Assembly: GCA_041287865.1 (NCBI GenBank)
Contig: JBGGMV010000008.1
Span: 70,297-134,296 of the forward strand
DNA: 64,000 nucleotides
Source of the DNA: Alphaproteobacteria bacterium
GTDB taxonomy: Bacteria; Pseudomonadota; Alphaproteobacteria; Micavibrionales; UBA2020
Direction: 5' to 3'
Part shown: positions 1 through 64,000 of the stretch, one piece after another
Position numbering within the stretch: the stretch's first letter is position 1
How the letters are laid out: each line of letters begins with the position of its first letter
Notes under the pieces: generated by a model
Told to the model about the DNA's origin: nothing
Databases searched by the model: none
The model's input: the letters and a program-made list of their open reading frames with translations, nothing else
Position numbers and translations under genes: made by a program

Positions 1-1
1 T

Positions 2-556
2 CTGCTGTCGAAAGGCGCGGATATCGAGGCGCGTTTCGGCGACGACAAACGCACGATTTTGCAGGAAGCCTTCAGCCAGCAGCAGGAGAAGGAAGCGCGG
101 TTTTTGCTGGACAAGGGCGCCGACCCCCTTGCCGCAGTGGAGAGCCGCAACAAAATGACGCCGCTGATGAATTGCCTGGAGAATTTCGGCAACGAAAACC
201 TGATGGATCTGGGCATCGCAAAAGGCATGGATGTGAACGCCGTCAACGGTTTCGGCATGACGCCGCTGTTCTACGCGCATACGGCGGTGCAGGCATTGAA
301 ACTGATCGAGGCGGGCGCTGACCCTGCCCATGTGGACAATAACGGGCGCAGCGCGCTCTCGCTGCTGCCGCCCGATGAAGAGAAAACGGTGCGCTTGATT
401 ATGACCCGGGACGCGGAGATTAAAACTGCACAAACGCGCATGAAAAAGGCGCAGGCCGTGGCGGAGATCGACTCCGCCTGCCACACGCCCTTCGAGGCCG
501 AGACCATGAAGACGCTGAAGATCAAAAAGGGCAAGGGGCAGAAATGGACGCCCTAG
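2..556 (+). CDS. ankyrin-repeat protein, 5' end outside window
   Basis: The frame is open from base 2 (LLSKGADIEARFGDDKRTILQEA...), upstream of the track Met at 59. Ankyrin signatures are present (MTPLMNCL, GMTPLFYAHTAVQALKLIEAGADPAHVDNNGRSAL). It ends ...ETMKTLKIKKGKGQKWTP (tail motif). Confidence 0.8.
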   Translation: MLSKGADIEARFGDDKRTILQEAFSQQQEKEARFLLDKGADPLAAVESRNKMTPLMNCLENFGNENLMDLGIAKGMDVNAVNGFGMTPLFYAHTAVQALKLIEAGADPAHVDNNGRSALSLLPPDEEKTVRLIMTRDAEIKTAQTRMKKAQAVAEIDSACHTPFEAETMKTLKIKKGKGQKWTP

Positions 557-1377
557 AAGACCAGTACCGGGACGGGCTCGCCGCGCTGGTCGCGGAAGGA
601 AACAGCGCCGAGCTGGACGGCCTGCTGAAACAATGCCCCGCCGCCGCCAACTGCACGATCACGTCGGAAGACGGCGTCACGGGCCCCGCCGTCTATGTCG
701 CGCTGCGCACGGGGAAAATTTCCGCCGCGCGGGTGCTGCTGGAACATGGCGCGCGGGCGGACTTCACTGCGCCGGATGGCATACCGCTGATTTATTACAC
801 CTTGGGCATAGACGATATGCAGCATGTCTCGGCGAAGGCCGACCGCGAAACGCTGTTTACGCTGGCCGTCAAAAACGGCGCGGATATCGAGGCGCAAGAT
901 TCACACGGCATGACCGCGCTGATGCGTACCTGTTTCCTGGGCACGGGCCATATCTTTGACTTCCTGCTGGACCACGGCGCATCGCCCAATCCCGCGCCGA
1001 ACTCCAAAGGTTATACGCCACTGATGCTGGCGGTTATCTCGGGCAAAGGCGCGATGATCGACAGGCTGCTGGAGGCCGGGGCCGACGTCAACGCCCGCAA
1101 CGCGGAAGGGAATACGCCGCTGCACTTCACCCGCATCGCCGCCACGGCGCTGCGCCTGATCGACGCCGGCGCGAACCACGCCTGCATCAGCAATTCGGGC
1201 AGGGGCGCGATCGAGCGGCTGAGGCCGGAGCAGCGGAAACTGGTCATGGACGGGCTGCAGGAAAGGTGGGCGGCGGAATGCGAAACCTTCCGCGACGAAG
1301 CCGACCAGCTGTGTCACAAGCCGGTGACGGCGGTGGCCGCGAAACGCCTGAAGCTGAAAATTCCTACCACTTCTTGA
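544..1377 (+). CDS. ankyrin-repeat protein
   Basis: Several ankyrin repeats (GMTALMRTCFLGTGHIFDFLLDHGASPN, GYTPLMLAVISGKGAMIDRLLEAGADVNARNAEGNTPLHF). It overlaps the upstream ankyrin gene by 13 nt, has no signal peptide and ends ...VAAKRLKLKIPTTS. Confidence 0.85.
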   Translation: MDALEDQYRDGLAALVAEGNSAELDGLLKQCPAAANCTITSEDGVTGPAVYVALRTGKISAARVLLEHGARADFTAPDGIPLIYYTLGIDDMQHVSAKADRETLFTLAVKNGADIEAQDSHGMTALMRTCFLGTGHIFDFLLDHGASPNPAPNSKGYTPLMLAVISGKGAMIDRLLEAGADVNARNAEGNTPLHFTRIAATALRLIDAGANHACISNSGRGAIERLRPEQRKLVMDGLQERWAAECETFRDEADQLCHKPVTAVAAKRLKLKIPTTS

Positions 1378-1705
1378 AGATAAAGAACGAGGCCGCGACG
1401 AGGAAGGCAAAGCCGACCGCGTGGTTCCACCTGATCGGTTCGTTCAAATACCAGACGGAAAAACCGGCGAAAACGACCAGCGTGATGACCTCTTGAATGG
1501 TCTTGAGCTGCGCGGCGTTGAAATGGCCGTGGCCGATGCGGTTGGCCGGCACCTGCAGGCAGTATTCGAAAAAGGCGATACCCCAGCTGGCGAGGATCAC
1601 GATCCAGATCGCATGGTCTTTGTATTTCAGGTGCCCGTACCAGGCAAACGTCATGAAGACGTTTGATAGAAACAGCAGGCCGACCGTCTTGACCATGACG
1701 TCCAT
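1364..1705 (-). CDS. small DMT-superfamily membrane protein (DUF486-like)
   Basis: 113 aa with four hydrophobic helices. FMTFAWYGHLKY and AQLKTIQEVITLVVF resemble the DUF486/DMT family. Confidence 0.7.
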   Translation of the reverse strand: MDVMVKTVGLLFLSNVFMTFAWYGHLKYKDHAIWIVILASWGIAFFEYCLQVPANRIGHGHFNAAQLKTIQEVITLVVFAGFSVWYLNEPIRWNHAVGFAFLVAASFFIFKKW

Positions 1706-1717
1706 TTTATGACTCCA

Positions 1718-3046
1718 TTAGCTTGCGACCTTGCGGCCCCAGATGTAGGAAATAAATCCTACGATAAAATTCGTCGCCATCAAAGCGATCAGGATGCCGG
1801 TAAAGCCCATGTGTTTTTGCAGAACATAAGCAAGGGGCACGTAGAGGATAATCGCCTTGAGCAAGATCAGCATCGTGGCGGGGATGGGTTTGCCCATGGC
1901 ATTCAGCGCGGCATTGGCCACGATCATCGCGCCCATCGCGCCGAAGCTGACCGGCACCCAGTGCAGGTATTGCGCGGTATAGCGGATAACATCAGGGTTG
2001 CTGTCGAACAGCGCGGGGATCTGCTGCGCGAAGGCCCAGAAAAGCCCCGCGACGAAAAGCCCCCAGATCATCGCATAGTGCGAGCCGATGCGCATCGCCT
2101 GCTGGATGCGTCCGTAGTTGCCCGCGCCGAAATTCTGGCCCGCAAAAATCGAAACGCCCGCGCCGGTGGCGTAGAAAATCAGCGTGGCGATGCTTTCAAG
2201 TCTGCCCGCGACGCCCAGCGCGGCCACGGCTTCCTTGCCGAAACCGGCGGCCATCCAGGTGATGATGGCGGCGGAAATCGGCGCGATCTGGTTGCTGATG
2301 ACGGAAGGAATGGCGACATGCATGATGCGCGCCCAGCTGCGGAAGACGCCTGCGTGGAAGAATTTGCGCGGGTCGATCACTTTTTTGCGGAAGATGATGA
2401 AGTAAAACGACACGATGCAGGTAAACCACGAGGCCGCGACGTGGGCCGCGGGTGCGCCCGCGAGTTCCATGCGCGGGAAAGGGCCCCAGCCGAAGATCAA
2501 CAGCGGATCGAGGATGAGGTTCGAGGCCGCGAGCAGCGTCATGATGCGGGAAACGAATTTGGTATCGCCCGTCGCGCGGCAGACGGCATTGCCCATCATC
2601 GTCAGGCTGATAAAGGGCAGCGCGACGTACCAGATGCTCATATATTTACGGATGAGCGGCAGCAGCTCGCCCTTCGCGCCCATCAGGCCGAAAATCGCCT
2701 CGGTCGAGAAATGGCCGACAATGCTGGCGAAGACGATCACCACGACGGCGAGGCTGATCGCGTCGGTCGACAGCTCCCGCACCTTCTCCATATCGCCCGA
2801 GCCATAGACGCGGGAGACGATGGACGAGGTGCCGACGTTAAGGCCGAAGATAATGCCCATGAAGAACATCACCACCGGAATGCAGAAACCCAGCGCCGCC
2901 AGCGGTTTCGTGCCCAGCTGGGATATAAAATAGGTATCGGCGACGGTGAACGACGTCATGGCCAGCAGGCCCCAGGCAAGCGGCAGCGCAAGGCGGCGTA
3001 CATGGCCGCCGACATCGCCTTCCAGCAGTGAGGGCCTTGCAGTCAC
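1718..3046 (-). CDS. MATE family efflux transporter
   Basis: 442 aa, polytopic. The N-terminus (RRLALPLAWGLLAMTSFTVADTYFISQLGTKPLAALGF) is typical of MATE/NorM-like pumps. The opposite-strand 440-aa ORF is R/D/G-rich junk. Confidence 0.85.
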   Translation of the reverse strand: MTARPSLLEGDVGGHVRRLALPLAWGLLAMTSFTVADTYFISQLGTKPLAALGFCIPVVMFFMGIIFGLNVGTSSIVSRVYGSGDMEKVRELSTDAISLAVVVIVFASIVGHFSTEAIFGLMGAKGELLPLIRKYMSIWYVALPFISLTMMGNAVCRATGDTKFVSRIMTLLAASNLILDPLLIFGWGPFPRMELAGAPAAHVAASWFTCIVSFYFIIFRKKVIDPRKFFHAGVFRSWARIMHVAIPSVISNQIAPISAAIITWMAAGFGKEAVAALGVAGRLESIATLIFYATGAGVSIFAGQNFGAGNYGRIQQAMRIGSHYAMIWGLFVAGLFWAFAQQIPALFDSNPDVIRYTAQYLHWVPVSFGAMGAMIVANAALNAMGKPIPATMLILLKAIILYVPLAYVLQKHMGFTGILIALMATNFIVGFISYIWGRKVAS

Positions 3047-3058
3047 GAAAGTTCAGTC

Positions 3059-3643
3059 CTATGCGTAGATTTTCTGCAGCGTGGCCACCAGTTCGGCGCC
3101 GATATTGTGGACGGATTTTGAAATCTTTTCGTCCTTCAGCGCGCCGTTTTCGTCGAAGGCTTCGTGTGCCTTGCCCACGGCCTGCATTTTCGGCATGACG
3201 GTGACGTTGATGTTCTGCAGCAGCTCGCGCAACTGGTACAGCCCGCGAATACCGCCCAGCGCGCCCGGCGAGGCCGAGAGGAGCGCCGCGTATTTGCCGG
3301 TGAAGGCCAGCAGGCCGGGTTCGCCCTCGGTCGAGGTGCGGCTGGCCCAGTCGATCGCGTTCTTCAGCACGGCGGAATAACCGCTGTTGTATTCGGGCGA
3401 GGCAATCAAAATGCCATCGCTGTCGACCAGCAGCTTTTTAAACTCGCGGCCTTTTTCGGGCAGGCCTTCGGCGGATTCCAAATCGCCGTCATAGAAGGGC
3501 ATGGGGAAATCACGCAGGTCAATCAGCGTGACTTCCGCACCTGCCGCCTCCGCGCCTTTGGCCGCCAGCTTGATCAGCTTTTTGTTCAGCGAGCCCTTGC
3601 GCGTGGCGCCGGCGAGCGCGAGGATTTTGATTTTCTTGGCCAT
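3059..3643 (-). CDS. NAD(P)H-dependent FMN reductase family oxidoreductase
   Basis: 194 aa. MAKKIKILALAGATRKGSLNKKL...ASPEYNSGYSAVLKNAIDWASR is the flavodoxin-like FMN reductase signature. Confidence 0.8.
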   Translation of the reverse strand: MAKKIKILALAGATRKGSLNKKLIKLAAKGAEAAGAEVTLIDLRDFPMPFYDGDLESAEGLPEKGREFKKLLVDSDGILIASPEYNSGYSAVLKNAIDWASRTSTEGEPGLLAFTGKYAALLSASPGALGGIRGLYQLRELLQNINVTVMPKMQAVGKAHEAFDENGALKDEKISKSVHNIGAELVATLQKIYA

Positions 3644-3668
3644 GGTTTTTGTCCTTTTTTTCTTGTTA

Positions 3669-4373
3669 TTAGCGTGGCAGGTCGAAGACGAGCACTTCGG
3701 CGTTTTCGATGGCGTTTATAATGGCACGTCCGGGTTCGTTATCAAGCCCGAGCGCGTCGCCGGCCTCCAATACCTTGCCGTTGATGTCGACGGTGCCCTT
3801 TGCGACCTGGAACCAGTGGCGGCGGCCCGCTTTCATTTCCAGAGACACGGATTTGGCGGTATCGAGACGCGCGACATAGAGCCTTGCGTCCTGCTTGATG
3901 ACCAATGATCCGTCTTCGCCTTCGGGCGAGACGACCAGTCGCAGGTTATTCTGCAATTGCGCCGGATCGAAGCTGGTTTGCTGGTATCCGGCCTTGCCGC
4001 CCGTTTCGCGCGGCATGATCCAGATTTGCAGCAGGTGCACGTCTTCGGTGTCGGACGGGTTGAATTCGCTGTGCAGGATGCCTTTGCCCGCGCTCATCAA
4101 TTGCACGTCACCGGGGCGGATAACGCCGCCGTTGCCAAGGCTGTCTTTATGCTCGATCGCGCCCGACAATATATAGGTGATGATCTCCATATTGGCGTGG
4201 CCGTGCATGTCGAAACCCGTACCCGCGCGGACGATGTCTTCGTTGATGACGCGCAGGGGCCCGAAGCCCATATTTTTCGGGTCGTGATAACCGCCGAAGG
4301 AAAAGCTATGCCAGCTTTGCAGCCAGCCGGTCTCGGTAGCGCCGCGTTGATGTTTATGTCTAAGGTTTTGCAT
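3669..4373 (-). CDS. pirin family protein
   Basis: 234 aa. WLQSWHSFSFGGYHDPKNMGFGPLRVINEDIV...GFDMHGHANMEIITYILSG is the cupin/pirin N-terminal motif. It is divergent from a LysR regulator. Confidence 0.85.
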   Translation of the reverse strand: MQNLRHKHQRGATETGWLQSWHSFSFGGYHDPKNMGFGPLRVINEDIVRAGTGFDMHGHANMEIITYILSGAIEHKDSLGNGGVIRPGDVQLMSAGKGILHSEFNPSDTEDVHLLQIWIMPRETGGKAGYQQTSFDPAQLQNNLRLVVSPEGEDGSLVIKQDARLYVARLDTAKSVSLEMKAGRRHWFQVAKGTVDINGKVLEAGDALGLDNEPGRAIINAIENAEVLVFDLPR

Positions 4374-4403
4374 GATGAACCTCTCTTTCTACCCTTAATT
4401 ATA

Positions 4404-4438
4404 ATTCTTCTGTTTTTAGAATGAATATGCTGTTTTTA
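4404..4438. promoter_or_regulatory. candidate LysR-type operator in the pirin/LysR divergent intergenic region
   Basis: Inverted repeat ATTCT-N9-AGAAT (4404-4422) contains a T-N11-A type box. Direct repeat CTGTTTTTA occurs at 4410-4418 and 4430-4438 in an AT-rich 90-bp spacer. Confidence 0.4.
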
Positions 4439-4465
4439 TAATTAACTATTCGATAAATTAGAATA

Positions 4466-5365
4466 ATGGACAGGCTATCCAATATTATCGCCTTTATTAC
4501 CGTCGCGGAGACCAACAGTTTCGCCGAGGCCGCCCGCCGGCTGAATCTGGCCAATTCCGTCGTTTCCAAGCGGATTAAAGACCTGGAAGGTTACCTCGGC
4601 GCCCGCCTGCTCCAGCGCACCACGCGCCATGTGGCGCTGACCGATGCGGGCTATGCCTATTTCGATCATGCGCGGCGGTTGATCAACGAACTCGCCGAAG
4701 TCGAAGAGAATTTGCGCTACCGCAACGAAAACCCGGTGGGCGATGTGAAGGTGTCGGCGCCTGTGTCCTTCGGCTCGAAATTCATGGGGCCGCCGGTGGC
4801 GAGTTTCCTCGAGAAATATCCCGATGTGTCGGTGCGGTTGTTTTTAGGCGACCGCGCGGCGGCACTCACCGAAGAAGGTTTCGACCTCGCCATCCGTATC
4901 GGCGGCATCGGGGTGGAGAATACATCGCTGATCACGCGCAAGCTGGCCGAGAGCCGCCGCGTCTGCGTGGCATCGCCCGCATACCTGCGCAAGAATGGTC
5001 GCCCCGAAAAACCGCAGGACCTCGGCAAGCATAACTGCCTGCTCTATAGCGGCATGGTGGACGGCCAGCATTGGCCCTTCATGGTCAAGGGGCGCAAGCA
5101 CATGCAGCCCGTGGCGGGACGTTTCACCAGCGATAACGGCACGCTGCTGTTGCAGGCGTCCATCGGCGGCTGCGGCATCACGATGCTGCCCACCTTCATC
5201 GCCGGCCCCGCCATCAACAGCGGCGAGCTGCAGATTGTGCTGGAGGATTTCGAGGAAGAACCGATGAAGATCGAGGCCGTTTACGTGCAGCAGCGCCATT
5301 TAAGCGCCCGCACGCGCAAATTCATCGACCATCTGGCGGAATATTTCGCAGGCTTCAGCGGGTAA
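4466..5365 (+). CDS. LysR family transcriptional regulator
   Basis: 299 aa. The N-terminal wHTH is FITVAETNSFAEAARRLNLANSVVSKRIKDLEGYLGARLLQRTTRHVALTDAG, followed by a LysR substrate-binding fold. Confidence 0.9.
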   Translation: MDRLSNIIAFITVAETNSFAEAARRLNLANSVVSKRIKDLEGYLGARLLQRTTRHVALTDAGYAYFDHARRLINELAEVEENLRYRNENPVGDVKVSAPVSFGSKFMGPPVASFLEKYPDVSVRLFLGDRAAALTEEGFDLAIRIGGIGVENTSLITRKLAESRRVCVASPAYLRKNGRPEKPQDLGKHNCLLYSGMVDGQHWPFMVKGRKHMQPVAGRFTSDNGTLLLQASIGGCGITMLPTFIAGPAINSGELQIVLEDFEEEPMKIEAVYVQQRHLSARTRKFIDHLAEYFAGFSG

Positions 5366-5370
5366 AGAAA

Positions 5371-5412
5371 AACCCCCGTCCGGGTTCAAGCCATGACGGG
5401 GGTTTCTCTTTT
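5371..5412. terminator. bidirectional rho-independent terminator
   Basis: 10-bp stem AACCCCCGTC (5371-5380) pairs with GACGGGGGTT (5395-5404). It is followed by TTCTCTTTTCT on the + strand and by TTTTTCTTT on the - strand, and sits between convergent genes. Confidence 0.75.
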
Positions 5413-5424
5413 CTGCGTTAGAAA

Positions 5425-5940
5425 TCAGTTGCCGCGATTGCCGCGTTTGATGGGCCCATGGTTGCGGTCCCATTTGTTTTCGGTGCGGTCGCGCACGTTT
5501 TCGCGGCGGTCGCGGACGTCTTCGGCGGCGTCGCGCTTGTCTTCGCGCGCATCACGGCGGTCTTCTGCCGTATCGCGCTTGTCTTCGTTTTCGTCATGCT
5601 TGTCTTCGGCCGCATCGCGTTTATCTTCGAGGCGATCACGCCAGCCGCCTTCATGGGCTGCGTCGCGTTCGTCTTCTTTCGCATCGCGTTCATCTTCGCG
5701 GGCGTCGCGTTCGTCCTCGTTCGCGTCGCGCTTGTCTTCCTGCGCGTCATGCTTGTCTTCCAGCCTGTCGCGGCGGTTTTCCCAGCGGTCGCGCATATTC
5801 TCGCGGTGGTCGCGGATGTCTTCGAGACGGTCGGCGCGCGGGCGGCCGGCATTGCTCTCCGATGCGCCCTCCTCGGCATAGGCGGCGGTGGAGGCGACCA
5901 GCAGAACGGCGGCCATCACGGCCAGAAACTTGATGCGCAT
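5425..5940 (-). CDS. secreted hyper-charged heptad-repeat protein
   Basis: The signal peptide MRIKFLAVMAAVLLVASTAAYA is followed by about 17 heptads x-x-E-[DN]-x-[RH]-D (AQEDKRD ANEDERD AREDERD AKEDERD...). This frame was chosen over three overlapping ORFs because it alone has a signal peptide and a regular repeat. Confidence 0.6.
   Translation of the reverse strand: MRIKFLAVMAAVLLVASTAAYAEEGASESNAGRPRADRLEDIRDHRENMRDRWENRRDRLEDKHDAQEDKRDANEDERDAREDERDAKEDERDAAHEGGWRDRLEDKRDAAEDKHDENEDKRDTAEDRRDAREDKRDAAEDVRDRRENVRDRTENKWDRNHGPIKRGNRGN
5476..5838 (-). repeat. about 17 tandem 21-nt coding repeats
   Basis: 21-nt periodicity is visible in the DNA (gcgtcgcgcttgtcttc variants), matching the heptads of the 5425-5940 CDS. 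Confidence 0.7.
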
Positions 5941-6044
5941 CGGGATATTCCTTTTTTAAGGGTGGGCGGGTTGCTCTAATGCATTATACGCGCGCAAGGT
6001 TAAAATCCCTGCGCGTAACAAAAACATGCTGTCTTTACAGATAC

Positions 6045-6491
6045 TTATTCCAGATGCGCCTTGAGCATCCAGTGGTTTTTCTGGTGGACTTCCATGCGGG
6101 TGATGGCGAGGTCGACGGTGGGGTCGTCGCCATTGTCCTGCGCGGCCTTCAGCAGGGCCTTGGCGGAGGCGACGATGGTGTCTTGATCCTTCACAAGCGT
6201 TTTAACCATCTCGACAGCCTTGGAGTTGCCTTCGGCTTCCTTGATGTCGGTGAGTTTCAAAAAGGCCTTGAAGCTGCCGGGCGCTTTTTCGCCAAGGGTG
6301 CGGATGCGTTCGGCAATCAGGTCGTTCGCCAAAATCATGTCTTCGTACTGCAGCTGGAACAGCGTGTGCAGCGTATTGAAAGACGGGCCCGTCACATTCC
6401 AGTGGTAATTCTGCGTTTTAAGATAGAGCGTGTAGGTGTCGGCCAGCAGTTTTTCCAGCGCGTCGATAACGGCTTTGTTTTTCTTGCTCAT
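6045..6491 (-). CDS. dps: Dps family DNA-protection/ferritin-like protein
   Basis: 148 aa. LLADTYTLYLKTQNYHWNVTGPSFNTLHTLFQLQYEDM is the canonical Dps motif. The start overlaps the upstream gene's stop by 4 nt. Confidence 0.9.
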   Translation of the reverse strand: MSKKNKAVIDALEKLLADTYTLYLKTQNYHWNVTGPSFNTLHTLFQLQYEDMILANDLIAERIRTLGEKAPGSFKAFLKLTDIKEAEGNSKAVEMVKTLVKDQDTIVASAKALLKAAQDNGDDPTVDLAITRMEVHQKNHWMLKAHLE

Positions 6492-7030
6492 GCGGCTTCT
6501 CCCTGAATGAAGGCGGCTTGTGCGGCGGCGAAAACAACGGCGGCGATGCGGAAGACGTGCTGCACGCCCACCTTCGACACGCCATGTTCCTGCGCGGTGC
6601 GGTTATGCGCGGCGATGCAGGCGCTGCAGCCGTTGATGGCCGAAACGCCCAGCGCGTATAATTCAAACGTCACTTTATCAATGCCGGGGTTGCCGATCAC
6701 GTTCATGCGCAGCCCTGCGGGCAGCTTGCCGAATTCATCGTCGCCGGTCATGTAGGTGGAGCGGTAATAAACATTGCTCATCGCCATGATGGTGGCGGCG
6801 GCTTTCGCGGCGTTGACTTCTTCGGGCGAGAGCGCGGCTGCTTCACCCGCGACGGCCTCGATCACATCGGCGCTGCGCGTTGCATAGGCGCTGGCCAGCG
6901 CCACGCCGAAAATCTGGTTCTGCGTCAGGCCCGAAGAATCATTGGCCTGCAAAACCGATGACAGGTTGAGGCGAATGTCCTTGGCGAAGTCGGGCAGGGA
7001 TTCTTTGAGTTGTTCGATATTCTGCGGCAT
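6488..7030 (-). CDS. AhpD-like alkylhydroperoxidase (carboxymuconolactone decarboxylase family)
   Basis: A CxxC motif sits in GCSACIAAHNRTAQEHG. I chose the ATG at 7030 (MPQNIEQLKESLPDFAKDIRLNL), which gives about 180 aa, typical for AhpD. The track start at 7090 adds 20 unlikely residues. Confidence 0.75.
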   Translation of the reverse strand: MPQNIEQLKESLPDFAKDIRLNLSSVLQANDSSGLTQNQIFGVALASAYATRSADVIEAVAGEAAALSPEEVNAAKAAATIMAMSNVYYRSTYMTGDDEFGKLPAGLRMNVIGNPGIDKVTFELYALGVSAINGCSACIAAHNRTAQEHGVSKVGVQHVFRIAAVVFAAAQAAFIQGEAA

Positions 7031-7163
7031 GTGGTGTGGCTCCCAAGAAGTTCTCTGGCCATGAATATAAGCCAGAATGCGCTGCAGCAAAGCCCCCTCT
7101 TGTATTTTAATGGCCTATCAAGGCCTTACGGTAATTCTCTCTTGAGCCACCCCCTGCCCTGTG

Positions 7164-7174
7164 TTATGTAGTAT
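7164..7174 (+). promoter_or_regulatory. TTATGTAGTAT box (variant of TTATGTATAAT) upstream of SLT paralog 1
   Basis: An AT-rich -10-like element 21 nt upstream of the GTG start at 7195. TTGAGC lies 17 nt upstream of TATGTA. Confidence 0.4.
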
Positions 7175-7194
7175 GTCATCCAAGGATTTATAGA

Positions 7195-8964
7195 GTGAAC
7201 AAGCGCAAGGGCCTAAAAGGCCTTTTCAACCGGCTGGCAGGTTCTGCTGCGATGGCCGCTGCCCTTTTTACCGGCGTGCCCGCGAGCGCGCAGGACGCTC
7301 AGCCGACTCCGGCGGATATTCCCGCGCAGGTGCAGCTGCTGCAAAGCTGCCCCGCCTTCCCCGATTTCAAGCGCCCCGAAGCACCGATGCTGCGCCAGAC
7401 GGCCAAGGACATGCCCGTCGACGAAGAATTGAAATCGCGCCAGAGATTGCTCCGCCAGCTGGGCATCAATCCCGGCGCAACCGATGGCCTGAACGGCGGC
7501 ACGACGCGCGCGGCGCAGCGCGAATTCATGATGTTCTATGCGCCGCTCTATAACGGCGACACCACGAAGGTCACGCTCGACGATGCCGATGCGCTGCAAT
7601 TAAAGAAATACGCCGACCAGAATACAACCGATATCGCCGCGACCGGCCTGTCGACGGGCGAGGCCGCGGCCCTGCGCCTTGCGTCTTTGCGCAGCGGCGT
7701 CAGCTTCGCCACGCTGTCGTCGACGGCGAAAAAGGGCGGCACGCTACCGGGCGTTTCCTCCACCGGCGCTGCGGCGGACGATTTGTTCAAGTTCGATAAC
7801 GCCAGCTGGCTCTACATGGTCAAGAATTACGGCGATGATTACGGGCTGGGGTTCTATGCGAAACATATCACGCTGGAAACGCGGGATGATGGCAAGTCTG
7901 TGCCTGTGGTCGATAATCCCTTTATCCACCGCCAGCTGCTGAACCTGAAGAATTACCCGCGCATTTCCGCGCTGATGGCGGGGGAATACCTGAAGCACAG
8001 GCCCGACCTGACGAACGTCGCCAACCCGAAAGTGCCGCTGACCGATGCGCGCGTGAAGCAGCAGCAAACCGATCTGCTGGCGCTGGGTTTCGATATCGGC
8101 TCCACCGATGCCGACGGCATCAAGGGCGGCTTCACCACGCTGGCGATGAAAGAATTCCAGCTTTTGCATGGCGAAGGCCAGCCCACCGGCAGCCTGAGCG
8201 ATATCGAGTCTGCGAAACTGGCATCGGCCGCAGACGCCGCGCGCGTCGAGGGCCGCAAATATAATGTGCCGAACGCGGCCAGCGGATCGATCCGCATGGC
8301 GGCCGACGCGGTGAAAGATTCAAAGGGCCCCGAATTCCCCTACCTGATGGAGCTGGCATCAGCGGAAAGTTCTTTCCGCGTCAGCGCAAAGGCCAGCACA
8401 TCGACCGCCACCGGGCTTTACCAGTTTATCGAGAGCACCTGGGCATACATGTTATTACACCATGGCGAGAAACACGGCCTTGGCGATTTTTCGAACGAGG
8501 TTGAAACCTATTCTGATGCGCTGGGCCGCCCGCAGGCGCGTTTCAAAAACCCGGTGATCCGCGCCGAAGCGCTCGAGATGCGCAAGAACCCGCAGCTCTC
8601 GGCCCTGTTCAGCGCCGATTTCCAGTCCGACAACAAGGCGAAGGAAAGCTGCTATGTGACGGGAGATCTCTCGCGCACCGATCTTTACCTCGCGCATTTC
8701 CTCGGCGCGCATGACGCCGTGTACTTTATAAATCAAATGAAGGCCAACCCCGAGAAATCGGCGGTGGAAACCTTCCCCGAGGCCGCCGCCGCTAACGCCA
8801 GCATCTTCTACGCCCGCGACGGCAAGACGGTGCGCGACCGCAGCCTTGAAGAAGTCTATGAAGTGCTGGGCCGCAAGTTCAACCGCGGGCTTTACGACGA
8901 GGTGGCGACCGTGCCGCTGGCCAAGCCCACCCTGCCCAAGCCGCCGGGACAGTCTCCCTCCTGA
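7195..8964 (+). CDS. SLT-like/peptidoglycan-binding protein, paralog 1 (Sec signal)
   Basis: GTG start with AGGA 8 nt upstream. Signal peptide ...AAMAAALFTGVPASAQDA. Two PG_binding_1-like segments (LGINPGATDGLNGGTTRAAQREF and LGFDIGSTDADGIKGGFTTLAMKEFQ). SLT catalytic motif MELASAESSFRVSAKASTSTATGLYQFIESTW. Confidence 0.8.
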   Translation: MNKRKGLKGLFNRLAGSAAMAAALFTGVPASAQDAQPTPADIPAQVQLLQSCPAFPDFKRPEAPMLRQTAKDMPVDEELKSRQRLLRQLGINPGATDGLNGGTTRAAQREFMMFYAPLYNGDTTKVTLDDADALQLKKYADQNTTDIAATGLSTGEAAALRLASLRSGVSFATLSSTAKKGGTLPGVSSTGAAADDLFKFDNASWLYMVKNYGDDYGLGFYAKHITLETRDDGKSVPVVDNPFIHRQLLNLKNYPRISALMAGEYLKHRPDLTNVANPKVPLTDARVKQQQTDLLALGFDIGSTDADGIKGGFTTLAMKEFQLLHGEGQPTGSLSDIESAKLASAADAARVEGRKYNVPNAASGSIRMAADAVKDSKGPEFPYLMELASAESSFRVSAKASTSTATGLYQFIESTWAYMLLHHGEKHGLGDFSNEVETYSDALGRPQARFKNPVIRAEALEMRKNPQLSALFSADFQSDNKAKESCYVTGDLSRTDLYLAHFLGAHDAVYFINQMKANPEKSAVETFPEAAAANASIFYARDGKTVRDRSLEEVYEVLGRKFNRGLYDEVATVPLAKPTLPKPPGQSPS

Positions 8965-9053
8965 AAAACCTGCGAAAATCCCGATAACGCGGTTTTTCAT
9001 TGACTTGGGATCATGAAATATCCTATTTTCATAATCGCTGAAAAAGGGTTTAC

Positions 9054-9791
9054 ATGAACGCCGTATCCGCCATCAGAGAACATATCGATATCGTTTTTAA
9101 TGCCCTCGTCGGCATTCCGAACGATCCGGACAGCCTGATGCATTTTGCGATCCGCCGGGGCGATGCCTGGCGCTTTAAAAAAGCGCTGGCGCGCGGCGCG
9201 AACCCCGAGGCGCGCGACGGCGCCGGCTGCACCGCGCTCGAAAGCGCCGTGCAATACAAATGCCCCGAGATGGTGAAGGAACTGCTGGCCCGGAAGGCGA
9301 ACCACAAGGGCGGGCGCTACACCAGTATCGGCAGTTTCTTCGGCGCCAACCTGACCGTGCCTCTTGTCGATGCGGCGATGGCCGGCAGCATGGAAATGGT
9401 GAAGCTTCTTGTCGAGGCCGGTGCCGATATCAACGCGCGGGGGCACGATGGATGGACGGCTCTCCATCTGGCTGCGGTCAATTCAAACCGGGAATTAGCC
9501 GGCTATCTTCTCGCGCAGGGGGCTGACCCGAATGTGCGCGACGACCAAGGCAATATTCCCCTCTACTATGTGTTTCAGGGCAAATGCAATCGGGAGGTGG
9601 CTTTGGCGCTGCTTGACGCGAAGGCCTATGTGCCCGACGAGAGCACGCCCGTCCTCTGCACGCGGGCAAAAGCATGCGGCTGGCACGATATCGCCGAGGC
9701 CATCGACCACCGCAACGTCACCGGCGTGGAACAGGGCCTAACCACAAAGCGCAACATTCCGGTCCGCAAGCCTTTCGTTTTCAAACATTGA
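9054..9791 (+). CDS. ankyrin-repeat protein
   Basis: Repeats include GCTALESAVQYKCPEMVKELLARKAN and GWTALHLAAVNSNRELAGYLLAQGADPNVRDDQGNIPLYY. No signal peptide; it ends ...IPVRKPFVFKH. Confidence 0.85.
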   Translation: MNAVSAIREHIDIVFNALVGIPNDPDSLMHFAIRRGDAWRFKKALARGANPEARDGAGCTALESAVQYKCPEMVKELLARKANHKGGRYTSIGSFFGANLTVPLVDAAMAGSMEMVKLLVEAGADINARGHDGWTALHLAAVNSNRELAGYLLAQGADPNVRDDQGNIPLYYVFQGKCNREVALALLDAKAYVPDESTPVLCTRAKACGWHDIAEAIDHRNVTGVEQGLTTKRNIPVRKPFVFKH

Positions 9792-9860
9792 GGCCTCTTC
9801 CCGCCCCGGGAGGATAAAAACGGCCAAATCTTAACTTTTCATTAACACTTCCCTGCTACC

Positions 9861-9871
9861 TTATGTATAAT
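9861..9871 (+). promoter_or_regulatory. TTATGTATAAT box (-10 TATAAT) upstream of SLT paralog 2
   Basis: TTAACA (9842-9847), an 18-nt spacer, then TATAAT (9866-9871). Confidence 0.5.
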
Positions 9872-9933
9872 AGAAGGATTCGACCCTTGGGGTGTGGGCC
9901 TCTTGGGAAATAACGATAAATTCTGGGTGTGTA

Positions 9934-11673
9934 ATGCCGGATAAAGAAAAGCCGAAGGAGCCAAGTGCTTTCCGCCGTGCTTTCAACGTGGTGGCTCTGG
10001 CGGTCGGCCTTGCGGTCGCCCCCGTTGTTGTCGCGCCCACCGTCGTGCGCGTACTGACCGACGACAATAAACCCAAGCCCCGCGCAACCGAACAGTTCAA
10101 CCGCAATGCCCCCTCGGCTGCCGCCGCGCAAACGCCCGCCGCCCAGCCGCCGCGCGTCAAAGTCGAGGTCAAGCCCGTGCCCGCATCGGCCTTTACGCCG
10201 ATGTTCGCAACAGACGACGAGAAAGAACGCAATATCTTCTACAAGCAGACCGCGCGCGCCATCCGTGAATTCCGCGCGCTGCGCGACCAGTCGCCGTCCA
10301 GCGGACCGCTGACACGCGAAGAACGCACGCTGATACAGGAAACGACCAAGGCCGCCCGCGCGGACGCCAAGAAATACAAATTACCGCTGGAGGTCGCGGC
10401 CTCGCTCCGCTTCGCCTCTTCACAGGTGGGCGTGGATCATGACACCTATATGCAGCGCCTGACGCAATTCGCCGGCAACCTGACCAATGCCGACCCTGCA
10501 GGCCTGCTGAAGGGCGATGTGTTCAAGTTCAACGTGCCCAACTGGCTGTCCATGATCAAGCAATTCGGCCCCAGCCACGGGCTCGATTACTTCGCCGATA
10601 AAATCCGCCTTGATACCTCGACCGGCAAGCCGCTGGTGGACGTATCGGACCCCGCCGTGCTGCGGCAAATTGTGAACATGCGACACAACCCGCGCATCAA
10701 CGCGCTGATGGGCGCGGAGCTGATGAAGCATCCGGAGCTGAAGGCCGCCGAATACCGCGGCACCAACTGGCAGTATGACGCCAATGTCGCGCGCGAGCAG
10801 CAGGCCTTGCAGACGCTGGGCTTCGATCTCGGCATCCGCGGCAACGACGGCATCAAGGGCCCGCTGATGGGCGCCGCCATGTCGGAATTCGCGCTGATGA
10901 GCCAGCCGCTGTTCGGCGCCGGCAAGAACATCGACCAGATGCTGCAGGAATCTGCGGCGCAGGCCGTTGTTGACAGCCAGAAATACACCAATAAATGGAA
11001 CAACGTCACCCCCGCTAACGCCTTCGCCGTGCGCCATGCCGCGAAGGTTGTGGGCGTCGATTACGGCTACATGATGGAACTGGCCTCGGCCGAAAGCGGC
11101 TTTGCCGCCGGCGCGCAGGCGGAAACCTCGTCTGCAAAGGGGCTCTTCCAGTTTACCGACGACAGCTGGATGACCATGATGTACCTGCACGGCGCGAAAT
11201 ACGGCTTCGCCGACATCGCGAAGAACATCGACGTGACGAAAAACCGCGACGGCATCATCACCTCGGCCCGCATCAACGACCCCTTGATCTCGCACTACGC
11301 GCTCGACCTGCGCGCCGACCCGCGCGTCAACGCGCTGATGGGCGCGGAATTCGCAAAAGAGAACAAGATGCTGCTGGAAGCGGCCATGCCCAAGCGGCAG
11401 GTGAACCGCACCGACCAGTACCTTGCGCATTTCCTGGGCTCGGGCTCGGCGGTCGACTTCCTGACCAAGATGAAGAAAAACCCTGAGGCGGCAGCCGACA
11501 GCGCCTTCCCCGCCGCCGCAGGCTCGAACAAGCCGGTCTTCTACAAGCCCGACGGCACGGCGCGCACGCTGAAGGAAGTTTACGAGGTCTTCGACAAAAA
11601 ATTCGACCTTGGCGTTTACGATCCGCCGAAGCCCCCGCCGCCCAAGGCGCCCGTGAAGCCGAAGAAACGCTGA
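9934..11673 (+). CDS. SLT-like/peptidoglycan-binding protein, paralog 2 (N-terminal membrane anchor)
   Basis: ATG 9934 (MPDKEKPKEPSAFRR...) parallels the N-terminus of paralog 4. TM segment FNVVALAVGLAVAPVVVAPTVV. Degenerate N module (LEVAASLRFAS...FKFNVPNWL...NPRINALMGAE), then a PG-binding segment (LGFDLGIRGNDGIKGPLMGAAMSEF), then a C module with MELASAESGF...SSAKGLFQF. Confidence 0.8.
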   Translation: MPDKEKPKEPSAFRRAFNVVALAVGLAVAPVVVAPTVVRVLTDDNKPKPRATEQFNRNAPSAAAAQTPAAQPPRVKVEVKPVPASAFTPMFATDDEKERNIFYKQTARAIREFRALRDQSPSSGPLTREERTLIQETTKAARADAKKYKLPLEVAASLRFASSQVGVDHDTYMQRLTQFAGNLTNADPAGLLKGDVFKFNVPNWLSMIKQFGPSHGLDYFADKIRLDTSTGKPLVDVSDPAVLRQIVNMRHNPRINALMGAELMKHPELKAAEYRGTNWQYDANVAREQQALQTLGFDLGIRGNDGIKGPLMGAAMSEFALMSQPLFGAGKNIDQMLQESAAQAVVDSQKYTNKWNNVTPANAFAVRHAAKVVGVDYGYMMELASAESGFAAGAQAETSSAKGLFQFTDDSWMTMMYLHGAKYGFADIAKNIDVTKNRDGIITSARINDPLISHYALDLRADPRVNALMGAEFAKENKMLLEAAMPKRQVNRTDQYLAHFLGSGSAVDFLTKMKKNPEAAADSAFPAAAGSNKPVFYKPDGTARTLKEVYEVFDKKFDLGVYDPPKPPPPKAPVKPKKR

Positions 11674-11827
11674 GGCGTTAACCGGCTACCCCCGAGTCTT
11701 GTTTCCCAATGTTCAAGAATCGGCGTTTTTTGGCCGTGGGCGGGGTTTATCAATGCTTTGATTTGTAATGATATTGCCCTCCCCCACCCCCCTTTATTAA
11801 GTGTTCTTTAATAGTTTACAGGTACAA

Positions 11828-11838
11828 TTATGTATAAT
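11828..11838 (+). promoter_or_regulatory. TTATGTATAAT box inside the palindrome AATTAT-GT-ATAATT, upstream of SLT paralog 3
   Basis: AATTATGTATAATT lies at 11826-11839 in an AT-rich island about 70 nt upstream of ATG 11910. Confidence 0.45.
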
Positions 11839-11909
11839 TATTAATTCTTTCCTAAGATCGTTAACGGCCTCTCCCGGAACGGTTTTAGTCAAAGCAGGGT
11901 GGTGTGCAT

Positions 11910-14027
11910 ATGACAGGTGGCGGTAAAGGCAAGCGTCCAGCAGCATCGAGGTTCGCAGGCGACCGGATGACCGAAGACGCCGCAGAGGCGATGGTCGTCG
12001 CGGAAACCGTAACGCCGGATAAAAAAATCACCGCCGCGTTCAATACCAATATGGGCAAATGGGACCAGAGCCATAACCTCTTCTATCGCCTGAATACTTT
12101 CAGCGACGCCGAAATCAGGAACGCCGACCTGCAGATGATCGCCGAGTTCCGCCAGATGCGCGGACAGGGCCTGTCGCGCCAGAGACTGACGCCCGAGGAA
12201 GTCGCCTTCCTGCGCGAAATCAAGGCGGACGCAGCTGACGAAGTGAAAAAACATCCCGGCCTGACGCAGGACGTCGCCGAGACTCTGGTGTTCGCCGCCC
12301 GCACCGTGGGGCTGGACCGCGCCGAATATGTGCAGAAACTGATCGACACCGACGGCAATATTCTGGGCCTGCCCGCCGACCAGGTGACCAAGGCCGGCCC
12401 GTCGAAATTCGACGTCAACAGCTGGCTCAAGGTCATCAAGCAGCATGGCGCCGAACACGGCCTCGGCTATTTCGCCGACAAGATCGACCTGAAGGAAGAC
12501 GGCGGCCCCGCCAACCTCGTCGTTAACGTCGAAGATCCGCGCGTGCTGCGCCAGATTGTCGCGCTGCGTAACAACCCCCGCCTCTCCGCCATCATGGGCG
12601 CCCATGCGATCGAGGACGGCAAGGAACGCGAAGCCGCCGGCGGCGTGCAGCCCAAAGTCTGGTATCGCGGCGTCAATTATAATAACGATCCCGAAGTGCT
12701 GGAAAACCAGCGCAACCTGCAGGCGCTGGGCTTTGACATCGGCCCCCGCGCCGACGGCGTGAACGGCCCGCTCACCCTGGCCTCCACCCGCGAATTCATG
12801 CAGATGTACAACATCACCGACAAGCAGCAGGCCAATGACAAGCTGGAGCAGGTGGTCAACGAAATGAAGGCCGTCGCCGGCGAATACGATTTCAACGGCA
12901 AGAAAGTGCCGCCGAAGCCGCCCGCCCGCCAGACGAAAACCCGCGCCGGCGCGCAGTTCAACGGCGCCGCCGCCGTGCCCGCCGTGCCGGAAACCTCGGT
13001 CGAGACCACGAATACCGTCAAGCTGTCGGTGAAGGACGCCTTCGCGCTGAAACTGGCCTCCGAAAAATCGAACATGCCCTTCGACACGCTGCTCCGCATC
13101 GTCATCGCCGAGCGCGCCTTCGAGCAGCAAGCAGGCAAGACCAGCCGCTCGCCCGGCCTGTTCCACATCAACGACGGTAACTGGCTGATGACCGTCGCGC
13201 AGCATGGCGAAAAATACGGCCTGGGCGACATCGTGAAGCAAATGAGCGTAACGAAAGACCCCGCCACCGGCAAGGTGACGCAGGTGATCGTCAACGACCC
13301 GATCATCCGCCAGCACATTCTTGATTTGCGCAAAGACCCCCGCGTTTCGGCCCTGATGGGCGCGGAGCGGGCGAAGGAATACCCGATCCAGCTCGACATC
13401 GCCGAAAGCTACCTCGGCATGAACGAGCAAAAGGACAATGCGGCGCTGCGCGGCTTCTTCAAAAAGGGCGGCATCACGCACGATCCGGCCTCGACCGCCT
13501 GGTGCGGCGTGTTCATCAACTCGGTGATGGACAGCCTTGGCCTGCCCAAGACGAACGGCGTCGCGGGCGCGCGCTCCTTCTCGAACGAGGAATACGGCAC
13601 CGCCGTGATTACCGAAGCCAACATGGCGAAGATAAAGACCCAGCCGACCGCGAAAAAGAACCAGCAACTCGCGGAACTGGCCGCCAATATCAAGCCGGGC
13701 GACATCGTGATGTTCCGCCGCAAGACCGAAGACGACCCGACCGGATCGTGGTCGGGCCACGTCGCCTTCATCAAGCGCGTCTATCAGGAGGGCGGCACCT
13801 GGAAGATCGACTATCTGGGCGGCAACCAGGGCGGCGGCGCCGGCCTTGGCGGCGGCTCGGCGCAGGGTGGCGCAGTTACCGTCGCCGAAGGCGTGTCGCT
13901 TGAAAACGTGCTGACCATCCGCCGTCCGCCTCCGATCCCGGGCCTGACCGAAGCGCTCAGGCTCGATGCGGCCTCCACCACGCCGCGCGCGACGACCCAA
14001 CCGGCGGCACGTCCCCAGACTCCCTGA
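11910..14027 (+). CDS. SLT-like/peptidoglycan-binding protein, paralog 3, fused to a C-terminal NlpC/P60-like (TIGR02594-like) domain
   Basis: Same two-module architecture (FKFDVNSWL...NPRLSAIMGA; LGFDIGPRADGVNGPLTLASTREF; SRSPGLFHINDGNWL...DPRVSALMGAE). It adds a C-terminal ...STAWCGVFINSVM...GDIVMFRR...WSGHVAFIK...YLGGNQGGG segment with Cys/His and the LGGNQ signature. No signal peptide or TM. ATG 11910 is preferred over GTG 11904 on RBS spacing. Confidence 0.75.
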   Translation: MTGGGKGKRPAASRFAGDRMTEDAAEAMVVAETVTPDKKITAAFNTNMGKWDQSHNLFYRLNTFSDAEIRNADLQMIAEFRQMRGQGLSRQRLTPEEVAFLREIKADAADEVKKHPGLTQDVAETLVFAARTVGLDRAEYVQKLIDTDGNILGLPADQVTKAGPSKFDVNSWLKVIKQHGAEHGLGYFADKIDLKEDGGPANLVVNVEDPRVLRQIVALRNNPRLSAIMGAHAIEDGKEREAAGGVQPKVWYRGVNYNNDPEVLENQRNLQALGFDIGPRADGVNGPLTLASTREFMQMYNITDKQQANDKLEQVVNEMKAVAGEYDFNGKKVPPKPPARQTKTRAGAQFNGAAAVPAVPETSVETTNTVKLSVKDAFALKLASEKSNMPFDTLLRIVIAERAFEQQAGKTSRSPGLFHINDGNWLMTVAQHGEKYGLGDIVKQMSVTKDPATGKVTQVIVNDPIIRQHILDLRKDPRVSALMGAERAKEYPIQLDIAESYLGMNEQKDNAALRGFFKKGGITHDPASTAWCGVFINSVMDSLGLPKTNGVAGARSFSNEEYGTAVITEANMAKIKTQPTAKKNQQLAELAANIKPGDIVMFRRKTEDDPTGSWSGHVAFIKRVYQEGGTWKIDYLGGNQGGGAGLGGGSAQGGAVTVAEGVSLENVLTIRRPPPIPGLTEALRLDAASTTPRATTQPAARPQTP

Positions 14028-14047
14028 TTTAAAGGATATAACGCGAC

Positions 14048-15670
14048 ATGACTGGCGAACCGGACGATAAAAAACCATCCAAGTTCCGCGGTCACGGCCA
14101 TGAACCCGCGCCGGGCGCGAAGCTGCAGACCAAGCCGCCGCCTGCGCCCAACGCCTCAAAATTCGCGCCCGCTTTCCAGACGGATGAGGAAAAGAAGAAC
14201 AACATCTTCTATTCCCAAACCAAGCAGGCGATCCGCGAATTCCGCGCCATGGCCGGCAACGAGAACGCACGCGGGCCGCTGAGCCGCGAAGAACAGAAAT
14301 ACATCCGCGAGCTGCTGAACGAAGCCAAGGGCGACGTGAAGAAATACAAGATTCCGCTCGAGGTTGCGGCCTCGCTGCGCTTCGCCTCGAAGGAAGCACG
14401 CGTCGACCACACCGAATTCATGCAGCGCATGATCGAAACCGACGGCAATATCTCGCGCGCCGACCCCGGTGGCATCATGAAAACCGGGCCGTTCAAATTC
14501 AACGTGCCCACCTGGCTTTACATGATGAAGACCCACGGTCCCGAACACGGGCTGGATTATTTCGCCGGCAAGATCAGCATCGAGCACAAGAACGGTTATG
14601 TGACCGCCGAAGTGAAGGACCCCGCCGTCCTGCGCGAGATTATATCCCTGCGCGACAACCCGCGCGTCTCGGCCATGATGGGCGCGGAATACCTGAAGCA
14701 CCAGAGCGAGCTGCCGGTGATCACCTATCCCGGCGCGACGCTGGTATCCGACCCCAAGACCAAGACGGAGCAGGAAAATCTGATGACACTGGGCTTCGAC
14801 CTCGGCATTCGCGGCGCGGACGGCATTCCCGGCCCGCTGACGCAGGCCGCGCGCACCGAATTCCAGCAGATGAACGGGCCGCTATTGACGGCGGGCGCCG
14901 CGCCCAAGCCGCTCGACCAGATGATCGCCGACGCCGCCACGCAGGCGAAAGCGGATTCGGACTCTTTCTCTACCCCCAAGCGCAAGATATCGCCCGCAGA
15001 TACCTTTGGCATCCGCCACGCTGCGAAAGTGACGGGGCAGGATTTCGGCTTCATGATGGAGCTGGCGCAGGCGGAAAGCGGATTTAAAACCGAGGTCAAG
15101 GCCAGCACCAGTTCGGCCACCGGCCTTTACCAGTTTATAGACAGCACATGGCTGATCGAGCTGCACCGCCACGGCGAGAAATACGGCCTGGGCGATATCG
15201 TCAAGCAGATCGAGGTCAAGAAGAACAAGGCGGGCGACATCATCGACGCCGATATCCGCGACCCGATGCTGAAGAAATACGCGCTCGACCTGCGCGCCGA
15301 CCCGCGCATCAACTCGCTGATGGGCGCGGAGTTCGTGAAGGAGAACAAGGAAATCCTTGCCGCCGCGCTGCCCAAGAAAGATCTGAACCGCACCGATCAA
15401 TACCTCGCGCACTTCATGGGCTCGGGCGGCGCGGTCGACTTCCTCTCGGCGATGAAGAAAACGCCGGATAGCTCGGCCGCCGATAAATTCCCGAACGAGG
15501 CAAAATCAAACCCCGGCGTGTTCCAGAAGCCGGACGGCACAGATCGCTCGCTGAAAGAGGTCTACGACTTCTTCATGAAGAAATTCTACACGCAGGATTT
15601 CGACAACGCGAAAGCGCCGAAAGACCCAAAACCGGCCGTAACGCCCGTCAAGCCCAAGGCAAAACACTAA
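14048..15670 (+). CDS. SLT-like/peptidoglycan-binding protein, paralog 4 (no signal peptide)
   Basis: Closest to paralog 2 (FAPAFQTDEEKKNNIFY..., LEVAASLRFASKEARVDH, MELAQAESGFKTEVKASTSSATGLYQFIDSTW). The N-terminus MTGEPDDKKPSKFRGHGHEP is hydrophilic. Confidence 0.8.
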   Translation: MTGEPDDKKPSKFRGHGHEPAPGAKLQTKPPPAPNASKFAPAFQTDEEKKNNIFYSQTKQAIREFRAMAGNENARGPLSREEQKYIRELLNEAKGDVKKYKIPLEVAASLRFASKEARVDHTEFMQRMIETDGNISRADPGGIMKTGPFKFNVPTWLYMMKTHGPEHGLDYFAGKISIEHKNGYVTAEVKDPAVLREIISLRDNPRVSAMMGAEYLKHQSELPVITYPGATLVSDPKTKTEQENLMTLGFDLGIRGADGIPGPLTQAARTEFQQMNGPLLTAGAAPKPLDQMIADAATQAKADSDSFSTPKRKISPADTFGIRHAAKVTGQDFGFMMELAQAESGFKTEVKASTSSATGLYQFIDSTWLIELHRHGEKYGLGDIVKQIEVKKNKAGDIIDADIRDPMLKKYALDLRADPRINSLMGAEFVKENKEILAAALPKKDLNRTDQYLAHFMGSGGAVDFLSAMKKTPDSSAADKFPNEAKSNPGVFQKPDGTDRSLKEVYDFFMKKFYTQDFDNAKAPKDPKPAVTPVKPKAKH

Positions 15671-15674
15671 TCGC

Positions 15675-18542
15675 TTATGCTGCAGCCGACTTTTGCTCTC
15701 GCGTCAGCACGCTTGCGCATCTTGCGCAGGCGCCGGGGTGTTTCGCATCCTTGCCGACATCGGTGGTGTATTTCCAGCAACGGCCGCATTTCTCGCCCTC
15801 GGCCTTGCCGAAGACGACGGCGATGCCTTCCACGCCCTGCAGCGTGAAGGCGTCTTTGGGCGCAGCCCCCGCAGTGACTTCAACGCCCGAGGTGATGCAA
15901 ACGTCGGCGAAACCGATGCTTTGCAGCACGCCCGCAAGGGCCGTATCGGCCACATAGACTTTCGGTGCAGCTTCCAGCGAAGCGCCGATCTGCTTTTCCG
16001 CGCGCTTGATTTCGAGCGCGCCGGTAACGACGCTGCGCGCCGCCGCGATCTGCTCCCACGTCTTCGCAAGGCCTGCGTTTTCCCATTCCTTGGGCGCAAC
16101 GGGCATGACGGAGAGGTGGATGCTTTCTTTGGTATCTTCCAGCGTCAGGCCCTTGTACGAGAGCCATGCTTCCTCGGTCGTGTAGACGAGGATGGGTGAG
16201 AGCCAATGGACAAGATGGTTGAACACATGGTCGAGCACCGTCAGCACGGCCTTGCGCTTCTGGCTGTCGAGCGCTTCGCAGTACAGCGTGTCTTTGCAGA
16301 CGTCGAAGTAGAAGGCCGACAAGTCACGTGCGCAGAAGTTATGCACGACGGTCGAAAGCTTCAGGAAATCGAATTCCGCGATGCACTGACGCACCGTGGC
16401 GTCAATTTCATAGAGGCGATGCAAAACCCATTTGTCGAAGTCGCCGAGGTCTTTGTAAGCCAAACGATCCGCATGCGTGAAGCCCGTGACCGAGCCCAGC
16501 AGGTAGCAGAAGGTATTGCGCACGCGGCGGTAGATATCGACATGGCCAGAGAGGATGTTTTCGCCGAACTTGATGTCTTCGGTGTAATCCGAACCCGCGA
16601 CCCAGAGGCGCATGACGTCCGCGCCGTATTTTTCCATGAGCGCGTTGGGCGAGGTGACGTTGCCCGTGCTCTTGGACATTTTGTAGCCTTTTTCGTCGAG
16701 GATAAAGCCGTGCGTGAGCACTGCCTTGAACGGCGCATCGCCGCGCGTGCCGCAACCGACAAGCAATGACGACTGGAACCAGCCGCGATGCTGGTCGGAG
16801 CCTTCGAGGTACAGATCGGCGGGGCGATAAAGGTCAGGACGGTTTTCGAGCACGAAGCCCTGCGTCGATCCCGATTCAAACCAGACGTCGATGATATCGC
16901 GCACCTGTTCGTAATCGTCGGCGTTATAGCCGGAGCCAAGGAAGTCGCTTGCGGGCCTTGCGAACCATGCGTCGGAGCCTTCCTTGTGGAAGATATCGAT
17001 GATGGTTTTCAAAACCTTTTCATCGCGCAGGGGCTCGCCGGTTTTCCTGTTCACGAAGATGGCGATGGGTACGCCCCAGGTGCGCTGGCGCGAGACACAC
17101 CAGTCGCCGCGCTGCTCCACCATGGCCGCGATGCGGTTTTCGCCACGCGCGGGATACCATTTGGTCTTCTTGATTTCCTCCAGCGCCTTCTTGCGCAGGT
17201 CGTTCTTCTCCATCGAGATAAACCACTGAGGCGTGTTGCGGAAGATAACGGGGGCTTTGGAGCGCCAGCTATGCGGATAGCTGTGCTGGATCTGGTTTTT
17301 CGCGACGAGGTTGCCGTTTTCGATGATCGCGTTCATCACGAATTTATTCGCGGGGCCCTTCTTGCCCTCGGCGGTATAGACGGGCACGCCGGCAAATAAA
17401 GGAACAGTATCAAAATAGGTGCCGTCGCCCTTGACGGTATGCGGCACTTCGATGTGGTTTTTCAGGCCGAGGCGATAGTCGTCCTCGCCATGGCCCGGCG
17501 CGATATGGACGAAGCCCGTACCGGCGTCGGTGGTGACAAAATCGCCCTCCAGCATCGGCACGTCGAATTCGTAGCCTTTGCCGTTCAGCGGGTGCTTGCA
17601 GATTGTGCCTGCGAAGGCTTCGCCTTTGACGGGGCCAGCCTCCATCTCCGCAGTAACCTTGGTGTTCTTGATGAAGTCGGTCAGCGTCTGCGCGCAGATG
17701 ATGAATTTATCGCCGATCTTCAGGAAGGATTCATCGGGCACGGTTTTGACCGTCACCATGATGTAATCGAGATCCTTGCCATAGGCCACGGCGCGGTTGC
17801 CGGGCAGAGTCCAGGGCGTGGTCGTCCAGATAACGACAGATGCGCCATCAAACGCCGCGGGGAAATTCGCGCCCTTGGTCTTGACGGGGAATTTCACCCA
17901 TGCGGTATCGGACGTCACGTCTTTGTATTCAACTTCCGCTTCCGCCAGCGCGGTTTGTTCGGGCACCGACCACATGACGGGTTTCGAGCCGCGATAGAGG
18001 CCGCCGTTCAGCAGGAATTTGTGGATCTCGGCCGCGATGGTCGCTTCGGATGAATTGTGCATGGTGCTGTAATAATTTTTCCAGTCGCCCATCACGCCGA
18101 CACGCTGGAATTCCTGGTTCTGGATATCCGTCCAGCCCTGCGCGAAGGCGCGGCATTCGGCGCGGAATTGCACAACGTCGTTGTCGTTTTTCTTCTTGCC
18201 TTCGGCGCGGTATTTTTCCTCGATCTTCCATTCGATGGGCAGGCCGTGGCAATCCCAGCCGGGCACCAGCAGCGCATCCTTGCCCACCGCCTGCTGGCTG
18301 CGCGTCACGAAATCTTTCAGCGTCTTCGACAGCAGGTGGCCGAGGTGGATATGGCCGTTGGCAAACGGAGGGCCAAAGTGGAGGAGAAACTTCTCGCGCC
18401 CGCTACTGGCCGCGCGCTGCTTTTTATAGAGCTCCATCTGCTCCCAGCGTTTCTGGATCTTCGGTTCCAGCTGCGCCAAACCCGCACGGCGCGGGAAATC
18501 GGTTTTCGGCAGGTGGATGGTGTCTCCGTATTCGGCGGTCAT
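15675..18542 (-). CDS. ileS: isoleucine--tRNA ligase
   Basis: HIGH (PFANGHIHLGH) and KMSKS motifs plus a C-terminal zinc-finger CxxC. Start moved to ATG 18542 (MTAEYGDTIHLPKTDFPRRA), which has GGAG upstream. The track start at 18665 adds 41 non-homologous residues. Confidence 0.95.
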   Translation of the reverse strand: MTAEYGDTIHLPKTDFPRRAGLAQLEPKIQKRWEQMELYKKQRAASSGREKFLLHFGPPFANGHIHLGHLLSKTLKDFVTRSQQAVGKDALLVPGWDCHGLPIEWKIEEKYRAEGKKKNDNDVVQFRAECRAFAQGWTDIQNQEFQRVGVMGDWKNYYSTMHNSSEATIAAEIHKFLLNGGLYRGSKPVMWSVPEQTALAEAEVEYKDVTSDTAWVKFPVKTKGANFPAAFDGASVVIWTTTPWTLPGNRAVAYGKDLDYIMVTVKTVPDESFLKIGDKFIICAQTLTDFIKNTKVTAEMEAGPVKGEAFAGTICKHPLNGKGYEFDVPMLEGDFVTTDAGTGFVHIAPGHGEDDYRLGLKNHIEVPHTVKGDGTYFDTVPLFAGVPVYTAEGKKGPANKFVMNAIIENGNLVAKNQIQHSYPHSWRSKAPVIFRNTPQWFISMEKNDLRKKALEEIKKTKWYPARGENRIAAMVEQRGDWCVSRQRTWGVPIAIFVNRKTGEPLRDEKVLKTIIDIFHKEGSDAWFARPASDFLGSGYNADDYEQVRDIIDVWFESGSTQGFVLENRPDLYRPADLYLEGSDQHRGWFQSSLLVGCGTRGDAPFKAVLTHGFILDEKGYKMSKSTGNVTSPNALMEKYGADVMRLWVAGSDYTEDIKFGENILSGHVDIYRRVRNTFCYLLGSVTGFTHADRLAYKDLGDFDKWVLHRLYEIDATVRQCIAEFDFLKLSTVVHNFCARDLSAFYFDVCKDTLYCEALDSQKRKAVLTVLDHVFNHLVHWLSPILVYTTEEAWLSYKGLTLEDTKESIHLSVMPVAPKEWENAGLAKTWEQIAAARSVVTGALEIKRAEKQIGASLEAAPKVYVADTALAGVLQSIGFADVCITSGVEVTAGAAPKDAFTLQGVEGIAVVFGKAEGEKCGRCWKYTTDVGKDAKHPGACARCASVLTREQKSAAA

Positions 18543-18626
18543 GATGGCTTTCTCCAAAAAATATCTCCGTAAAATAGCGATTCCATTAGCTTTACCGCAA
18601 GGTTTTCCTGCCTCGGCAGCTAATGT

Positions 18627-18636
18627 TTGACATAAT
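18627..18636 (+). promoter_or_regulatory. TTGACATAAY promoter box
   Basis: TTGACATAAT, a 17-nt spacer, then TACAAC (18650-18655). It lies upstream of ATG 18677. Confidence 0.55.
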
Positions 18637-18676
18637 AACCCGTAACTGCTACAACCTACGGTCAAAGGAGACCGCC

Positions 18677-19231
18677 ATGACCAGCCTGCGCGAGAGATTT
18701 GCCGATGCCGAAAAACAGCAAAGCCTGCCCAAGAAGGCCTATAACCAGCTGCATGGCCTGAGCGGCGAACTCGCCGCCTTTGCCAGCGGCCTGCCCAAGG
18801 CGATCGAGGACCTGGTGATCAGGGCCGAAGCCGGGCAACCCACATATACCCTCACCTGCTCCCCTTCGCTGCGCGTGGTGTTCAAGACCGGCTATTACGC
18901 GCCGTACTTACTGGATGACAACGGCCGCCGCGAATTTCCCGGCCACGACGAAATGCAGGATCTGCAGGGCTTCCGCAAGCTGCTGGACACCTGCGCCAAT
19001 CCGGCGGTCGATGTCTGCGTGCGCATGGCTTTTTCAAGGCCCAGCATCCACCGCAGTGAACTTGCACTGACCGTCGACATCAACCTGAAAGAAGCCTTTG
19101 CCGCCAGCACCTTCTCTACGCGCGGTGCAGGCGGGCAGGAGGAGCGCCACGCAATCGGCGCGGATTACATCGCCGCGCAGCAGAAGCCGTTCAAGGCGCC
19201 TGCCGTGCTCTCGCTGCAGAACAAGACCTGA
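18677..19231 (+). CDS. hypothetical protein
   Basis: 184 aa from ATG 18677, with AAGGAG at 18665-18670. No signal peptide and no recognisable domain. It ends ...QQKPFKAPAVLSLQNKT, a weak relative of the tail motif. Confidence 0.6.
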   Translation: MTSLRERFADAEKQQSLPKKAYNQLHGLSGELAAFASGLPKAIEDLVIRAEAGQPTYTLTCSPSLRVVFKTGYYAPYLLDDNGRREFPGHDEMQDLQGFRKLLDTCANPAVDVCVRMAFSRPSIHRSELALTVDINLKEAFAASTFSTRGAGGQEERHAIGADYIAAQQKPFKAPAVLSLQNKT

Positions 19232-19251
19232 AATCTTCAGATATTTGAAAA

Positions 19252-19482
19252 TTAGCGCGCAGGCGCTGCGTTCGTCTGCTCGTCACGCACGCGGGGCAGC
19301 ACATACTGCTCGCCGGCCAGCGTGGCGCGGATATTGGCCGAGACGTATTCGGCGAAGGCGCGTTGTTCGGCGGTGGTCTTCAGGGTGCGCGATACTTTCA
19401 CCACAGGCGCTTCGGCCAGCGCGGGCGCGGCCAGCAGTGCGATCAGCGCAGTGATAACGATGGATGAATAAAGCGTTTTCAT
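19252..19482 (-). CDS. small exported hypothetical protein
   Basis: 76 aa from ATG 19482. Signal peptide MKTLYSSIVITALIALLAAPALAEA. It has its own TTGACATAAT promoter box. Confidence 0.55.
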   Translation of the reverse strand: MKTLYSSIVITALIALLAAPALAEAPVVKVSRTLKTTAEQRAFAEYVSANIRATLAGEQYVLPRVRDEQTNAAPAR

Positions 19483-19541
19483 GTTCAGGATACTACCCCT
19501 CTTGATGCCCCAACGGCAAGGCATACTAGGCCCGATGCAGC

Positions 19542-19551
19542 ATTATGTCAA
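19542..19551 (-). promoter_or_regulatory. TTGACATAAY promoter box
   Basis: On the minus strand: TTGACATAAT, a 17-nt spacer, then TAGTAT (19528-19523). It lies upstream of the 19252-19482 gene. Confidence 0.6.
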
Positions 19552-19581
19552 GACAAGGTTTAGACCTGATATATAAGGATT

Positions 19582-20016
19582 TTATTGGCCGGGCGGCTTG
19601 AATTTGATCGGTTTCATCGCCTTTGTGTCAGCTTGCGTGGGCGCGCCGTCCCTGCACCAGCTGTCGAGCGCGTCCTGCCGCGCCTTCAGCGCCTTCGCCA
19701 GTTGCGACTTCATCGAGCTGGCGGCGACGGAAAAGGCGAGGCGATGATCGCCCGCTTCCTTCGACAGGCGCTGCGCAACCTCCTGCGACAGGATGAAATC
19801 ACGCTCCACCTTGTGCGTGCGGCCCTGCGCATCGAACTTCCAGCCGCTGACGTTCACAATTGCCACGGCGGTTTTCGCATCCGCATCGATTTCGATGTCC
19901 TTGAGCAGAATGCGCTGCTCGGGCGGCTGGCTGCCGCCGCCGCGCATAACGGGGCCATTGCCGCGCTGGTCGAGCACGGCGAGGACTTCTTCGACGGTGG
20001 AAAGTTTTGCGGCCAT
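19582..20016 (-). CDS. hypothetical protein with C-terminal tail motif
   Basis: 144 aa, no signal peptide; it ends ...DTKAMKPIKFKPPGQ. Its start lies 2 nt after the stop of the upstream 384-aa gene, so they probably form an operon. Confidence 0.65.
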   Translation of the reverse strand: MAAKLSTVEEVLAVLDQRGNGPVMRGGGSQPPEQRILLKDIEIDADAKTAVAIVNVSGWKFDAQGRTHKVERDFILSQEVAQRLSKEAGDHRLAFSVAASSMKSQLAKALKARQDALDSWCRDGAPTQADTKAMKPIKFKPPGQ

Positions 20017-20018
20017 GG

Positions 20019-21173
20019 TTACGGCGCCTTCGGGCCGGAAGGCTTGCGGATCGCCTTGTTTTCGGGCGCGTTCATCACGGCATCGACGATGGTGACGGCT
20101 TTCTCCATGCGCGTGCGCAGGCCTTCGTGCTGTTCAAGGCCCGATGCCGCCGCGACCTTGTGCTTGAGTTTATCAAGACGCTCCAGCGTTTCTTCGGCGG
20201 CCAGCGGATCAAAGGATTTATCCTTTTGCCATTCAAGATAACCCTTAAGCTGGCTTTCAAGGAAATGCACCAGCGCGGCATGGCTGATGGCGAGTGCTTC
20301 GGGCGTTTGGGGCGTGGTGTCATGCGGCTTGGATGATCCAAGATCGGCCCAGGGGCTGGTCTGCTCCCACAACTCGCCGATGCGCGGCGAGAAATCGGAG
20401 GGTTTCTTGTGGCCGGGGCGGATCAGGCTGTACTGGTTCAGCAGCGCGGCGGAAATCACTTCGGGGTCAGTTGTGGCGCCCGTATCGACCAGCACGCGCG
20501 CAATACCGGCATTGGTCAGCGTATAGCCGCCCAGCGGATCGCCATCCAGCGCCCAGTTTTTCATTTCGGTGTAGACTTTGCGCACCGTCGGGTGATCGGG
20601 CAGGCCGGTCGCCTCGAACGACAATGCCTTCGCGCGTTCCGCGACGATATCGGCCAGCGCCGCCTGCGCGGCGGCAAGTTTCGTTTCGGCAACGGCCAGC
20701 ATGTCTTTTTCGGTCGCACTGCCGGCGATTGCTTTCAATGCGCGTTCGTTCGCGTCCAGCACCTGCTGCACGTTGCGGTATTCGATGATATGCGCGATCT
20801 TGCCGCTGGAAATTTCAGCCTGCACAGAGTCGAGACCGATAATGGACTGCGCCAGCAGCACCTGCTGGTCGGCGGTGTTTTTGAATTTCGGATTGTCGAT
20901 GTCGATGGCATCGAGGCGTTGCAGGCATTTCGCTACTTCGGGGCTCACGGATTTTTCGAACTGTTTAGAATCCAGCGGGATAACCATGCCGTTCAGCAGC
21001 ACGCTCGCCGCCACGGCAACGGGATCGGGATCTTTCGCATGGGCCGTAATCACCTCGCCCGCCTTCACCGCTTCGCGCGCCCAATCGTCTCCGTCCTTGA
21101 AAAACGTGCGCATGACCGCATAGGCCTTTTCGACCAGCGGATGGCGCAACAGCTTGGTGTCCTCGAATTTCAT
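20019..21173 (-). CDS. hypothetical protein (two degenerate HD/SpoT-N-like segments by eye)
   Basis: 384 aa. Segments AGEVITAHAKDPDPVAVAASVLLNG and AGIARVLVDTGATTDPEVISAALLNQ resemble the VA-IL-x-D-x-AALLHD helix of HD hydrolases but lack the His-Asp. This is a weak by-eye call. The opposite-strand ORFs are junk-like. Confidence 0.6.
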   Translation of the reverse strand: MKFEDTKLLRHPLVEKAYAVMRTFFKDGDDWAREAVKAGEVITAHAKDPDPVAVAASVLLNGMVIPLDSKQFEKSVSPEVAKCLQRLDAIDIDNPKFKNTADQQVLLAQSIIGLDSVQAEISSGKIAHIIEYRNVQQVLDANERALKAIAGSATEKDMLAVAETKLAAAQAALADIVAERAKALSFEATGLPDHPTVRKVYTEMKNWALDGDPLGGYTLTNAGIARVLVDTGATTDPEVISAALLNQYSLIRPGHKKPSDFSPRIGELWEQTSPWADLGSSKPHDTTPQTPEALAISHAALVHFLESQLKGYLEWQKDKSFDPLAAEETLERLDKLKHKVAAASGLEQHEGLRTRMEKAVTIVDAVMNAPENKAIRKPSGPKAP

Positions 21174-21222
21174 GACGGCCGCCTTTAATACTGTGATGGC
21201 GGCAGGTTACGGCAGGATTGGG

Positions 21223-21232
21223 GTTATGTCAA
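21223..21232 (-). promoter_or_regulatory. TTGACATAAY promoter box
   Basis: On the minus strand: TTGACATAAC, a 17-nt spacer, then TAACCT (21209-21204). It lies upstream of ATG 21173. Confidence 0.5.
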
Positions 21233-21234
21233 TA

Positions 21235-22305
21235 TTAGCCGGTTTTGGCCTTTTTACCGGCGATATCGGCCAATTTGGCCGTCACGCCCTCTACCCCCTT
21301 CAAACCAATGGCTTCGCGGACCAGCGACAGGGTTTCCTTGGTGATCTTGCGCGCGCGTTCGGCCCCCGCATCCAGAATATCGTCGATCTTCTTCCGGTTG
21401 CCCATCAGCTCGTTATAGAGCGCGGTGGGTTTTTCGAATTCGCGTTCCAGCACTTCGTACAGTTTCTGTTTCGCGTCGCCATAGCCCATGCCGCCCTTCA
21501 GGAAGGCGTCGCGCATCGCCTGCGTTTCGTCGGGCGTGGCGAACATGGCGTAGATCTGGAAGATGCTGTTGTCGTCGGGGGTTTTAACATCGGCGGGCAG
21601 TTTGGAATCGGTGACGATTTTCATCACCAGTTTGCGGCGCGCCGCGCTGTCGATAAACACGGGGATATGGTTGCCGTAGGATTTGCTCATCTTGCGGCCG
21701 TCGAGCCCGGGCAGAACTGCGCCGCCTGCCTCCAGTTGATAGTTCGGCAGCTTCAGCACAGGCTGGAAGGTATTGTTGAAATACCCCGCCATGTCGCGCG
21801 CGAATTCGATATGCTGCACTTGATCTTTACCAACCGGCACGATGTCGGTCTGCGCGATTAAAATGTCAGCGGCCATCAGCAGCGGGTATGTATAAAGCCC
21901 CATGTTCACATCGGCGTCGGCGTCTTTGCCCTCGGCCTTGTTTTTGTCGACCGATGCCTTGTAGGCGTGTGATCTGTCCATCAGGCCCTTGGGCGTGACG
22001 GCGCAAAGAATAGTCACAAGCTCGGGGATCTCGGGAATATCCGATTGGCGATACAAAACGGTGCGCGCGGGATCAAGCCCCAGCGCCAGCCAGCAGGCCG
22101 CGACCTGATAGCTGTCTTCCTTCAGCAGTTTCGGATCGTAAACGGCGTTCAGCGCATGGTAATCGGCGATAAACAGGTATGATTTTTCATGCGCAGCGGC
22201 AAGGCGCAAAGCAGGACGAATTGCGCCGATATAATTCCCCACATGCGGCGCGCCGGTGGGCTTCACCCCCGTCAGGATTGTTTTTGCTTTTGCTGCGTCC
22301 GCCAT
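21235..22305 (-). CDS. trpS: tryptophan--tRNA ligase
   Basis: 356 aa from ATG 22305 (MADAAKAKTILTGVKPTGAPHVGNYIGAI), with a KMSKS motif. The track ORF to 22860 adds about 185 R-rich residues with no homology. Confidence 0.9.
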   Translation of the reverse strand: MADAAKAKTILTGVKPTGAPHVGNYIGAIRPALRLAAAHEKSYLFIADYHALNAVYDPKLLKEDSYQVAACWLALGLDPARTVLYRQSDIPEIPELVTILCAVTPKGLMDRSHAYKASVDKNKAEGKDADADVNMGLYTYPLLMAADILIAQTDIVPVGKDQVQHIEFARDMAGYFNNTFQPVLKLPNYQLEAGGAVLPGLDGRKMSKSYGNHIPVFIDSAARRKLVMKIVTDSKLPADVKTPDDNSIFQIYAMFATPDETQAMRDAFLKGGMGYGDAKQKLYEVLEREFEKPTALYNELMGNRKKIDDILDAGAERARKITKETLSLVREAIGLKGVEGVTAKLADIAGKKAKTG

Positions 22306-22341
22306 TTGATGTTCCTTCAAGTTTGCGCTAAGGACTATATC

Positions 22342-22941
22342 ATGTGCGGCAGATATAAACAAATCAGGGCCCTTCAGGACTATCTGGAGCTTTTGGGCAT
22401 CAAAATGACGGGCGAAGGCGCGGGCGTTCTTGCGCCCGGCATGATGGCGCCTGTCGTCACGCAACTGGGCCTCGCCGCGATGTACTGGGGCCTGACGCCT
22501 GCATGGTCGAAAGAGGATGCGAAGACGCAAGTCATCAACGCACGCGCCGAAACCATGCATGACAAGCCTTTCTTTAGAAACGCGAAACGCTGCCTTGTAC
22601 CCGTTGATGCTTTTATCGAATGGGATCGAAGTCAAAAGCCTTCGCAGGCCTTTGATATTTCGCTGCCCGCGCCTTTTGCTTTTGCGGGATTGTGGGATAG
22701 CTGGATTAATCCCGCGACTGGCGAGGTAAAAAACAGCTTCGCCATTCTCACCACCGCGCCGACGGAGCAGATGGCGAAAATCCACCACCGGATGCCGGCG
22801 ATTCTGGCGACGGCGTCGGAATGCAGGGCCTGGATGAATATGGAAATAAAAACGCCGCAAACCTATACGGCGGAGCCCCTGATCATCGCCCCTGCCGAAG
22901 CAAAGCCGAAAAAAGAAACGGCGCAGCTCAGTTTTCTATAA
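22342..22941 (+). CDS. SOS response-associated peptidase (SRAP/YedK family)
   Basis: Starts MCGRY with the catalytic Cys2. Family motifs VINARAETMHDKPFFRN, RCLVPVDAFIEW, FAFAGLW and IHHRMPAIL are present. The start was moved from 22189 to ATG 22342. Confidence 0.85.
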   Translation: MCGRYKQIRALQDYLELLGIKMTGEGAGVLAPGMMAPVVTQLGLAAMYWGLTPAWSKEDAKTQVINARAETMHDKPFFRNAKRCLVPVDAFIEWDRSQKPSQAFDISLPAPFAFAGLWDSWINPATGEVKNSFAILTTAPTEQMAKIHHRMPAILATASECRAWMNMEIKTPQTYTAEPLIIAPAEAKPKKETAQLSFL

Positions 22942-23041
22942 AAAATTCTTGCCATAAGATTGACTCAGGGGGCTTTACGCCCTAGTCTTTCGCCCATATC
23001 ATCAATTGCAGAAATCATAAATTCCACCGGAGGAAAGGCAC

Positions 23042-23545
23042 ATGGGCATGAAAGACTGGCTCGACAAGCTGAAGAAAAAAGCTGAAGACGTGACGAAGGA
23101 AGAAACCGATCCCGCGAAGATCAAGCAGGCGAAAAAAGAAGCCGCCGAAAAAACCTTCAAGCGCACCACCAGCGCGATCAAGCTGGCGAAAAAAGGCCTC
23201 GAGACCTATAACAACGTCTCGAAAAAAGCCGGCGAGATCACCGACGCCGCTGCCGAGAAAACCGCTGAACTGGCCGAAAAAGCCAAGCCCCTCGCCGAAA
23301 AAATCGACAATGCCGCAGGCAAGGTCGGTGAAACCGCGAAAGGCGCCTTTGACGCCGTAAAAGAAAAAGTCGCCGGTGGCGTTGATGCCGCCAACCAGAA
23401 ACTGGACGAAGCGAAAAAAGACGCAGCCAAGAAACCCTCGACGGGTTCGGGCCTGCTGGACCTGATCGCTCCTGCCGTTCCTGAAACGGATGCGACCAAG
23501 CCGAAAGAACCGCCGAAGACGCCTCCCGCGCCCCCGGCCCTGTAA
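23042..23545 (+). CDS. Lys/Ala/Glu-rich LEA-like hypothetical protein
   Basis: 167 aa of low-complexity amphipathic segments (AEKTAELAEKAKPLAEKIDNAAGKVGETAKGAFDAVKEKV). It has a Pro/Lys-rich end and is followed by a terminator. Confidence 0.6.
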   Translation: MGMKDWLDKLKKKAEDVTKEETDPAKIKQAKKEAAEKTFKRTTSAIKLAKKGLETYNNVSKKAGEITDAAAEKTAELAEKAKPLAEKIDNAAGKVGETAKGAFDAVKEKVAGGVDAANQKLDEAKKDAAKKPSTGSGLLDLIAPAVPETDATKPKEPPKTPPAPPAL

Positions 23546-23569
23546 GCTTTACGGACACGATTAAAAGCA

Positions 23570-23600
23570 GGCGGCCCCTTAAAAGGCCGCTTGTTTTTTT
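23570..23600 (+). terminator. rho-independent terminator
   Basis: GGCGGCC (23570-23576) pairs with GGCCGC (23585-23590), followed by TTGTTTTTTT. Confidence 0.65.
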
Positions 23601-23615
23601 GCCCGTTTAAAATAT

Positions 23616-23625
23616 TTGACATAAT
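23616..23625 (+). promoter_or_regulatory. TTGACATAAY promoter box
   Basis: TTGACATAAT, a 17-nt spacer, then TAGTAT (23639-23644). It lies upstream of the ankyrin gene at 23695. Confidence 0.65.
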
Positions 23626-23694
23626 GTACGCGGATGGGTAGTATGGGCGCGATTTTCGGCGCAGTCTTTTGAATTCAAAAGGGTTTTCAGCGAT

Positions 23695-24558
23695 ATGGCT
23701 CCTACCCCCATCACCATCCGCCCCGACGGCCAGAGCTGGCCCACGCCACCCGCCGGCGCGCCGCCGGAAAGTGAAATGAAGGCCTTTCTGAACGACTGCG
23801 AGAAAGGCAACGAGGCCGAAGTTGTCGCCTACCTGAAGCGCTGGCCCGAATTCCCCGAAGTGAAAATGTACAATATTGAATCCACCAGCCTGATCCATGC
23901 GGCGCGGTACGGGCACGACAAGATCGTCAAAATCCTGCTGGAGGCCGGCTGCCCCGTCGGCACGCAGGATGCGGATTTGAATACGGCGCTGTTTGCAGCG
24001 CTCACCGAAGGCCGGTTCAGCACCGTGAAACTGCTGCTGGACGAGGGCGCGGATCTTTCGGTTACCCCTCGCTTCGGCAAGACGGCGGTGGCAACGGCGG
24101 TCTATTCGGGCAATGTCGAGCTCGTCAATTTCCTGCTGGAAAAGGGTGAGAAAGCCGACGGTCGCGACAGTTACGGCGGCAACGCCCTTAGCGAGCTGCA
24201 ATGGTGCAGGAACGAGGATTTCAATTTCGCCGAACTGCTGGTGAAGCATGGCGCCGACATGAATGTTGTCAGCCAGGGCGGCCATACCGCGCTCTCCCAA
24301 TGCGTGCAGCAGGGCCGCACCAAATTCGTCCGTCACCTGCTGGATCTCGGCGTCGAGCTGCGCGGGCCCTTCCTGCCCCACAACGATGACATCAAGCAGA
24401 TGCTCGCCGACGAACCCTATCGCCGCGAGAGTGTTCGCGTCGCCGCAATCGAGGCCGCCGCCGCCGAAATCCGCGCACGCGAAAAGGCCATCGAAAACGA
24501 AGTGAACGCGGGCCTTCCCTCCTCCGTCAAAGTGCGTCCCTTCCGCCTGAAAATGTAA
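23695..24558 (+). CDS. ankyrin-repeat protein
   Basis: Repeats include TSLIHAARYGHDKIVKILLEAGCPVGTQDADLNTALFAAL, GKTAVATAVYSGNVELVNFLLEKGEKADGRD and GHTALSQCVQQGRTKFVRHLLDLG. It ends ...SVKVRPFRLKM. Confidence 0.85.
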   Translation: MAPTPITIRPDGQSWPTPPAGAPPESEMKAFLNDCEKGNEAEVVAYLKRWPEFPEVKMYNIESTSLIHAARYGHDKIVKILLEAGCPVGTQDADLNTALFAALTEGRFSTVKLLLDEGADLSVTPRFGKTAVATAVYSGNVELVNFLLEKGEKADGRDSYGGNALSELQWCRNEDFNFAELLVKHGADMNVVSQGGHTALSQCVQQGRTKFVRHLLDLGVELRGPFLPHNDDIKQMLADEPYRRESVRVAAIEAAAAEIRAREKAIENEVNAGLPSSVKVRPFRLKM

Positions 24559-24751
24559 AAGACGTATTACGTCTATTTGCAGTGCAGCACGTAAGTATAT
24601 GAAAACATAGAGTCATGTTTACATGACATTATTCTGCTGATAGTTTTCTGTCACATAACAATTTCGCTAATAACAAAAAACGGCCAAGCAGCGGTGTGTG
24701 CGTACCCTCTTTGGGTGCGGAGTTTTATCGTCAACATAGAGAGAGCGACAG

Positions 24752-26533
24752 ATGTCATCTTCCGCAAATCCCCAGCCCAAATCCGAATATCCCTGGAGCA
24801 AAAAGTATCCTGTCGATATCGACTGGGACATGGATGTCCCCCTCTCGACCATGGTCAAGATGCTGGAAGAATCGGTCCAGAAAAACGGCGCCCGCACCGC
24901 GCTGAATTTCATGGGCAAGAAGATGACCTTCAAGGAGCTGGATGAAGCCTCCGACAAATTCGCCAAGAGCCTGCAGGACCAGGGCATCGGCAAGGGCAAC
25001 CACGTGGGCCTCTGCCTGCCCAACACGCCTTTCTATGTCATCGCCTATTACGGCGCGCTGAAGGCCGGCGCCACCGTCGTCAACTTCAACCCGCTCTATG
25101 CCGAAAAAGAAATCAAAGACCAGATCAACGACAGCAAGTGCGACGTCATGGTCTCGCTGAACGTCAAGCAGATCCAGCCCAAGGTCGACAAGATGCTGAA
25201 CGGCGAAACCTGCCTGAAAAAGGTTATCGTCGCTGACCTGTCCGACGCGCTGCCCGGCGTGAAAAGCTACGCCTATCGCGCGATCAACGCGGTGAAGGGC
25301 ATCTTCGGCAAGTCTGACACCGTGAAAGTGAAAAACGACGCCACGCACATTCCCTTCGCCAAGATGATGAAGGCAAAAGGCAAGCCCGCGCCTGTTGATA
25401 TCAAGCCCGACGACATCGCCGTGCTGCAATACACCGGCGGCACCACGGGCATTCCGAAGGCTGCCGTGCTGACCCATGGCAACCTGACCGCCAACATCAA
25501 TCAGGCGGGCATGTGGTTCGCCTCCGGCATCAAGGAAGGTAAGCAGGAGAAAATGCTGGCCGTCCTCCCCTTCTTCCACGTCTTCTCGATGACGGTTCAG
25601 ATGAACCTGTCGATCAAGCTGGGCGCGGAGCTGGTGATGCTGCCCAAGTTCGACGCAGAAACCACGCTGAAAACCATCGACAAGGAAAAGCCCACGATGT
25701 TCGCGGGCGTGCCCACGCTTTACAAGGCGCTGATGGATCACAAGGACGTGAAGAAATACGACCTGAGCTCGCTAGAAGTCTGCCTCTCCGGCGGCGCGGG
25801 CCTGCCCGAAACCACCCAGAAACGCTGGACGGCGCTGACGGGCAAGGAACTCACCGAAGGCTACGGCCTGTCGGAAACTTCCCCCATCGCCACGGCCAAC
25901 CCTGTGCACGGCGAGAAGAAACTGAACTCGATCGGCATGCCGCTCCCGAAAACCGAAGTGCGCATCGTGAACCTGGAATTCCCCGACAAGGAATGCCCGA
26001 TCACGGTCGAGGGCGAAATCTGCCTGCGCGGCCCGCAGGTGATGAAGGAATACTGGAACCGCCCCGACGAAACCGCCAAAGTCATGGACAAGGACGGCTA
26101 CTTCCATACCGGCGACGTCGGTTACATGGACAAGGAAGGCTATATCTTCATCGTCGACCGCATCAAGGACATGATCAACGCCTCCGGCCTGAAAGTCTTC
26201 CCCCGCAAAGTGGAAGAAGCAATCATGCAGCACCCCAGCGTTTCCGAAGTCATCGTGCTGGGCGTGAAGGACGAATACCGCGGCGAGAACGTGAAGGCCT
26301 TTATCGTCTTCAAGCCCGGCGCGGACAAGGTCGACAACAAGGCCATGACCGAATTCCTGAAGGACAAGCTGGCGCCCTATGAACTGCCCAAGCTGTTCGA
26401 GCACCGCGACAGCCTGCCCAAGACCATGATCGGCAAGCCCGACAAAAAAGCGCTGAAGGCAGAGGAGGCCGCCAAAGAGGCCCAGGCAAAAAAGCCGCCG
26501 GCGCCCAAGGCACCGAAGCCGCCTGCGCCGTAA
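24752..26533 (+). CDS. long-chain fatty acid--CoA ligase (AMP-binding family)
   Basis: AMP-binding motifs LQYTGGTTGIPKAAVLTHGN, GYGLSETSP, YFHTGDVGYMDKEGYIFIVDRIKDMI and GKPDKKAL. It carries an unusual about 25-aa tail, EEAAKEAQAKKPPAPKAPKPPAP. Confidence 0.9.
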   Translation: MSSSANPQPKSEYPWSKKYPVDIDWDMDVPLSTMVKMLEESVQKNGARTALNFMGKKMTFKELDEASDKFAKSLQDQGIGKGNHVGLCLPNTPFYVIAYYGALKAGATVVNFNPLYAEKEIKDQINDSKCDVMVSLNVKQIQPKVDKMLNGETCLKKVIVADLSDALPGVKSYAYRAINAVKGIFGKSDTVKVKNDATHIPFAKMMKAKGKPAPVDIKPDDIAVLQYTGGTTGIPKAAVLTHGNLTANINQAGMWFASGIKEGKQEKMLAVLPFFHVFSMTVQMNLSIKLGAELVMLPKFDAETTLKTIDKEKPTMFAGVPTLYKALMDHKDVKKYDLSSLEVCLSGGAGLPETTQKRWTALTGKELTEGYGLSETSPIATANPVHGEKKLNSIGMPLPKTEVRIVNLEFPDKECPITVEGEICLRGPQVMKEYWNRPDETAKVMDKDGYFHTGDVGYMDKEGYIFIVDRIKDMINASGLKVFPRKVEEAIMQHPSVSEVIVLGVKDEYRGENVKAFIVFKPGADKVDNKAMTEFLKDKLAPYELPKLFEHRDSLPKTMIGKPDKKALKAEEAAKEAQAKKPPAPKAPKPPAP

Positions 26534-26575
26534 CGCACGAACTGACCGACAGAGCTGACTCATAGATATTGGGAC

Positions 26576-29533
26576 TTGAACATGGGCGACGAGATTATCT
26601 GGATTGTACTTTTTTTCCTGACAATCCCGTTGTTCATGTTCATTTCCTGCGTCACCATGTGGGTGCGTACCAACGCCCTCAAGGACGATCTGCGGGAATT
26701 GCGCCGCCTGGTCGACCGCCTGCGCCAGCAGCTTGACGCGGCGCTGCGTAATAAAGAAGACCTCCGCTGGGGCCAGAACACGCCGCCACAGCCGCAGCAA
26801 CCGCAAAAAGAATACAAAGAACACATCCAACCCGCGCCGCCCGCCGAAGAACCGCCCGCCGGGCATGATTTCGGCGTCTATAACTATACGGCCGATACCC
26901 CCACGCCCGCCCCGCCGCAGCAACCGGCCGGCGGTATTCCGACGGCTGCGCCGATTCCGCCAGCTTCGCCTATTCCGCCCGCGACGCCGACGCCGCGTTC
27001 CTCCGTGCCGCTGTCGTCGCCCGCGCCCGAAGTCTTCGATACCGATCAGGCCTGGGAAGACGAAGCCCCGCGCCGCCGCACGGCCGCAGCGCAGCCGCAG
27101 CGCCCGACCAGCGCCAACGTTTCAAAAACCTATGATATCCCCTCCACCCCGACCCCGCCGCAGCCGCCTGCTTCCAGCGGTTTTGAATGGCAATTCGGCC
27201 GCCGCCTGCCCGTCTGGATCGGCGGCGTGGCGATCGCGCTCTCGGGCTTCTATCTTGTCAAATATTCGATCGAGCAGGGTCTGCTGACGCGCGAGGTGCG
27301 CATCTTCCTCGGCTTTATCATGGGCTGCATCCTCATCTATGGCGCGCGCTATATCCGCCTGCAGAAGTCCGGCATGGCCGACGGCACGCGCATTGCGCAG
27401 GCTCTGGCGGGCTCGGGCGTTGCCGTTTTGTATGGCACCGTCTATGCGGCCACATCCCTTTACCACTTCCTTGCCCCGTGGCAGGGCTTCATGGGCATGG
27501 CGATCATCACGGCGCTGGCCGTGGTGCTGGCGCTGCTGCATGGCATGCCGATTGCGCTGCTGGGCCTGCTGGGCGGCTTCCTGACGCCCGCGCTGATCGG
27601 CTCGCACGATCCCAATGCGCCTTTGCTGTTTTTCTATCTCTACTGCCTTGTCACCGGCTTGTTCGCCACCATCCGCCGCCAGAACTGGTGGGTGCTGGGC
27701 ATCCCGACGGTGCTGCTCGCCTTCGCCTGGGTCGCCTTCTGGCTGGCCGGCAGCTTCCGCGCCGGTGACGGCATCTGGCTGGGCCTGTTCATCATCGCCA
27801 CCGCCGTGACCGTCGCATGGCAGTCTGCGGGGATCGAGGAAGACACGAACCATCACCGCAACGAAATGTCGGCCAGCGACTACAGCAATATCCTCAACTA
27901 TATCGTCGCCGGCGGCTCCGTCGTCCTGATGGGCACGGTCGCCACGCGCAGCGGCTTCGGCCTGCAGGAGCTGGGGCTTTATGGCCTGCTGGGCCTTGGC
28001 ACCTTCGTCATGGCCTATTTCAAGCCGCGCCTTTATCACTATGCGCCCTGGCTTTCGATGGTGGTCAGCCTTGCCATGATGGCCTTCTGGCGCGAACAGG
28101 ACAGCACCACTTACGGGCCCGTGCTCCTGGGCTTCGCCGCGCTTTACGGCCTCGGCAGCTTCTGGCTGCTGCGTGCTCGCCCCGCGCTTGAATGGGCGGG
28201 GCTGCTGTCGGCAACCGGCCTCGGCTTCTACGGCCTTGCCTATATCAGGCTGCAAAGCGAGATCTATGGCCTGCTGAACGTCGCCAATACGGGCGCCGTG
28301 CACCTCTGGGGCTTTATCGCCATCGTGCTGGTGCTGCTCTTCGCGCTGCTGACCGCGAGCGTGCTCCAGAGCTTCAAGGGCGACGAAGGCCTGCGCCAGC
28401 GCCTGCTGGCCGTTTTCGCGCTGACCACCACCGCCTTCCTCTCCATCGCGCTGACCATCGAGGTCAGGCGCGAATTCCTGCCCGTCGCCTTCGCGGCGGA
28501 AGTGCTGGCGGTCTGCTGGATCAACACCCGCGTTTCCATCACGGCGCTGCGCAAGATTGCGGCGATCCTCTTCGGCGTCTTCGTGCTGCTGATGCTGGAA
28601 CAGCTGGCGGTACTTTTCGCCGTCGTGCTCAACAGCCTCTTCGGTTATTCGCTCCGCTTCTGGCGGGACGGCCTGCCGCTGGCGCAGGACCCGATGTTCC
28701 AGCTGGGCCTGCCGATGGTCATGCTCGGCGTTTCGGCCTGGCTGATCCAGCGCCAGCGCGACGGCAAGCTGGCGGAAACTTTTGAAATGGCGACCGTGGG
28801 CCTTGGCGCGCTGCTGCTCTATTACATGACACGCCATGCCTTCAATGTGCCGGAGGACGTGCTGTTCACGAAGCCGCAGTTCTTCGAGCGCGGCATCATG
28901 ACAAACCTCTTCTTCGCCGCCGGCCTTGCCGTCGTCTACGCGGGCCGGCTGTTCTCCCGCCGCGCGATTTTGTGGAGCGGCACAGCGATCTTCCTGATGG
29001 CGCTGTTCCGCGTCATCTGGTTCGACTTCATCACGCAGAACCCGCTCTGGACCGGCCAGCCGGTGGGCGCGCAGTTCTTCATGAACAGCCTGCTGCTGCC
29101 CTATGCCCTGCCGCTCTTCTGGCTGTGGCTGGAGGAACGCCCGCAGCTGCGCCTGATGACGGTGCCGCAATCCTTGCGTAGCGGATTCACGCTGCTGCTC
29201 ATCTTCACCTTCATCTCGCTGCAGGTGCGCCAATGCTTCCACGGTTCGATCCTGAACAGTGGCCCGACCGAAAACGCCGAAATCTATGCCTATTCGGTCG
29301 TCTGGCTGGGTCTGGGCGCCTTCCTGCTGTTCCTCGGCACCAAGCGCAAGGACAAGATGATCCGCGTCGCCTCGCTGGTCGTCATGCTGCTGACCATCGC
29401 CAAGGTGTTCCTGTATGACGCCGGCAACCTCGAGGGGCTTTATCGCGTGGCCTCCTTCCTCGGCCTTGGCCTCAGCTTGCTGGCGCTCAGCTGGTTCTAC
29501 TCCCGCTTTGTCTTCGTGAAGGAGAAGGAATAA
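26576..29533 (+). CDS. large polytopic membrane protein (DUF2339-like)
   Basis: An N-terminal TM is followed by a coiled segment (LRELRRLVDRLRQQLDAAL), a Pro-rich linker, then more than 20 hydrophobic helices. The 706-aa antisense ORF is junk-like. The start could be 26576 or 26582. Confidence 0.75.
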   Translation: MNMGDEIIWIVLFFLTIPLFMFISCVTMWVRTNALKDDLRELRRLVDRLRQQLDAALRNKEDLRWGQNTPPQPQQPQKEYKEHIQPAPPAEEPPAGHDFGVYNYTADTPTPAPPQQPAGGIPTAAPIPPASPIPPATPTPRSSVPLSSPAPEVFDTDQAWEDEAPRRRTAAAQPQRPTSANVSKTYDIPSTPTPPQPPASSGFEWQFGRRLPVWIGGVAIALSGFYLVKYSIEQGLLTREVRIFLGFIMGCILIYGARYIRLQKSGMADGTRIAQALAGSGVAVLYGTVYAATSLYHFLAPWQGFMGMAIITALAVVLALLHGMPIALLGLLGGFLTPALIGSHDPNAPLLFFYLYCLVTGLFATIRRQNWWVLGIPTVLLAFAWVAFWLAGSFRAGDGIWLGLFIIATAVTVAWQSAGIEEDTNHHRNEMSASDYSNILNYIVAGGSVVLMGTVATRSGFGLQELGLYGLLGLGTFVMAYFKPRLYHYAPWLSMVVSLAMMAFWREQDSTTYGPVLLGFAALYGLGSFWLLRARPALEWAGLLSATGLGFYGLAYIRLQSEIYGLLNVANTGAVHLWGFIAIVLVLLFALLTASVLQSFKGDEGLRQRLLAVFALTTTAFLSIALTIEVRREFLPVAFAAEVLAVCWINTRVSITALRKIAAILFGVFVLLMLEQLAVLFAVVLNSLFGYSLRFWRDGLPLAQDPMFQLGLPMVMLGVSAWLIQRQRDGKLAETFEMATVGLGALLLYYMTRHAFNVPEDVLFTKPQFFERGIMTNLFFAAGLAVVYAGRLFSRRAILWSGTAIFLMALFRVIWFDFITQNPLWTGQPVGAQFFMNSLLLPYALPLFWLWLEERPQLRLMTVPQSLRSGFTLLLIFTFISLQVRQCFHGSILNSGPTENAEIYAYSVVWLGLGAFLLFLGTKRKDKMIRVASLVVMLLTIAKVFLYDAGNLEGLYRVASFLGLGLSLLALSWFYSRFVFVKEKE

Positions 29534-30102
29534 TGGAGCCGAAACCGGACAAAAAAACGGCCAAGGCCGCGGCCCGTCCCTATGGCAAGGCCGCCTACGA
29601 AGCCGCCAAGGCTGAATTCGCAGTCGATAAATGGAAGGAAAACCTTTCCGTCATGGCCGAGATACTGGCCGACCCCGCCGTGCAGCCGCTGTTCCGCGAC
29701 CCCAATATCGGCAAGGCCGAGCGCACGGAAGTGATGGAAAAGGTGCTGGACGAGATTGAGGCCTCCGACAGCCAGCGCAACTTCGTCATGACGCTGATCG
29801 AGAATAAGCGCCTGTCCCTGATGCCCTGGATTTTCCAGGCCTTCGAGGAGGAGCGCAAGAAAGACCTCGGCCTTGTCGACGTGCGCGTCATTTCCGCGAT
29901 CGAGCTCACGCCCCAGCAGGTGGCGAACACCAAAAGAATGTTATCCGAGAAATTCAACGCCAAGGCGGAACCGGTGTTCGAGGTCGATCCGGAACTCATT
30001 GGCGGCCTGAAGCTGATTATCGGCGACCGCGTCTACGACAATACGATCAAGGGCCAGCTGGAACGGCTGAAAAAGCACCTCGACAAGCCGCCCGGCGCCT
30101 GA
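29533..30102 (+). CDS. atpH: F-type ATP synthase delta (OSCP) subunit homolog, orphan
   Basis: ARPYGKAAYEAAKAE, ENKRLSLMPWIFQAFEE and VDVRVISAIELTPQQ...VDPELIGGLKLIIGDRVYDNTIKGQLERL align by eye with E. coli AtpH along its whole length. The ATG overlaps the upstream stop (TAATG) and GGAGAAGGA lies upstream. No atpA follows. Confidence 0.75.
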   Translation: MEPKPDKKTAKAAARPYGKAAYEAAKAEFAVDKWKENLSVMAEILADPAVQPLFRDPNIGKAERTEVMEKVLDEIEASDSQRNFVMTLIENKRLSLMPWIFQAFEEERKKDLGLVDVRVISAIELTPQQVANTKRMLSEKFNAKAEPVFEVDPELIGGLKLIIGDRVYDNTIKGQLERLKKHLDKPPGA

Positions 30103-30105
30103 TTT

Positions 30106-31197
30106 TTACTTCTTCAACCTTCGTCCCTTGAAGCCTGTCTTTGAAAACAGCACCGCGATCGCATGCGTGGATTCAAACTGCGACAGCACGATGGTCGTGA
30201 TCGCAAGGATGGGGATGGCGAGGAACATGCCCGGGATGCCCCAGATCATGCCCCACATCGCAAGGTTGGAGATGATGAAGATGGGCGAGAGGTTCAGGTT
30301 GTTGCCCATCAGGTAAGGATCGAGGATATGGCCGAGGAAGGCATGCGATGTCAGCAGCGTTGCCAGCACCTGCACCAGCAGCACCACATCGCCATACTGC
30401 AGCAGCGCAATCAGGCAGGGGGTGGTGACCGCCACGAAAGAACCCGCGTAGGGGATGAAGTGCAAAAAGAACGCCATCACGCCCCAGAAGCCCGCGAAAT
30501 CGACGTTGAAATGCGTCAGGATCAGGAAGGTCAGCGTTGAATCGGTAAGCGACACAAAGGCCTTCACGCCGATGTAGCGCTGAATCTTGCCGTCGATGAT
30601 CTTCAGCACCTCGCGCACGCGCGCTTCACGGGCCTTGTCGGCGAACATCAGTTTCAGCTTGCGGTCGAACCAGCGCTGTTCGTAGAGCAGGAAGCCCACA
30701 TAGAACAAAACGATGAGTGTCTTTCCCGCCATGCTGGTGAGCATCCCGGCAAAACCCGTCATCATCGCGCCGATATCGACGGTGGTCAGCACCTGCTTGA
30801 AGACGTCGTGCATCGTGGGCGTATGGTCCATCCCCAGCATGCCGGCCGCCTGCGGCAGCACGTCGGCAAGGCGTTCCTGATACTTGGGCGCCTCGCGGAT
30901 AACGTCGTTGATGTTCGATTTCACCATCGTGTAGAGGAAGAAGCCCACCGCAAAGATAACGATATGCGCCAGCAGGAAGCGCCAGAAGCGCGGCAGCTTG
31001 TATCCGCCCCGGGCCGTCAGGTAGCCCAGAAACCGCTGGATGGCGTTGATGAGGTACCAGAGAAACACGGCGATCACGAAAGGCATGATGACGGCACCCG
31101 CCATCCGGCAGATAAAGATAAAGAGGCAGACGGCGATAAAGACAAGCGCAAGCCCCTGCCCCGCGCCGATGGTGGTCTGCCGGGTTGCCGTTGTCAT
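30106..31197 (-). CDS. AI-2E family transporter (PerM/YhhT-like)
   Basis: 363 aa, polytopic. The C-terminal motif is MWGMIWGIPGMFLAIPILAITTIV. It is a paralog of the upstream gene. Confidence 0.8.
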   Translation of the reverse strand: MTTATRQTTIGAGQGLALVFIAVCLFIFICRMAGAVIMPFVIAVFLWYLINAIQRFLGYLTARGGYKLPRFWRFLLAHIVIFAVGFFLYTMVKSNINDVIREAPKYQERLADVLPQAAGMLGMDHTPTMHDVFKQVLTTVDIGAMMTGFAGMLTSMAGKTLIVLFYVGFLLYEQRWFDRKLKLMFADKAREARVREVLKIIDGKIQRYIGVKAFVSLTDSTLTFLILTHFNVDFAGFWGVMAFFLHFIPYAGSFVAVTTPCLIALLQYGDVVLLVQVLATLLTSHAFLGHILDPYLMGNNLNLSPIFIISNLAMWGMIWGIPGMFLAIPILAITTIVLSQFESTHAIAVLFSKTGFKGRRLKK

Positions 31198-32291
31198 CGC
31201 GCACCCCCCGACGCTTCGTCGGGTTCCATGTCGCCCGTTTTGGACATCAGGATCGCGATCGGGCGCGTCTTTTTAAACTGCGACATGATGATGACGGCCA
31301 TGGCCAGTATCGGCACGGCCAGAAACATTCCCGGCACGCCCCAGAGCACGCCCCAGGCGGCGATGGAGGTGATAATGAAGATCGGTGACAGGTTGAGGCT
31401 GTCGCCCATCATGCGGGGGTCGAGGAAGCTGGTGAAGAAAACCTGTATCGCCGTCAGGCCCAGCGTCAGTGTCACCAGCGACGATGTATCGCCCAGCTGC
31501 ACCAAAGCGACGATCGAGGGCAGTATCACGGCGGAGATAGATCCGACGTAAGGAATAAAGTGCAGCACGAAGGCCATCACGCCCCAGAATTCGGCGAAGT
31601 TGATGTCGAAGGCCTGCATCAGCAGCCATGTGGCAATGCCGGTCAGGGCCGAGATCAGCGTCTTCACCCAGATGTAACGCTGGATTTTGATGTCGATGTT
31701 GCGGATGGTGCGGTGCACGCGCGCCTCGGTATCCTTGTCATGCGCCATCTCGCGCAGCTTGCGGCCGAAGAACTGCTGCTCGTACAGCAAAAACCCGGTG
31801 TAGAACAAGACCACCATCGCCTTGCCGGCGAAGCCCGAGAAGATTTTCGCCAGCTCGCCCGCGAAGCCGCCGAAGTCAAAGAACGCGGTAAGGTCGGACA
31901 CGCTGGGCTGGTATTCGGGCGGGAAAGGCAATGTTGCCAGCAGCTGCGGCAGGAAGGCCTTGAAGCGTTCCTGATACACGGGCGCGGCGCGGATCACCTC
32001 GCCCACGTTCGCGGCGATCAGCTTGTAGGTAAACCAGAGACCGACGACGAGAAACGACATCGCCAGCACGAAGCACAAGAATCGGGGCAGGCTGAATCCG
32101 CCCAGCTCGATCTTGCCCAGACCCCGCGCAATGGCGTTGATGAGGTACCAGACGAAGACCGCGATGACGAAGGGGATCAGGATGGCCGCCGCCACATGCA
32201 GGATGTAGACAACAAGGCAAACAACAATAAAGCCAAGGGCATAGCTGGAGGCCAACACCGGGAAGGAGGGCCTGTGGACTGCTGTTACCAT
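31194..32291 (-). CDS. AI-2E family transporter (PerM/YhhT-like)
   Basis: 365 aa with AAWGVLWGVPGMFLAVPILAMAVII. Its stop overlaps the downstream paralog's start by 4 nt. Confidence 0.8.
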   Translation of the reverse strand: MVTAVHRPSFPVLASSYALGFIVVCLVVYILHVAAAILIPFVIAVFVWYLINAIARGLGKIELGGFSLPRFLCFVLAMSFLVVGLWFTYKLIAANVGEVIRAAPVYQERFKAFLPQLLATLPFPPEYQPSVSDLTAFFDFGGFAGELAKIFSGFAGKAMVVLFYTGFLLYEQQFFGRKLREMAHDKDTEARVHRTIRNIDIKIQRYIWVKTLISALTGIATWLLMQAFDINFAEFWGVMAFVLHFIPYVGSISAVILPSIVALVQLGDTSSLVTLTLGLTAIQVFFTSFLDPRMMGDSLNLSPIFIITSIAAWGVLWGVPGMFLAVPILAMAVIIMSQFKKTRPIAILMSKTGDMEPDEASGGAR

Positions 32292-32370
32292 ATTTTTGTG
32301 ATCCCCTGCATCTTTACCTCAGTTGACTTTAAATTAAGAGACACTAGTGTCAATCGCACAAGCGACCGCC

Positions 32371-32538
32371 ACGCGGGAGAGACTGGCTCATTTGCCGGCG
32401 CCGAAGGAGCAACCACCCCGGAAACTCTCAGGCAAAAGGACCGCGCGGCGACTTCGTTACTCTGGAAAGCGGCTATAGCCGCGCCAAAGGAGCAAGCGGT
32501 TGAAATGCCGCGGAATCTCTAAGGCAAAGAAGACAGAG
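32371..32538 (+). promoter_or_regulatory. tandem glycine riboswitch (two aptamers)
   Basis: Aptamer 1 (32371-32445): GGGAGAG...CGCCGAAGGAGCAAC...CTCTCAGGCAAAAGGACC. Aptamer 2 (32460-32538): CTCTGGAAAG...CGCCAAAGGAGCAAG...TCTCTAAGGCAAAGAAGACAGAG. Both match the conserved cores and lie directly upstream of gcvT. Confidence 0.85.
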
Positions 32539-32577
32539 CGGGGCAAGTTTCCGAACGACTATGAAAAGGAATTTGCC

Positions 32578-33708
32578 TTGGAACCAGCCCTGCAAAAAGA
32601 CGCCCCCCTCCTCAAAACGCCCCTCTGGGCGCTCCATACCGCCAAGGGCGGAAAAATGGTGCCCTTCGCCGGCTATGACATGCCGGTGCAGTACGATGGC
32701 CTCGGCGTCCTGAAAGAACACGTTCACACGCGCGAACACGCCGGCCTTTTCGATGTCTCGCACATGGGGCAGGCGATTTTGAGCAGCAGTTCAGGTGATC
32801 CCGCGATCGCGCTCGAAAAAATCGTGCCGGGCGACATTCGCGGGCTCGAAGTCGGCAAGATGCGCTACACCGTTCTGCTGAACGACAAGGGCGGCATCCT
32901 CGACGACCTGATGGTCACGCGCTGGGATGAAAAAACCCTGCTGGTGATCGTCAACGCCGCCTGCAAGGAAAAAGATTTCGCCTATATCAACAAAACCATC
33001 GGCGGCCAGACGAAACTGGAATACCTCGGCACCCGCGCGCTCGTCGCGCTGCAAGGGCCGAAAGCCGAACAGGTGGCCAGCATCTTCTTCCCCGATGTGC
33101 TGGGCATGAAATTCATGTCGGCCACAAAGACGACGTACAAAGGCCACGAGATTTTCCTGTCGCGTTCGGGCTATACGGGCGAAGACGGTTTCGAAATCTC
33201 GATCCCCGGCGGCTTCGCTGAAGCCTTCTGCAAGGAAATGCTGGAGGAACAAGAAGTCAAACTCATCGGCCTTGGCGCGCGCGATAGTTTGCGGCTCGAA
33301 GCCGGCCTTTGCCTTTACGGCCATGATATCGACGAAAACTCCACCCCCATCGATGCGAACCTGAAATGGGTTATCCCGAAACGCCGCCGCGAGGAAGCCA
33401 ATTTCCCCGGTGCCGAGAAAATTCTCAGCCAGCTGTCGGGCGGCACATATATATTGCGCGTCGGCATCAAGCCCGAAGGAGCAGCCCCCATCCGCGAAAA
33501 AACCGAGCTGTTTGTCGGCGACAAAAAGGTCGGCGTGGTGACATCCGGCGGCTTCGGCCCCACCTTCGGCGGCCCTGTCGCCATGGGTTACGTCGATGCA
33601 AACTTTGCCAAGACCGGCACGAAGCTCAACGCCATGCTGCGCGGCACCCCGCGCCCCTGCGAAGTGGCTGCGCTGCCGTTTGTGAAACACAATTACAAAA
33701 AAGATTAA
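32578..33708 (+). CDS. gcvT: glycine cleavage system aminomethyltransferase T
   Basis: LLKTPLWALHTAKGGKMVPFAGYDMPVQY is the typical GcvT N-terminus. I propose the in-frame TTG at 32578, with AAGGA 7 nt upstream. The track ATG at 32500 lies inside riboswitch aptamer 2. Confidence 0.85.
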   Translation: MEPALQKDAPLLKTPLWALHTAKGGKMVPFAGYDMPVQYDGLGVLKEHVHTREHAGLFDVSHMGQAILSSSSGDPAIALEKIVPGDIRGLEVGKMRYTVLLNDKGGILDDLMVTRWDEKTLLVIVNAACKEKDFAYINKTIGGQTKLEYLGTRALVALQGPKAEQVASIFFPDVLGMKFMSATKTTYKGHEIFLSRSGYTGEDGFEISIPGGFAEAFCKEMLEEQEVKLIGLGARDSLRLEAGLCLYGHDIDENSTPIDANLKWVIPKRRREEANFPGAEKILSQLSGGTYILRVGIKPEGAAPIREKTELFVGDKKVGVVTSGGFGPTFGGPVAMGYVDANFAKTGTKLNAMLRGTPRPCEVAALPFVKHNYKKD

Positions 33709-33723
33709 ACGAGGGAAAAACAC

Positions 33724-34098
33724 ATGACGAAAATTCTGTTCAGCGAAGACCATGAATACATCAAGATCGAAAACGGCGTCGGCACGGTCGGCATTTCCGA
33801 CTTCGCGCAAAAGGCGCTGGGCGACGTGGTTTACGTCGAATTGCCGAAGGTTGGCGCGAAGCTGACCAAGGGCGGGCAGGCCGGCGTTGTCGAAAGCGTC
33901 AAATCAGCCTCCGAACTTTATTCCCCCGTCACCGGCGAAGTGGTCGAGATCAACGGCGCGCTGACCGGCGACCCCGCGCTGGTGAACAGCGACCCGCTGG
34001 GCAAGGCCTGGTTCTTCAAGGTGAAAATTGCCAACGAAAACGAACTCACCGGCCTGAAAGACGAGAAAGCGTACAATGACTTCATTAAAGGACTTTAA
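33724..34098 (+). CDS. gcvH: glycine cleavage system H protein
   Basis: 124 aa with the lipoyl-lysine motif [18 protein letters not shown]. Confidence 0.95.
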
Positions 34099-34102
34099 GC
34101 GC

Positions 34103-36988
34103 ATGCCCCAGCCGATCGCAGAACTGGAACAACGAAACGATTTTATCCGCCGTCATATCGGGCCGTCTGAGTCCGATATCGCCGCCATGCTGCGTACGGT
34201 GGGTGCATCGTCACTTGATGATCTGGTCACCAAGGTTCTTCCTGCCGCCATCCGCGAAAAAACCGCGCCCGTCACCGGTGACTCGATGACGGAACATGAA
34301 GCGCTGGCCCTGCTCGACAGCATGGCGAAGCAGAACAAAGTCTACCGCTCGCTGATCGGCACGGGTTACTACGATACGCTAACGCCGAACGTCATTCTGC
34401 GCAACGTGCTGCAAAACCCCGGCTGGTACACGGCCTATACGCCCTATCAGCCCGAAATTTCCCAAGGGCGCCTTGAAGCGCTGATCAATTTCCAGCAAGT
34501 CACGATGGACCTGACGGGCATGCCGCTCGCCAATGCCTCGATGCTTGACGAAGGCACCTCCGCCGCCGAAGCCATGACTTTGGCAAAACGTGTTGGCGGT
34601 TCGGCCAGCAATACTTTCCTTGTGTCGGACGATTGCCACCCCCAGACGATTGCTGTCGTGGAAACCCGCGCCAAGCCGCTGGGTATTCAGGTCGTTGTCG
34701 GTAAAGCCGCTGACCTTGTCGAAAAAGACGGCTTCGCCATCCTGCTGCAATACCCCGGCACGTCGGGCGCAGTTGTCGATTACGCTGCGCTGGCCGCAAA
34801 AGCGAAATCGAAGAATATCGCCGTCGCCGTGGCAACCGATCTTCTCGCGCTTACGCTTCTCAAGCCCCCCGGCGAATGGGGCGCGGATATCGTTTTCGGT
34901 TCGGCGCAGCGCTTCGGCGTGCCGCTCGGCTACGGCGGCCCGCATGCCGCTTTCTTTGCCGCGCAGGATGCCTACAAACGTTCTATCCCCGGCCGCATCG
35001 TCGGCGTTTCGGTCGACAGCAAAGGCAAGCCTGCCTATCGCCTCGCCCTGCAAACGCGCGAGCAGCATATCCGCCGCGAAAAAGCGACGAGCAACATTTG
35101 CACAGCGCAGGTGCTGCTGGCCAATATCGCGGCCTTCTACGCCGTCTATCACGGCCCCGAAGGTCTAAAGACCATCGCCACCCGCACGCACCGTCTTGCC
35201 GCGATTTTCGCGGAAGGCCTCAAGAAACTGGGCTTCCAAGTCACCACCGCGCATTTCTTTGACACCGTGACGGTTGACTGCGGCAAGCACGCGCAGGAAA
35301 TCATTTCCCGCGCGCACCAGAAAGAAATTAACCTGCGCGATTTCGGCGACGGCCGCCTTGGTGTGTCGCTCGACGAAAAATCAACCCGCGCGGAAGTCTT
35401 CACGCTCTGGCAGATCTTCTCTGGCAAGGGCGCGCTGGGCTTCAGCGTCGAGGCGCTTGACGCCAGCGTGCCGGACCAGATTCCGGCTGCGCTGAAACGC
35501 ACCTCGGAATATCTCACGCACCCCACCTTCCACCTCTATCGTTCCGAAACCGATATGCTGCGCTATCTGCGGCATCTGGAACACAAGGATATCGCGCTCA
35601 ACCGCTCGATGATCCCGCTCGGTTCCTGCACGATGAAGCTGAACGCGACAGTCGAGATGATTCCGGTGACATGGCCAGAATTCGGCAATATGCACCCCTT
35701 CGCGCCGCTCGATCAGGCGCAGGGCTATGCGGCCATGCTGAAAGATCTGGAACAGAAACTTTGCACGCTGACAGATTTCGCGGCGGTAACGCTGCAGCCT
35801 AACGCTGGATCGCAGGGCGAATATGCGGGCCTGCTGACCATTCGTGCCTATCACGAATCAAAAGGTCAGGCACACCGCAATATCTGCCTGATTCCCTCGT
35901 CCGCGCATGGCACCAACCCCGCGACCGCCGTTATGGCTGGCATGGAAGTTGTCATCACGGCTTGCGACGACAACGGCAACGTTGACCTTGGCGACCTGCG
36001 CGCGAAAGCGGCGGAGCATAAGGATAAACTGGCCGCCCTGATGGTCACCTATCCCTCCACCCACGGCGTTTTCGAGGAAGAAATCCGCGAGATTTGCAAG
36101 ATCATCCACGACAACGGCGGCCAAGTGTATATGGATGGCGCGAACTTCAACGCCATGGTGGGCCTCGCCTGCCCCGGCAAGATCGGCGCCGACGTCATGC
36201 ACATGAACCTGCATAAAACCTTCTGCATCCCGCATGGCGGCGGCGGTCCCGGCATGGGGCCCATTGGCGTCGGTGAACACCTCGCGCCCTTCCTGCCCGG
36301 CCATCCGCTGCTGGAAGGCGTGGGCGGCGAAAACGCCATCGGCCCCGTATCGGCTGCGCCCTATGGCTCGGCCTCGATCCTGCCGATCAGCTGGGTCTAT
36401 ATCGCGCTGATGGGCACGGAAGGGTTGAAGAAGGCGACGCAGGTCGCCATCCTGAACGCCAACTACATCGCCAAGCGTCTCGAAAAACATTACCCGACCC
36501 TTTATAAGGGCAAGCAAGGTTATGTGGCGCATGAATGTATCCTCGACACCCGCCCGCTGAAAACCTCGGCTGGCATCAGCGTCGACGATATCGCCAAGCG
36601 CCTGATGGATTTCGGCTTCCACGCGCCCACCATGTCCTTCCCCGTTCCCGGCACGCTGATGATCGAGCCGACGGAATCCGAAGGCAAGGCGGAGCTGGAC
36701 CGCTTTATCGAAGCGCTGACCGTTATCCGCGCCGAGATTGCCAAGGTGGAAAAGGGCGAATGGCCGCAGGGCAACAACCCGCTGGCGCTCGCCCCGCATA
36801 CGCTGGCTGACCTGACGGCGGAGAAATGGGATCGCCCCTATACCCGCCACGACGGCGCTTTCCCGGCTGCGCATCTGCTGACGGATAAATACTGGACGCC
36901 CGTCAACCGCATCGACCATGCGGCCGGCGACCGTAACCTCGTCTGCGCCTGCCCGCCGATCGAGGCTTACAGCGAAGCGGCTGAATAA
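34103..36988 (+). CDS. gcvP: glycine dehydrogenase (decarboxylating), P protein
   Basis: About 961 aa from ATG 34103 ([21 protein letters not shown]), with the PLP-lysine region [16 protein letters not shown]. The track start at 34076 would overlap gcvH. Confidence 0.95.
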
Positions 36989-37083
36989 TCACGGGCAACT
37001 CCTTTGCATAACCCCGCGTCGCAAGCGCGGGAACTGAAATCCATGCTTTGGCGTTAGGGACTGAACCAAGTAAACTCTCCTGC

Positions 37084-38139
37084 ATGGGTGTTTCACTGCG
37101 CGGTTTTGTTTTCACAGTCTTTGTCCTTCTTACCTTCGCTGCCCCTGCGCTGGCAGAGGAGGAAAAACCGACGCTGCAGCAGGAAGTCGCGCGGCGGCTG
37201 GTCGATTTGAAGGAACGCCGCTTTATCACCTTCAATTCCGAAAACGACCTCTATGCGCCCGGCGGCAACGACGAGAACTATACCAATGGCGCGCGCGTGA
37301 CATTCTTCCACGTCGGCGAGAAGCCGCACCCTATCTTCAACAACCTCGACCGCATCGTGCCGGTCTTTACCATCAACCCCACCACCAGCGTCTATTACAC
37401 GCTGGGCCATAACCTCTACACGCCCAAGGACATCACGATGGTGGCGCAGGACCCGAACGACCGGCCCTGGGCGGCCTTTCTTTACGGCTCGGCCGGCCTT
37501 GTCAGCATCACCGACAACCATATTGATGAAATGGAAGCGACCATCGGCATCATCGGCCCCGCGGCGCTCGGCGAACAGGTGCAGAAATTCGTGCACGAGC
37601 ATGTTTCCGACAGCCCCACGCCGCGCGGCTGGGACAACCAGCTGAAGAACGAACCCGGCCTGATGCTGTCGTGGGAGCGCCGCTGGCCAGAATTATACGG
37701 GCACGAGGCTTTGGGCTTGTCGGCCGGCTTTACGCCGCATCTGGGCGCGACGGTTGGTAACGTTTACACCTATGCCAGCGCCGGCATCAATTTCCGCCTC
37801 TCGCCGTTTGAATCGCGCTGGCAGGACAGCCCTATCCGCGTGCGCCCCGCCATGCCTGGCACCGGCGCCTTCATGACGAAGGAAGACAAATTCAGCTGGT
37901 ATTTGTTCAGCGGGGTCGAGGGCCGCGCCGTGGCGCGCAACATCTTCCTCGACGGCAATACTTTCACCGACAGCCATGATGTTGATAAAGTGCCGCTGGT
38001 GGCGGACCTGAACGCGGGCCTCGCCTTCACCTACGGCGCCGCGCGGCTCAGCTACGCGCTCATCTACCGCACGAAAGAATTCGACAAGCAGGACGACCCC
38101 GGCATCTTCGGCACGGTCAGCTTCGGGTATCGGTTTTAG
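37084..38139 (+). CDS. LpxR-like lipid A deacylase family outer-membrane protein (DUF2219)
   Basis: Signal peptide MGVSLRGFVFTVFVLLTFAAPALA. FNSENDLYAPGGNDENYTNGARVTF matches the LpxR family N-terminal motif. The beta-barrel-like C-terminus ends in F. Confidence 0.7.
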   Translation: MGVSLRGFVFTVFVLLTFAAPALAEEEKPTLQQEVARRLVDLKERRFITFNSENDLYAPGGNDENYTNGARVTFFHVGEKPHPIFNNLDRIVPVFTINPTTSVYYTLGHNLYTPKDITMVAQDPNDRPWAAFLYGSAGLVSITDNHIDEMEATIGIIGPAALGEQVQKFVHEHVSDSPTPRGWDNQLKNEPGLMLSWERRWPELYGHEALGLSAGFTPHLGATVGNVYTYASAGINFRLSPFESRWQDSPIRVRPAMPGTGAFMTKEDKFSWYLFSGVEGRAVARNIFLDGNTFTDSHDVDKVPLVADLNAGLAFTYGAARLSYALIYRTKEFDKQDDPGIFGTVSFGYRF

Positions 38140-38591
38140 GGCTTAAAGCCTTTGGTCTGCGCACGGCCCGAATTCGTCTGGGCGCGGCCGCTGCGGGTCT
38201 GGCCGCGATAGCCCATGTCTTCCGCCTCTTTCATCAGGCCTTCCATTTTCTGCAGGAAGCCGGCGGGCAGGTCGGGGTTGATGGCAAAGGGTTTCGGCAG
38301 CGGGTCGGTCGCGGGCTTCAGATATCCGATCGCCATGGGACGCGCACGGGTGCCGCAGGTAGGATCGTCATTGCTTTCGACCAGTTTGCTGTTCATCACG
38401 TCGTTGATGAAATCCTGCGGCGGTTTCCAGCCGATCTCGACATAGAGTTTCGCCATATCCGGCATCACCCAGCTGTTGCCGGATGAAAAGCACAGCGTCA
38501 CATCGCCGGAGCTGTAAACCACGTCCTTGTTACGCAGGTTCAGCTTCTCGGCTTCTTCGCGCGTCATATACTCGCAGCGGTGGAATCCCAT
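38136..38591 (-). CDS. hypothetical protein
   Basis: 151 aa with no signal peptide. The start lies 1 nt after the stop of the upstream gene. It ends with the duplicated SGRAQT-SGRAQTKGFKP. Confidence 0.55.
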   Translation of the reverse strand: MGFHRCEYMTREEAEKLNLRNKDVVYSSGDVTLCFSSGNSWVMPDMAKLYVEIGWKPPQDFINDVMNSKLVESNDDPTCGTRARPMAIGYLKPATDPLPKPFAINPDLPAGFLQKMEGLMKEAEDMGYRGQTRSGRAQTNSGRAQTKGFKP

Positions 38592-38592
38592 C

Positions 38593-38895
38593 TTACAGCT
38601 CCCTCTTCAGCGCATACATGGATGTGGTCATTTTCTCGACCTTCTCGACGTTTTTCACGCTCTTCACCACTTCCAGCGCTTCGGGCGTCGCGTAGATCTG
38701 CGCGGAACGGGCATGACCCGGCACGCGCGATGCGGCGAAGGCAAATTCGGCGGAGAGGCCTTTTTCGGCCAGCTGCGTCTTGATATTGCGCTTCACGCCG
38801 CCCGTGATCTTGCGCTGGGTTGCAATGAAGGTGTCGGTCGACGTCGTCGTATCCGCGCTGGTGATATGCAGGTTGTAAAGCTGTGCCTTGGCCAT
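38593..38895 (-). CDS. hypothetical protein
   Basis: 100 aa from ATG 38895 (MAKAQLYNLHI...). It is the first gene of a two-gene unit behind a TTGACATAAT box. Confidence 0.5.
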   Translation of the reverse strand: MAKAQLYNLHITSADTTTSTDTFIATQRKITGGVKRNIKTQLAEKGLSAEFAFAASRVPGHARSAQIYATPEALEVVKSVKNVEKVEKMTTSMYALKREL

Positions 38896-38949
38896 GGAAA
38901 AACGCCCTTCTTCGAATTTCAAACAAACCCCTTCTAACAACCCTCAAAA

Positions 38950-38959
38950 ATTATGTCAA
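38950..38959 (-). promoter_or_regulatory. TTGACATAAY promoter box
   Basis: On the minus strand: TTGACATAAT, a 17-nt spacer, then TAGAAG (38936-38931). Confidence 0.45.
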
Positions 38960-39081
38960 CCGCGCTTAATCGCCTTTGAATTCAAGCATATAAAAATCTG
39001 CTCGTTCCCTCTGGCGGAAAACCGGGACGTATAATATGGTTATCTCCCTTACTATCGTACCGTAAGCTTGAGAGGGATTTG

Positions 39082-40164
39082 ATGTCCGCCGGACTGCTCG
39101 CCCTGCTGCAAGAAACCGCCACCGCCACGCAAGGCGCGATGGTCAAAACGACAGGGGTCGTCTGCGACGACCTCGCGGTCAGCTGCAACCAGTTCATCGG
39201 CGGCCAGCCCGACCGCAAAATCCCCATGGTGATGAAGGTCGCCAAACGCTCGCTCATTAACAAAGCCATTTTAATCCCCTCGGCCCTCGCGCTCTCGCTC
39301 ACCTTCCCCGCGGCTATTTTGCCGGCGCTGGCCGTGGGCGGCGCGCTGCTCTGCTACGACAGCATGCACAAGATCACGCACAAGGCCATCAAGCCGCCGC
39401 CCGTCGCGGTGAGCGAAGCCTATGCCAACGACCATGCCGCCTGGGAAAAGCGCCATGTGAAAAGCGCGATGCATACCGACCTTGTCCTTTCGGCCGAGGT
39501 GACGACGGTGTCGCTCTGGAGCGTGACGGGCGCGCCCGTCCTTGTCCAGCTGGGCACGCTGACCGCGACCGGCCTTGCCATGACCGCCGCGGTTTATACG
39601 GCTGTTGCGGCCATCATCAAGATGGATGATGCCGGCGTCGCGCTGGAAAAAGTGAAGGGTAACGGCCTGTTTGCGAAAACCTGCCACAAGGCGGGTAAAG
39701 CCATCGGCCATGTCGCGCCGAAACTGATTAAAACCATCGGCGTCGTCGGCATGGCCGCGATGTTCCTAGTCGGCGGCACGATGCTGGTGCATGGCATTCC
39801 GGGCGGCGAGCATCTGGTCGGTGCCGCCGTGTCGGCCCTTGGCGCGAATGCCGTGGTGCAGGCCGTGGCGGTCGTCGCGCTGCAATTCGGCGTCGGTGTT
39901 GTGGCGGGCATTGCCTCGCTCCCCGTCGCCAAGGTCGTTATCCCCGCCTACAAGAAATCCGTTGCTTGGACGCGCAAGCTGTTCGGCAAGCCCGATATCA
40001 CAAAACCGCTTGCGCAATCACCCCAAGCACCTGAACCCGCGCCGAAGCTTCTGCCGCCCAAGGGCAGCGCCAGCACGGCGCTCAATGCCGCTGTCAGGCT
40101 GGACGCGCCCGCCAACGACACGCAGGCAAAACCCGTCCTTGCCGCAAAACCGCCCAAGCCATAA
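39082..40164 (+). CDS. DUF808 (YedI-like) inner-membrane protein, divergent paralog 1
   Basis: MSAGLLALLQETATATQGAMVKTTGVVCDDLAVSCNQF...IPMVMKVAKRSLINKAILIP parallels the DUF808 N-terminus. It has a Pro/Lys-rich C-terminal extension. Confidence 0.7.
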   Translation: MSAGLLALLQETATATQGAMVKTTGVVCDDLAVSCNQFIGGQPDRKIPMVMKVAKRSLINKAILIPSALALSLTFPAAILPALAVGGALLCYDSMHKITHKAIKPPPVAVSEAYANDHAAWEKRHVKSAMHTDLVLSAEVTTVSLWSVTGAPVLVQLGTLTATGLAMTAAVYTAVAAIIKMDDAGVALEKVKGNGLFAKTCHKAGKAIGHVAPKLIKTIGVVGMAAMFLVGGTMLVHGIPGGEHLVGAAVSALGANAVVQAVAVVALQFGVGVVAGIASLPVAKVVIPAYKKSVAWTRKLFGKPDITKPLAQSPQAPEPAPKLLPPKGSASTALNAAVRLDAPANDTQAKPVLAAKPPKP

Positions 40165-40166
40165 AA

Positions 40167-40206
40167 AGCTATCCCCGTATTGATCAGGGGCAATACGGGG
40201 ATAGCT
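40167..40206. terminator. perfect 16-bp-stem hairpin, probable terminator
   Basis: AGCTATCCCCGTATTG (40167-40182) pairs with CAATACGGGGATAGCT (40191-40206). On the minus strand it is followed by TTTTAT. It sits between convergent genes. Confidence 0.6.
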
Positions 40207-40244
40207 GTCATTGCGCCGGGATGGAGTCCTTGGCGGCGCAAATC

Positions 40245-40436
40245 CTAGCGCGTGTCGCGTGTCGCGTCTTTCATTTCGTGTGCAAGATCTTTTGTGGCGT
40301 CGGTTACATTGTCGATCGCCCGGCCGATTTTCGCACCGGGGGTCTGCGACTGGTAATCGTGCCGTTCATAAGCCAGCAGCCCGATAACGGCCAAAAGTAC
40401 CACAATCACAATCGCCATAGCGTTTTCGTTGCGCAT
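40245..40436 (-). CDS. small single-TM hypothetical protein
   Basis: 63 aa. TM segment AIVIVVLLAVIGLLAY is followed by a hydrophilic tail. The hairpin lies downstream. Confidence 0.4.
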   Translation of the reverse strand: MRNENAMAIVIVVLLAVIGLLAYERHDYQSQTPGAKIGRAIDNVTDATKDLAHEMKDATRDTR

Positions 40437-40505
40437 GATGGTCCTCCTGTTTCTGGTGAACAGTATCCTTCAACAGGACAAACAGGAGGCAGAGCAAAGA
40501 GTTCC

Positions 40506-41246
40506 CTAACGCACGTTTCCGATCGAATTCTTGACCGTGTCATGCTTGATTTTGGGCATCGGCGGGGGCTCGGGAATGCGCGAAGGCTCGGCAGGCGTGG
40601 GCGTGCTGTTTTTCAGCGTGCCCAATTGGCGGCAATCGATATTGGGGTTGGGACAGGGTTTTTTCTGCGTTAATCCTTCGGGCGCCTGCGGGCCTTTTTG
40701 TTCCGCATGGCGCTGACGGGCGCGTTCGACCCGTTCGGCGTGCCGGCGGCGGCGTTCTTCCTCGATCTTGCGCTGGCGGGCTTCGCGGGCCGCCTCGCGG
40801 CGTCTTTCCTGTTCCGCACGCTGGCGCAGGCGTTCCAGCCTTGCCTGCTGGCGGCGCTCGGCCGCTTCGCGCTCGGCTTTCATACGGGCAAGGCGTTCCT
40901 CGATGCGGCGGCGTTTCAGGGCCTCGCGCTCGCGCTTCAGCTCTTCCTTCAGGGTTTTCTCGGCCTCGCGCAGGGCGTCCTTTTTCAGGCGGTCATCGTT
41001 CATGTCCTTCAACATGTCTTTCATGTCCTTGCGGGCGTCTTCGGAGATAAGGCTGAACATCAACTGGATGGCGTCCTCGACGGGCATCTTGCTGAAATCG
41101 ATGCCCGCGGGGCTCTGAGCCTGTTTCTGCCCCTGTACCGGCGCGGCGACAACGGTGGAGGCGCCCAATCCCGCCTTGGCGGGCTGGGCGGCGGGGGCGG
41201 CGGGGGTGAACAACAGCAGGGCAATGAAAAGGGCGGCGAGGCGCAT
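40506..41246 (-). CDS. secreted Arg/Glu-rich (ER/K-like) coiled protein
   Basis: Signal peptide MRLAALFIALLLFTPAAPAAQPA. A long charged helix segment follows: RRIEERLARMKAEREAAERRQQARLERLRQRAEQERRREAAREARQRKIEEERRRRHAERVERARQRH. Confidence 0.65.
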   Translation of the reverse strand: MRLAALFIALLLFTPAAPAAQPAKAGLGASTVVAAPVQGQKQAQSPAGIDFSKMPVEDAIQLMFSLISEDARKDMKDMLKDMNDDRLKKDALREAEKTLKEELKREREALKRRRIEERLARMKAEREAAERRQQARLERLRQRAEQERRREAAREARQRKIEEERRRRHAERVERARQRHAEQKGPQAPEGLTQKKPCPNPNIDCRQLGTLKNSTPTPAEPSRIPEPPPMPKIKHDTVKNSIGNVR

Positions 41247-41464
41247 AAAAATACTCCATGAAGATAGGGAAGATTAGCCCTTCTGCGTGACCGAAACAGC
41301 CCCGAATCTTAACGGCAGCCAGACCCCGAATGGTGCGTCCATAATTGTGGTATCATGATACTAAATATCTGATTTATAATGTTAATTACGATACTTCTTT
41401 CCAAGCCCATTAAAACCCCGTACCCTATTTACCTAACAGGCTCAACAACCCGAGGAGGACTATT

Positions 41465-42652
41465 TTGGCTGCTACCGGACTACTTGCGATCCTTGATGAT
41501 ATTGCAGCGATGACGAAGATTGCGGCCAAGAAGACCGCCGGCATCGCAGGCGACGATCTGGCGGTGAACGCGCATGCGGTGGCGAACGGCAAGGGCGGGA
41601 TCGACCCCAAGCGCGAGCTGCCCATCGTCTGGGAAATTGCCAAGGGTTCCTTCAAGAACAAGTTCCTCTACCTGATCCCGGGCGCGATGCTGCTGACGGC
41701 CGTTGCCCCCTGGGCGATCCCCCCGCTGATGATGGCGGGCGGCGCCTTCCTCTGCTACGAGGGCATCGAGAAAGTCATCCACAAGAAAGGCAAGGACTCG
41801 GACGAGGAAAAACGCCTGCTTGCCGAAATGGATTCAAAAGAGCTTGAAAAGAAAAAGATCGCCGGCGCGATCAAGACCGACGTGATCCTTTCCGCCGAAA
41901 TCGTCGTTGTGACGCTGGGCGCGATCGCAGGTTCTACGTTATTGGTGCAGGCGGCCACGCTGGCCGCCGTCGGCGTCATCATGACGGTCGGCATTTACGG
42001 CCTTGTCGGCGGCCTAGTGAAGCTCGACGATATCGGCCTGCACCTGCAGAAGAAAGAAGGCGACGGTTTCGGTGCGAAATGCCAGCGCACGCTCGGCAAA
42101 TGCCTTGTGAAAGGCGTACCGCCCTTTATGAAATGCCTTTCGGTCGTCGGCACCGCCGCCATGTTCGCGGTGGGCGGCGGTATTATATTGCACGGCATCC
42201 CGATGCTGGGCCATGCGGTCGCGGGCCTTGCCCATGCCGCAACCTCGATCCCCGTTGTCGCGGGCCTGATTGAATCGGGCATTGCGATTGCGGCCGGCGT
42301 TGCAACCGGCTTTGCCGCTATCCCTGCCGTCAAGGCGATCTCGAAGCCGCTCGGCAAGGTGATGGAAGTCTGCAAGAACGCCGTCGACATCGTGAAAGAC
42401 GCCATGACGCGCATCCCCCTGCTCAACAAGCTGGTGAAAAAACCCGTAGCCGCGAACGAGAACAAACCGCTCTCCGCGCCGAAGAAGCCCGAGGCAGCAC
42501 CCGCCCTTGCCAATGCGCCCGACCTGACCGCCAAACATGCCAAGGCCGCCAAGCCCGCGCCCAAAGTGGTGCCGGAGCCGCCCCCGCCCGCGCATTACCC
42601 GCCGCCCGGCGAGTTCCAGAAAGAACTGAAACAGAACCGCTATAACGGCTAG
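41465..42652 (+). CDS. DUF808 (YedI-like) inner-membrane protein, paralog 2
   Basis: TTG start with GAGGAGG 7 nt upstream. AATGLLAILDDIAAMTKIAAKKTAGIAGDDLAVNAHAV...ELPIVWEIAKGSFKNKFLYL is the canonical DUF808 N-terminus. It carries an about 90-aa Pro/Lys-rich extension. Confidence 0.8.
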   Translation: MAATGLLAILDDIAAMTKIAAKKTAGIAGDDLAVNAHAVANGKGGIDPKRELPIVWEIAKGSFKNKFLYLIPGAMLLTAVAPWAIPPLMMAGGAFLCYEGIEKVIHKKGKDSDEEKRLLAEMDSKELEKKKIAGAIKTDVILSAEIVVVTLGAIAGSTLLVQAATLAAVGVIMTVGIYGLVGGLVKLDDIGLHLQKKEGDGFGAKCQRTLGKCLVKGVPPFMKCLSVVGTAAMFAVGGGIILHGIPMLGHAVAGLAHAATSIPVVAGLIESGIAIAAGVATGFAAIPAVKAISKPLGKVMEVCKNAVDIVKDAMTRIPLLNKLVKKPVAANENKPLSAPKKPEAAPALANAPDLTAKHAKAAKPAPKVVPEPPPPAHYPPPGEFQKELKQNRYNG

Positions 42653-42706
42653 CTTCACAAAAGCTTCAAATTAGGGCATTCTTTGCTTCCAACGAGAGGA
42701 TGACCC

Positions 42707-43633
42707 ATGGCCGGCGGCGGCTTGCTTGCATTACTGGACGATATCACCGTGCTGCTCGACGACATCGCCGCGATGTCGAAGGTGGCGGCGGTAAAGACCT
42801 CCGGCATCGTCGGCGACGACCTTGCCGTGAACGCGCAGGCGCTTGTAGGCCTCGATCCGAAACGGGAATTACCCATCGTCTGGCGCGTGGCCAAGGGCTC
42901 GCTGAAAAATAAATTCATCCTCGTCCCGACCGCCCTGCTCCTGTCCGCCTTTGCCGAATGGGCGATCACGCCGCTGCTGATGATCGGCGGCGCGTTCCTC
43001 TGCTACGAGGGCGCCGAAAAGATCATGCACGCGATCAAGCCCGACGCCGCCGACAAGCGGCACGAAAAGGAACTGATCGAAGCCGGTCACCTGAGCGCGA
43101 AATCGGTCATGGAGGTCGAGAAGGAAAAAATCGGCGAGGCCGTGAACACCGACTTCATCCTTTCCGCCGAAATCATCGCCGTCGCGCTGGGCTCGGTCAA
43201 GGAAATGAGCTTTGCCGTGCAAACGGGCGTCCTGGCGGGCATCGGCATCGGGATGACTGTCTTTGTGTACGGCCTAGTCGGCTGCATCATCAAGCTTGAC
43301 GATCTCGGCATGTGGCTCGCCAAGAAGAAAAGCCGCGCGGCGCAGAAACTGGGCCTCTGGATACTGAAGGCCATGCCCTATTTCATGAAGACGCTGACCG
43401 TCGTCGGCACCATCGCCATGTTCGCGGTGGGCGGCGGCATCATCCTGCACGGCATCCCTGCTGTTAAAGACGCGATGCACCACTGGAGCAGCTGGATCTC
43501 CGTCCCCTCCACCATTGTCGCAGGCCTGATCATCGGCTTCCTCTGCATCCCCGTCGCCCATGTGCTGGCCAAGCCCTTTGGCAAGATCATGAAGGCCGTC
43601 AAAAAGGCGATGCCGAAATTCAAGAAAGCCTAG
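42707..43633 (+). CDS. DUF808 (YedI-like) inner-membrane protein, paralog 3
   Basis: 308 aa, the canonical family length, starting MAGGGLLALLDDITVLLDDIAAMSKVAAVKTSGIVGDDLAVNAQAL. Confidence 0.85.
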   Translation: MAGGGLLALLDDITVLLDDIAAMSKVAAVKTSGIVGDDLAVNAQALVGLDPKRELPIVWRVAKGSLKNKFILVPTALLLSAFAEWAITPLLMIGGAFLCYEGAEKIMHAIKPDAADKRHEKELIEAGHLSAKSVMEVEKEKIGEAVNTDFILSAEIIAVALGSVKEMSFAVQTGVLAGIGIGMTVFVYGLVGCIIKLDDLGMWLAKKKSRAAQKLGLWILKAMPYFMKTLTVVGTIAMFAVGGGIILHGIPAVKDAMHHWSSWISVPSTIVAGLIIGFLCIPVAHVLAKPFGKIMKAVKKAMPKFKKA

Positions 43634-43694
43634 GGAACTGTTTTTCCTTGCCGCCGTTTGGGTAAAAATTTCTTTTCACCAAGAAGGATTTTCC

Positions 43695-45002
43695 ATGTCG
43701 AAAACTGCCGCCGTCCTTGCCCTGTCATTAATGCTGCTTGCCTTCCCTGCCTTTGCCGACGAGGCGACGCTTCAGGTAGAGGACGTGATGGGCGCGAACC
43801 CGAAGCTGGTCGATCCCGTCAAAAGCACCTTCCCGACCGTCAAGATCGCCGAGGTGAAGCGCTGGGAAGCAGGCAAGACGCCGCTGGCCGCACCCGGGTT
43901 TACGGTGAAGGAATTCGCGGGCGGGCTTGATCACCCCCGCTGGATTTACGTGCTGCCCAATGGCGACGTATTGGTGGCCGAAACCAACGCGCCGCCGAAA
44001 CCCGAACAAGGCGGAATCAAGGGTTTCTTCATGAAAAAAGCGATGAAGAAGGCCGGCGCCGCGACGAAAAGCGCGAACCGCATCACCTTGCTCCGTGACG
44101 CCGACGGCGACGGCAGGCCGGAGGTGCGCGAGGCCTTCCTCGAAAACCTGAATTCCCCCTTCGGCATGGCGCTGGTGGGAAATGATTTCTATGTCGCGGA
44201 TACCGACAAGGTGATGAAGTTCCCCTATACGGCAGGCGCGACAAAAATCACCGCGCCCAGCGAAAAATTGGCCGATCTGCCGGGCGGCGATCTCAACCAT
44301 CACTGGACGAAAAACCTTGTCGCCAGCAAGGATGGAAAATTCCTTTATGCTTCGGTCGGCTCTAACAGCAACGTCGCCGAAAACGGCCTGGACAAGGAAG
44401 TGAACCGCGCCGCGATACTTGAAATAGAACGCGCGACCGGCAAAACGCGCCTTTTCGCCTCCGGCCTGCGCAATCCCGTCGGCATGGATTTCAACCCCGT
44501 GACAGGCGATCTGTGGACGGCCGTCAACGAGCGTGACGAGCTGGGCTCCGACCTTGTGCCCGACTACATGACCTCGGTGAAGGACGGCGCGTTTTATGGC
44601 TGGCCCTGGAGTTACTGGGGGCATGTGGATACGCGCGTCGAGCCCACCAACGTCGAAATGGTAGCCAAGGCCCTTTCCCCCGATTACGCGCTGGGGCCGC
44701 ATACGGCTTCGCTGGGCCTGACATTCTATACCGCCGACGCTTTCGGCGCGGCTTATAAAAACGGCGTCTTTATCGGCCAGCACGGTTCATGGAACCGCGA
44801 CCCGCCCAGCGGTTATAAAGTGATCTTCGTGCCCTTTAAAAACGGCAAGCCCGACGGCAAGCCTGAAAACTTCCTGTCCGGCTTCCTCGACGCCGAAGGC
44901 AATGCGCAGGGCCGCCCCGTCGGCGTGGCCGTCGACAGCAAAGGCGCGCTGCTGGTAGCGGATGATGTGGGGAACGTTATCTGGCGGGTGTCGGCGCCGT
45001 AG
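43695..45002 (+). CDS. PQQ-dependent sugar (sorbosone/aldose) dehydrogenase family protein
   Basis: It has a signal peptide and beta-propeller motifs: PRWIYVLPNGDVLVAE, NSPFGMALVGNDFYVADTD, HHWTKNL, GLRNPVGMDFNPVTGDLWTAVNERDELG and FYGWPW. Confidence 0.8.
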   Translation: MSKTAAVLALSLMLLAFPAFADEATLQVEDVMGANPKLVDPVKSTFPTVKIAEVKRWEAGKTPLAAPGFTVKEFAGGLDHPRWIYVLPNGDVLVAETNAPPKPEQGGIKGFFMKKAMKKAGAATKSANRITLLRDADGDGRPEVREAFLENLNSPFGMALVGNDFYVADTDKVMKFPYTAGATKITAPSEKLADLPGGDLNHHWTKNLVASKDGKFLYASVGSNSNVAENGLDKEVNRAAILEIERATGKTRLFASGLRNPVGMDFNPVTGDLWTAVNERDELGSDLVPDYMTSVKDGAFYGWPWSYWGHVDTRVEPTNVEMVAKALSPDYALGPHTASLGLTFYTADAFGAAYKNGVFIGQHGSWNRDPPSGYKVIFVPFKNGKPDGKPENFLSGFLDAEGNAQGRPVGVAVDSKGALLVADDVGNVIWRVSAP

Positions 45003-45044
45003 CAGCGGCCTGCGGGTTCGTCGAAACAAAATCGCCCCGCCTTA

Positions 45045-45482
45045 TCAAGGCATAAAGGGGAAATCCTTGGCGATTTTCTTGACCTTGCGCACGTTCTCGC
45101 GGCCGATGCGCTTGGACAGGTCGAACTGCTTGCGGCCGGGCCGCGCGCGCCAGACAGTCTTGTACTTGGCGCGCAGCTCCACCGCTTCATCGATGATCGG
45201 GTAGGTAAGGCCGACAAGGCCGCGTTCCACCTGCCCGTTGCGCATCGGCATTTCGGCGATGCGCATGACCAGCGCGGCGGAGGGCAGCAGCTTCATCATG
45301 GCGGCCGCTTCCCTGGTGCCTTCTTTCCATCTGGCGATATGTTTCGCATGGCCGTCGCGCGCAAAACGGCGCAGGTCGCGGATCAGCGGGCTCAGCGTGC
45401 CGATGGCCTGCTTCATCTCGTCGACCGTCATGCGCCGGAAATCGGGGTTCGGGTCAGTTGCGCGGTTGAAATCGTTTTGCAT
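45045..45482 (-). CDS. hypothetical protein
   Basis: 145 aa with no signal peptide. The basic C-terminus is ...NVRKVKKIAKDFPFMP. A variant box TTGTCATTAT lies upstream. Confidence 0.5.
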   Translation of the reverse strand: MQNDFNRATDPNPDFRRMTVDEMKQAIGTLSPLIRDLRRFARDGHAKHIARWKEGTREAAAMMKLLPSAALVMRIAEMPMRNGQVERGLVGLTYPIIDEAVELRAKYKTVWRARPGRKQFDLSKRIGRENVRKVKKIAKDFPFMP

Positions 45483-45544
45483 GGGCGGGAATTTACGCGC
45501 CTCATCTCAAGCTTGCAATAAAGCGACTCGAATATATTTACGTA

Positions 45545-45554
45545 ATAATGACAA
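45545..45554 (-). promoter_or_regulatory. variant promoter box TTGTCATTAT
   Basis: One mismatch to TTGACATTAT, located about 65 nt upstream of ATG 45482. No convincing -10 is present. Confidence 0.25.
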
Positions 45555-45671
45555 ATCTTTGCAAAAAACCCAATAAAACCGGCATTTACAGCCTGATTTT
45601 GAATCGTTGACGCGCGGCTTGGCTATCAGGCATTGTGCGGGTGAATTTCACGCCATTTATAAGGAGAGCGC

Positions 45672-47687
45672 ATGTCGTCCGCCCAGCCCCTGAAATCTTC
45701 CACTCCCACCACCGCCAGCCACAAGGACATGAGCAACGCGCTCCGCGCGCTCTCGATGGATGCGGTGCAGAAAGCGAATTCCGGCCACCCCGGAATGCCG
45801 ATGGGCATGGCCGATGTGGCAACGGTGCTCTTCACCAAGTTCCTGAAATTCGACGCCTCCAACCCCCTCTGGCCCGACCGCGACCGTTTCATCCTCTCCG
45901 CCGGCCACGGCTCGATGCTGCAATACTCGCTGCTCTATCTCACGGGCTACGAGAAAATGACGCTCGACCAGATCAAGAATTTCCGCCAGCTGCACAGCCT
46001 GACCCCCGGCCACCCCGAAGTCATGCCCGAGGTCGGCATCGAAACCACCACCGGCCCGCTGGGCCAGGGTATTTCCAACGGCGTCGGCTTTGCCCTTGCC
46101 GAGCGTATGTTCAACGCGCGCTTCGGCAATGACCTTGTGAACCATTTCACCTACGTCATCGCCTCCGACGGCGATTTGATGGAAGGCATCAGCCACGAAG
46201 CCTGCTCGCTCGCCGGTCACCTCGGCCTTGGCAAGCTGATCGTGCTCTACGATGACAACGAAATCTCCATCGACGGCCCGACCTCGCTGTCGTTTACCGA
46301 CAATACGGCGCAGCGTTTCGAAGCCTACGGCTGGGAAACCTTCACCGTCGACGGCCACAACCCCGAACAGATCGCCAAGGCCATTGCCGCCGCGCAGATC
46401 AACGTGGGCAAGCCTTCGCTGATTTGCTGCAAAACCAAAATCGGCTATGGCGCGCCGACGAAACAGGGCTCGGCCTCATCCCACGGCTCGCCGCTGGGTG
46501 ACGAAGAAATCGCGGGCGCGCGCAAGAACCTCGGCTGGGCGCATATCCCCTTCGACGTTCCTGCCGATGTGTTTGACGCATGGCGCGCCGCAGGCGCCGC
46601 AGGCCAGATCGACCGCAAGAACTGGCAGGCCCGCCACGACGCGCTCGAAGGCGAAAAACGCCAGCTGTTCGACCGCATGCTGAAGGGCGATGTGACCTCG
46701 ATCGTCACCCCCATTATCAACGACTTCAAAAAGAAAATGACCGCCGAAGCGCCGAAAATCGCCACCCGCGCGGCCTCCGGCAAAGTGCTGGAAGCGCTGA
46801 TCCCCGCGCTGCCCGAAATGGTGGGCGGCTCGGCCGACCTTACCGGCTCCGTCCTTACGCTCGTGAAAGACATGGGCAAGGTGACGAAATCGGATTATTC
46901 CGGCCGTTACATCTACTGGGGCGTGCGCGAACACGGCATGGCCGCGGCCATGAACGGCATGGCGCTGCACAGGGGTTTCATCCCCTACGGCGGCACATTC
47001 CTGAGCTTCACCGACTATTGCCGCCCCTCTATTCGTTTATCCGCGCTGATGAAGCAGCGTGTCATTTACGTGATGACGCACGATTCCATCGGTCTCGGCG
47101 AAGACGGCCCGACGCACCAGCCTGTGGAACATGTGGCCGCGATGCGCTGCATCCCCAACGTGCTGGTCTTCCGCCCCGCCGACGTGATTGAAACCGCAGA
47201 GGCCTGGCAGATCGCTCTTGAACACACCACCGGCCCCAGCATCCTTGTGCTGACGCGCCAGAACCTGCCGCTGGTCCGCAAGGGCGGCGAGACGGAGAAC
47301 ATCACCAAGCGCGGCGCCTACATTCTGGCCGAAGCTTCGCAGCAACCGGTCTGCACCATCTGGGCGACGGGTTCGGAAATCGAAATCGCGATGAAGGCCC
47401 GCGACCAGCTGGAAGCCGCCAAGATCCCGACCCGCGTCGTTTCCGCACCGTGTCTGGAGCTGTTCTGGAAGCAGGACGAAAAATACCGCGCCTCGCTCCT
47501 GAACCAGTCGAAAGTCACCGTGGCCGTTGAAGCCGCCGTGCGCCAGGGCTGGGACGCCATCATCGGTTCGGACGGTATCTTCGTCGGCATGAAGTCCTTC
47601 GGCGAAAGCGCGCCTTATCAAAAACTCTACGAACACTTCGGCATCACGGCCGAAGCGGTCGTCGAACAAGTCAAAAAGAAAATTTAA
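45672..47687 (+). CDS. tkt: transketolase
   Basis: 671 aa with RALSMDAVQKANSGHPGMPMGMADV, GHGSMLQYSLLYLTGY and the ThDP motifs. AAGGAG lies upstream. Confidence 0.95.
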   Translation: MSSAQPLKSSTPTTASHKDMSNALRALSMDAVQKANSGHPGMPMGMADVATVLFTKFLKFDASNPLWPDRDRFILSAGHGSMLQYSLLYLTGYEKMTLDQIKNFRQLHSLTPGHPEVMPEVGIETTTGPLGQGISNGVGFALAERMFNARFGNDLVNHFTYVIASDGDLMEGISHEACSLAGHLGLGKLIVLYDDNEISIDGPTSLSFTDNTAQRFEAYGWETFTVDGHNPEQIAKAIAAAQINVGKPSLICCKTKIGYGAPTKQGSASSHGSPLGDEEIAGARKNLGWAHIPFDVPADVFDAWRAAGAAGQIDRKNWQARHDALEGEKRQLFDRMLKGDVTSIVTPIINDFKKKMTAEAPKIATRAASGKVLEALIPALPEMVGGSADLTGSVLTLVKDMGKVTKSDYSGRYIYWGVREHGMAAAMNGMALHRGFIPYGGTFLSFTDYCRPSIRLSALMKQRVIYVMTHDSIGLGEDGPTHQPVEHVAAMRCIPNVLVFRPADVIETAEAWQIALEHTTGPSILVLTRQNLPLVRKGGETENITKRGAYILAEASQQPVCTIWATGSEIEIAMKARDQLEAAKIPTRVVSAPCLELFWKQDEKYRASLLNQSKVTVAVEAAVRQGWDAIIGSDGIFVGMKSFGESAPYQKLYEHFGITAEAVVEQVKKKI

Positions 47688-47712
47688 AAACGTACAATAG
47701 AGGAGAATAAAA

Positions 47713-48723
47713 ATGACAGTAAAAGTCGCCATCAACGGGTTTGGCCGCATCGGCCGCCTTGTCCTGCGTTCCATCATGGAAAGCGGCCGCAATGACGTGA
47801 CCGTCGTCGGCATCAACGACCTCGCGACTGCAGAGGCCAACGCGCACCTGCTGAAATACGACAGCGTGCACGGAAAGTTCAAAGGCGAAGTGAAGGTCAA
47901 CGGCACGAAACTGGTCGTCAACGGCCATGAAATCACCATGACGCAGGTGAAAGACCCCACCACCCTGCCGTGGAAAGATCTCGGCGTCGATATCACCATG
48001 GAATGCACCGGCATCTTCACCAAGAAAGAAGATGCGCTGAAGCACATTCAGGCCGGCGCAAAAAAGGTTCTGATCTCCGCCCCCGCGACGGATGAAGACC
48101 TCACCGTCGTTTACGGCGTGAACCATGACAAGCTGGCGGCGAACCATGTGGTCGTCTCCAACGCGTCCTGCACCACCAACTGTCTTGCGCCTGTGGCTTA
48201 CGTGCTCGATAAAGCCGTCGGCATCAAGCACGGTTTCATGACCACCATCCACAGCTATACCGGCGACCAGAACACGGTCGATACGATGCACAAGGATTTG
48301 CACCGCGCGCGCGCGGCGGCCCTCAACATCATCCCGACCTCGACGGGCGCCGCCAAGGCCGTGGGCCTTGTGCTGCCGCACCTGAAGGGCAAGCTGGACG
48401 GCACCTCGCTCCGCGTGCCGACGCCGAACGTCTCGGTCGTGGATTTCAAGTTCACCGCCAACAAGGCAACCACGGTGGAAGAAGTGAACAAGGCGATCAC
48501 CGATGCGGCGTCGAACGGCCCGCTGAAGGGCATCCTCGGCACCTATACGGAGCCGCTGGTGTCGACCGACTTCAACCACGATCCTCATTCCTCCATCTTC
48601 GCGCTGAAGGAAACCAAGGTTATCGAGGGCACTTTCGTGCGCGTGATGATGTGGTACGACAACGAATGGGGTTTCTCCAACCGCATGTCGGACACGGCTG
48701 TCGCAATGGCGAAGCTGAAATAA
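47713..48723 (+). CDS. gap: type I glyceraldehyde-3-phosphate dehydrogenase
   Basis: VKVAINGFGRIGRLVLR at the N-terminus and the active site SNASCTTNCLAP. Confidence 0.95.
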   Translation: MTVKVAINGFGRIGRLVLRSIMESGRNDVTVVGINDLATAEANAHLLKYDSVHGKFKGEVKVNGTKLVVNGHEITMTQVKDPTTLPWKDLGVDITMECTGIFTKKEDALKHIQAGAKKVLISAPATDEDLTVVYGVNHDKLAANHVVVSNASCTTNCLAPVAYVLDKAVGIKHGFMTTIHSYTGDQNTVDTMHKDLHRARAAALNIIPTSTGAAKAVGLVLPHLKGKLDGTSLRVPTPNVSVVDFKFTANKATTVEEVNKAITDAASNGPLKGILGTYTEPLVSTDFNHDPHSSIFALKETKVIEGTFVRVMMWYDNEWGFSNRMSDTAVAMAKLK

Positions 48724-48746
48724 AATTTCAATACATACAGACTACC

Positions 48747-48774
48747 GGGGCGGCGAAAGCCGCCCCTTTCTTTT
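48747..48774 (+). terminator. rho-independent terminator after gap
   Basis: GGGGCGGC-GAAA-GCCGCCCC followed by TTTCTTTT. Confidence 0.8.
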
Positions 48775-48835
48775 GCGCAAAAGCCTGATTTTAAAGGCTG
48801 AAATCCACCCGTCCAAGAATTTGGTAATGTTTTTT

Positions 48836-48844
48836 TGCTATAAT
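48836..48844 (+). promoter_or_regulatory. extended -10 promoter TGcTATAAT
   Basis: An exact TGnTATAAT match in an AT-rich patch about 125 nt upstream of ATG 48971. Confidence 0.5.
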
Positions 48845-48970
48845 AAAAGAACCTTGGGAGAGGTAGAGTAGTACGAGGATTTGCGGGGCGGCTTCGCGTG
48901 ATGGCGAGCCCGCCCTGCATTCCCGCACATCCCAACCAACCCCACAGGCAGAAAAAACTATGGAGCCAGA

Positions 48971-51900
48971 ATGGCTGACGCCATCACTTCGTTTTTCCTG
49001 CTGCAGGCGAACCGTAGCGGTTCCGCCAGTGCCCAGATCGCGCCTTCCGCGCTCGAGCTGGGCTCCGACACGCTGACCCGCAATCCGCGTCTTGAGACGC
49101 TGGGCAAGCTTTTCGCCCCGCCCTCGGGCGCCAGCAATATTGCGGGGCTCGACAGTTTCCTCGCCGTCGCCACCGCTGCGAAAACAGCCGCCGGTGCCCC
49201 CGCCAGAAATTCCAAAGATGCGCTGAAACAGGCACCGGAACTGAGGAAGAACGACAGCGCAGCGCTCGACGTCTTCATCAAGCGCGAAACGGCGGCTGAA
49301 TCCCGCCTGAAGCAGCTGTTGCAGGCGTCGACCGCAGCCGCCGCAACCTCTACTACCAGCAAACCTGCCGAAACCGAGGCGGCAACAGCGGCAGCTTCCA
49401 TCACCCGCAACAGCGGGCTGCGCATCACGGAAGGCGGCGACGGCATTATCAACAGCCGGCGCCTGAACACCAATATTCCGGGCGCACGACCGCAGGATAT
49501 TATCTATACCGTCAACGAAAGCCCGCGTAACGGCAGGCTGGAACTGACAGCAAAGCCCGGCGAAGCGGTAACGACCTTCACCCAGCAGGACCTCAACCTC
49601 GGCCGCCTGCGCTACGTCAGCAACGGGTCGGAGGCACGCGGCGACAGTTTCGATTTCACGGTCAGGGGCGGCGAACAGGAACTGTCAGGCAGCTTTGGCA
49701 TCAGCGTAGCGCCGGTCAACGATGCGCCGGCGGTTTCCGTGAACACAGGTTTGACAGTCGCGGAAGGCGACACGGCGACGCTGACGACGGCGCAGCTCTC
49801 GGTCAGCGACCCTGACAGCCGCGCCGAGGATACCGTCTTCACGGTTACCGGCGGCCCGCAGCACGGACGGCTGGAATACGCCGCCAGCCCGGGCCTCGCC
49901 ATCACCAGCTTTACCCAGGGCGACATCGCCGCAGGGCGCGTGCGCTACGTGAGCGACGGATCGGAAGTCACCTCCGACAGCTTCACCTTCACCGCCAGCG
50001 ACGGCATCAGCGCGACGGCGGCCGAGACCTTCAACATCAATGTCACCCCCGTTGACGACAGCGCGACGATTGTCAACAACACCGGCGCGACGGTGACCGA
50101 AGGCGGCTCCGCGGTGCTTAGCGAAACGCAGCTGTCATCAACCGACGTCGACACGGCGGTCGAGGATATTATCTACAATGTGACCTCGGGCCCCTCCGGC
50201 GGCTATCTCGAATTCACCGATAACGCCGGCACGGCGATCACGTCCTTCACGCAGGCCGACGTCAATTCGGGACGCGTCCGTTATGTGCATGGCGGCGGCG
50301 AAGCGCCCGCCGACAGCTTCAACTTTACCGTGACCGGCAGCACCGCCACCACGGCCTCCGCAAGCTTTGCCTTCACCGTCACCCCTGTCGATGACGCCCC
50401 GCAGCTGCAGGCCAACACTGGTGCGACATTGAACGAAGGCGGCACGACCGCGATAACGGCGGCGCAACTGTCCGTCTCCGATGTCGACACCGCCGCCAGC
50501 GGCATCGTCTACAATATCACCGCAGGCCCTCAGCACGGTCGGCTGGAATATGCCTCCAGCCCCGGCACCGCCGTCACCAGCTTTACGCAGGCCGATATCG
50601 ATTCCGGCAGAATCGTTTACATCCATGACGGATCGGAAACCACGTCGGACAGCTTTACCTTTACCGCCGCCGACGCGACCACGACGCTGGGCGCTTCGTC
50701 CTTCGCGCTGAACGTTACGCCGGTCGACGATGCGCCGGTGATTACAAACACCGACGGCACGGTGGTGGAGGGCGGAACCAGCACCATCACATCTTCACAA
50801 CTGGGCGCGTCAGACCCCGATACGGCAGCCGCGAATATCACCTACACAGTCACCGCCGCGCCGACAACCGGACGGCTTGAAAACGCGACGAACCCGGGCG
50901 TGTCGATCACCAGCTTCACGCAGGCCGATATCGACGCGGGCAATATCCGCTTCGTCCACGACGGCGGCGAGGCCCCGACGTCAAGCTTCGGCTTCTCGGT
51001 TTCCGACGGCACGACGACGCAGGCCGGCAATACCTTCACCTTCGGCGTCATCCCGGTCGACGACGCGCCGGTGCTGGCGGCGAATACCGGCGGCACGCTG
51101 GCAGAGGGCGGATCGAGCATCATCACATCTGCCCAACTGCGCACGACAGACGTCGATACGGCGGCTGCGAATATCACCTATACAGTTACATCGGGCCCGA
51201 CAAACGGCCAGCTGGAAAGAACGACCAACCCGGGTGTCGGCATCACCAGCTTCTCGCAGGCCGATATCGACGCGGGCCGCATCCGCTTCGTCCACAACGG
51301 CAGCGAAACGACGACGGCCAGCTTCGGCTTCTCCGTTTCCGACGGCACGACCACGCAGGCCGGCAATACCTTTGGTTTCAGCGTTACGCCGGTCGATGAT
51401 GCGCCGGTGCTCACGAATACCGGCGGCACGATTGCGGAGGGCGGATCAAGTATCATCTCGTCGTCGCAGCTGCGCGCAACCGACCCCGATACGGCAGCCG
51501 CCAATATCACCTATACCGTCACCGCCGCCCCCACCACCGGACGGCTTGAAAGCGCGACGAACCCGGGCGTGTCGATCACCAGCTTCACGCAGGCCGACAT
51601 CGACGCAGGCCTCATTCGCTTCGTCCACAACGGCGGCGAGGCGCCGACGGCCAGCTTCGGCTTCTCCGTTTCCGACGGCACGACGACGCAAGCGGGCAAT
51701 ACCTTCACCTTCGGCGTCACGCCCGTCAACGACGCACCGGTGCTGGCGACGAATACGGGCACAAGCGTCGCAAGGCGCGATACCACGACCATTACATCGG
51801 CGCAGCTGCAAACGACGGATGTCGATAATACCCCGTCAAGCCTTACCTATACCGTCACCGCCAGCCCGACGCGCGGCAGGCTGGAACTCTCCACCAACCC

Positions 51901-52060
51901 CGGCGTTAGCATCACTTCATTCACCCAGGCCGACATCGACGCCGGCCGCCTGCGCTATGTGCATACAGCAAATGGCGCCGCGAACGATTCCTTCACCTTC
52001 ACCGTCTCGGACGGCGCGGCATCGATCGCCGCCTCCAGCTTCGCCATCGATGTGACGTAA
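48971..52060 (+). CDS. large cadherin-like (CSPG-type) repeat protein
   Basis: 1029 aa. An about 147-aa Ala/Ser/Thr-rich N-terminal region is followed by eight about 111-aa repeats (NTGxTVxEGG..ITxxQL...DxDT....I.YTVT..P..GRLE....PG..ITSFTQADIDAGRIRFVH.G.E....SF.F.VSDG......F.F.VTPVDDAP). No signal peptide and no RTX or other C-terminal domain. GGAG lies 5 nt upstream of the ATG. Confidence 0.85.
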   Translation: MADAITSFFLLQANRSGSASAQIAPSALELGSDTLTRNPRLETLGKLFAPPSGASNIAGLDSFLAVATAAKTAAGAPARNSKDALKQAPELRKNDSAALDVFIKRETAAESRLKQLLQASTAAAATSTTSKPAETEAATAAASITRNSGLRITEGGDGIINSRRLNTNIPGARPQDIIYTVNESPRNGRLELTAKPGEAVTTFTQQDLNLGRLRYVSNGSEARGDSFDFTVRGGEQELSGSFGISVAPVNDAPAVSVNTGLTVAEGDTATLTTAQLSVSDPDSRAEDTVFTVTGGPQHGRLEYAASPGLAITSFTQGDIAAGRVRYVSDGSEVTSDSFTFTASDGISATAAETFNINVTPVDDSATIVNNTGATVTEGGSAVLSETQLSSTDVDTAVEDIIYNVTSGPSGGYLEFTDNAGTAITSFTQADVNSGRVRYVHGGGEAPADSFNFTVTGSTATTASASFAFTVTPVDDAPQLQANTGATLNEGGTTAITAAQLSVSDVDTAASGIVYNITAGPQHGRLEYASSPGTAVTSFTQADIDSGRIVYIHDGSETTSDSFTFTAADATTTLGASSFALNVTPVDDAPVITNTDGTVVEGGTSTITSSQLGASDPDTAAANITYTVTAAPTTGRLENATNPGVSITSFTQADIDAGNIRFVHDGGEAPTSSFGFSVSDGTTTQAGNTFTFGVIPVDDAPVLAANTGGTLAEGGSSIITSAQLRTTDVDTAAANITYTVTSGPTNGQLERTTNPGVGITSFSQADIDAGRIRFVHNGSETTTASFGFSVSDGTTTQAGNTFGFSVTPVDDAPVLTNTGGTIAEGGSSIISSSQLRATDPDTAAANITYTVTAAPTTGRLESATNPGVSITSFTQADIDAGLIRFVHNGGEAPTASFGFSVSDGTTTQAGNTFTFGVTPVNDAPVLATNTGTSVARRDTTTITSAQLQTTDVDNTPSSLTYTVTASPTRGRLELSTNPGVSITSFTQADIDAGRLRYVHTANGAANDSFTFTVSDGAASIAASSFAIDVT
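49412..52057 (+). repeat. eight tandem about 333-336-nt coding repeats
   Basis: Repeat boundaries are marked by V[DN]D[AS][AP] at aa 249, 360, 473, 585, 696, 808 and 919. Units 5-7 (about 50738-51736) are near-identical at protein level. Confidence 0.85.
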
Positions 52061-52144
52061 ATAGCGGTAAATAAGGGGCTTTTGCCGCTTGATTTGGCGG
52101 CCCCGCCCGCATAATATACCCTCAAAACCGCCAAGGAGGGTCAC

Positions 52145-53116
52145 ATGAGCGCAACGCAGAAAGTCACCAAAATGCCCGCGAAACACGCGAATGTCGGCGT
52201 CACCGACACCGTCAAAAAAATTCTCGCTAACTATGAAAGCGACAACCCGGGTACGAAGGCAAACATCTGCCGCCTGCTGATGACCGGCAAGCTGGCCGGC
52301 ACGGGCAAGATGGTCATCCTGCCCGTCGACCAGGGTTTCGAGCACGGCCCCGGCCGCAGCTTCGCCATCAACCCCGAAGCTTACGATCCGCATTACCATT
52401 ACCAGCTGGCAATTGATTCAGGCTGCAACGCCTACGCGGCGCCGCTCGGCGCGCTCGAGGCCGGCGCTGATACTTTCGCAGGCGCCATTCCGCTGATCCT
52501 GAAAATCAATTCGTCCAACAGCCTCATTCAAGCCAAGGACCAGTCGGTCAACGGTTCGGTCGCAGACGCGCTCCGCCTCGGCTGCTCGGCCATCGGCTTC
52601 ACCATCTACCCCGGCTCCGAGCACATGCTGGAGCTGCAGGAAGAAATCGTGCAGCTGTCCGAAGAAGCGAAATCGGTCGGCATCGCCACGGTCATCTGGT
52701 CTTACATCCGCGGACCGAAAGTGTCGAAAGAAGGCGAACTGGCCATCGACAACATCGCTTACGGCGCGCATATGGCGGCGCAGCTTGGCGCGCATATCAT
52801 CAAGGTGAAACTGCCCTCCGATCACCTCGACCTGCCCGAAGCGAAAAAAGTCTACGAAGAGCGCAAGATTCCGATCAAGACGCAGGCCGAGCGCGTGAAG
52901 CACGTGATGCAATCGAGCTTCGCGGGCCGCAGGCTCGTCGTCTTCTCGGGCGGCGCGACCAAGGACGAGGACAGCGTGTACGAAGACGCCCGCGCGATTT
53001 ACGAGGGCGGCGGCAACGGTTCCATCATCGGCCGCAACTGCTTCCAGCGCCCGCGCGAGGAAGCGCTTTCCATGCTCGACAAGATCATGGACATCTACCT
53101 CGGCAAAGACGCTTAA
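52145..53116 (+). CDS. fbaB: class I fructose-bisphosphate aldolase (DeoC/FbaB family)
   Basis: 323 aa with KMVILPVDQGFEHGP, LILKINSSNSL and the Schiff-base lysine context AHIIKVKLP. The end is GGGNGSIIGRNCFQR. Confidence 0.8.
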   Translation: MSATQKVTKMPAKHANVGVTDTVKKILANYESDNPGTKANICRLLMTGKLAGTGKMVILPVDQGFEHGPGRSFAINPEAYDPHYHYQLAIDSGCNAYAAPLGALEAGADTFAGAIPLILKINSSNSLIQAKDQSVNGSVADALRLGCSAIGFTIYPGSEHMLELQEEIVQLSEEAKSVGIATVIWSYIRGPKVSKEGELAIDNIAYGAHMAAQLGAHIIKVKLPSDHLDLPEAKKVYEERKIPIKTQAERVKHVMQSSFAGRRLVVFSGGATKDEDSVYEDARAIYEGGGNGSIIGRNCFQRPREEALSMLDKIMDIYLGKDA

Positions 53117-53180
53117 TCCATTCTTCTCCCCTCTCCCGCTTATGCATTGCGGGAGAGGGGCAAGAAGGCTAGAATAAATA

Positions 53181-53861
53181 ATGACCTCCGATACCCCTCC
53201 CCCCCGCTGCCAGCTTTACATCATCACCCCGCCCAGACTGCCGCCCGATTTCGCGGAGCAGATGGCGCGCGCGCTGGATGCGGGCGAAGTCGCCTCATTT
53301 CAATTGCGCCTTGAAACCACGGACGAAAGCGAATGGAAACGCGCGGCGGAAAAGCTGCTGCCGGTGGCGCAGGAGCGCAATGCCGCCTTTATCATCAACA
53401 ACCACGTGCTGCTGGCGAAAGAAGTCGGCGCAGACGGCGTTCATATCGGCGTGCACGACATGCGCGTGAAAGAAGCGCGCGCGATACTGGGGCCGGATAA
53501 AATCATCGGTTCCACCTGCATGGACAGCAAGCACCTTGCCATGACGGCGGCCGAGGCCGGAGCGGATTACGTCAGCTTCGGGCCCTTCTTCACCACACGC
53601 TCGCCCTTCTACCCCAAGGAAAACTACGCACCCAAATACATGGTGTCGCCGAATATTTTGACATGGTGGAGCCAGGTGATGGAAATTCCCTGCGTCGCCG
53701 CGGGCGGCATCACGCCGCAGAACTGCCGCGATATCATCAAGGCCGGCGCGGATTTCATCTGCGCCAGCACCTCCATCTGGGACGCGCCCGGCGGCGCTGC
53801 CGCCGCCATCAAGAGCTTCCACATCCAGCTGGCCGAAGCGGATAAAAAAGCCGCGGGTTAA
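53181..53861 (+). CDS. thiE: thiamine-phosphate synthase
   Basis: LYIITPP, FQLRLE, AFIINNHVLLAKEVGADGVHIG, IIGSTC and GADYVSFGPFFTT are the ThiE motifs. Confidence 0.85.
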   Translation: MTSDTPPPRCQLYIITPPRLPPDFAEQMARALDAGEVASFQLRLETTDESEWKRAAEKLLPVAQERNAAFIINNHVLLAKEVGADGVHIGVHDMRVKEARAILGPDKIIGSTCMDSKHLAMTAAEAGADYVSFGPFFTTRSPFYPKENYAPKYMVSPNILTWWSQVMEIPCVAAGGITPQNCRDIIKAGADFICASTSIWDAPGGAAAAIKSFHIQLAEADKKAAG

Positions 53862-53879
53862 TTTTCTGGGGAAGTTAAA

Positions 53880-54725
53880 ATGCAGCGTCTTTTTACCCTC
53901 GCCCTTCTCCTTTTCCTTCTTGTTCTCCCCGTCTACGTACAAGCAGGATGGCCTGATGCATCTGTAGATGACCCCGACCCTGAAAAATGGCTTGAATTAC
54001 GTCTAAAAGAAGCTGAGCAAGGCTTTCCACGCTCCCAATATGAAGCTGCGCACGTTCTTCACGCTTACGGCAAGAAAGACGCCGCCAAACTTGCGGAGGC
54101 TGTCGCATGGTATAGAAAGGGAGCCGAAAATGGTGAACCCCTCTCGCAACTTGCCCTTGGAGGAATGTATCTAAACGGCGAAGGAATGTCCCCCGATTAT
54201 CAGGAGGGATTGTTTTGGATCACTCTGGCCCACAAAACAAGTCTCGAAACGCTCGTCCAGAAGGAATTGGCAGTAGCAGAACGCCACCTTTCTGCAGCAG
54301 AAATCGCGGCGACCAAAAAGCGCGCCGATGAGTGGCGCATTTCGCCTGACAACTTGAAAAAATTACTGGCGCTTGCGGATTTGGGCACCACTGTGCAATG
54401 CCATCTGGGCGATCTTTACCGCTATGGCAACGGCGTGTCGCTGGATTACGCCGAAGCGTTGAAGTGGTACAATATCGCCGCTGTCCGCGATAACGGGATG
54501 GCGCAATACCAGCTCTACGAAATGTATTTCAACGGTACAGGCGTAACGCAGAATTTCGAGGAGGCGTATTTCTGGCTCCGGATTTCGCAGCGTAACAATA
54601 CACACAACAAGGATCCTATTTTGAGCGCCCATCCTATCGCAAAGATGCTGACTTTCGGGCAGGTAGGCAGGGTGAATGCGCGCGTAGAGACGTGGAAACC
54701 GCTACCGCCTTCTTCCAAGCCATAA
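53880..54725 (+). CDS. Sel1-repeat (SLR/TPR-like) exported protein
   Basis: Signal peptide MQRLFTLALLLFLLVLPVYVQA. Sel1 repeats include AVAWYRKGAENGEPLSQLALGGMYLNGEGMSPDYQEGLFW and ALKWYNIAAVRDNGMAQYQLYEMYFNGTGVTQNFEEAYFW. GC is about 50% on two hand-counted 60-nt lines. Confidence 0.8.
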   Translation: MQRLFTLALLLFLLVLPVYVQAGWPDASVDDPDPEKWLELRLKEAEQGFPRSQYEAAHVLHAYGKKDAAKLAEAVAWYRKGAENGEPLSQLALGGMYLNGEGMSPDYQEGLFWITLAHKTSLETLVQKELAVAERHLSAAEIAATKKRADEWRISPDNLKKLLALADLGTTVQCHLGDLYRYGNGVSLDYAEALKWYNIAAVRDNGMAQYQLYEMYFNGTGVTQNFEEAYFWLRISQRNNTHNKDPILSAHPIAKMLTFGQVGRVNARVETWKPLPPSSKP

Positions 54726-54728
54726 CGG

Positions 54729-55304
54729 TTAAACCGGCTTTTTTACTTTCAGCGTTTTCATGAGTTTGGGATTGCCGACCGGCGCCACCGCCTGCGCGAC
54801 TGCGTTGTCGATGCTTGCGGCGTTCAGGGCCCGGGTTTCGGCGGTGTCGCAAATCTTGAGAATGGCTTGCAGGTTTTTAGCCGATATATCGACATTCTGC
54901 AGACGCCAGACATCACCCGGGCGAATCTTGCTGTCATCAGAGGTTTTCCAGTTCATTTTAGGGGTGGGCCCGACCCAGAGCTCCGCGCAGATATCGGTTG
55001 TATAGGCAAAGCCCTTCAGGCGCTCGGTTTTGTCGGCGTAGTCTTCAAGATGCTTTTTCTGCTTTTCGCGCAGCGCGTCGACTTTTTCCAATACCGCCTG
55101 AATGCCGGAGTGGTCTAAAACGCCCCTCTCCTCCGTCGCTATCCCGTACCTGCCGCCCGTCATCGCGCCGCTGGCCACATTCGTATTGAAAAGCCACGAA
55201 AAGAAATCCCGCTTGTGCCGCGGCTCCTTCTTCAAATGATATTCCTCGGTGCCGGTGACGCGGAGGATAAAGGTTACTTCCTGCGGCGGTTTTTGCTCCA
55301 TCAT
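54729..55304 (-). CDS. hypothetical protein with C-terminal tail motif (paralog A)
   Basis: 191 aa with no signal peptide. It is paralogous to the upstream gene (VLDHSGIQAVLEKV vs PLDHSTIGKVFETV; ISAKNLQAILKICDT vs ITAENLAAFIALFDT). It ends ...KLMKTLKVKKPV. Confidence 0.65.
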   Translation of the reverse strand: MMEQKPPQEVTFILRVTGTEEYHLKKEPRHKRDFFSWLFNTNVASGAMTGGRYGIATEERGVLDHSGIQAVLEKVDALREKQKKHLEDYADKTERLKGFAYTTDICAELWVGPTPKMNWKTSDDSKIRPGDVWRLQNVDISAKNLQAILKICDTAETRALNAASIDNAVAQAVAPVGNPKLMKTLKVKKPV

Positions 55305-55305
55305 C

Positions 55306-55902
55306 TCAGGGGCTCTTCCTGATCTGCAGCGCCTTCATCGGCTTCACGTCGCGCACGGGTTCGACCGCGCTGCTGATGGCGGCCTTGACCGCAAGTGCCT
55401 GCGCGGCCTGATCGGCAAGGCGCTTGTCCCGCGTGTCGAACAGCGCGATAAAGGCGGCGAGATTTTCGGCGGTGATCTGTTCTTCCTGGAACAACCTGGC
55501 GCCGGTCGCGCCGCCCTTGGTCCAGAGCTCCTGCGGGTTGAAATGGCGGGGGACGAACTGGTCTTTCCTGCCGGCCCAGACCTGCGTTATCGTCTCGCTC
55601 CAGTAATCGAAGTCGTCGCGCGACGGGGTTTGCGCTTTGTCGATGCGCGTTTTCATGGCGGCGGTTTTTGCGGCGACGGTTTCAAAAACCTTGCCGATCG
55701 TGGAATGATCGAGCGGGCCCTGCCCCGATTCCATCGAGCTGCCCTCGATCGCATGCCAGCCCTTTGGCGCGCGGCGGCCGAAAATTTTCGCGAGGCCTTT
55801 GCGCTCCGGGATCTTCATTGCATTGCGGTAACGGCCCAGCACTTCGACAACGAAGACCAGTTCATCGGCAGGTTTTTCGGCGCTGGGCGCATCGGCAGCC
55901 AT
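55306..55902 (-). CDS. hypothetical protein with C-terminal tail motif (paralog B)
   Basis: 198 aa with AAGGAG at 55918-55913. It ends ...VKPMKALQIRKSP. Its stop lies 1 nt before paralog A's start. Confidence 0.65.
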   Translation of the reverse strand: MAADAPSAEKPADELVFVVEVLGRYRNAMKIPERKGLAKIFGRRAPKGWHAIEGSSMESGQGPLDHSTIGKVFETVAAKTAAMKTRIDKAQTPSRDDFDYWSETITQVWAGRKDQFVPRHFNPQELWTKGGATGARLFQEEQITAENLAAFIALFDTRDKRLADQAAQALAVKAAISSAVEPVRDVKPMKALQIRKSP

Positions 55903-55925
55903 TGGCGGGTATCTCCTTTACAGCA

Positions 55926-55936
55926 TTATGTATAAT
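55926..55936. promoter_or_regulatory. TTATGTATAAT box inside the perfect palindrome GCATTAT-GT-ATAATGC
   Basis: The palindrome spans 55924-55939. On the minus strand TTGACG (55957-55952), a 17-nt spacer and TATACA (55934-55929) form a promoter for the 55902 gene. Confidence 0.5.
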
Positions 55937-55990
55937 GCCGCTACGGCGGCGCGTCAACCGGTTTATATATAAATTATTGATTTATAAGGA

Positions 55991-56287
55991 TTATGCCGCT
56001 TTGGGGAAGGGCAGGCGTTTCAGCGATTTGTTGCGGCTTTTCATCAGTGCGCGCAGCATCTGCACATCGCGGTCACAGCCGCCCTGCGCCACCCTTTCGA
56101 TCACGACATCGAAGGGAGTCTTTAAAAACGGCGCTTTTTCAGGGCGCGCGGCGACAAGTTTCTGCACGACCAGCAAGTCCTCCACCGATCCGGAAGCGGC
56201 GTAGCGCTCGACGGCGACATCGAGGCTGGTCCTCGCCGCAAGCGCGTTAAAAGCCGCGCAATTAATTTTCCAGAAGATGACAGTCAC
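55991..56287 (-). CDS. hypothetical protein
   Basis: 98 aa located downstream of epmA on the same strand. It ends ...KSLKRLPFPKAA, off by one from the tail motif. Coding status is uncertain. Confidence 0.35.
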   Translation of the reverse strand: MTVIFWKINCAAFNALAARTSLDVAVERYAASGSVEDLLVVQKLVAARPEKAPFLKTPFDVVIERVAQGGCDRDVQMLRALMKSRNKSLKRLPFPKAA

Positions 56288-56355
56288 CGCTAAACCCCTT
56301 TAACAGATAAGGGTCAGTTTACCGATTCCCGGTTAACAATCGCTGAATATGGATT

Positions 56356-57372
56356 TTATTTTTGGAAACTTACGGGCGCGGCCTGCACAAGCGAAATATC
56401 CTCTGCCCCCGTCGCCAGCATGACAAGACGATCGAGCCCCAGCGCATTGCCGCTGCAGGCCGGCAGGCCATGCTCCAGCGCCTTGAGGAAATCTTCGTCG
56501 ACCGGATAATCCTCGCCATAGACTTTTTTACGGAGCGCGACATCGGCGATGAAACGTTCGCGCTGCACCTTCGCGTCGGTCAGCTCGCCGAAGGCATTCG
56601 CCAGTTCGATGCCGCAGACATAAACTTCGAACCGCTCCGCAAAGCGCGCATCGGTGGGTTTCGGGCGCGAGAGCGCGGCCATCGAAACGGGATAGTCGTA
56701 GATGATGGAGGGCGCGGGCGAGCCAAGACGCGGTTCCACCTTCTCCATCAAAATTTTCAGCAGCGCATTTTCCCAGTCGTCATGCGGCGAGACATAGACG
56801 CCGATGCGCTTCGCCTCCGCGTTGATATGGGCGAGGTCGCAGAGGTTATTCGATATATCCACGCCCGCATATTTCTTCAGCGCATCCACCACGGTAATTT
56901 TTTCCCATGGCGCGGCAGCATCGCAGGTGCGCCCCTCAACCGTCACGGGTTTCACGAGGATGCTGCGGATAAGATCCGCCGTTTCATCCATCATTTCGGT
57001 GTAATCCATGCCAAGGCTGTACCATTCCAGCATGGCGAATTCGGGGCTGTGCCATTTCGAGCCTTCGCAGTTGCGGAAGACTTTCGCCAGCTGGTAAATT
57101 TTCGGCATGCCGGCAACCAGCAGTTTTTTCATGGCGAATTCGGGACTGGTGTGCAGGTACATCGTATGCTTCGACTGCCTGTCCGCCGTGACCAGTTCGG
57201 TGCGGAAGGCCTGTATATGCGCCTCCATGCAGGGAGCCACCTGCAGCGCGGGTGTTTCGACCTCAAGATAGCCACGCGTATCGAAAAAATCCCGCACCGC
57301 GCCGAAAATGCGCGCGCGTTCCTTTAAATAAGGAACCTTCTTCATAAATAAATCGGGATGCCACCAGTTCAT
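56356..57372 (-). CDS. epmA: EF-P--(R)-beta-lysine ligase (EpmA/GenX/PoxA, truncated class II LysRS-like)
   Basis: 338 aa from ATG 57372 (MNWWHPDLF...). It has YLHTSPEFAMKKLLVAGMPKIYQLAKVFRNCEGSKWHSPEFAMLEWY and class II motif 3, GNALGLDRLVML. The track ORF to 57660 adds about 96 junk residues that overlap the ankyrin gene. Confidence 0.85.
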   Translation of the reverse strand: MNWWHPDLFMKKVPYLKERARIFGAVRDFFDTRGYLEVETPALQVAPCMEAHIQAFRTELVTADRQSKHTMYLHTSPEFAMKKLLVAGMPKIYQLAKVFRNCEGSKWHSPEFAMLEWYSLGMDYTEMMDETADLIRSILVKPVTVEGRTCDAAAPWEKITVVDALKKYAGVDISNNLCDLAHINAEAKRIGVYVSPHDDWENALLKILMEKVEPRLGSPAPSIIYDYPVSMAALSRPKPTDARFAERFEVYVCGIELANAFGELTDAKVQRERFIADVALRKKVYGEDYPVDEDFLKALEHGLPACSGNALGLDRLVMLATGAEDISLVQAAPVSFQK

Positions 57373-57373
57373 T

Positions 57374-58015
57374 TTACTGGTCGAACTGTTTGAGGCGGAT
57401 TGTTTTGACAGGGACAGGCGCGCCCGCGCCGCCATAGACGGCGGACGAAATTTCCGCCTGCAATGCGGCTTCCTTTTCTTCCTTCGCAATACGCGCGACT
57501 TCGGAGAAGTGGAAGGCGATGCTGTCGGCGACTTTCTTGCCGGCGGGCCAGCGCGTATCTTCTTCGCCGCGCTGATAGATATTCCGGTGCTGCGCATCCT
57601 CCACCATCGGGTCGGCGCCGTGCCTGACCAGCCAGAGCGCGCGGTCGGTCGTATTGTCACGCAGGTCCATGTTGTAGGCCCAGTGCAGCGGGGTCATGCC
57701 CTTCTCGCCCGCCTTCAGGTTCACGTCGGCCCTGGCATCTTTCACCAGCCATTCGGCGACGTCATAGCGGCGTTCCATCAACGCGCGCACCAGCGGGCCT
57801 TCGCCGTCGTCATCGACGACATTGGCTTCGGCCCCGTAATTGAACAGCAGCTTCGCCATGTCGAGATCGCCGCGCCATGCCGCGTGGAACAAGGCCGTGC
57901 GGCCGTTCACATCCGTCGCGCCCGCATCGGCCTTTTCGGCCAGAAGTTCTTCGGCGCGGCCGGTATTGCCGTCCTTCACCGCCTTCATCAGCATTTCGTC
58001 GAATTTGCGCGCCAT
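57374..58015 (-). CDS. ankyrin-repeat protein
   Basis: GRTALFHAAWRGDLDMAKLLFNYGAEANVVDDDGEGPLVRAL and GMTPLHWAYN are ankyrin repeats. It ends ...VPVKTIRLKQFDQ. Its stop lies 1 nt before the epmA start. Confidence 0.85.
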   Translation of the reverse strand: MARKFDEMLMKAVKDGNTGRAEELLAEKADAGATDVNGRTALFHAAWRGDLDMAKLLFNYGAEANVVDDDGEGPLVRALMERRYDVAEWLVKDARADVNLKAGEKGMTPLHWAYNMDLRDNTTDRALWLVRHGADPMVEDAQHRNIYQRGEEDTRWPAGKKVADSIAFHFSEVARIAKEEKEAALQAEISSAVYGGAGAPVPVKTIRLKQFDQ

Positions 58016-58063
58016 GGAAAAAACCTGTCGGATTAAGTACCGGATTTATAACAATAATATTAC

Positions 58064-58073
58064 ATAATGTCAA
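58064..58073 (-). promoter_or_regulatory. TTGACATAAY-type promoter box (TTGACATTAT)
   Basis: On the minus strand: TTGACATTAT, a 17-nt spacer, then TATAAA (58050-58045). It lies upstream of the ankyrin gene start at 58015. Confidence 0.6.
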
Positions 58074-58089
58074 CCGCTTGGCTATCTAT

Positions 58090-58099
58090 TTGACATAAT
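58090..58099 (+). promoter_or_regulatory. TTGACATAAY promoter box
   Basis: TTGACATAAT, an 18-nt spacer, then TATAGT (58114-58119). It lies upstream of ATG 58144 and is back-to-back with the minus-strand box 16 bp away. Confidence 0.6.
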
Positions 58100-58143
58100 G
58101 TCTAATTTTGACCTATAGTCGCGGGATTAAGACAGGGATTCTC

Positions 58144-58860
58144 ATGACTCGCACTATTGATGCCCAACTGGTTGAAGAAGCACTCGCCGAAATCGCCCTC
58201 GTCGACACGGGTGGCCAGATGGCCAAAGTGATAGAGGACGCGCGCCATGAAGCCTGCATATCACGGCACTGCGAATACGACGTCAAACCCGCAAGCCTTG
58301 CGCTCCTCATCACCGGCAGCGACAAGGCCTGCGAAACGCTGGCCAAAGCCTATACCAAGGCTCTTTACGGTTTGGGGCTGATCGACGGCAAGGCCGGCAA
58401 TCCCGCGTCCAAAACCATCGACTGGACAGGGCAGATCTGCGACAACGAAGCCAGCCGCACCATGCAGGAGCAGAGCTGGGCCAGCCGCAAAATGACGGAG
58501 GCCGGCAAGGCGGCGCGCAGCGGCACGCTGGTCATTCGCGACATCCACCGCAAGCCTTATGAAGGCTCTCCCGACGAGGCCGAGGCCTCCGGCCCCGCCC
58601 TGAAAGGCGCTCTGGAAGCCGTCACGGAATTCGTCACCAAAGGCACCTGGGGCCCCCGCACCCCCGTCGTCGTGCTGACCGGGCCCGAGGTCGAAACCCG
58701 CGCCTTTATCGCCGCAACGCCGGAATTAGCCAAGCTTTTCAACAATAAATCCGTGTACGCCGACGCCTGCCCGCCGCTGCCGGAGGTCTATTCGACCGAA
58801 CTGGAAAGCCCGATCACCACCCGCCGCCCGCTGACCTTCAAGCCGCGCAACATTTCTTGA
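58144..58860 (+). CDS. hypothetical protein, degenerate AAA+ (CbxX/SpoVK-like) fold by eye, with C-terminal tail motif
   Basis: 238 aa from ATG 58144. LALLITGSDKACETLAKAYTKALYGLGLI occupies the position of Walker A (GxxGxGKT is lost), SGTLVIRDIHRK that of Walker B (DE is lost), and PVVVLTGPEVETRAFIAATPELAKLF that of sensor 1 and the following helix. It ends ...TTRRPLTFKPRNIS. Confidence 0.6.
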   Translation: MTRTIDAQLVEEALAEIALVDTGGQMAKVIEDARHEACISRHCEYDVKPASLALLITGSDKACETLAKAYTKALYGLGLIDGKAGNPASKTIDWTGQICDNEASRTMQEQSWASRKMTEAGKAARSGTLVIRDIHRKPYEGSPDEAEASGPALKGALEAVTEFVTKGTWGPRTPVVVLTGPEVETRAFIAATPELAKLFNNKSVYADACPPLPEVYSTELESPITTRRPLTFKPRNIS

Positions 58861-58946
58861 CATTTCCCCTATAAATACCTATAAAAGCGCAGTTTTGTTG
58901 AGGCAAAGCGTATTCCTTCAATGGATGGCTTTAAGCGCTCCGCGTC

Positions 58947-58990
58947 CCCCAGTCGGCGAAGTTACGCTCACTGGGGTTAATTGGTTTTGA
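58947..58990 (+). terminator. possible terminator hairpin
   Basis: CCCCAGT (58947-58953) pairs with ACTGGGG (58970-58976), followed by TTAATTGGTTTT. The 16-nt loop makes this weak. Confidence 0.3.
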
Positions 58991-59009
58991 GCCTACTTGT
59001 GAGGTTTTG

Positions 59010-60500
59010 ATGTTCGACAGTCTTTCCAGCCGCCTTGGCGGCATCTTCGACGGGCTTCTGAAGCGCGGCGTCCTGCGTGACGACGATGTGAACGAAGCGC
59101 TGCGGATGGTGCGCGTCGCGCTGCTGGAGGCCGATGTCGCTCTGCCCGTCGCCAAGGACTTCGTTGAAAAAGTCAAAACCCACGCTGTCGGCGAAAAAGT
59201 CGTCCGCTCGGTCAAGCCCGGCCAGCAGGTCATTAAAATCGTCCACGACCAGCTGGTCGAAACGCTGGGCCACGAAAATTCCGAAATCAACCTGAACGTC
59301 CCCGCCCCCGCCGTTATCCTGATGGCCGGCCTGCAGGGTTCGGGCAAAACCACCACCGCCGGCAAGCTGGCAAAATTCCTGCAGGAAAAACTGCGCAAGA
59401 AAGTCCTGCTGGCCTCGCTCGACATCTACCGCCCCGCCGCACAAGAGCAGCTGGAAATTCTGGCGAAGAAAGTCGACGCAGGCAGCCTGCCGATCGTCAA
59501 GGGCGACCGCCCTGACAAGATTACCAAGCGCGCGCTCGAAATGGGCCGTCTTGAAGGCTACGACGTTATCATCCTCGACAGCGCAGGCCGTCTGTCGATT
59601 GACGATGCGCTGATGGACGAACTGGCGCAGGTGCGCGATCTGGCGAAGCCTGTCGAAATCCTGCTGGTGGCCGATGCGCTGACCGGTCAGGATGCGGTGA
59701 ACACCGCGCGTAACTTCAACGAACGCATCGGCATCACCGGTATCGTGCTGACGCGCGTTGACGGCGATTCACGCGGCGGCGCTGCGCTGTCCATGCGCGC
59801 CGTCACCGGCAAGCCGATCAAGTTCCTCGGCATGGGCGAACAGCTGGATGCGCTGCAGGCCTTTGATGCCAAGCGTATCGCGGGCCGCATTCTCGACATG
59901 GGCGATATTGTTTCTCTCGTTGAGAAAGCCGCCGAAAATATCAACATGGAAGACGCCAAGGCCGCCGCCGAGAAAATGGCCAAGGGCAAGTTCGACCTCG
60001 AAGATTTCCTGACCCAGCTGAAGCAGATGAAGAAAATGGGCGGCCTGTCAGGCCTGATGGGCTTTATGCCCGGCGCCGGCAAGATCAAGGGCATGATGGA
60101 AAACGCCAATGTCGACGACAACATGATCAACCGTCAGGAAGCGATCATCCTGTCGATGACCAAGCAGGAACGCCAGAAACCCGACCTGCTGAACGCGTCG
60201 CGCCGCAAGCGCATCGCCGCTGGCTCGGGCGCTACCGTGCAGGACGTCAACCGCCTGCTGAAACAATTCCAGGACATGCAGACGATGATGAAGCGCATGC
60301 AGAAACTGGGCGGCAAAGGCATGATGCGCAATATGGGCGCTCTGTTCGGCGGCGGCGGTCTCGAAGAAATGCAGCAGATGGCCAAGAACATGGAAGGCGC
60401 AGGCCTTGACGGCCCGCTCGGCAAGAACCCCTTCGCTCCCGGTGGAGATCTGGAAGGCGCGCAAAACCCGCTGCTGAACACGAACGGGAAAAAGAAATAA
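59010..60500 (+). CDS. ffh: signal recognition particle protein Ffh
   Basis: MFDSLSSRLGGIFDGL at the N-terminus, the G domain (GLQGSGKTTTAGKLA, DSAGR, TRVDGDSRGGAALS) and a Met-rich M domain. Confidence 0.95.
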   Translation: MFDSLSSRLGGIFDGLLKRGVLRDDDVNEALRMVRVALLEADVALPVAKDFVEKVKTHAVGEKVVRSVKPGQQVIKIVHDQLVETLGHENSEINLNVPAPAVILMAGLQGSGKTTTAGKLAKFLQEKLRKKVLLASLDIYRPAAQEQLEILAKKVDAGSLPIVKGDRPDKITKRALEMGRLEGYDVIILDSAGRLSIDDALMDELAQVRDLAKPVEILLVADALTGQDAVNTARNFNERIGITGIVLTRVDGDSRGGAALSMRAVTGKPIKFLGMGEQLDALQAFDAKRIAGRILDMGDIVSLVEKAAENINMEDAKAAAEKMAKGKFDLEDFLTQLKQMKKMGGLSGLMGFMPGAGKIKGMMENANVDDNMINRQEAIILSMTKQERQKPDLLNASRRKRIAAGSGATVQDVNRLLKQFQDMQTMMKRMQKLGGKGMMRNMGALFGGGGLEEMQQMAKNMEGAGLDGPLGKNPFAPGGDLEGAQNPLLNTNGKKK

Positions 60501-60588
60501 CGGAATTCCCCGATGCCGCTGGTTGCGGGCGTCGGAACAGGATCAAACAACGGCAACCGGATAACTTTAACAAGAAAGAGTAATACAA

Positions 60589-60987
60589 ATGTTGAAAATA
60601 CGCATGGCCCGCGCAGGCGCCAAAAACAAGCCCTTCTACCACATCGTGGTGGCAGACAGCCGCAAACCCCGCGACGGCAACTTCCTCGAGCGCCTGGGCA
60701 CCTACGACCCCAAGCTGCCGAAAGACCACGCTGACCGCGTGAAGCTGAACGGCGAGCGCATCAAGTTCTGGATCGGCCGCGGCGCGCAAGTGTCCGACCG
60801 CATCGCGATCTTCCTCGGCAAAGCGGGCCTCGCCCCGATGCCGGCGCGCAAGAACAACCCGCAAAAAGCAGTGGCCAAGGCAAAAATGACGGACCGCGCC
60901 AAGCAACGCGCCGAAAAAGCCAACAAGCCCGCTGAAGCTCCCGCTGCAAAGGCCGAAGAAGCCCCTGCAGCTGAAGCACAAGCCTAA
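60589..60987 (+). CDS. rpsP: 30S ribosomal protein S16
   Basis: MLKIRMARAGAKNKPFYHIVVADSRKPRDGNFLERLGTYDP, with an Ala/Pro/Glu-rich C-terminal extension of the kind common in alphaproteobacteria. Confidence 0.95.
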   Translation: MLKIRMARAGAKNKPFYHIVVADSRKPRDGNFLERLGTYDPKLPKDHADRVKLNGERIKFWIGRGAQVSDRIAIFLGKAGLAPMPARKNNPQKAVAKAKMTDRAKQRAEKANKPAEAPAAKAEEAPAAEAQA

Positions 60988-60998
60988 AGGTTATCCGG

Positions 60999-61529
60999 TT
61001 GCGCAAAGCGGCGGCATCACCCGAACAGGGCTCACTTGCCTGCATGGCCGAAATCGTCGGCGTGCATGGCATCAGGGGAATGGTCAAGCTGAAGGTTTTC
61101 AGCGACAACCCCGACAGCCTCACGGGTGGTGCCCCGCTTTGCGATTCCGACGGGAAACTTTATAAACTTGCCTCATTGGCCCCCCACGGCAATATCTGGC
61201 TAGCACAGGTGGAAGGTCTTACCGACCGCACCCTCGCCGAAAAACTTCGCGGCACGAAATTATACCGCCAGCGCGACAGCCTCCCCGAGATCAAGAAAAA
61301 AGACCCCTATTACCACGCCGACCTGATCGGCATGGCAGCCCTGCTGCCGGACAAAACCTCCCTTGGCACCGTCATCGCCATCGCCAATTTCGGCGCAGGC
61401 GATTTGCTTGAAATAAAACCCGCCAAAGGGCAAAGCTTCTACGTCCCCTTCACCAATGCCGTCGTCCCGCATGTGGACGTGAAGGCCAAGACCCTCACCG
61501 TCGACCCGCCGCCGGGGCTGCTGGACTAG
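60999..61529 (+). CDS. rimM: ribosome maturation factor RimM
   Basis: CMAEIVGVHGIRGMVKLKVFSDNP is the RimM N-terminal motif and a PRC barrel forms the C-terminus. The start is uncertain (TTG 60999 vs ATG 61044). The conserved region begins before Met16, which favours the upstream start. Confidence 0.8.
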   Translation: MRKAAASPEQGSLACMAEIVGVHGIRGMVKLKVFSDNPDSLTGGAPLCDSDGKLYKLASLAPHGNIWLAQVEGLTDRTLAEKLRGTKLYRQRDSLPEIKKKDPYYHADLIGMAALLPDKTSLGTVIAIANFGAGDLLEIKPAKGQSFYVPFTNAVVPHVDVKAKTLTVDPPPGLLD

Positions 61530-61562
61530 CCAAGAACCATTTTGTTTTACACCTGACAAAAA

Positions 61563-62069
61563 GTGCCTGCCAACGTGAGATACATATTATTTTTCCTGTT
61601 TTTCCTGATCGTTTCCGGCTACACCGCCTTCACTTTTTGGGAAAATGATTTTTATTTAAAAGCCTTGCCTTCCCATTTGGGTGTGCAAGAAATTTTAAAA
61701 AAACAAAGCGAAGGTTCCTTTCGGGAGTCATGCGGCGGCGTTATCTTCCAGCTCTCGAAGTCAACAATCTCGGCAATTAATAAAGAAGGCGTTACGTTCC
61801 TCAATCGGGACTTATATGGACGGGGTTATCAGGAAAAAAACGATAGAGAGCGCGCATACTACACTTACAACAAATGGACAAAAACACCCATCAAACTTAC
61901 CGACGGATTATCGCCAGGAATGCATTGTCTGCTGAAAGACGACAAGGATATGGCGAAAAAAGTTAGATTCGCCGCGCAGCATGAAGGCTCCTTTTACACC
62001 GTAAAAAGCGAGGCTGAACTGCTTCTCATACCCGAACTCGGGCTTTTGTTTTATGCATACTTTGGTTAG
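61563..62069 (+). CDS. hypothetical membrane-anchored protein, low GC
   Basis: GTG start and the N-terminal hydrophobic segment ILFFLFFLIVSGYTAFTFW. GC is about 40% on two hand-counted 60-nt lines, against about 60% for the surroundings. It occupies the position where trmD is expected. Confidence 0.5.
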   Translation: MPANVRYILFFLFFLIVSGYTAFTFWENDFYLKALPSHLGVQEILKKQSEGSFRESCGGVIFQLSKSTISAINKEGVTFLNRDLYGRGYQEKNDRERAYYTYNKWTKTPIKLTDGLSPGMHCLLKDDKDMAKKVRFAAQHEGSFYTVKSEAELLLIPELGLLFYAYFG

Positions 62070-62167
62070 CCCATAAATCCAGAGACGGCAAGGCTGCCGT
62101 GGCGCAGGCGGTTGGATGCCCGCGCATGCATGCACCGCATGCTTCGCATGGGAGGGCATGGAAAAGT

Positions 62168-62752
62168 TTAGGGGTGGCTACTCTGCGGCTGCTTCAGCTT
62201 CACCACCTTCATCGGCGTGACGGCTTCGCCTGTCACGACGGGCGCGGCGGCGGCCTTGAAATCTTTTCCCGCGTCCAGCGTGCGGAGCAGCTGCGCCCGC
62301 GCCGCGGCAAGCTCTTCGGGCGGGCGGGTGGCGAGAATTCTGTCGCCGTTATGGGCGAAGTAGCGATCAATGCTCTCCGCGCTGCCCTTGACGATTCCGG
62401 CGCCAGCCGCAGAACCCATCGTCGTGATCAGGCCGCCGATGCAGAACAGCCCGGAGGCGATCCCCGCCTCCATCAGCTTGACCGTCAGCAGCCAGGATAT
62501 GAACGCCGGCACTGACACCGCAAGATAAAGCGCGCCGAAGGTCGCGGCAGCCGAGCAGATAAGCCCTCCCACCGCCATCATATTGGCATGCGCGACAAAT
62601 CCCTTCCTGACGCGCGGCGCGACCGGCCTGAGCAATTCGGCGGGGCCTGTCCTGCAGTTGTTGTATAACTCGCGGTGCATGCCGCAGAGAGGCGAATTCC
62701 ACAGCCATTTTGCAGCCCCCTGCATTTTTTCCAGCACGTCCCACGTTTTCAT
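62168..62752 (-). CDS. hypothetical protein with central bilobed hydrophobic domain and C-terminal tail motif
   Basis: 194 aa. The about 60-aa hydrophobic block is MMAVGGLICSAAATFGALYLAVSVPAFISWLLTVKLMEAGIASGLFCIGGLITTMGSAAGAGIV. It ends ...VTPMKVVKLKQPQSSHP. The start overlaps the upstream paralog's stop (ATGA). Confidence 0.7.
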   Translation of the reverse strand: MKTWDVLEKMQGAAKWLWNSPLCGMHRELYNNCRTGPAELLRPVAPRVRKGFVAHANMMAVGGLICSAAATFGALYLAVSVPAFISWLLTVKLMEAGIASGLFCIGGLITTMGSAAGAGIVKGSAESIDRYFAHNGDRILATRPPEELAAARAQLLRTLDAGKDFKAAAAPVVTGEAVTPMKVVKLKQPQSSHP

Positions 62753-63327
62753 GGCGCGGCCTCCGTCTGGCCCGGATGCTTCAGCTTCAGCGCCTTCATC
62801 GGCGTCACCGCCGCGCCGGTCGTCACGTCCGCGCTGCGGTTAAAAATCCCTTTCGCGGGTTTCGGCAGCGGCGCGGGCGCCTCGTTGGGCGGCAGCAGAG
62901 TAGTGCCCGGCTGAAGCGCTTCGAGATCGCGCTCGAAAAGGAAATAACGTTCGGTGCGGCGCGCGGATTTGCGCATCGCGCCCACCGCCACGGTCAGCGC
63001 CGCCAGCGCGGCCGTCGCCGCGAAAACCGGCAGCGCGGCGGCCGTGACCGTCGTCGCCGCGTAAACCAGCGCCGCCATCTTGAGGACCTGGTCGCCCGCC
63101 AGCACCGCGCCCGCGAAAGCCGTCATGCCCGAGGCCATGGTGCCCTGCAGGTAATACTGCGGAATGTGTTTGCGGCAGGCGTCGAGCGCACGATCGGCAA
63201 GTTTCTCACCGGCCTCGTGCAGCGGTTGCAGCACGCGCCACGGGCCACGCAGCCATGCGTCGCGGCTGCCCTTGCGGACAGCGTCAACGGTCGGCTGCAT
63301 AAACTGCGGCATCTTCATCAGGGGCAC
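62749..63327 (-). CDS. hypothetical protein with central hydrophobic domain and C-terminal tail motif (paralog)
   Basis: 192 aa. The hydrophobic block is MTAFAGAVLAGDQVLKMAALVYAATTVTAAALPVFAATAALAALTVAVGAM. It ends ...VTPMKALKLKHPGQTEAAP. Confidence 0.7.
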   Translation of the reverse strand: MPLMKMPQFMQPTVDAVRKGSRDAWLRGPWRVLQPLHEAGEKLADRALDACRKHIPQYYLQGTMASGMTAFAGAVLAGDQVLKMAALVYAATTVTAAALPVFAATAALAALTVAVGAMRKSARRTERYFLFERDLEALQPGTTLLPPNEAPAPLPKPAKGIFNRSADVTTGAAVTPMKALKLKHPGQTEAAP

Positions 63328-63414
63328 ACACTTTCTTTTGCCGCCTGTTTTCTTGTGCCGTTTTTTTCAGGCAACGGCTTTTACAGGCTTGATAAACCTA
63401 CCAAAGCCGGATGC

Positions 63415-63424
63415 GTTATGTCAA
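63415..63424 (-). promoter_or_regulatory. TTGACATAAY promoter box
   Basis: On the minus strand: TTGACATAAC, an 18-nt spacer, then TAGGTT (63400-63395). It lies upstream of ATG 63327. Confidence 0.55.
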
Positions 63425-63451
63425 TTAAAATGGGGGCCAAAGGCCTTAAAA

Positions 63452-63994
63452 TCAGGGCTGCTTTTTCAGCTTCGTGACCGGCAGCAGGGTGATGCGGTCT
63501 TTTGTGCCGTTGCCCATGGCGTTTACTTCTTCGGCCAGTTTCTGGCGCGCCGCTTCTTTTTCCTGCGCGGGGTAGACGTCGGTGTAAATCTGCGTGCCGA
63601 TGGCGTCGTCGGGCAGCAATAGAACGGCGAAGGTGGAGGGCGGCAGGGCCTCGGCGGGATCGGCCTTGTGGATGCGGTTCCAGTCGATGTCGATGCCCTT
63701 GTTGCCGCGGCGGATGGCGCGGGGGTGTAGCGCGACGGGATCGTTTTCGTGGTGCGTGGCTTCCATCAGCGCGACGGCGCCCTCGGGCAGCGGCGCGGGC
63801 GGTTCCTGCCCCAGCGTGATCTGCCAGAAGTTTTTCCATTCGCTTTGCGTGCGCACCGCCATGCCGATCGTGCCCGAGCCCTTGGTGTAAGGCCCCGTAA
63901 TAAAATTGCCGCCGTTGATCTGCGGCAGTTTATTGCCGAAGGCGCGGCGGACGCGGGATCTTTCGTCCTTTATGTCGATGTTTGTGAAGTCCAT
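63452..63994 (-). CDS. hypothetical protein with tail-like C-terminus, 5' end possibly outside window
   Basis: At least 180 aa. The frame stays open to the window edge upstream of Met 63994. It ends ...DRITLLPVTKLKKQP. Confidence 0.6.
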   Translation of the reverse strand: MDFTNIDIKDERSRVRRAFGNKLPQINGGNFITGPYTKGSGTIGMAVRTQSEWKNFWQITLGQEPPAPLPEGAVALMEATHHENDPVALHPRAIRRGNKGIDIDWNRIHKADPAEALPPSTFAVLLLPDDAIGTQIYTDVYPAQEKEAARQKLAEEVNAMGNGTKDRITLLPVTKLKKQP

Positions 63995-64000
63995 GCGCGT

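Follow-up and report, generated by a model that had tools for sequence, protein, structure and literature searches.

A gene lying between gap and the aldolase gene fba encodes, judging from its sequence and structural models, a lineage-specific, probably extracellular, rod-forming protein of Micavibrio-like alphaproteobacteria, which on balance we take to be a fast-evolving adhesin or spacer. The protein consists of an N-terminal module of ~136 aa that is conserved and predicted to be largely disordered, a variable chain of Cadherin_3 beta-sandwich repeats and a terminal 'cap' repeat, and its repeat number differs between species through internal repeat duplication or deletion. The rod may act at the cell surface as an adhesin or spacer, probably toward prey or host surfaces, with a reach set by the repeat number; at ~4.5 nm per domain, 4-11 repeats would span about 20-50 nm. 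Because the N-terminal module is the sole non-repeat part and is also fused to unrelated tails, it may serve as an export or anchoring handle, and the rod protein would need a Sec-independent export pathway. Micavibrio and other epibiotic predators have to attach to prey surfaces, and hardly anything is known of the adhesins they use; the repeat family is one candidate, being positionally conserved, fast-evolving and length-variable, with a modular handle, extender and cap. A predatory lifestyle of the source organism itself is suggested only by the names of its relatives.

An independent transcription unit between gap and fba

The window, i.e. the whole stretch of 64,000 nucleotides that was analysed, contains the following features at this locus (tkt, gap and thiE were assigned with Pfam/NCBIfam).

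45672-47687, tkt, flank of the repeat gene
47713-48723, gap, flank of the repeat gene
48747..48776, + strand, intrinsic gap terminator, GGGGCGGC-GAAA-GCCGCCCC then TTTCTTTTG; its hairpin, 48747-48766, has 8 G-C pairs and is followed by a T-run
48836..48844, + strand, candidate extended -10 element TGCTATAAT of the repeat gene; L001 and L015 have the same letters here and in the ACCTTGGGAGAGGTAG that follows
48851..48948, + strand, structured 5' leader, closed by CCUUGGG/CCC.AGG into a long hairpin whose GC-rich core spans 48883-48918
48962..48965, + strand, Shine-Dalgarno sequence GGAG, separated from the downstream ATG by 5 nt; L001 and L015 both retain GGAGCC
48971..52060, + strand, CDS of the cadherin-like/CSPG-repeat protein, 1029 aa, pI 4.27, 0 Cys, 0 Trp, 1 Met
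52089..52117, + strand, putative promoter-like element of fba's own, TTGATT-17-TAATAT, conserved in 6/6 compared loci
52145-53116, class I FBA gene (NF006704, 513 bits, DeoC/LacD-type)
53181-53861, thiE, downstream flank

The repeat gene forms an independent transcription unit between gap and fba, and its ORF opens at the first possible start codon. Relatives also have a GC hairpin with a T-run in the same position after gap. The TGCTATAAT site escaped a generic sigma-70 scan, as it has no -35 match; it is called as the probable promoter on the strength of the extended -10 and the conservation of that element. The leader folds with an MFE of -50.8 kcal/mol (z=-3.3), and its closing helix is kept in three sequences with one compensatory pair, too few for covariation. 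A role of the leader hairpin as a terminator was ruled out since no T-run follows it. Rfam, run over the whole window, assigned nothing in the leader, its sole match being a glycine riboswitch. An earlier reading of this DNA, made from the sequence only, had described a strong gap terminator, an extended -10 at 48836, a GC-rich leader hairpin and a good RBS. Each of these elements was recovered here, the -10 being conserved in two close relatives, and the gene's own promoter-like element, leader and RBS support the self-contained unit which that reading had proposed.

Eight CSPG-type repeats with an extracellular fold

The protein contains eight repeat units of 111-112 aa (TRF period 333 nt), within the ~100-115 aa that CSPG tandem units measure, preceded by the N-terminal module.

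48971..49378, + strand, N-terminal module, aa 1-136, conserved, pI 9.15, predicted to be mostly disordered with short helices
49379-49711, 49712-50047, 50048-50383 and 50384-50719, + strand, repeats 1-4, each collinear with its counterpart in the closest orthologues
50720-51052, 51053-51388 and 51389-51721 (span 50720..51721), + strand, repeats 5-7, a lineage-specific triplication, all mapping to repeat 7 of orthologue P0004
51722..52057, + strand, terminal 'cap' repeat 8, conserved across the family, with RYVHT in place of VH(D/N)GSE

Pfam Cadherin_3 (PF16184) matched eight stretches of the protein (E=8.4e-225, 730.3 bits), the criterion being an HMM match above the gathering threshold of 25.5 bits. 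Cadherin_4 and Big_9 matched as well, and the tandem-95 repeat model NF012211 of NCBIfam scored 117.9 bits against a curated cut-off of 90. The HMM searches proposed with the sequence-only reading thus agree with its description of eight ~111-aa CSPG/cadherin-like repeats. Among PDB sequences, the repeat protein matched only CSPG4 (7ml7_B, E=1.4e-22). Repeat 1 was modelled by AF2 with pLDDT >90 and matched CSPG4 in Foldseek (7n8x_B, E=8.1e-7, TMt 0.62). The Foldseek matches of the AF2 models comprised CSPG4, E-cadherin, protocadherins and the staphylococcal adhesin SraP, the top structural matches being cell-surface or extracellular adhesion proteins.

The internal repeats have PV(D/N)DAP linkers, conserved Glu residues and motifs of the form (S/T)D(V/P)D(T/S); linker, DxD and Glu are candidate Ca2+-coordination motifs, and binding is putative. 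The terminal repeat, which is unusually conserved across the gap-X-fba repeat-protein family, lacks the two Glu residues found without exception in the penultimate repeat. In the AF2 model of repeats 7-8 (pLDDT 96.3), the chain is folded up to the final residue and the last strand of repeat 8 is the end of the protein, as had been read from the sequence.

Repeat number changes between relatives

Repeat number changes between relatives via internal repeat gain or loss. Orthologues were found with 2, 4, 5, 6, 7, 8, 9, 10 or 11 repeats, which agrees with the length variability noted earlier, and the count varies even where FBA is 98% identical between genomes. The ends of the orthologues are collinear and the length differences reside in the internal repeats. 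Repeats 5-7, previously described as almost identical, share only 80-87% identity at the DNA level and 73-87% at the protein level. The earlier inference of their recent expansion was too strong, as their divergence from each other (pairwise dS 0.41-0.62) is on a par with the dS of this genome against its relatives.

The N-terminal module

The N-terminal module is conserved, portable and rare. It had been taken as a 147-aa Ala/Ser/Thr-rich N-terminus; it is indeed the sole non-repeat part, but it measures about 136 aa and is a conserved module rather than mere filler, with the motifs MADxITxFF, APSxLELGsD.LTRNP, LDSFLAVA and KRETsAE.RLKELL. Its AF2 pLDDT is 36-55. Each locus has one copy, and 16 representatives were found among 1.84 billion proteins. 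In P0243, P0244, P0247 and P0250 the module is joined to unrelated low-complexity tails. The short paralogues carrying the module lie on contigs of 1.0 and 2.3 kb, the surroundings of which are uninformative. Searching 17 members against Pfam at E<=10 gave no consistent match, and the profile of the module against PDB sequences gave only noise (E ~0.4). A metagenome scan with the N-terminal alignment yielded 248 pattern matches (A1) and no confirmed relatives.

A double-glycine (C39 peptidase) leader was considered for the invariant LG(S/A) at residues 30-32 and was rejected as unsupported, since its hydrophobic/Glu register, compared by eye, does not fit the GG-leader consensus. A LapA-type retention module, a FliK-like ruler and a flagellin-like N-terminus, which were also considered, found no sequence or structural support.

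Export and anchoring

It was confirmed that the protein carries no recognizable Sec signal, RTX or type I C-terminal domain, or anchor motif of the kinds searched for. PF00353 (RTX) did not match at E<=0.01, nor did the T9SS C-terminal domain (PF18962), and no TM-like segment was found, the maximum Kyte-Doolittle value over 19 residues being 1.16. By residues and Kyte-Doolittle, the N-terminus MADAITSFFLLQANR shows no Sec/Tat-like signal, as it has no basic n-region and a hydrophobic run of only 7 residues. In the AF2 model, pLDDT is 96 to the end and no free C-terminal tail suited to a classical T1SS signal is seen; an uncleaved secretion signal, if present, may be embedded in the last repeat itself. 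No ABC/MFP/OMP genes were found among the ~45 window ORFs scanned against Pfam, and no secretion-system genes were seen within the 64-kb window. The protein is thus a small puzzle, an obviously extracellular fold without a known export tag. Cys is absent in 21 of the 21 family members checked, and in homologues outside the family the same repeats occur together with tail domains of the RTX (T1SS) or T9SS kind. The pI of 4.27, the Cys-free family and these tailed homologues were counted toward the extracellular character of the rod.

As to the route of export, we hold it possible, though on present evidence rather unlikely, that the protein is a type I secretion substrate, a relative of the RTX adhesins stripped of its RTX part and exported C-terminus first via ABC/MFP/TolC encoded elsewhere, with the cap repeat as the signal and the N-terminal module for retention on the cell side. 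The acidic, Cys-free composition without a Sec signal and the unusual conservation of the terminal repeat would suit such a substrate, as would P0011, the nearest non-family homologue, in which a VHT-type last repeat is followed by GGxGxD repeats and a T1SS-like C-terminus. M. aeruginosavorus, an epibiotic predator, has a complete T1SS, as well as T2SS, and lacks T3SS and T4SS (PMC3189940), which is also consistent with type I export. However, RTX repeats are absent, the C-terminus is modelled as a fully folded beta-sandwich without a tail, and the window has no T1SS genes. Moreover, the C-termini of the short N-terminal-module proteins are quite different (PPGQSKK), which suggests that the functional element they have in common is the N-terminus rather than the C-terminus. 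If the protein were an ordinary T1SS adhesin, the finding would be routine.

Somewhat less probable is that the N-terminal module is a new Sec-independent export signal or chaperone-binding region, serving the flagellar export apparatus or another system, with cadherin-like rods or Gly/Pro-rich tails as passengers. The module is disordered yet conserved and has short helices, like secretion or chaperone-binding N-termini; its fusion to the unrelated tails of the four proteins named above and the lack of any other candidate signal in the protein argue in the same direction. On the other hand, it resembles no known signal or domain, the contexts of the short paralogues do not inform on the question, the gene has no secretion or flagellar genes next to it, and a disordered region that is conserved might just as well be an anchor or interaction region. 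It seems improbable to us that the 136-aa module is an undescribed, lineage-restricted Sec-independent export/anchoring signal of Micavibrio-like bacteria with varied passengers and the rod a prey-contact 'ruler', its repeat number tuning predator-prey spacing and changing rapidly in an arms race.

An intact gene under purifying selection

The repeat gene is under purifying selection (dN/dS 0.20-0.35), and its protein evolves about ten times faster than its neighbours, the dN being ~10x that of gap and fba. The exact sequence of the 1029-aa protein is not on record, and the literature on Micavibrio and cadherin, bacterial CSPG repeats and Micavibrionales gave no description of the family. The lack of a recognizable export signal and the repetitive make-up of the gene, of a kind that can be mis-assembled, would fit if the protein were an intracellular scaffold that is not exported, or the ORF an assembly artefact or decaying gene. 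We regard this as very unlikely. The ORF is intact, its start and stop positions agree with 28 homologues from independent assemblies, and the dN/dS argues against decay or artefact. The repeats of the gene are mutually only 35-87% identical and hence easy to assemble. The best structural matches, all to adhesion proteins of the cell surface or outside the cell, and the absence of Cys from all members likewise favour the extracellular rod over a scaffold.

A stable position unrelated to pgk

The sequence-only reading had held that the gene sits where pgk is expected. It was right that the window has no pgk: none was found there or in the related loci L001-L015, the best tblastn match having E=0.2 with an approximate E. 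coli Pgk query. An orthologue of the repeat gene occupies the gap-X-fba slot in the window and in at least ten other related assemblies, across which FBA identity is 80-96%; these relatives, too, have no pgk there. This is the outcome that the sequence-only reading had itself named as refuting its view. In a sister clade, gap and fba are separated by 24-27 bp in which no gene is called, again without pgk. In a gap+fba+tkt tree, the loci carrying the repeat gene form a monophyletic group; the tree has no outgroup, so that a gain of the gene by this clade is indistinguishable from its loss by the sister clade. The GC3 of the repeat gene (0.78) is the same as that of its neighbours and its codon usage is native; no mobile-element genes flank it. 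Since no related locus has pgk at the gap-fba site, pgk was never 'expected' in this Micavibrio-like lineage, and the tkt-gap-pgk-fba expectation does not apply to it. The position of the repeat gene is stable throughout one clade and is unrelated to pgk. That a recently inserted, self-contained adhesin cassette took the place of pgk in an ancestral tkt-gap-pgk-fba operon is scarcely credible: the gene's own promoter-like element, leader and RBS, the strong gap terminator and the absence of pgk from the window would fit, but the occupied slot in related assemblies of such FBA divergence, the closely spaced gap and fba of the sister clade, the GC3 and the lack of flanking mobile-element genes all speak against it. 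The missing-pgk angle, i.e. the metabolic-operon view of the locus, is therefore not meaningful.

Comparison with known systems

The tkt-gap-pgk-fba order is the Rhizobiales arrangement. The present locus resembles it in that tkt, gap and the aldolase gene are clustered and co-oriented, and differs in that pgk is missing from every related locus examined, even those without the repeat gene, and in that the aldolase is of class I.

With the RTX/T1SS giant adhesins of the LapA, MpIBP and SiiE type, the window protein shares the acidic, Cys-free composition without a Sec signal, Ig-like extender repeats strung into a long chain, and a non-repeat N-terminal region with a possible role in retention; the VHT-type last repeat is common to it and P0011, the nearest RTX/T1SS example. 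In contrast to these adhesins, it has no RTX nonapeptides, C-terminal signal tail or adjacent T1SS genes, its N-terminus is predicted to be disordered with no folded plug, and its family is much smaller (0.6-1.4 kaa).

Cadherin and protocadherin EC domains (7stz_C, 3q2v_A, 6vfp_A) and SraP (4m00_A) superpose on the two-repeat AF2 model with E ~1e-6 and are likewise rod-like tandems. However, sequence identity to classical cadherins and SraP is only 15-19%, and the repeats fit the Cadherin_3/CSPG model far better than the classical cadherin models. The closest likeness in domain type is to the Cadherin_3/CSPG proteins (CSPG4/NG2, FRAS1/FREM; bacterial NF012211), with which the window protein shares ~111-aa tandem units with strong HMM matches, the beta-sandwich fold of CSPG4 repeat 1 (7n8x_B, 7ml7_B), and the cadherin-like PV(D/N)DAP linker and DxD motifs. 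Unlike other Cadherin_3/CSPG matches, it has no signal peptide, TM, LamG, Calx-beta, FG-GAP/VCBS, RTX or T9SS tail; its only extra part is the novel N-terminal module.

Identity of the repeat protein and its control elements

The gene order in the window is tkt, gap, repeat gene, class I fructose-bisphosphate aldolase (fba; NCBIfam NF006704, 513 bits), thiE and a Sel1-repeat gene, which confirms the neighbours named in the sequence-only reading. The repeat gene and its control elements are located as follows.

Features of the repeat gene and its flanks
48747-48766: gap terminator, 8 G-C pairs and a T-run
48836-48844: putative extended -10 of the repeat gene, TGCTATAAT
5 nt upstream of the repeat-gene ATG: Shine-Dalgarno GGAG
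48971-52060 (+): repeat-gene coding sequence, 1029 aa, from the first start codon past an in-frame stop
52089-52117: promoter-like element of fba, CTTGATTTG-N-CATAATATACCC = TTGATT-17-TAATAT, common to 6 of the 6 loci compared

Pfam searches assigned eight stretches of the protein to Cadherin_3 (PF16184; 730 bits, E=8.4e-225), overlapped by Cadherin_4 and Big_9 matches, and NCBIfam classed it as a tandem-95 repeat protein (117.9 bits, cut-off 90). The sole match among PDB sequences was human CSPG4 (7ml7_B, E=1.4e-22). The repeat unit is 111-112 aa, with PV(D/N)DAP linkers marking the boundaries. AF2 predicted confident beta-sandwiches for repeat 1 (pLDDT >90) and for repeats 7-8 (pLDDT 96.3, pTM 0.76), and Foldseek matched the repeat models to CSPG4, E-cadherin, protocadherins and the cadherin-like modules of the staphylococcal adhesin SraP. 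Its place in the Cadherin_3/CSPG (tandem-95) repeat family is secure, and the initial description of eight cadherin-like repeats was largely correct. Pfam and sequence properties revealed no Sec-like N-terminus, RTX or TM segment, in agreement with the earlier claim for Sec and RTX. Overall, the protein is acidic (pI 4.27), and Cys is absent from 21 of the 21 family members checked.

The regulatory features listed from the sequence (gap terminator, TGCTATAAT, leader hairpin and GGAG) were all found. At -50.8 kcal/mol (z=-3.3), the predicted fold of the leader is a long hairpin; three sequences preserve its closing helix, a number too small for a covariation test. The two closest relatives retain the extended -10, followed by ACCTTGGGAGAGGTAG, a GC-rich leader hairpin and a AAGGCAGAAAAAA...GGAGCC region; in more distant relatives the leader is shorter, and another -10-like element stands in front of it. 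Since the repeat gene and fba each carry a promoter-like element, assigned from consensus and conservation, the two genes appear to be transcribed separately.

The site between gap and fba in relatives

A search of 5.8 billion proteins returned 292 homologues, at least 28 of which share the N-terminal region plus repeats (28 among the 120 matches listed). The orthologue was immediately upstream of a class I aldolase in every case examined, and gap, where visible, was directly upstream or one gene away.

Orthologues (P) and fetched loci of relatives (L)
P0004 (L001/L002), P0001 (L003/L004), P0009 (L005): upstream of class I aldolase
P0038 (L011/L012), P0037 (L013/L014): upstream of class I aldolase
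P0018 (L015): contig starts a little 5' of the gene and does not show gap
L020: 803-aa family member
L007, L010: gap C-terminus visible upstream

A sister clade, reached via the aldolases P0197 and P0218 (L016-L019), has the same backbone, gcvP-lpxR-tkt-gap-fba-(tRNA-synt_2)-ank-ffh-rpsP-rimM. The repeat gene, thiE and pgk are all absent from its tkt-gap-fba region, where gap and fba are spaced by 24-27 bp and look co-transcribed. By tblastn with an approximate E. coli Pgk query, neither the window nor the loci retrieved to that point showed a PGK-like sequence. These comparisons refute the proposal that the repeat gene sits where pgk is expected: relatives conserve the gene in the same slot and have no pgk there, and in the sister clade gap adjoins fba with no pgk between them.

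In a neighbour-joining tree of concatenated Gap+Fba+Tkt, midpoint-rooted with no outgroup, gene-bearing loci separated from gene-less loci, which fits either a gain of the repeat gene in its clade or a loss in the sister clade. The GC3 of the repeat gene is 0.78 and that of its neighbours 0.78-0.81. These results indicate that the lineage never had pgk here, and that the repeat gene is a stable feature of one clade, inherited vertically.

The aldolase ORF of the repeat-gene clade is ~17 aa longer at its N-terminus (323-325 aa; 52145-53116 in the window), and some copies are annotated from a later start (315-316 aa). The sister-clade aldolase has 305-307 aa and starts 24-27 bp past gap (L016 8001-8921; L018 8001-8918).

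Repeat number, cap and selection

Repeats 5-7 share 73-87% protein and 80-87% DNA identity and are clearly nearer each other than to the remaining repeats, all other pairs giving 35-60% and 58-67%, respectively; TRF reported 3.1 copies with 80% matches. They are not the almost identical units originally described. Their dS (0.41-0.62) matches that of gap and fba between the window genome and its nearest relatives (0.38-0.50), so that the triplication is not recent on that scale, contrary to the suggested recent expansion.

The proposed length variability was borne out. Family protein lengths are quantised in steps of one repeat: 377 aa (2 repeats), 580 (4), 690 (5), 805 (6), 903-918 (7), 1029-1033 (8), 1130 (9), 1241 (10) and 1352 aa (11). 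Both ends are collinear, because window repeats 1-4 and the last repeat best match the same-numbered repeats of P0004 and P0018, and window repeats 5, 6 and 7 all map to P0004 repeat 7. Closely related genomes carry different numbers of repeats: 8 versus 5 (FBA 98% identical), 4 versus 6 (concatenated housekeeping proteins 94-95% identical) and 9 versus 11 (Gap 97% identical). Between species, then, the protein does vary in length as internal repeats are gained and lost.

The last repeat stands apart as a conserved cap: there, RYVHT replaces VH(D/N)GSE, and the two Glu (in 'EGG' and 'GSE') invariant in the penultimate repeat are missing. The C-terminus lies 0-2 residues beyond the last strand in every family member.

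When the window gene was compared with its two closest orthologues by the Nei-Gojobori method, dN was 0.18-0.41 and dN/dS 0.20-0.35 for the N-terminus, repeats 1-4 and last repeat, against 0.015-0.03 and 0.04-0.07 for gap and fba. The repeat protein is kept by selection, yet evolves ~10 times faster than its neighbours, a pattern that would be typical of surface-exposed proteins.

The N-terminal module

Residues 1-136 form a basic module (pI 9.15) conserved family-wide (MADxITxFF, APSxLELG(S/A)D.LTRNP, LDSFLAVA, KRETsAE.RLKELL), one copy per locus. Its AF2 model is of low confidence (pLDDT 36-55) and contains some short helices. No match was found in Pfam or in PDB sequences, and profile searching recovered only 16 hits among 1.84 billion representative proteins. 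These included repeat proteins and the short proteins P0243, P0244, P0247 and P0250 (204-226 aa), in which the module precedes a Gly/Pro/Asp-rich low-complexity tail ending in PPGQSKK, GLEKKK or similar. The short proteins occur in other, unrelated contexts (L021 258-923; L022 937-1617), on contigs whose shortness makes the surroundings uninformative. The presence of the module on both repeat rods and low-complexity tails suggests that it behaves as a portable unit.

Other features of the window

A glycine riboswitch (RF00504, 71.6 bits) is in the textbook arrangement directly 5' of gcvT. The Sel1-repeat gene has a signal-peptide-like N-terminus and may be a recent acquisition, because its GC3 (0.55) falls below that of every neighbour (0.78-0.81) and the related loci examined lack it here. 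The multi-copy DUF808 (PF05661) block before tkt recurs in the repeat-gene relatives L001, L011 and L013 and is missing in L016 and L018. The three large ORFs (540-836 aa) have no Pfam match at E<=1e-5 and may encode lineage-specific proteins. The ankyrin gene adjoining the class II tRNA-synthetase-like gene is kept in all related loci, sister clade included; relatives differ in how many and which small genes lie between thiE and the synthetase-like gene.

Further features of the window
544-1377, 9054-9791 (+); 57374-58015 (-): ankyrin-repeat proteins, three in 64 kb
9892-11673, 11904-14027, 14048-15670: large ORFs; the middle one of ambiguous coding strand, 11904-14027 or 11889-14399 (-)
32364-32453 (+): glycine riboswitch
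32500-33708: gcvT
34076-36988: gcvP
39079-40164, 41465-42652, 42707-43633 (+): DUF808 paralogues
53880-54725 (+): Sel1-repeat gene
54729-55304, 55306-55902 (-): adjacent paralogue-like ORFs, 191 and 198 aa, no Pfam match

Proposed function and comparison with known systems

We propose that the repeat protein leaves the cell independently of Sec and serves as an adhesin or spacer on the cell surface. Cadherin-type domains measure ~4.5 nm each in cadherin ectodomains, and the reach of the rod would be set by repeat number. The cap would be the likely distal interaction end, and the N-terminal module may serve as an export or anchoring handle. The relatives place the window in a Micavibrio-like alphaproteobacterium. 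Prey contact would be the most plausible target, since the obligate epibiotic predator Micavibrio aeruginosavorus attaches to its prey (PMC3189940). That species has type I and type II secretion and lacks type III and IV systems (PMC3189940); no secretion genes were seen within the 64-kb window. The protein may be a type I secretion (T1SS) substrate, as the nearest non-family homologue, P0011 (1416 aa), carries RTX repeats and a T1SS-like C-terminus after a last CSPG repeat of the same VHT type. However, the family has neither RTX nor any C-terminal tail, and the element common to module-bearing proteins is the N-terminus. Another tail, ..AAKYYQGKHTKL.., ends both P0036 and P0042, of which P0042 is named as a protein of an Alphaproteobacteria MAG.

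The literature searched contained no description of this architecture, which is a small lineage-restricted variant combining a novel N-terminal module, repeats, a cap and no known export tag. The protein is not a demonstrable RTX adhesin, because the defining RTX block is absent; it would work like bacterial Ig-like repeat adhesins. As a repeat adhesin it would be of an ordinary type, and its modest interest rests on its N-terminal module and export route.

Follow-up and report, generated by a model that had tools for sequence, protein, structure and literature searches.

A short C-terminal tail motif was found on unrelated proteins encoded in the analysed DNA, a stretch of 64,000 nucleotides (the window) from an uncultured alphaproteobacterium. 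The closest relatives of this bacterium are MAGs that carry the label Micavibrio. The motif is confined to this clade and position-specific, and housekeeping proteins lack it. The tail resembles an address label, most probably one for export, of a kind not described before; literature searches returned no description of it. By analogy with known systems, it may be recognised at the C-terminus, without being cleaved off, as a signal that directs protein export, with a probability of about 0.5. Some of the tails belong to an accessory cluster that is restricted to the lineage and sits as an insertion between rimM and trmD. Of its four products, D, B, and A are small proteins with a central bilobed block of marginal hydrophobicity, and C is soluble.

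The tail motif was defined as (K/R)-x-hydrophobic-(K/R/Q/T)-hydrophobic-(K/R). The consensus of the tails is V-x-[VM]-[KR]-[P/T/A]-hydrophobic-K-hydrophobic-[KR]-x-P, mostly 1-9 residues from the end. The motif, which was defined after the tails were seen and was cross-validated on other species, occurred in the last 16 residues of 10 of the 53 window genes, and internal matches numbered 1 in 17,589 positions, an enrichment that chance does not explain. Two looser variants raised the number of bearers to 12 window genes. A tail matrix (PSSM) was trained on the window tails alone and used with a cut-off of 14 bits. Nine of 320 clade genes scored at least 14 bits, at their C-termini only, and 0 of 965 outgroup genes did so; the maximum over 11,526 internal control windows was 10.2.

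The bearers were five ankyrin-repeat proteins and orphans. No match to a housekeeping Pfam family was found among them, and no signal-peptide-like hydrophobic stretch was visible at their N-termini when judged by eye. Two adjacent ankyrin-repeat genes lie at 2-1377 on the (+) strand: 2-556, which is cut by the window start, has the tail TMKTLKIKK..., and 544-1377 has the tail AAKRLKLKIPTTS. The third ankyrin-repeat protein (9054-9791, (+)) ends in a looser variant, IPVRKPFVFKH; the fourth (23695-24558, (+)) was found by the motif scan with the tail VKVRPFRLKM; and the fifth (57374-58015, (-)) carries PVPVKTIRLKQFDQ, its ortholog in a sister MAG (locus L002) ending in VTVRPFKLKTPGA. The motif scan also found an orphan protein at 19582-20016 (-) with the tail AMKPIKFKPPGQ. 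Two adjacent paralogous orphan genes occupy 54729-55902 on the (-) strand, with the tails KPMKALQIRKSP (55306-55902) and LMKTLKVKKPV (54729-55304), and three paralogs of this pair, also with tails, are present in L002. A further orphan at 58108-58860 (+) has the tail RRPLTFKPRNIS, which is kept in five orthologs of 54-88% identity.

Within the cluster, gene A carries AVTPMKVVKLKQP at residues 177-189 (62186-62224, (-)), 5 residues from the C-terminus. Gene B carries AVTPMKALKLKHP at residues 173-185 (62773-62811, (-)), which was found by both the motif and the matrix scan. Gene C ends in ITLLPVTKLKKQP, residues 168-180 (63455-63493, (-)), and its L002 ortholog has the same tail, ITLMPVTKLKKK; its PSSM score was low (7.0 bits). 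The C-terminus of gene D (RPERPPGLDKKP) is basic and does not match the motif. The earlier note had described near-identical tails on A and B and a related one on C, which agrees with these sequences. It had treated the tails as a trait of one protein family, but the motif occurs clade-wide on unrelated proteins.

The nature of the tail was investigated by several comparisons. The net charge of the last 20 residues averaged +3.25 in the bearers (range +2 to +5) and +0.67 in 30 annotated genes (p = 2e-4). Charge alone separated the bearers from other genes; the composition of the last 50 residues did not. In type I secretion substrates the C-terminal ~50 residues are enriched in LDAVTSIF, depleted of KHPMWC and, as a rule, acidic (PMC3417381). 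The tails, with 14-32% KHPMWC and a net positive charge, do not fit this pattern. A cadherin-like protein encoded in the same window (48971-52060) has 80% LDAVTSIF, 2% KHPMWC and a charge of -2. The tail was also tested as a repeated DNA element, and this was rejected; orthologs retain the tails although their codons and 3' flanks are different. The distance of the tail from the C-terminus varies from 1 to 20 residues, and a dilysine KKxx reading was rejected for this reason.

The same variation bears on the proposal that the tail is a C-terminal degron or a quality-control tag that keeps the levels of accessory proteins low. The motif is short, unstructured and strictly C-terminal, and basic-hydrophobic C-terminal degrons are known, such as the tail of SulA, which is recognised by Lon. 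Terminal degrons, however, usually need a free end, and there is no evident reason for ~20% of local genes, ankyrins included, to share one degron. This proposal is highly improbable.

The cluster was examined gene by gene. Gene A (62168-62752, (-)) encodes 194 aa, with a hydrophilic N-terminal region (residues 1-55), a hydrophobic block (56-121) and a hydrophilic C-terminal region with the tail. Gene B (62749-63327, (-)) has a distinct N-terminal domain, a hydrophobic block at residues 62-118 and, like gene A, a C-terminal module; the two modules are homologous. It encodes 192 aa from GTG 63327; an independent gene call starts at ATG 63318 and gives 189 aa. The gene B stop and the gene A start overlap as ATGA (62749-62752, (-)), an arrangement of translational coupling read off the sequence: the gene A ATG is 62752-62750, the gene B TGA is 62751-62749, and GGAGG lies 8 nt upstream of the gene A ATG. 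The coordinates and the overlap proposed before were thus confirmed from the ORFs and the sequence. The GC3 of genes A-C was 0.79-0.82, like that of the other window genes.

A and B had been described as ~190-aa paralogs. Their sizes fit this description, and their C-terminal ~72 residues are related (BLASTP E 6e-7; hhalign probability 94%, E 1e-7), but their N-terminal domains are unrelated and the paralogy is confined to the C-terminal part. The promoter claimed ahead of the A-B operon was weak. A TTGACA hexamer is present in the gap between C and B (63419-63424, (-)), and the best candidate for a -10 element, TAGGTT (63395-63400), lies 18 nt downstream and matches only 3 of 6 consensus positions; the consensus promoter scan made no call.

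Gene C (63452-63994, (-)) encodes a soluble protein of 180 aa with a variant tail. Homologs of it occupy the rimM-trmD junction in L002, L003 (two copies), L004, L005, L006, L007, L009, L017, and L019, and it is fixed there across ten loci from nine related species. Gene C is the oldest resident of this junction. Gene D, which lies between C and trmD just beyond the window end, encodes 239 aa with a hydrophobic block at ~43-110. The block of genes had been placed where trmD-rplS would be expected, and trmD-rplS do follow directly after it, with gene D in between (locus L001). On the other side, directly after rimM, an ORF of 168 aa with an N-terminal membrane anchor and 43.6% GC (61563-62069, (+)) is part of the insertion; it has no tail and no homolog. 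At the corresponding place in L002 there is a GIY-YIG ORF. L002, the one sister MAG, has the whole cluster too, likewise between rimM and trmD and in a different gene order.

Homologs of the cluster proteins were rare. An exhaustive HMMER search of 1.84 billion representative proteins gave only 2 true relatives of gene A, both from the sister MAG (L002, 9880-10470 and 9236-9883). P0005, also returned as a relative of gene A, was rejected as spurious, being a repeat protein. The homolog of gene B in L002 is at 10467-11075 (E 4e-44). Word-indexed searches with A and C returned the queries themselves only, and the cluster proteins had no match above threshold in Pfam, NCBIfam or PHROGs. For the gene C family, a PDB profile search gave nothing usable and a JGI metagenome scan gave no relatives. 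The earlier note had named homologs of known housekeeping function as evidence that would speak against its proposal; none was found for A and B in the Pfam, NCBIfam and protein-database searches. Families A, B, and D are orphans restricted to two species, and their gene order differs between these, which is typical of accessory, fast-evolving cargo.

These results bear on a further explanation, in which a mobile element has inserted between rimM and trmD and the cluster encodes its small membrane-permeabilising proteins, similar to holins or toxins. The site is an insertion hotspot that adjoins the 43.6% GC ORF, or the GIY-YIG ORF in L002, and B has a weak match to Phage_holin_3_6 (PF07332; E 0.0044, 17.5 bits). 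The small two-segment hairpin and the charged C-terminal domain also resemble class II holins. However, the match is below the Pfam cut-off of 28.4 and spans the hydrophobic stretch only, and PHROGs gave nothing meaningful. A and B are twice the usual size of class II holins and have no lysis-cassette partners; endolysin, integrase and other phage genes are not adjacent to the cluster. The fixation of C at the junction also speaks against a mobile element, and the tail, which is common to non-membrane proteins, would be left unexplained on the ankyrin proteins. A holin-like origin is very unlikely.

The hydrophobic blocks of A and B were 57-66 aa long, Ala/Gly-rich and marginally hydrophobic. 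The block of A (residues 56-121; 62390-62587, (-)) has two lobes split at K92-E95 and contains 48% Ala/Gly/Ser/Thr. The block of B (residues 62-118; 62974-63144, (-)) has a short first lobe and a second lobe of 35 aa, split at D79-K83, and contains 58% Ala/Gly/Ser/Thr. A central bilobed block with soluble ends, as first described, was therefore present in both proteins, and the absence of a Sec signal was likewise borne out, with no N-terminal hydrophobic signal in either. The best 19-residue segments of the blocks gave +0.5 to +1.6 kcal/mol (simple sum, Hessa scale), and those of resident membrane proteins gave -3.6 to +1.3 kcal/mol. The AlphaFold model of A, built from a 3-sequence alignment, was of low confidence (pLDDT 46), with helices at 46-91 and 97-142 and a disordered tail. 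The single-sequence model of C was also of low confidence (pLDDT 40). The proposed transmembrane hairpin was thus upheld in part: the two-lobe block is present, but its prediction is marginal, since on the Hessa scale B's first lobe scores weakly and does not qualify by itself, and the pLDDT of A is 46.

K and R are abundant on both flanks of the blocks. These flanks would place the N- and C-termini in the cytoplasm, as in a hairpin, and the tail would then be accessible to a cytoplasmic receptor. Alternatively, A, B, and D would be resident inner-membrane proteins and nothing would be exported. The tail would then localise proteins within the cell or bind a partner, for example as an amphipathic cationic strand on anionic lipid or a polar scaffold. 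The alternating K/hydrophobic pattern would make such a strand. In a comparison of all segments, the lower hydrophobicity of the blocks relative to resident membrane proteins did not reach significance (p = 0.07). No secretion system genes, including type III and type IV, were found within the 64-kb window, and the type species, Micavibrio aeruginosavorus, was reported to have type I and II systems and no type III or IV (PMC3189940). Integral membrane proteins need no lipid-binding tail, however, yet A and B share the motif with soluble ankyrin proteins. Every bearer is accessory, fast-evolving and devoid of housekeeping domains, and ankyrin-repeat abundance is reported to follow eukaryotic-host association (PMC3932732). 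The resident-protein explanation is somewhat unlikely.

The reading of the tail as an export signal gains plausibility from its presence on both A/B and five ankyrin-repeat proteins. If it is such a signal, A and B would be exported membrane-inserting effectors. A, B, and D would reach the membrane of a targeted host or prey cell and insert there, and the same route would carry C and the ankyrin proteins as soluble cargo. Mechanistically, the tail would come closest to the signals of type IVA secretion, in which the coupling protein reads a positively charged C-terminus. Positive charge at the C-terminus is common among type IVA signals, and 1-2 transmembrane segments occur in about a third of type IV effectors (PMC12981334). 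In a broader form of this proposal, the tail would be the signal of an uncharacterised effector-delivery route in a clade related to the epibiotic predator Micavibrio. One motif would then direct a large effector set of ankyrins, orphans and hairpin proteins, and A, B, and D would insert in the prey or host membrane, possibly as a feeding conduit. This broader form is speculative and quite unlikely.

A short C-terminal motif that can be scored and that marks about one fifth of the genes in a region would make the candidate exported proteins of a whole uncultured clade listable from sequence alone. Phylogenetic profiling could pair the list of tail bearers with the machine that reads the tail. 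Ankyrin proteins and small membrane-inserting proteins with one label offer a testable entry to the action of Micavibrio-like bacteria on prey or hosts. Should the tail serve localisation instead, it would remain a targeting signal that is new and specific to the clade.

The tail was compared with the C-terminal translocation signal of Agrobacterium VirB/D4 substrates, reportedly given as R-x7-R-x-R-x-R by Vergunst in 2005. Both are net positive, carried by unrelated proteins and built of alternating basic residues in the last ~20 residues, and the tail, like that signal, would stay uncleaved. The tail differs in using Lys in place of Arg, in conserving hydrophobic residues between the basic positions, in having Pro residues on either side of the core, and in being limited to one uncultured clade.

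A and B had been likened to translocated effectors of the Inc type. The ~60-aa bilobed hydrophobic block in an otherwise hydrophilic small protein favours this. Inc proteins, too, are small and soluble apart from one bilobed hydrophobic domain of ~40-60 aa, and in both cases the two ends are predicted to lie on one side of the membrane. The blocks here, however, have a greater length (57-68 aa) and a higher content of Ala and Gly, and no sequence relationship to any Inc family was found in Pfam or NCBIfam. Inc proteins are chlamydial and carry their type III signals at the N-terminus, whereas the organism here is an alphaproteobacterium, the conserved signal-like feature is C-terminal, and type III genes were not seen in the window. 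It is scarcely credible that A and B are type III-secreted inclusion membrane proteins. The topology, the lack of a housekeeping homolog and, through the tail, the plausibility of an exported effector nevertheless stand from the original comparison.

The type IV transmembrane effectors of Legionella, Coxiella, Brucella, and Rickettsia are also small and lack a Sec signal, and they have an unstructured C-terminal signal in common with soluble effectors, including ankyrin-repeat proteins (PMC12981334). Their 1-2 moderately hydrophobic segments, joined by a short loop, may resemble the blocks of A and B. An unstructured positive signal in the last ~20-30 residues, as used to recognise type IV effectors, is present in the tails (charge +2 to +5). 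The tail differs in being a defined linear motif rather than a loose bias of charge or composition, no type IV system was found among the window genes, and A and B have no sequence homology to any known effector. If exported, A and B would function in the manner of Inc proteins or of type IV transmembrane effectors, but they do not belong to the Inc family.

A clade-wide C-terminal tag is the more important feature of this region, going beyond what the earlier note had observed. That note described near-identical tails on genes A (62168-62752, minus strand, 194 aa) and B (62749-63327, minus strand, 192 aa from GTG) and a related tail on gene C (63452-63994, minus strand, 180 aa). All three ORFs were found with their tails, that of C being a looser variant. 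When the C-termini of all window genes were listed, a similar short basic-hydrophobic ending was seen on many unrelated proteins. In 10 of the 53 window genes the pattern [KR]-x-[LIVFM]-[KRQT]-[LIVFM]-[KR] occurred among the final 16 residues; internally it occurred once in 17,589 positions. Counting C and the ankyrin protein 9054-9791, whose tails are looser variants, there were 12 bearers: A, B, and C; five ankyrin-repeat proteins (2-556, 544-1377, 9054-9791, 23695-24558, and 57374-58015); and four orphans (19582-20016, 54729-55304, 55306-55902, and 58108-58860). A DNA repeat was ruled out, as the codons varied and the 3' flanks were unrelated. No housekeeping domain was found among the bearers, and every window gene with a housekeeping Pfam match was tail-free. 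No signal-peptide-like hydrophobic N-terminus was visible by eye in any bearer, consistent with the claim that A and B lack a Sec signal. The mean net charge of the last 20 residues was +3.25 in bearers and +0.67 in 30 annotated genes (p = 2e-4).

Since the pattern was defined after inspection of the tails, it was tested on independent data with a matrix built from 11 window tails only. At 14 bits or more, nine C-termini were found among 320 clade-locus genes (in the sister MAG L002 and the related loci L007, L017, and L019) versus 0 of 965 gene C-termini in outgroups; the highest-scoring of 11,526 internal control windows reached 10.2. The cross-species consensus was V-x-[VM]-[KR]-[P/T/A]-hydrophobic-K-hydrophobic-[KR]-x-P, ending 1-9 residues short of the C-terminus (20 residues in one case). 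Residue classes of the tail were kept in orthologs while the rest of the protein diverged; the tails of more distantly related clade members were degenerate, e.g., ATARFRRPQP and LTIRRRGTPSP. The tail is a position-specific, clade-specific, protein-level C-terminal motif, found on soluble as well as membrane-embedded accessory proteins that are unrelated to one another. No description of it was found in the searchable literature. The orphan 58108-58860 had five metagenome orthologs with 54-88% identity; a sixth match (P0012, 355 aa) carried an MFS transporter fragment fused to the C-terminal half and is probably an assembly chimera.

The window was placed phylogenetically by an Ffh search with one genome per species, and belonged to an uncultured alphaproteobacterial clade. 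The nearest relatives (71-92% identity) were MAGs labelled 'uncultured Micavibrio sp.', Alphaproteobacteria, or Rhodospirillales; identity to Roseomonas and Skermanella was 60-64%. The ENA contig of the same organism, which encodes A exactly, extends beyond the window end. It contains a fourth gene, D, upstream of C (239 aa, hydrophobic block approximately 43-110), with trmD and rplS past D on the other strand, in agreement with the proposed position of the block. Five inserted genes, about 3.3 kb in all, break the usual rpsP-rimM-trmD-rplS run. Next after rimM is an ORF of 168 aa with an N-terminal membrane anchor (61563-62069), whose GC content was 43.6% versus 59.5% for the window; no homolog was found in any of the loci compared. 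At its position, L002 has a GIY-YIG ORF (7459-7746). Two relatives, L007 (12792-13037) and L017 (12775-13026), encode a small protein with a glycine zipper (81-83 aa, ending ...GAGAGAVAGYVYDQ...) in the gap from rimM to the C ortholog. The rimM-trmD junction has the character of a hotspot for insertions.

The closest relative, L002 (Ffh 92%), has the entire cluster at the same junction in a different order: B, A, a second A paralog, D, and C. Homologs of C were found at the junction in L002, L003 (two copies), L004, L005, L006, L007, L009, L017, and L019. Only C has junction homologs across these loci, which makes it the long-standing occupant, with A, B, and D as recent arrivals. When A was searched exhaustively with HMMER against 1.84 billion representative proteins, the only true relatives were the two L002 genes. 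Homologs of known housekeeping function were looked for, and A-D had no match above threshold in Pfam, NCBIfam, or PHROGs; nor did a profile search of the C family against the PDB. B matched a holin family at 17.5 bits, below the cut-off of 28.4, and a holin-like function remains a rival explanation.

The ATGA overlap of the B stop and A start was present at 62752-62749, and GGAGG lay 8 nt 5' of the A ATG. An independent gene call on the ENA contig started B at an ATG at 63318 (189 aa). GC3 of A, B, and C was 0.79-0.82, comparable to other window genes. The promoter proposed upstream of B-A was only partly supported: the TTGACA is there (63424-63419), but 18 nt downstream of it the best candidate for the -10 element was TAGGTT, and a consensus scan made no call. 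The paralogy of A and B was confined to their C-terminal ~72 residues (hhalign probability 94%, E 1e-7); comparison detected no relationship between D and A.

The central bilobed hydrophobic block with hydrophilic ends was present as claimed. A is hydrophilic at 1-55 and again in its C-terminal region, with the block at 56-121 broken at K92-E95; the layout of B is the same (block 62-118, broken at D79-K83). No hydrophobic segment was found in C. Lys/Arg-rich flanks lie on both sides of the block in A and in B, favouring a hairpin whose two ends are cytoplasmic; the tail would then be accessible. The low-confidence AlphaFold model of A had long helices at 46-91 and 97-142 and a disordered tail. 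The blocks contained 41-58% Ala/Gly/Ser/Thr and were marginally hydrophobic (best segments +0.5 to +1.6 kcal/mol by a simple Hessa sum). This fits proteins needing to avoid co-translational insertion, although the difference from resident membrane proteins was not significant in a fair comparison (p = 0.07).

Several other features were observed. Four large paralogs (589, 593, 707, and 540 aa) with PG_binding_1, SLT-like, or CHAP domains lie at 7195-15670, with the ankyrin gene 9054-9791 among them. Their C-termini are rich in proline and lysine (e.g., KPAVTPVKPKAKH); a clear signal peptide was seen only in the first and a membrane anchor in the second. They may form an arsenal against cell walls together with an ankyrin partner, comparable to Bdellovibrio self-protection (PMC4686830). 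A glycine riboswitch (71.6 bits, 32364-32453) lies 5' of the gcvT-gcvH-gcvP operon (32500-36988). Three DUF808 membrane-protein paralogs occupy 4.5 kb (39079-43633), with the gene for a secreted coiled-coil protein rich in Arg and Glu (40506-41246) in between; a lysine-rich tail, KIMKAVKKAMPKFKKA, ends the third paralog. Upstream of ffh in L017 (6452-9076), four tandem paralogs (205-235 aa) with hydrophobic tails such as FACASFMGVDLW are a separate expanding family with its own conserved C-terminus. The 173-aa ORF at 5458-5979 matches no family, is built of a monotonous hydrophobic repeat rich in VF/AV, and may be spurious.

The tail would be a recognition signal, most likely for export, since its bearers lack visible Sec signals, are accessory and fast-evolving, include five ankyrin-repeat proteins, and have positively charged C-termini. 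The serious one of three rivals is that the same tail serves as an intracellular localisation or lipid-binding tag; a degron also remains a rival. For the export signal, a type I route is unlikely: the tails lack the acidic, LDAVTSIF-rich ending that is classical for type I secretion substrates and is present in the cadherin-like protein 48971-52060. This 1029-aa protein has eight Cadherin_3 repeats plus Cadherin_4 and Big_9 domains, with orthologous fragments at the same place in relatives. Type IVA substrates often have uncleaved, positively charged C-terminal signals (PMC12981334). Because the window contains no secretion-system genes and, for the type species Micavibrio aeruginosavorus, type I and II systems but 'no evidence' of type III or IV were reported (PMC3189940), attribution to a type IV system would be by analogy alone.

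What the earlier note observed was borne out; its reading of A and B as translocated membrane-inserting effectors such as chlamydial Inc proteins had partial support. Membership of the Inc family did not hold: A and B have no homology to it, belong to a different phylum, and carry the signal-like element at the other end of the protein. An effector-like mode is plausible by analogy. Transmembrane segments, one or two per protein and with short loops, occur in about one third of type IV effectors (PMC12981334), and in its mode of action the cluster would resemble Inc proteins or such type IV transmembrane effectors.
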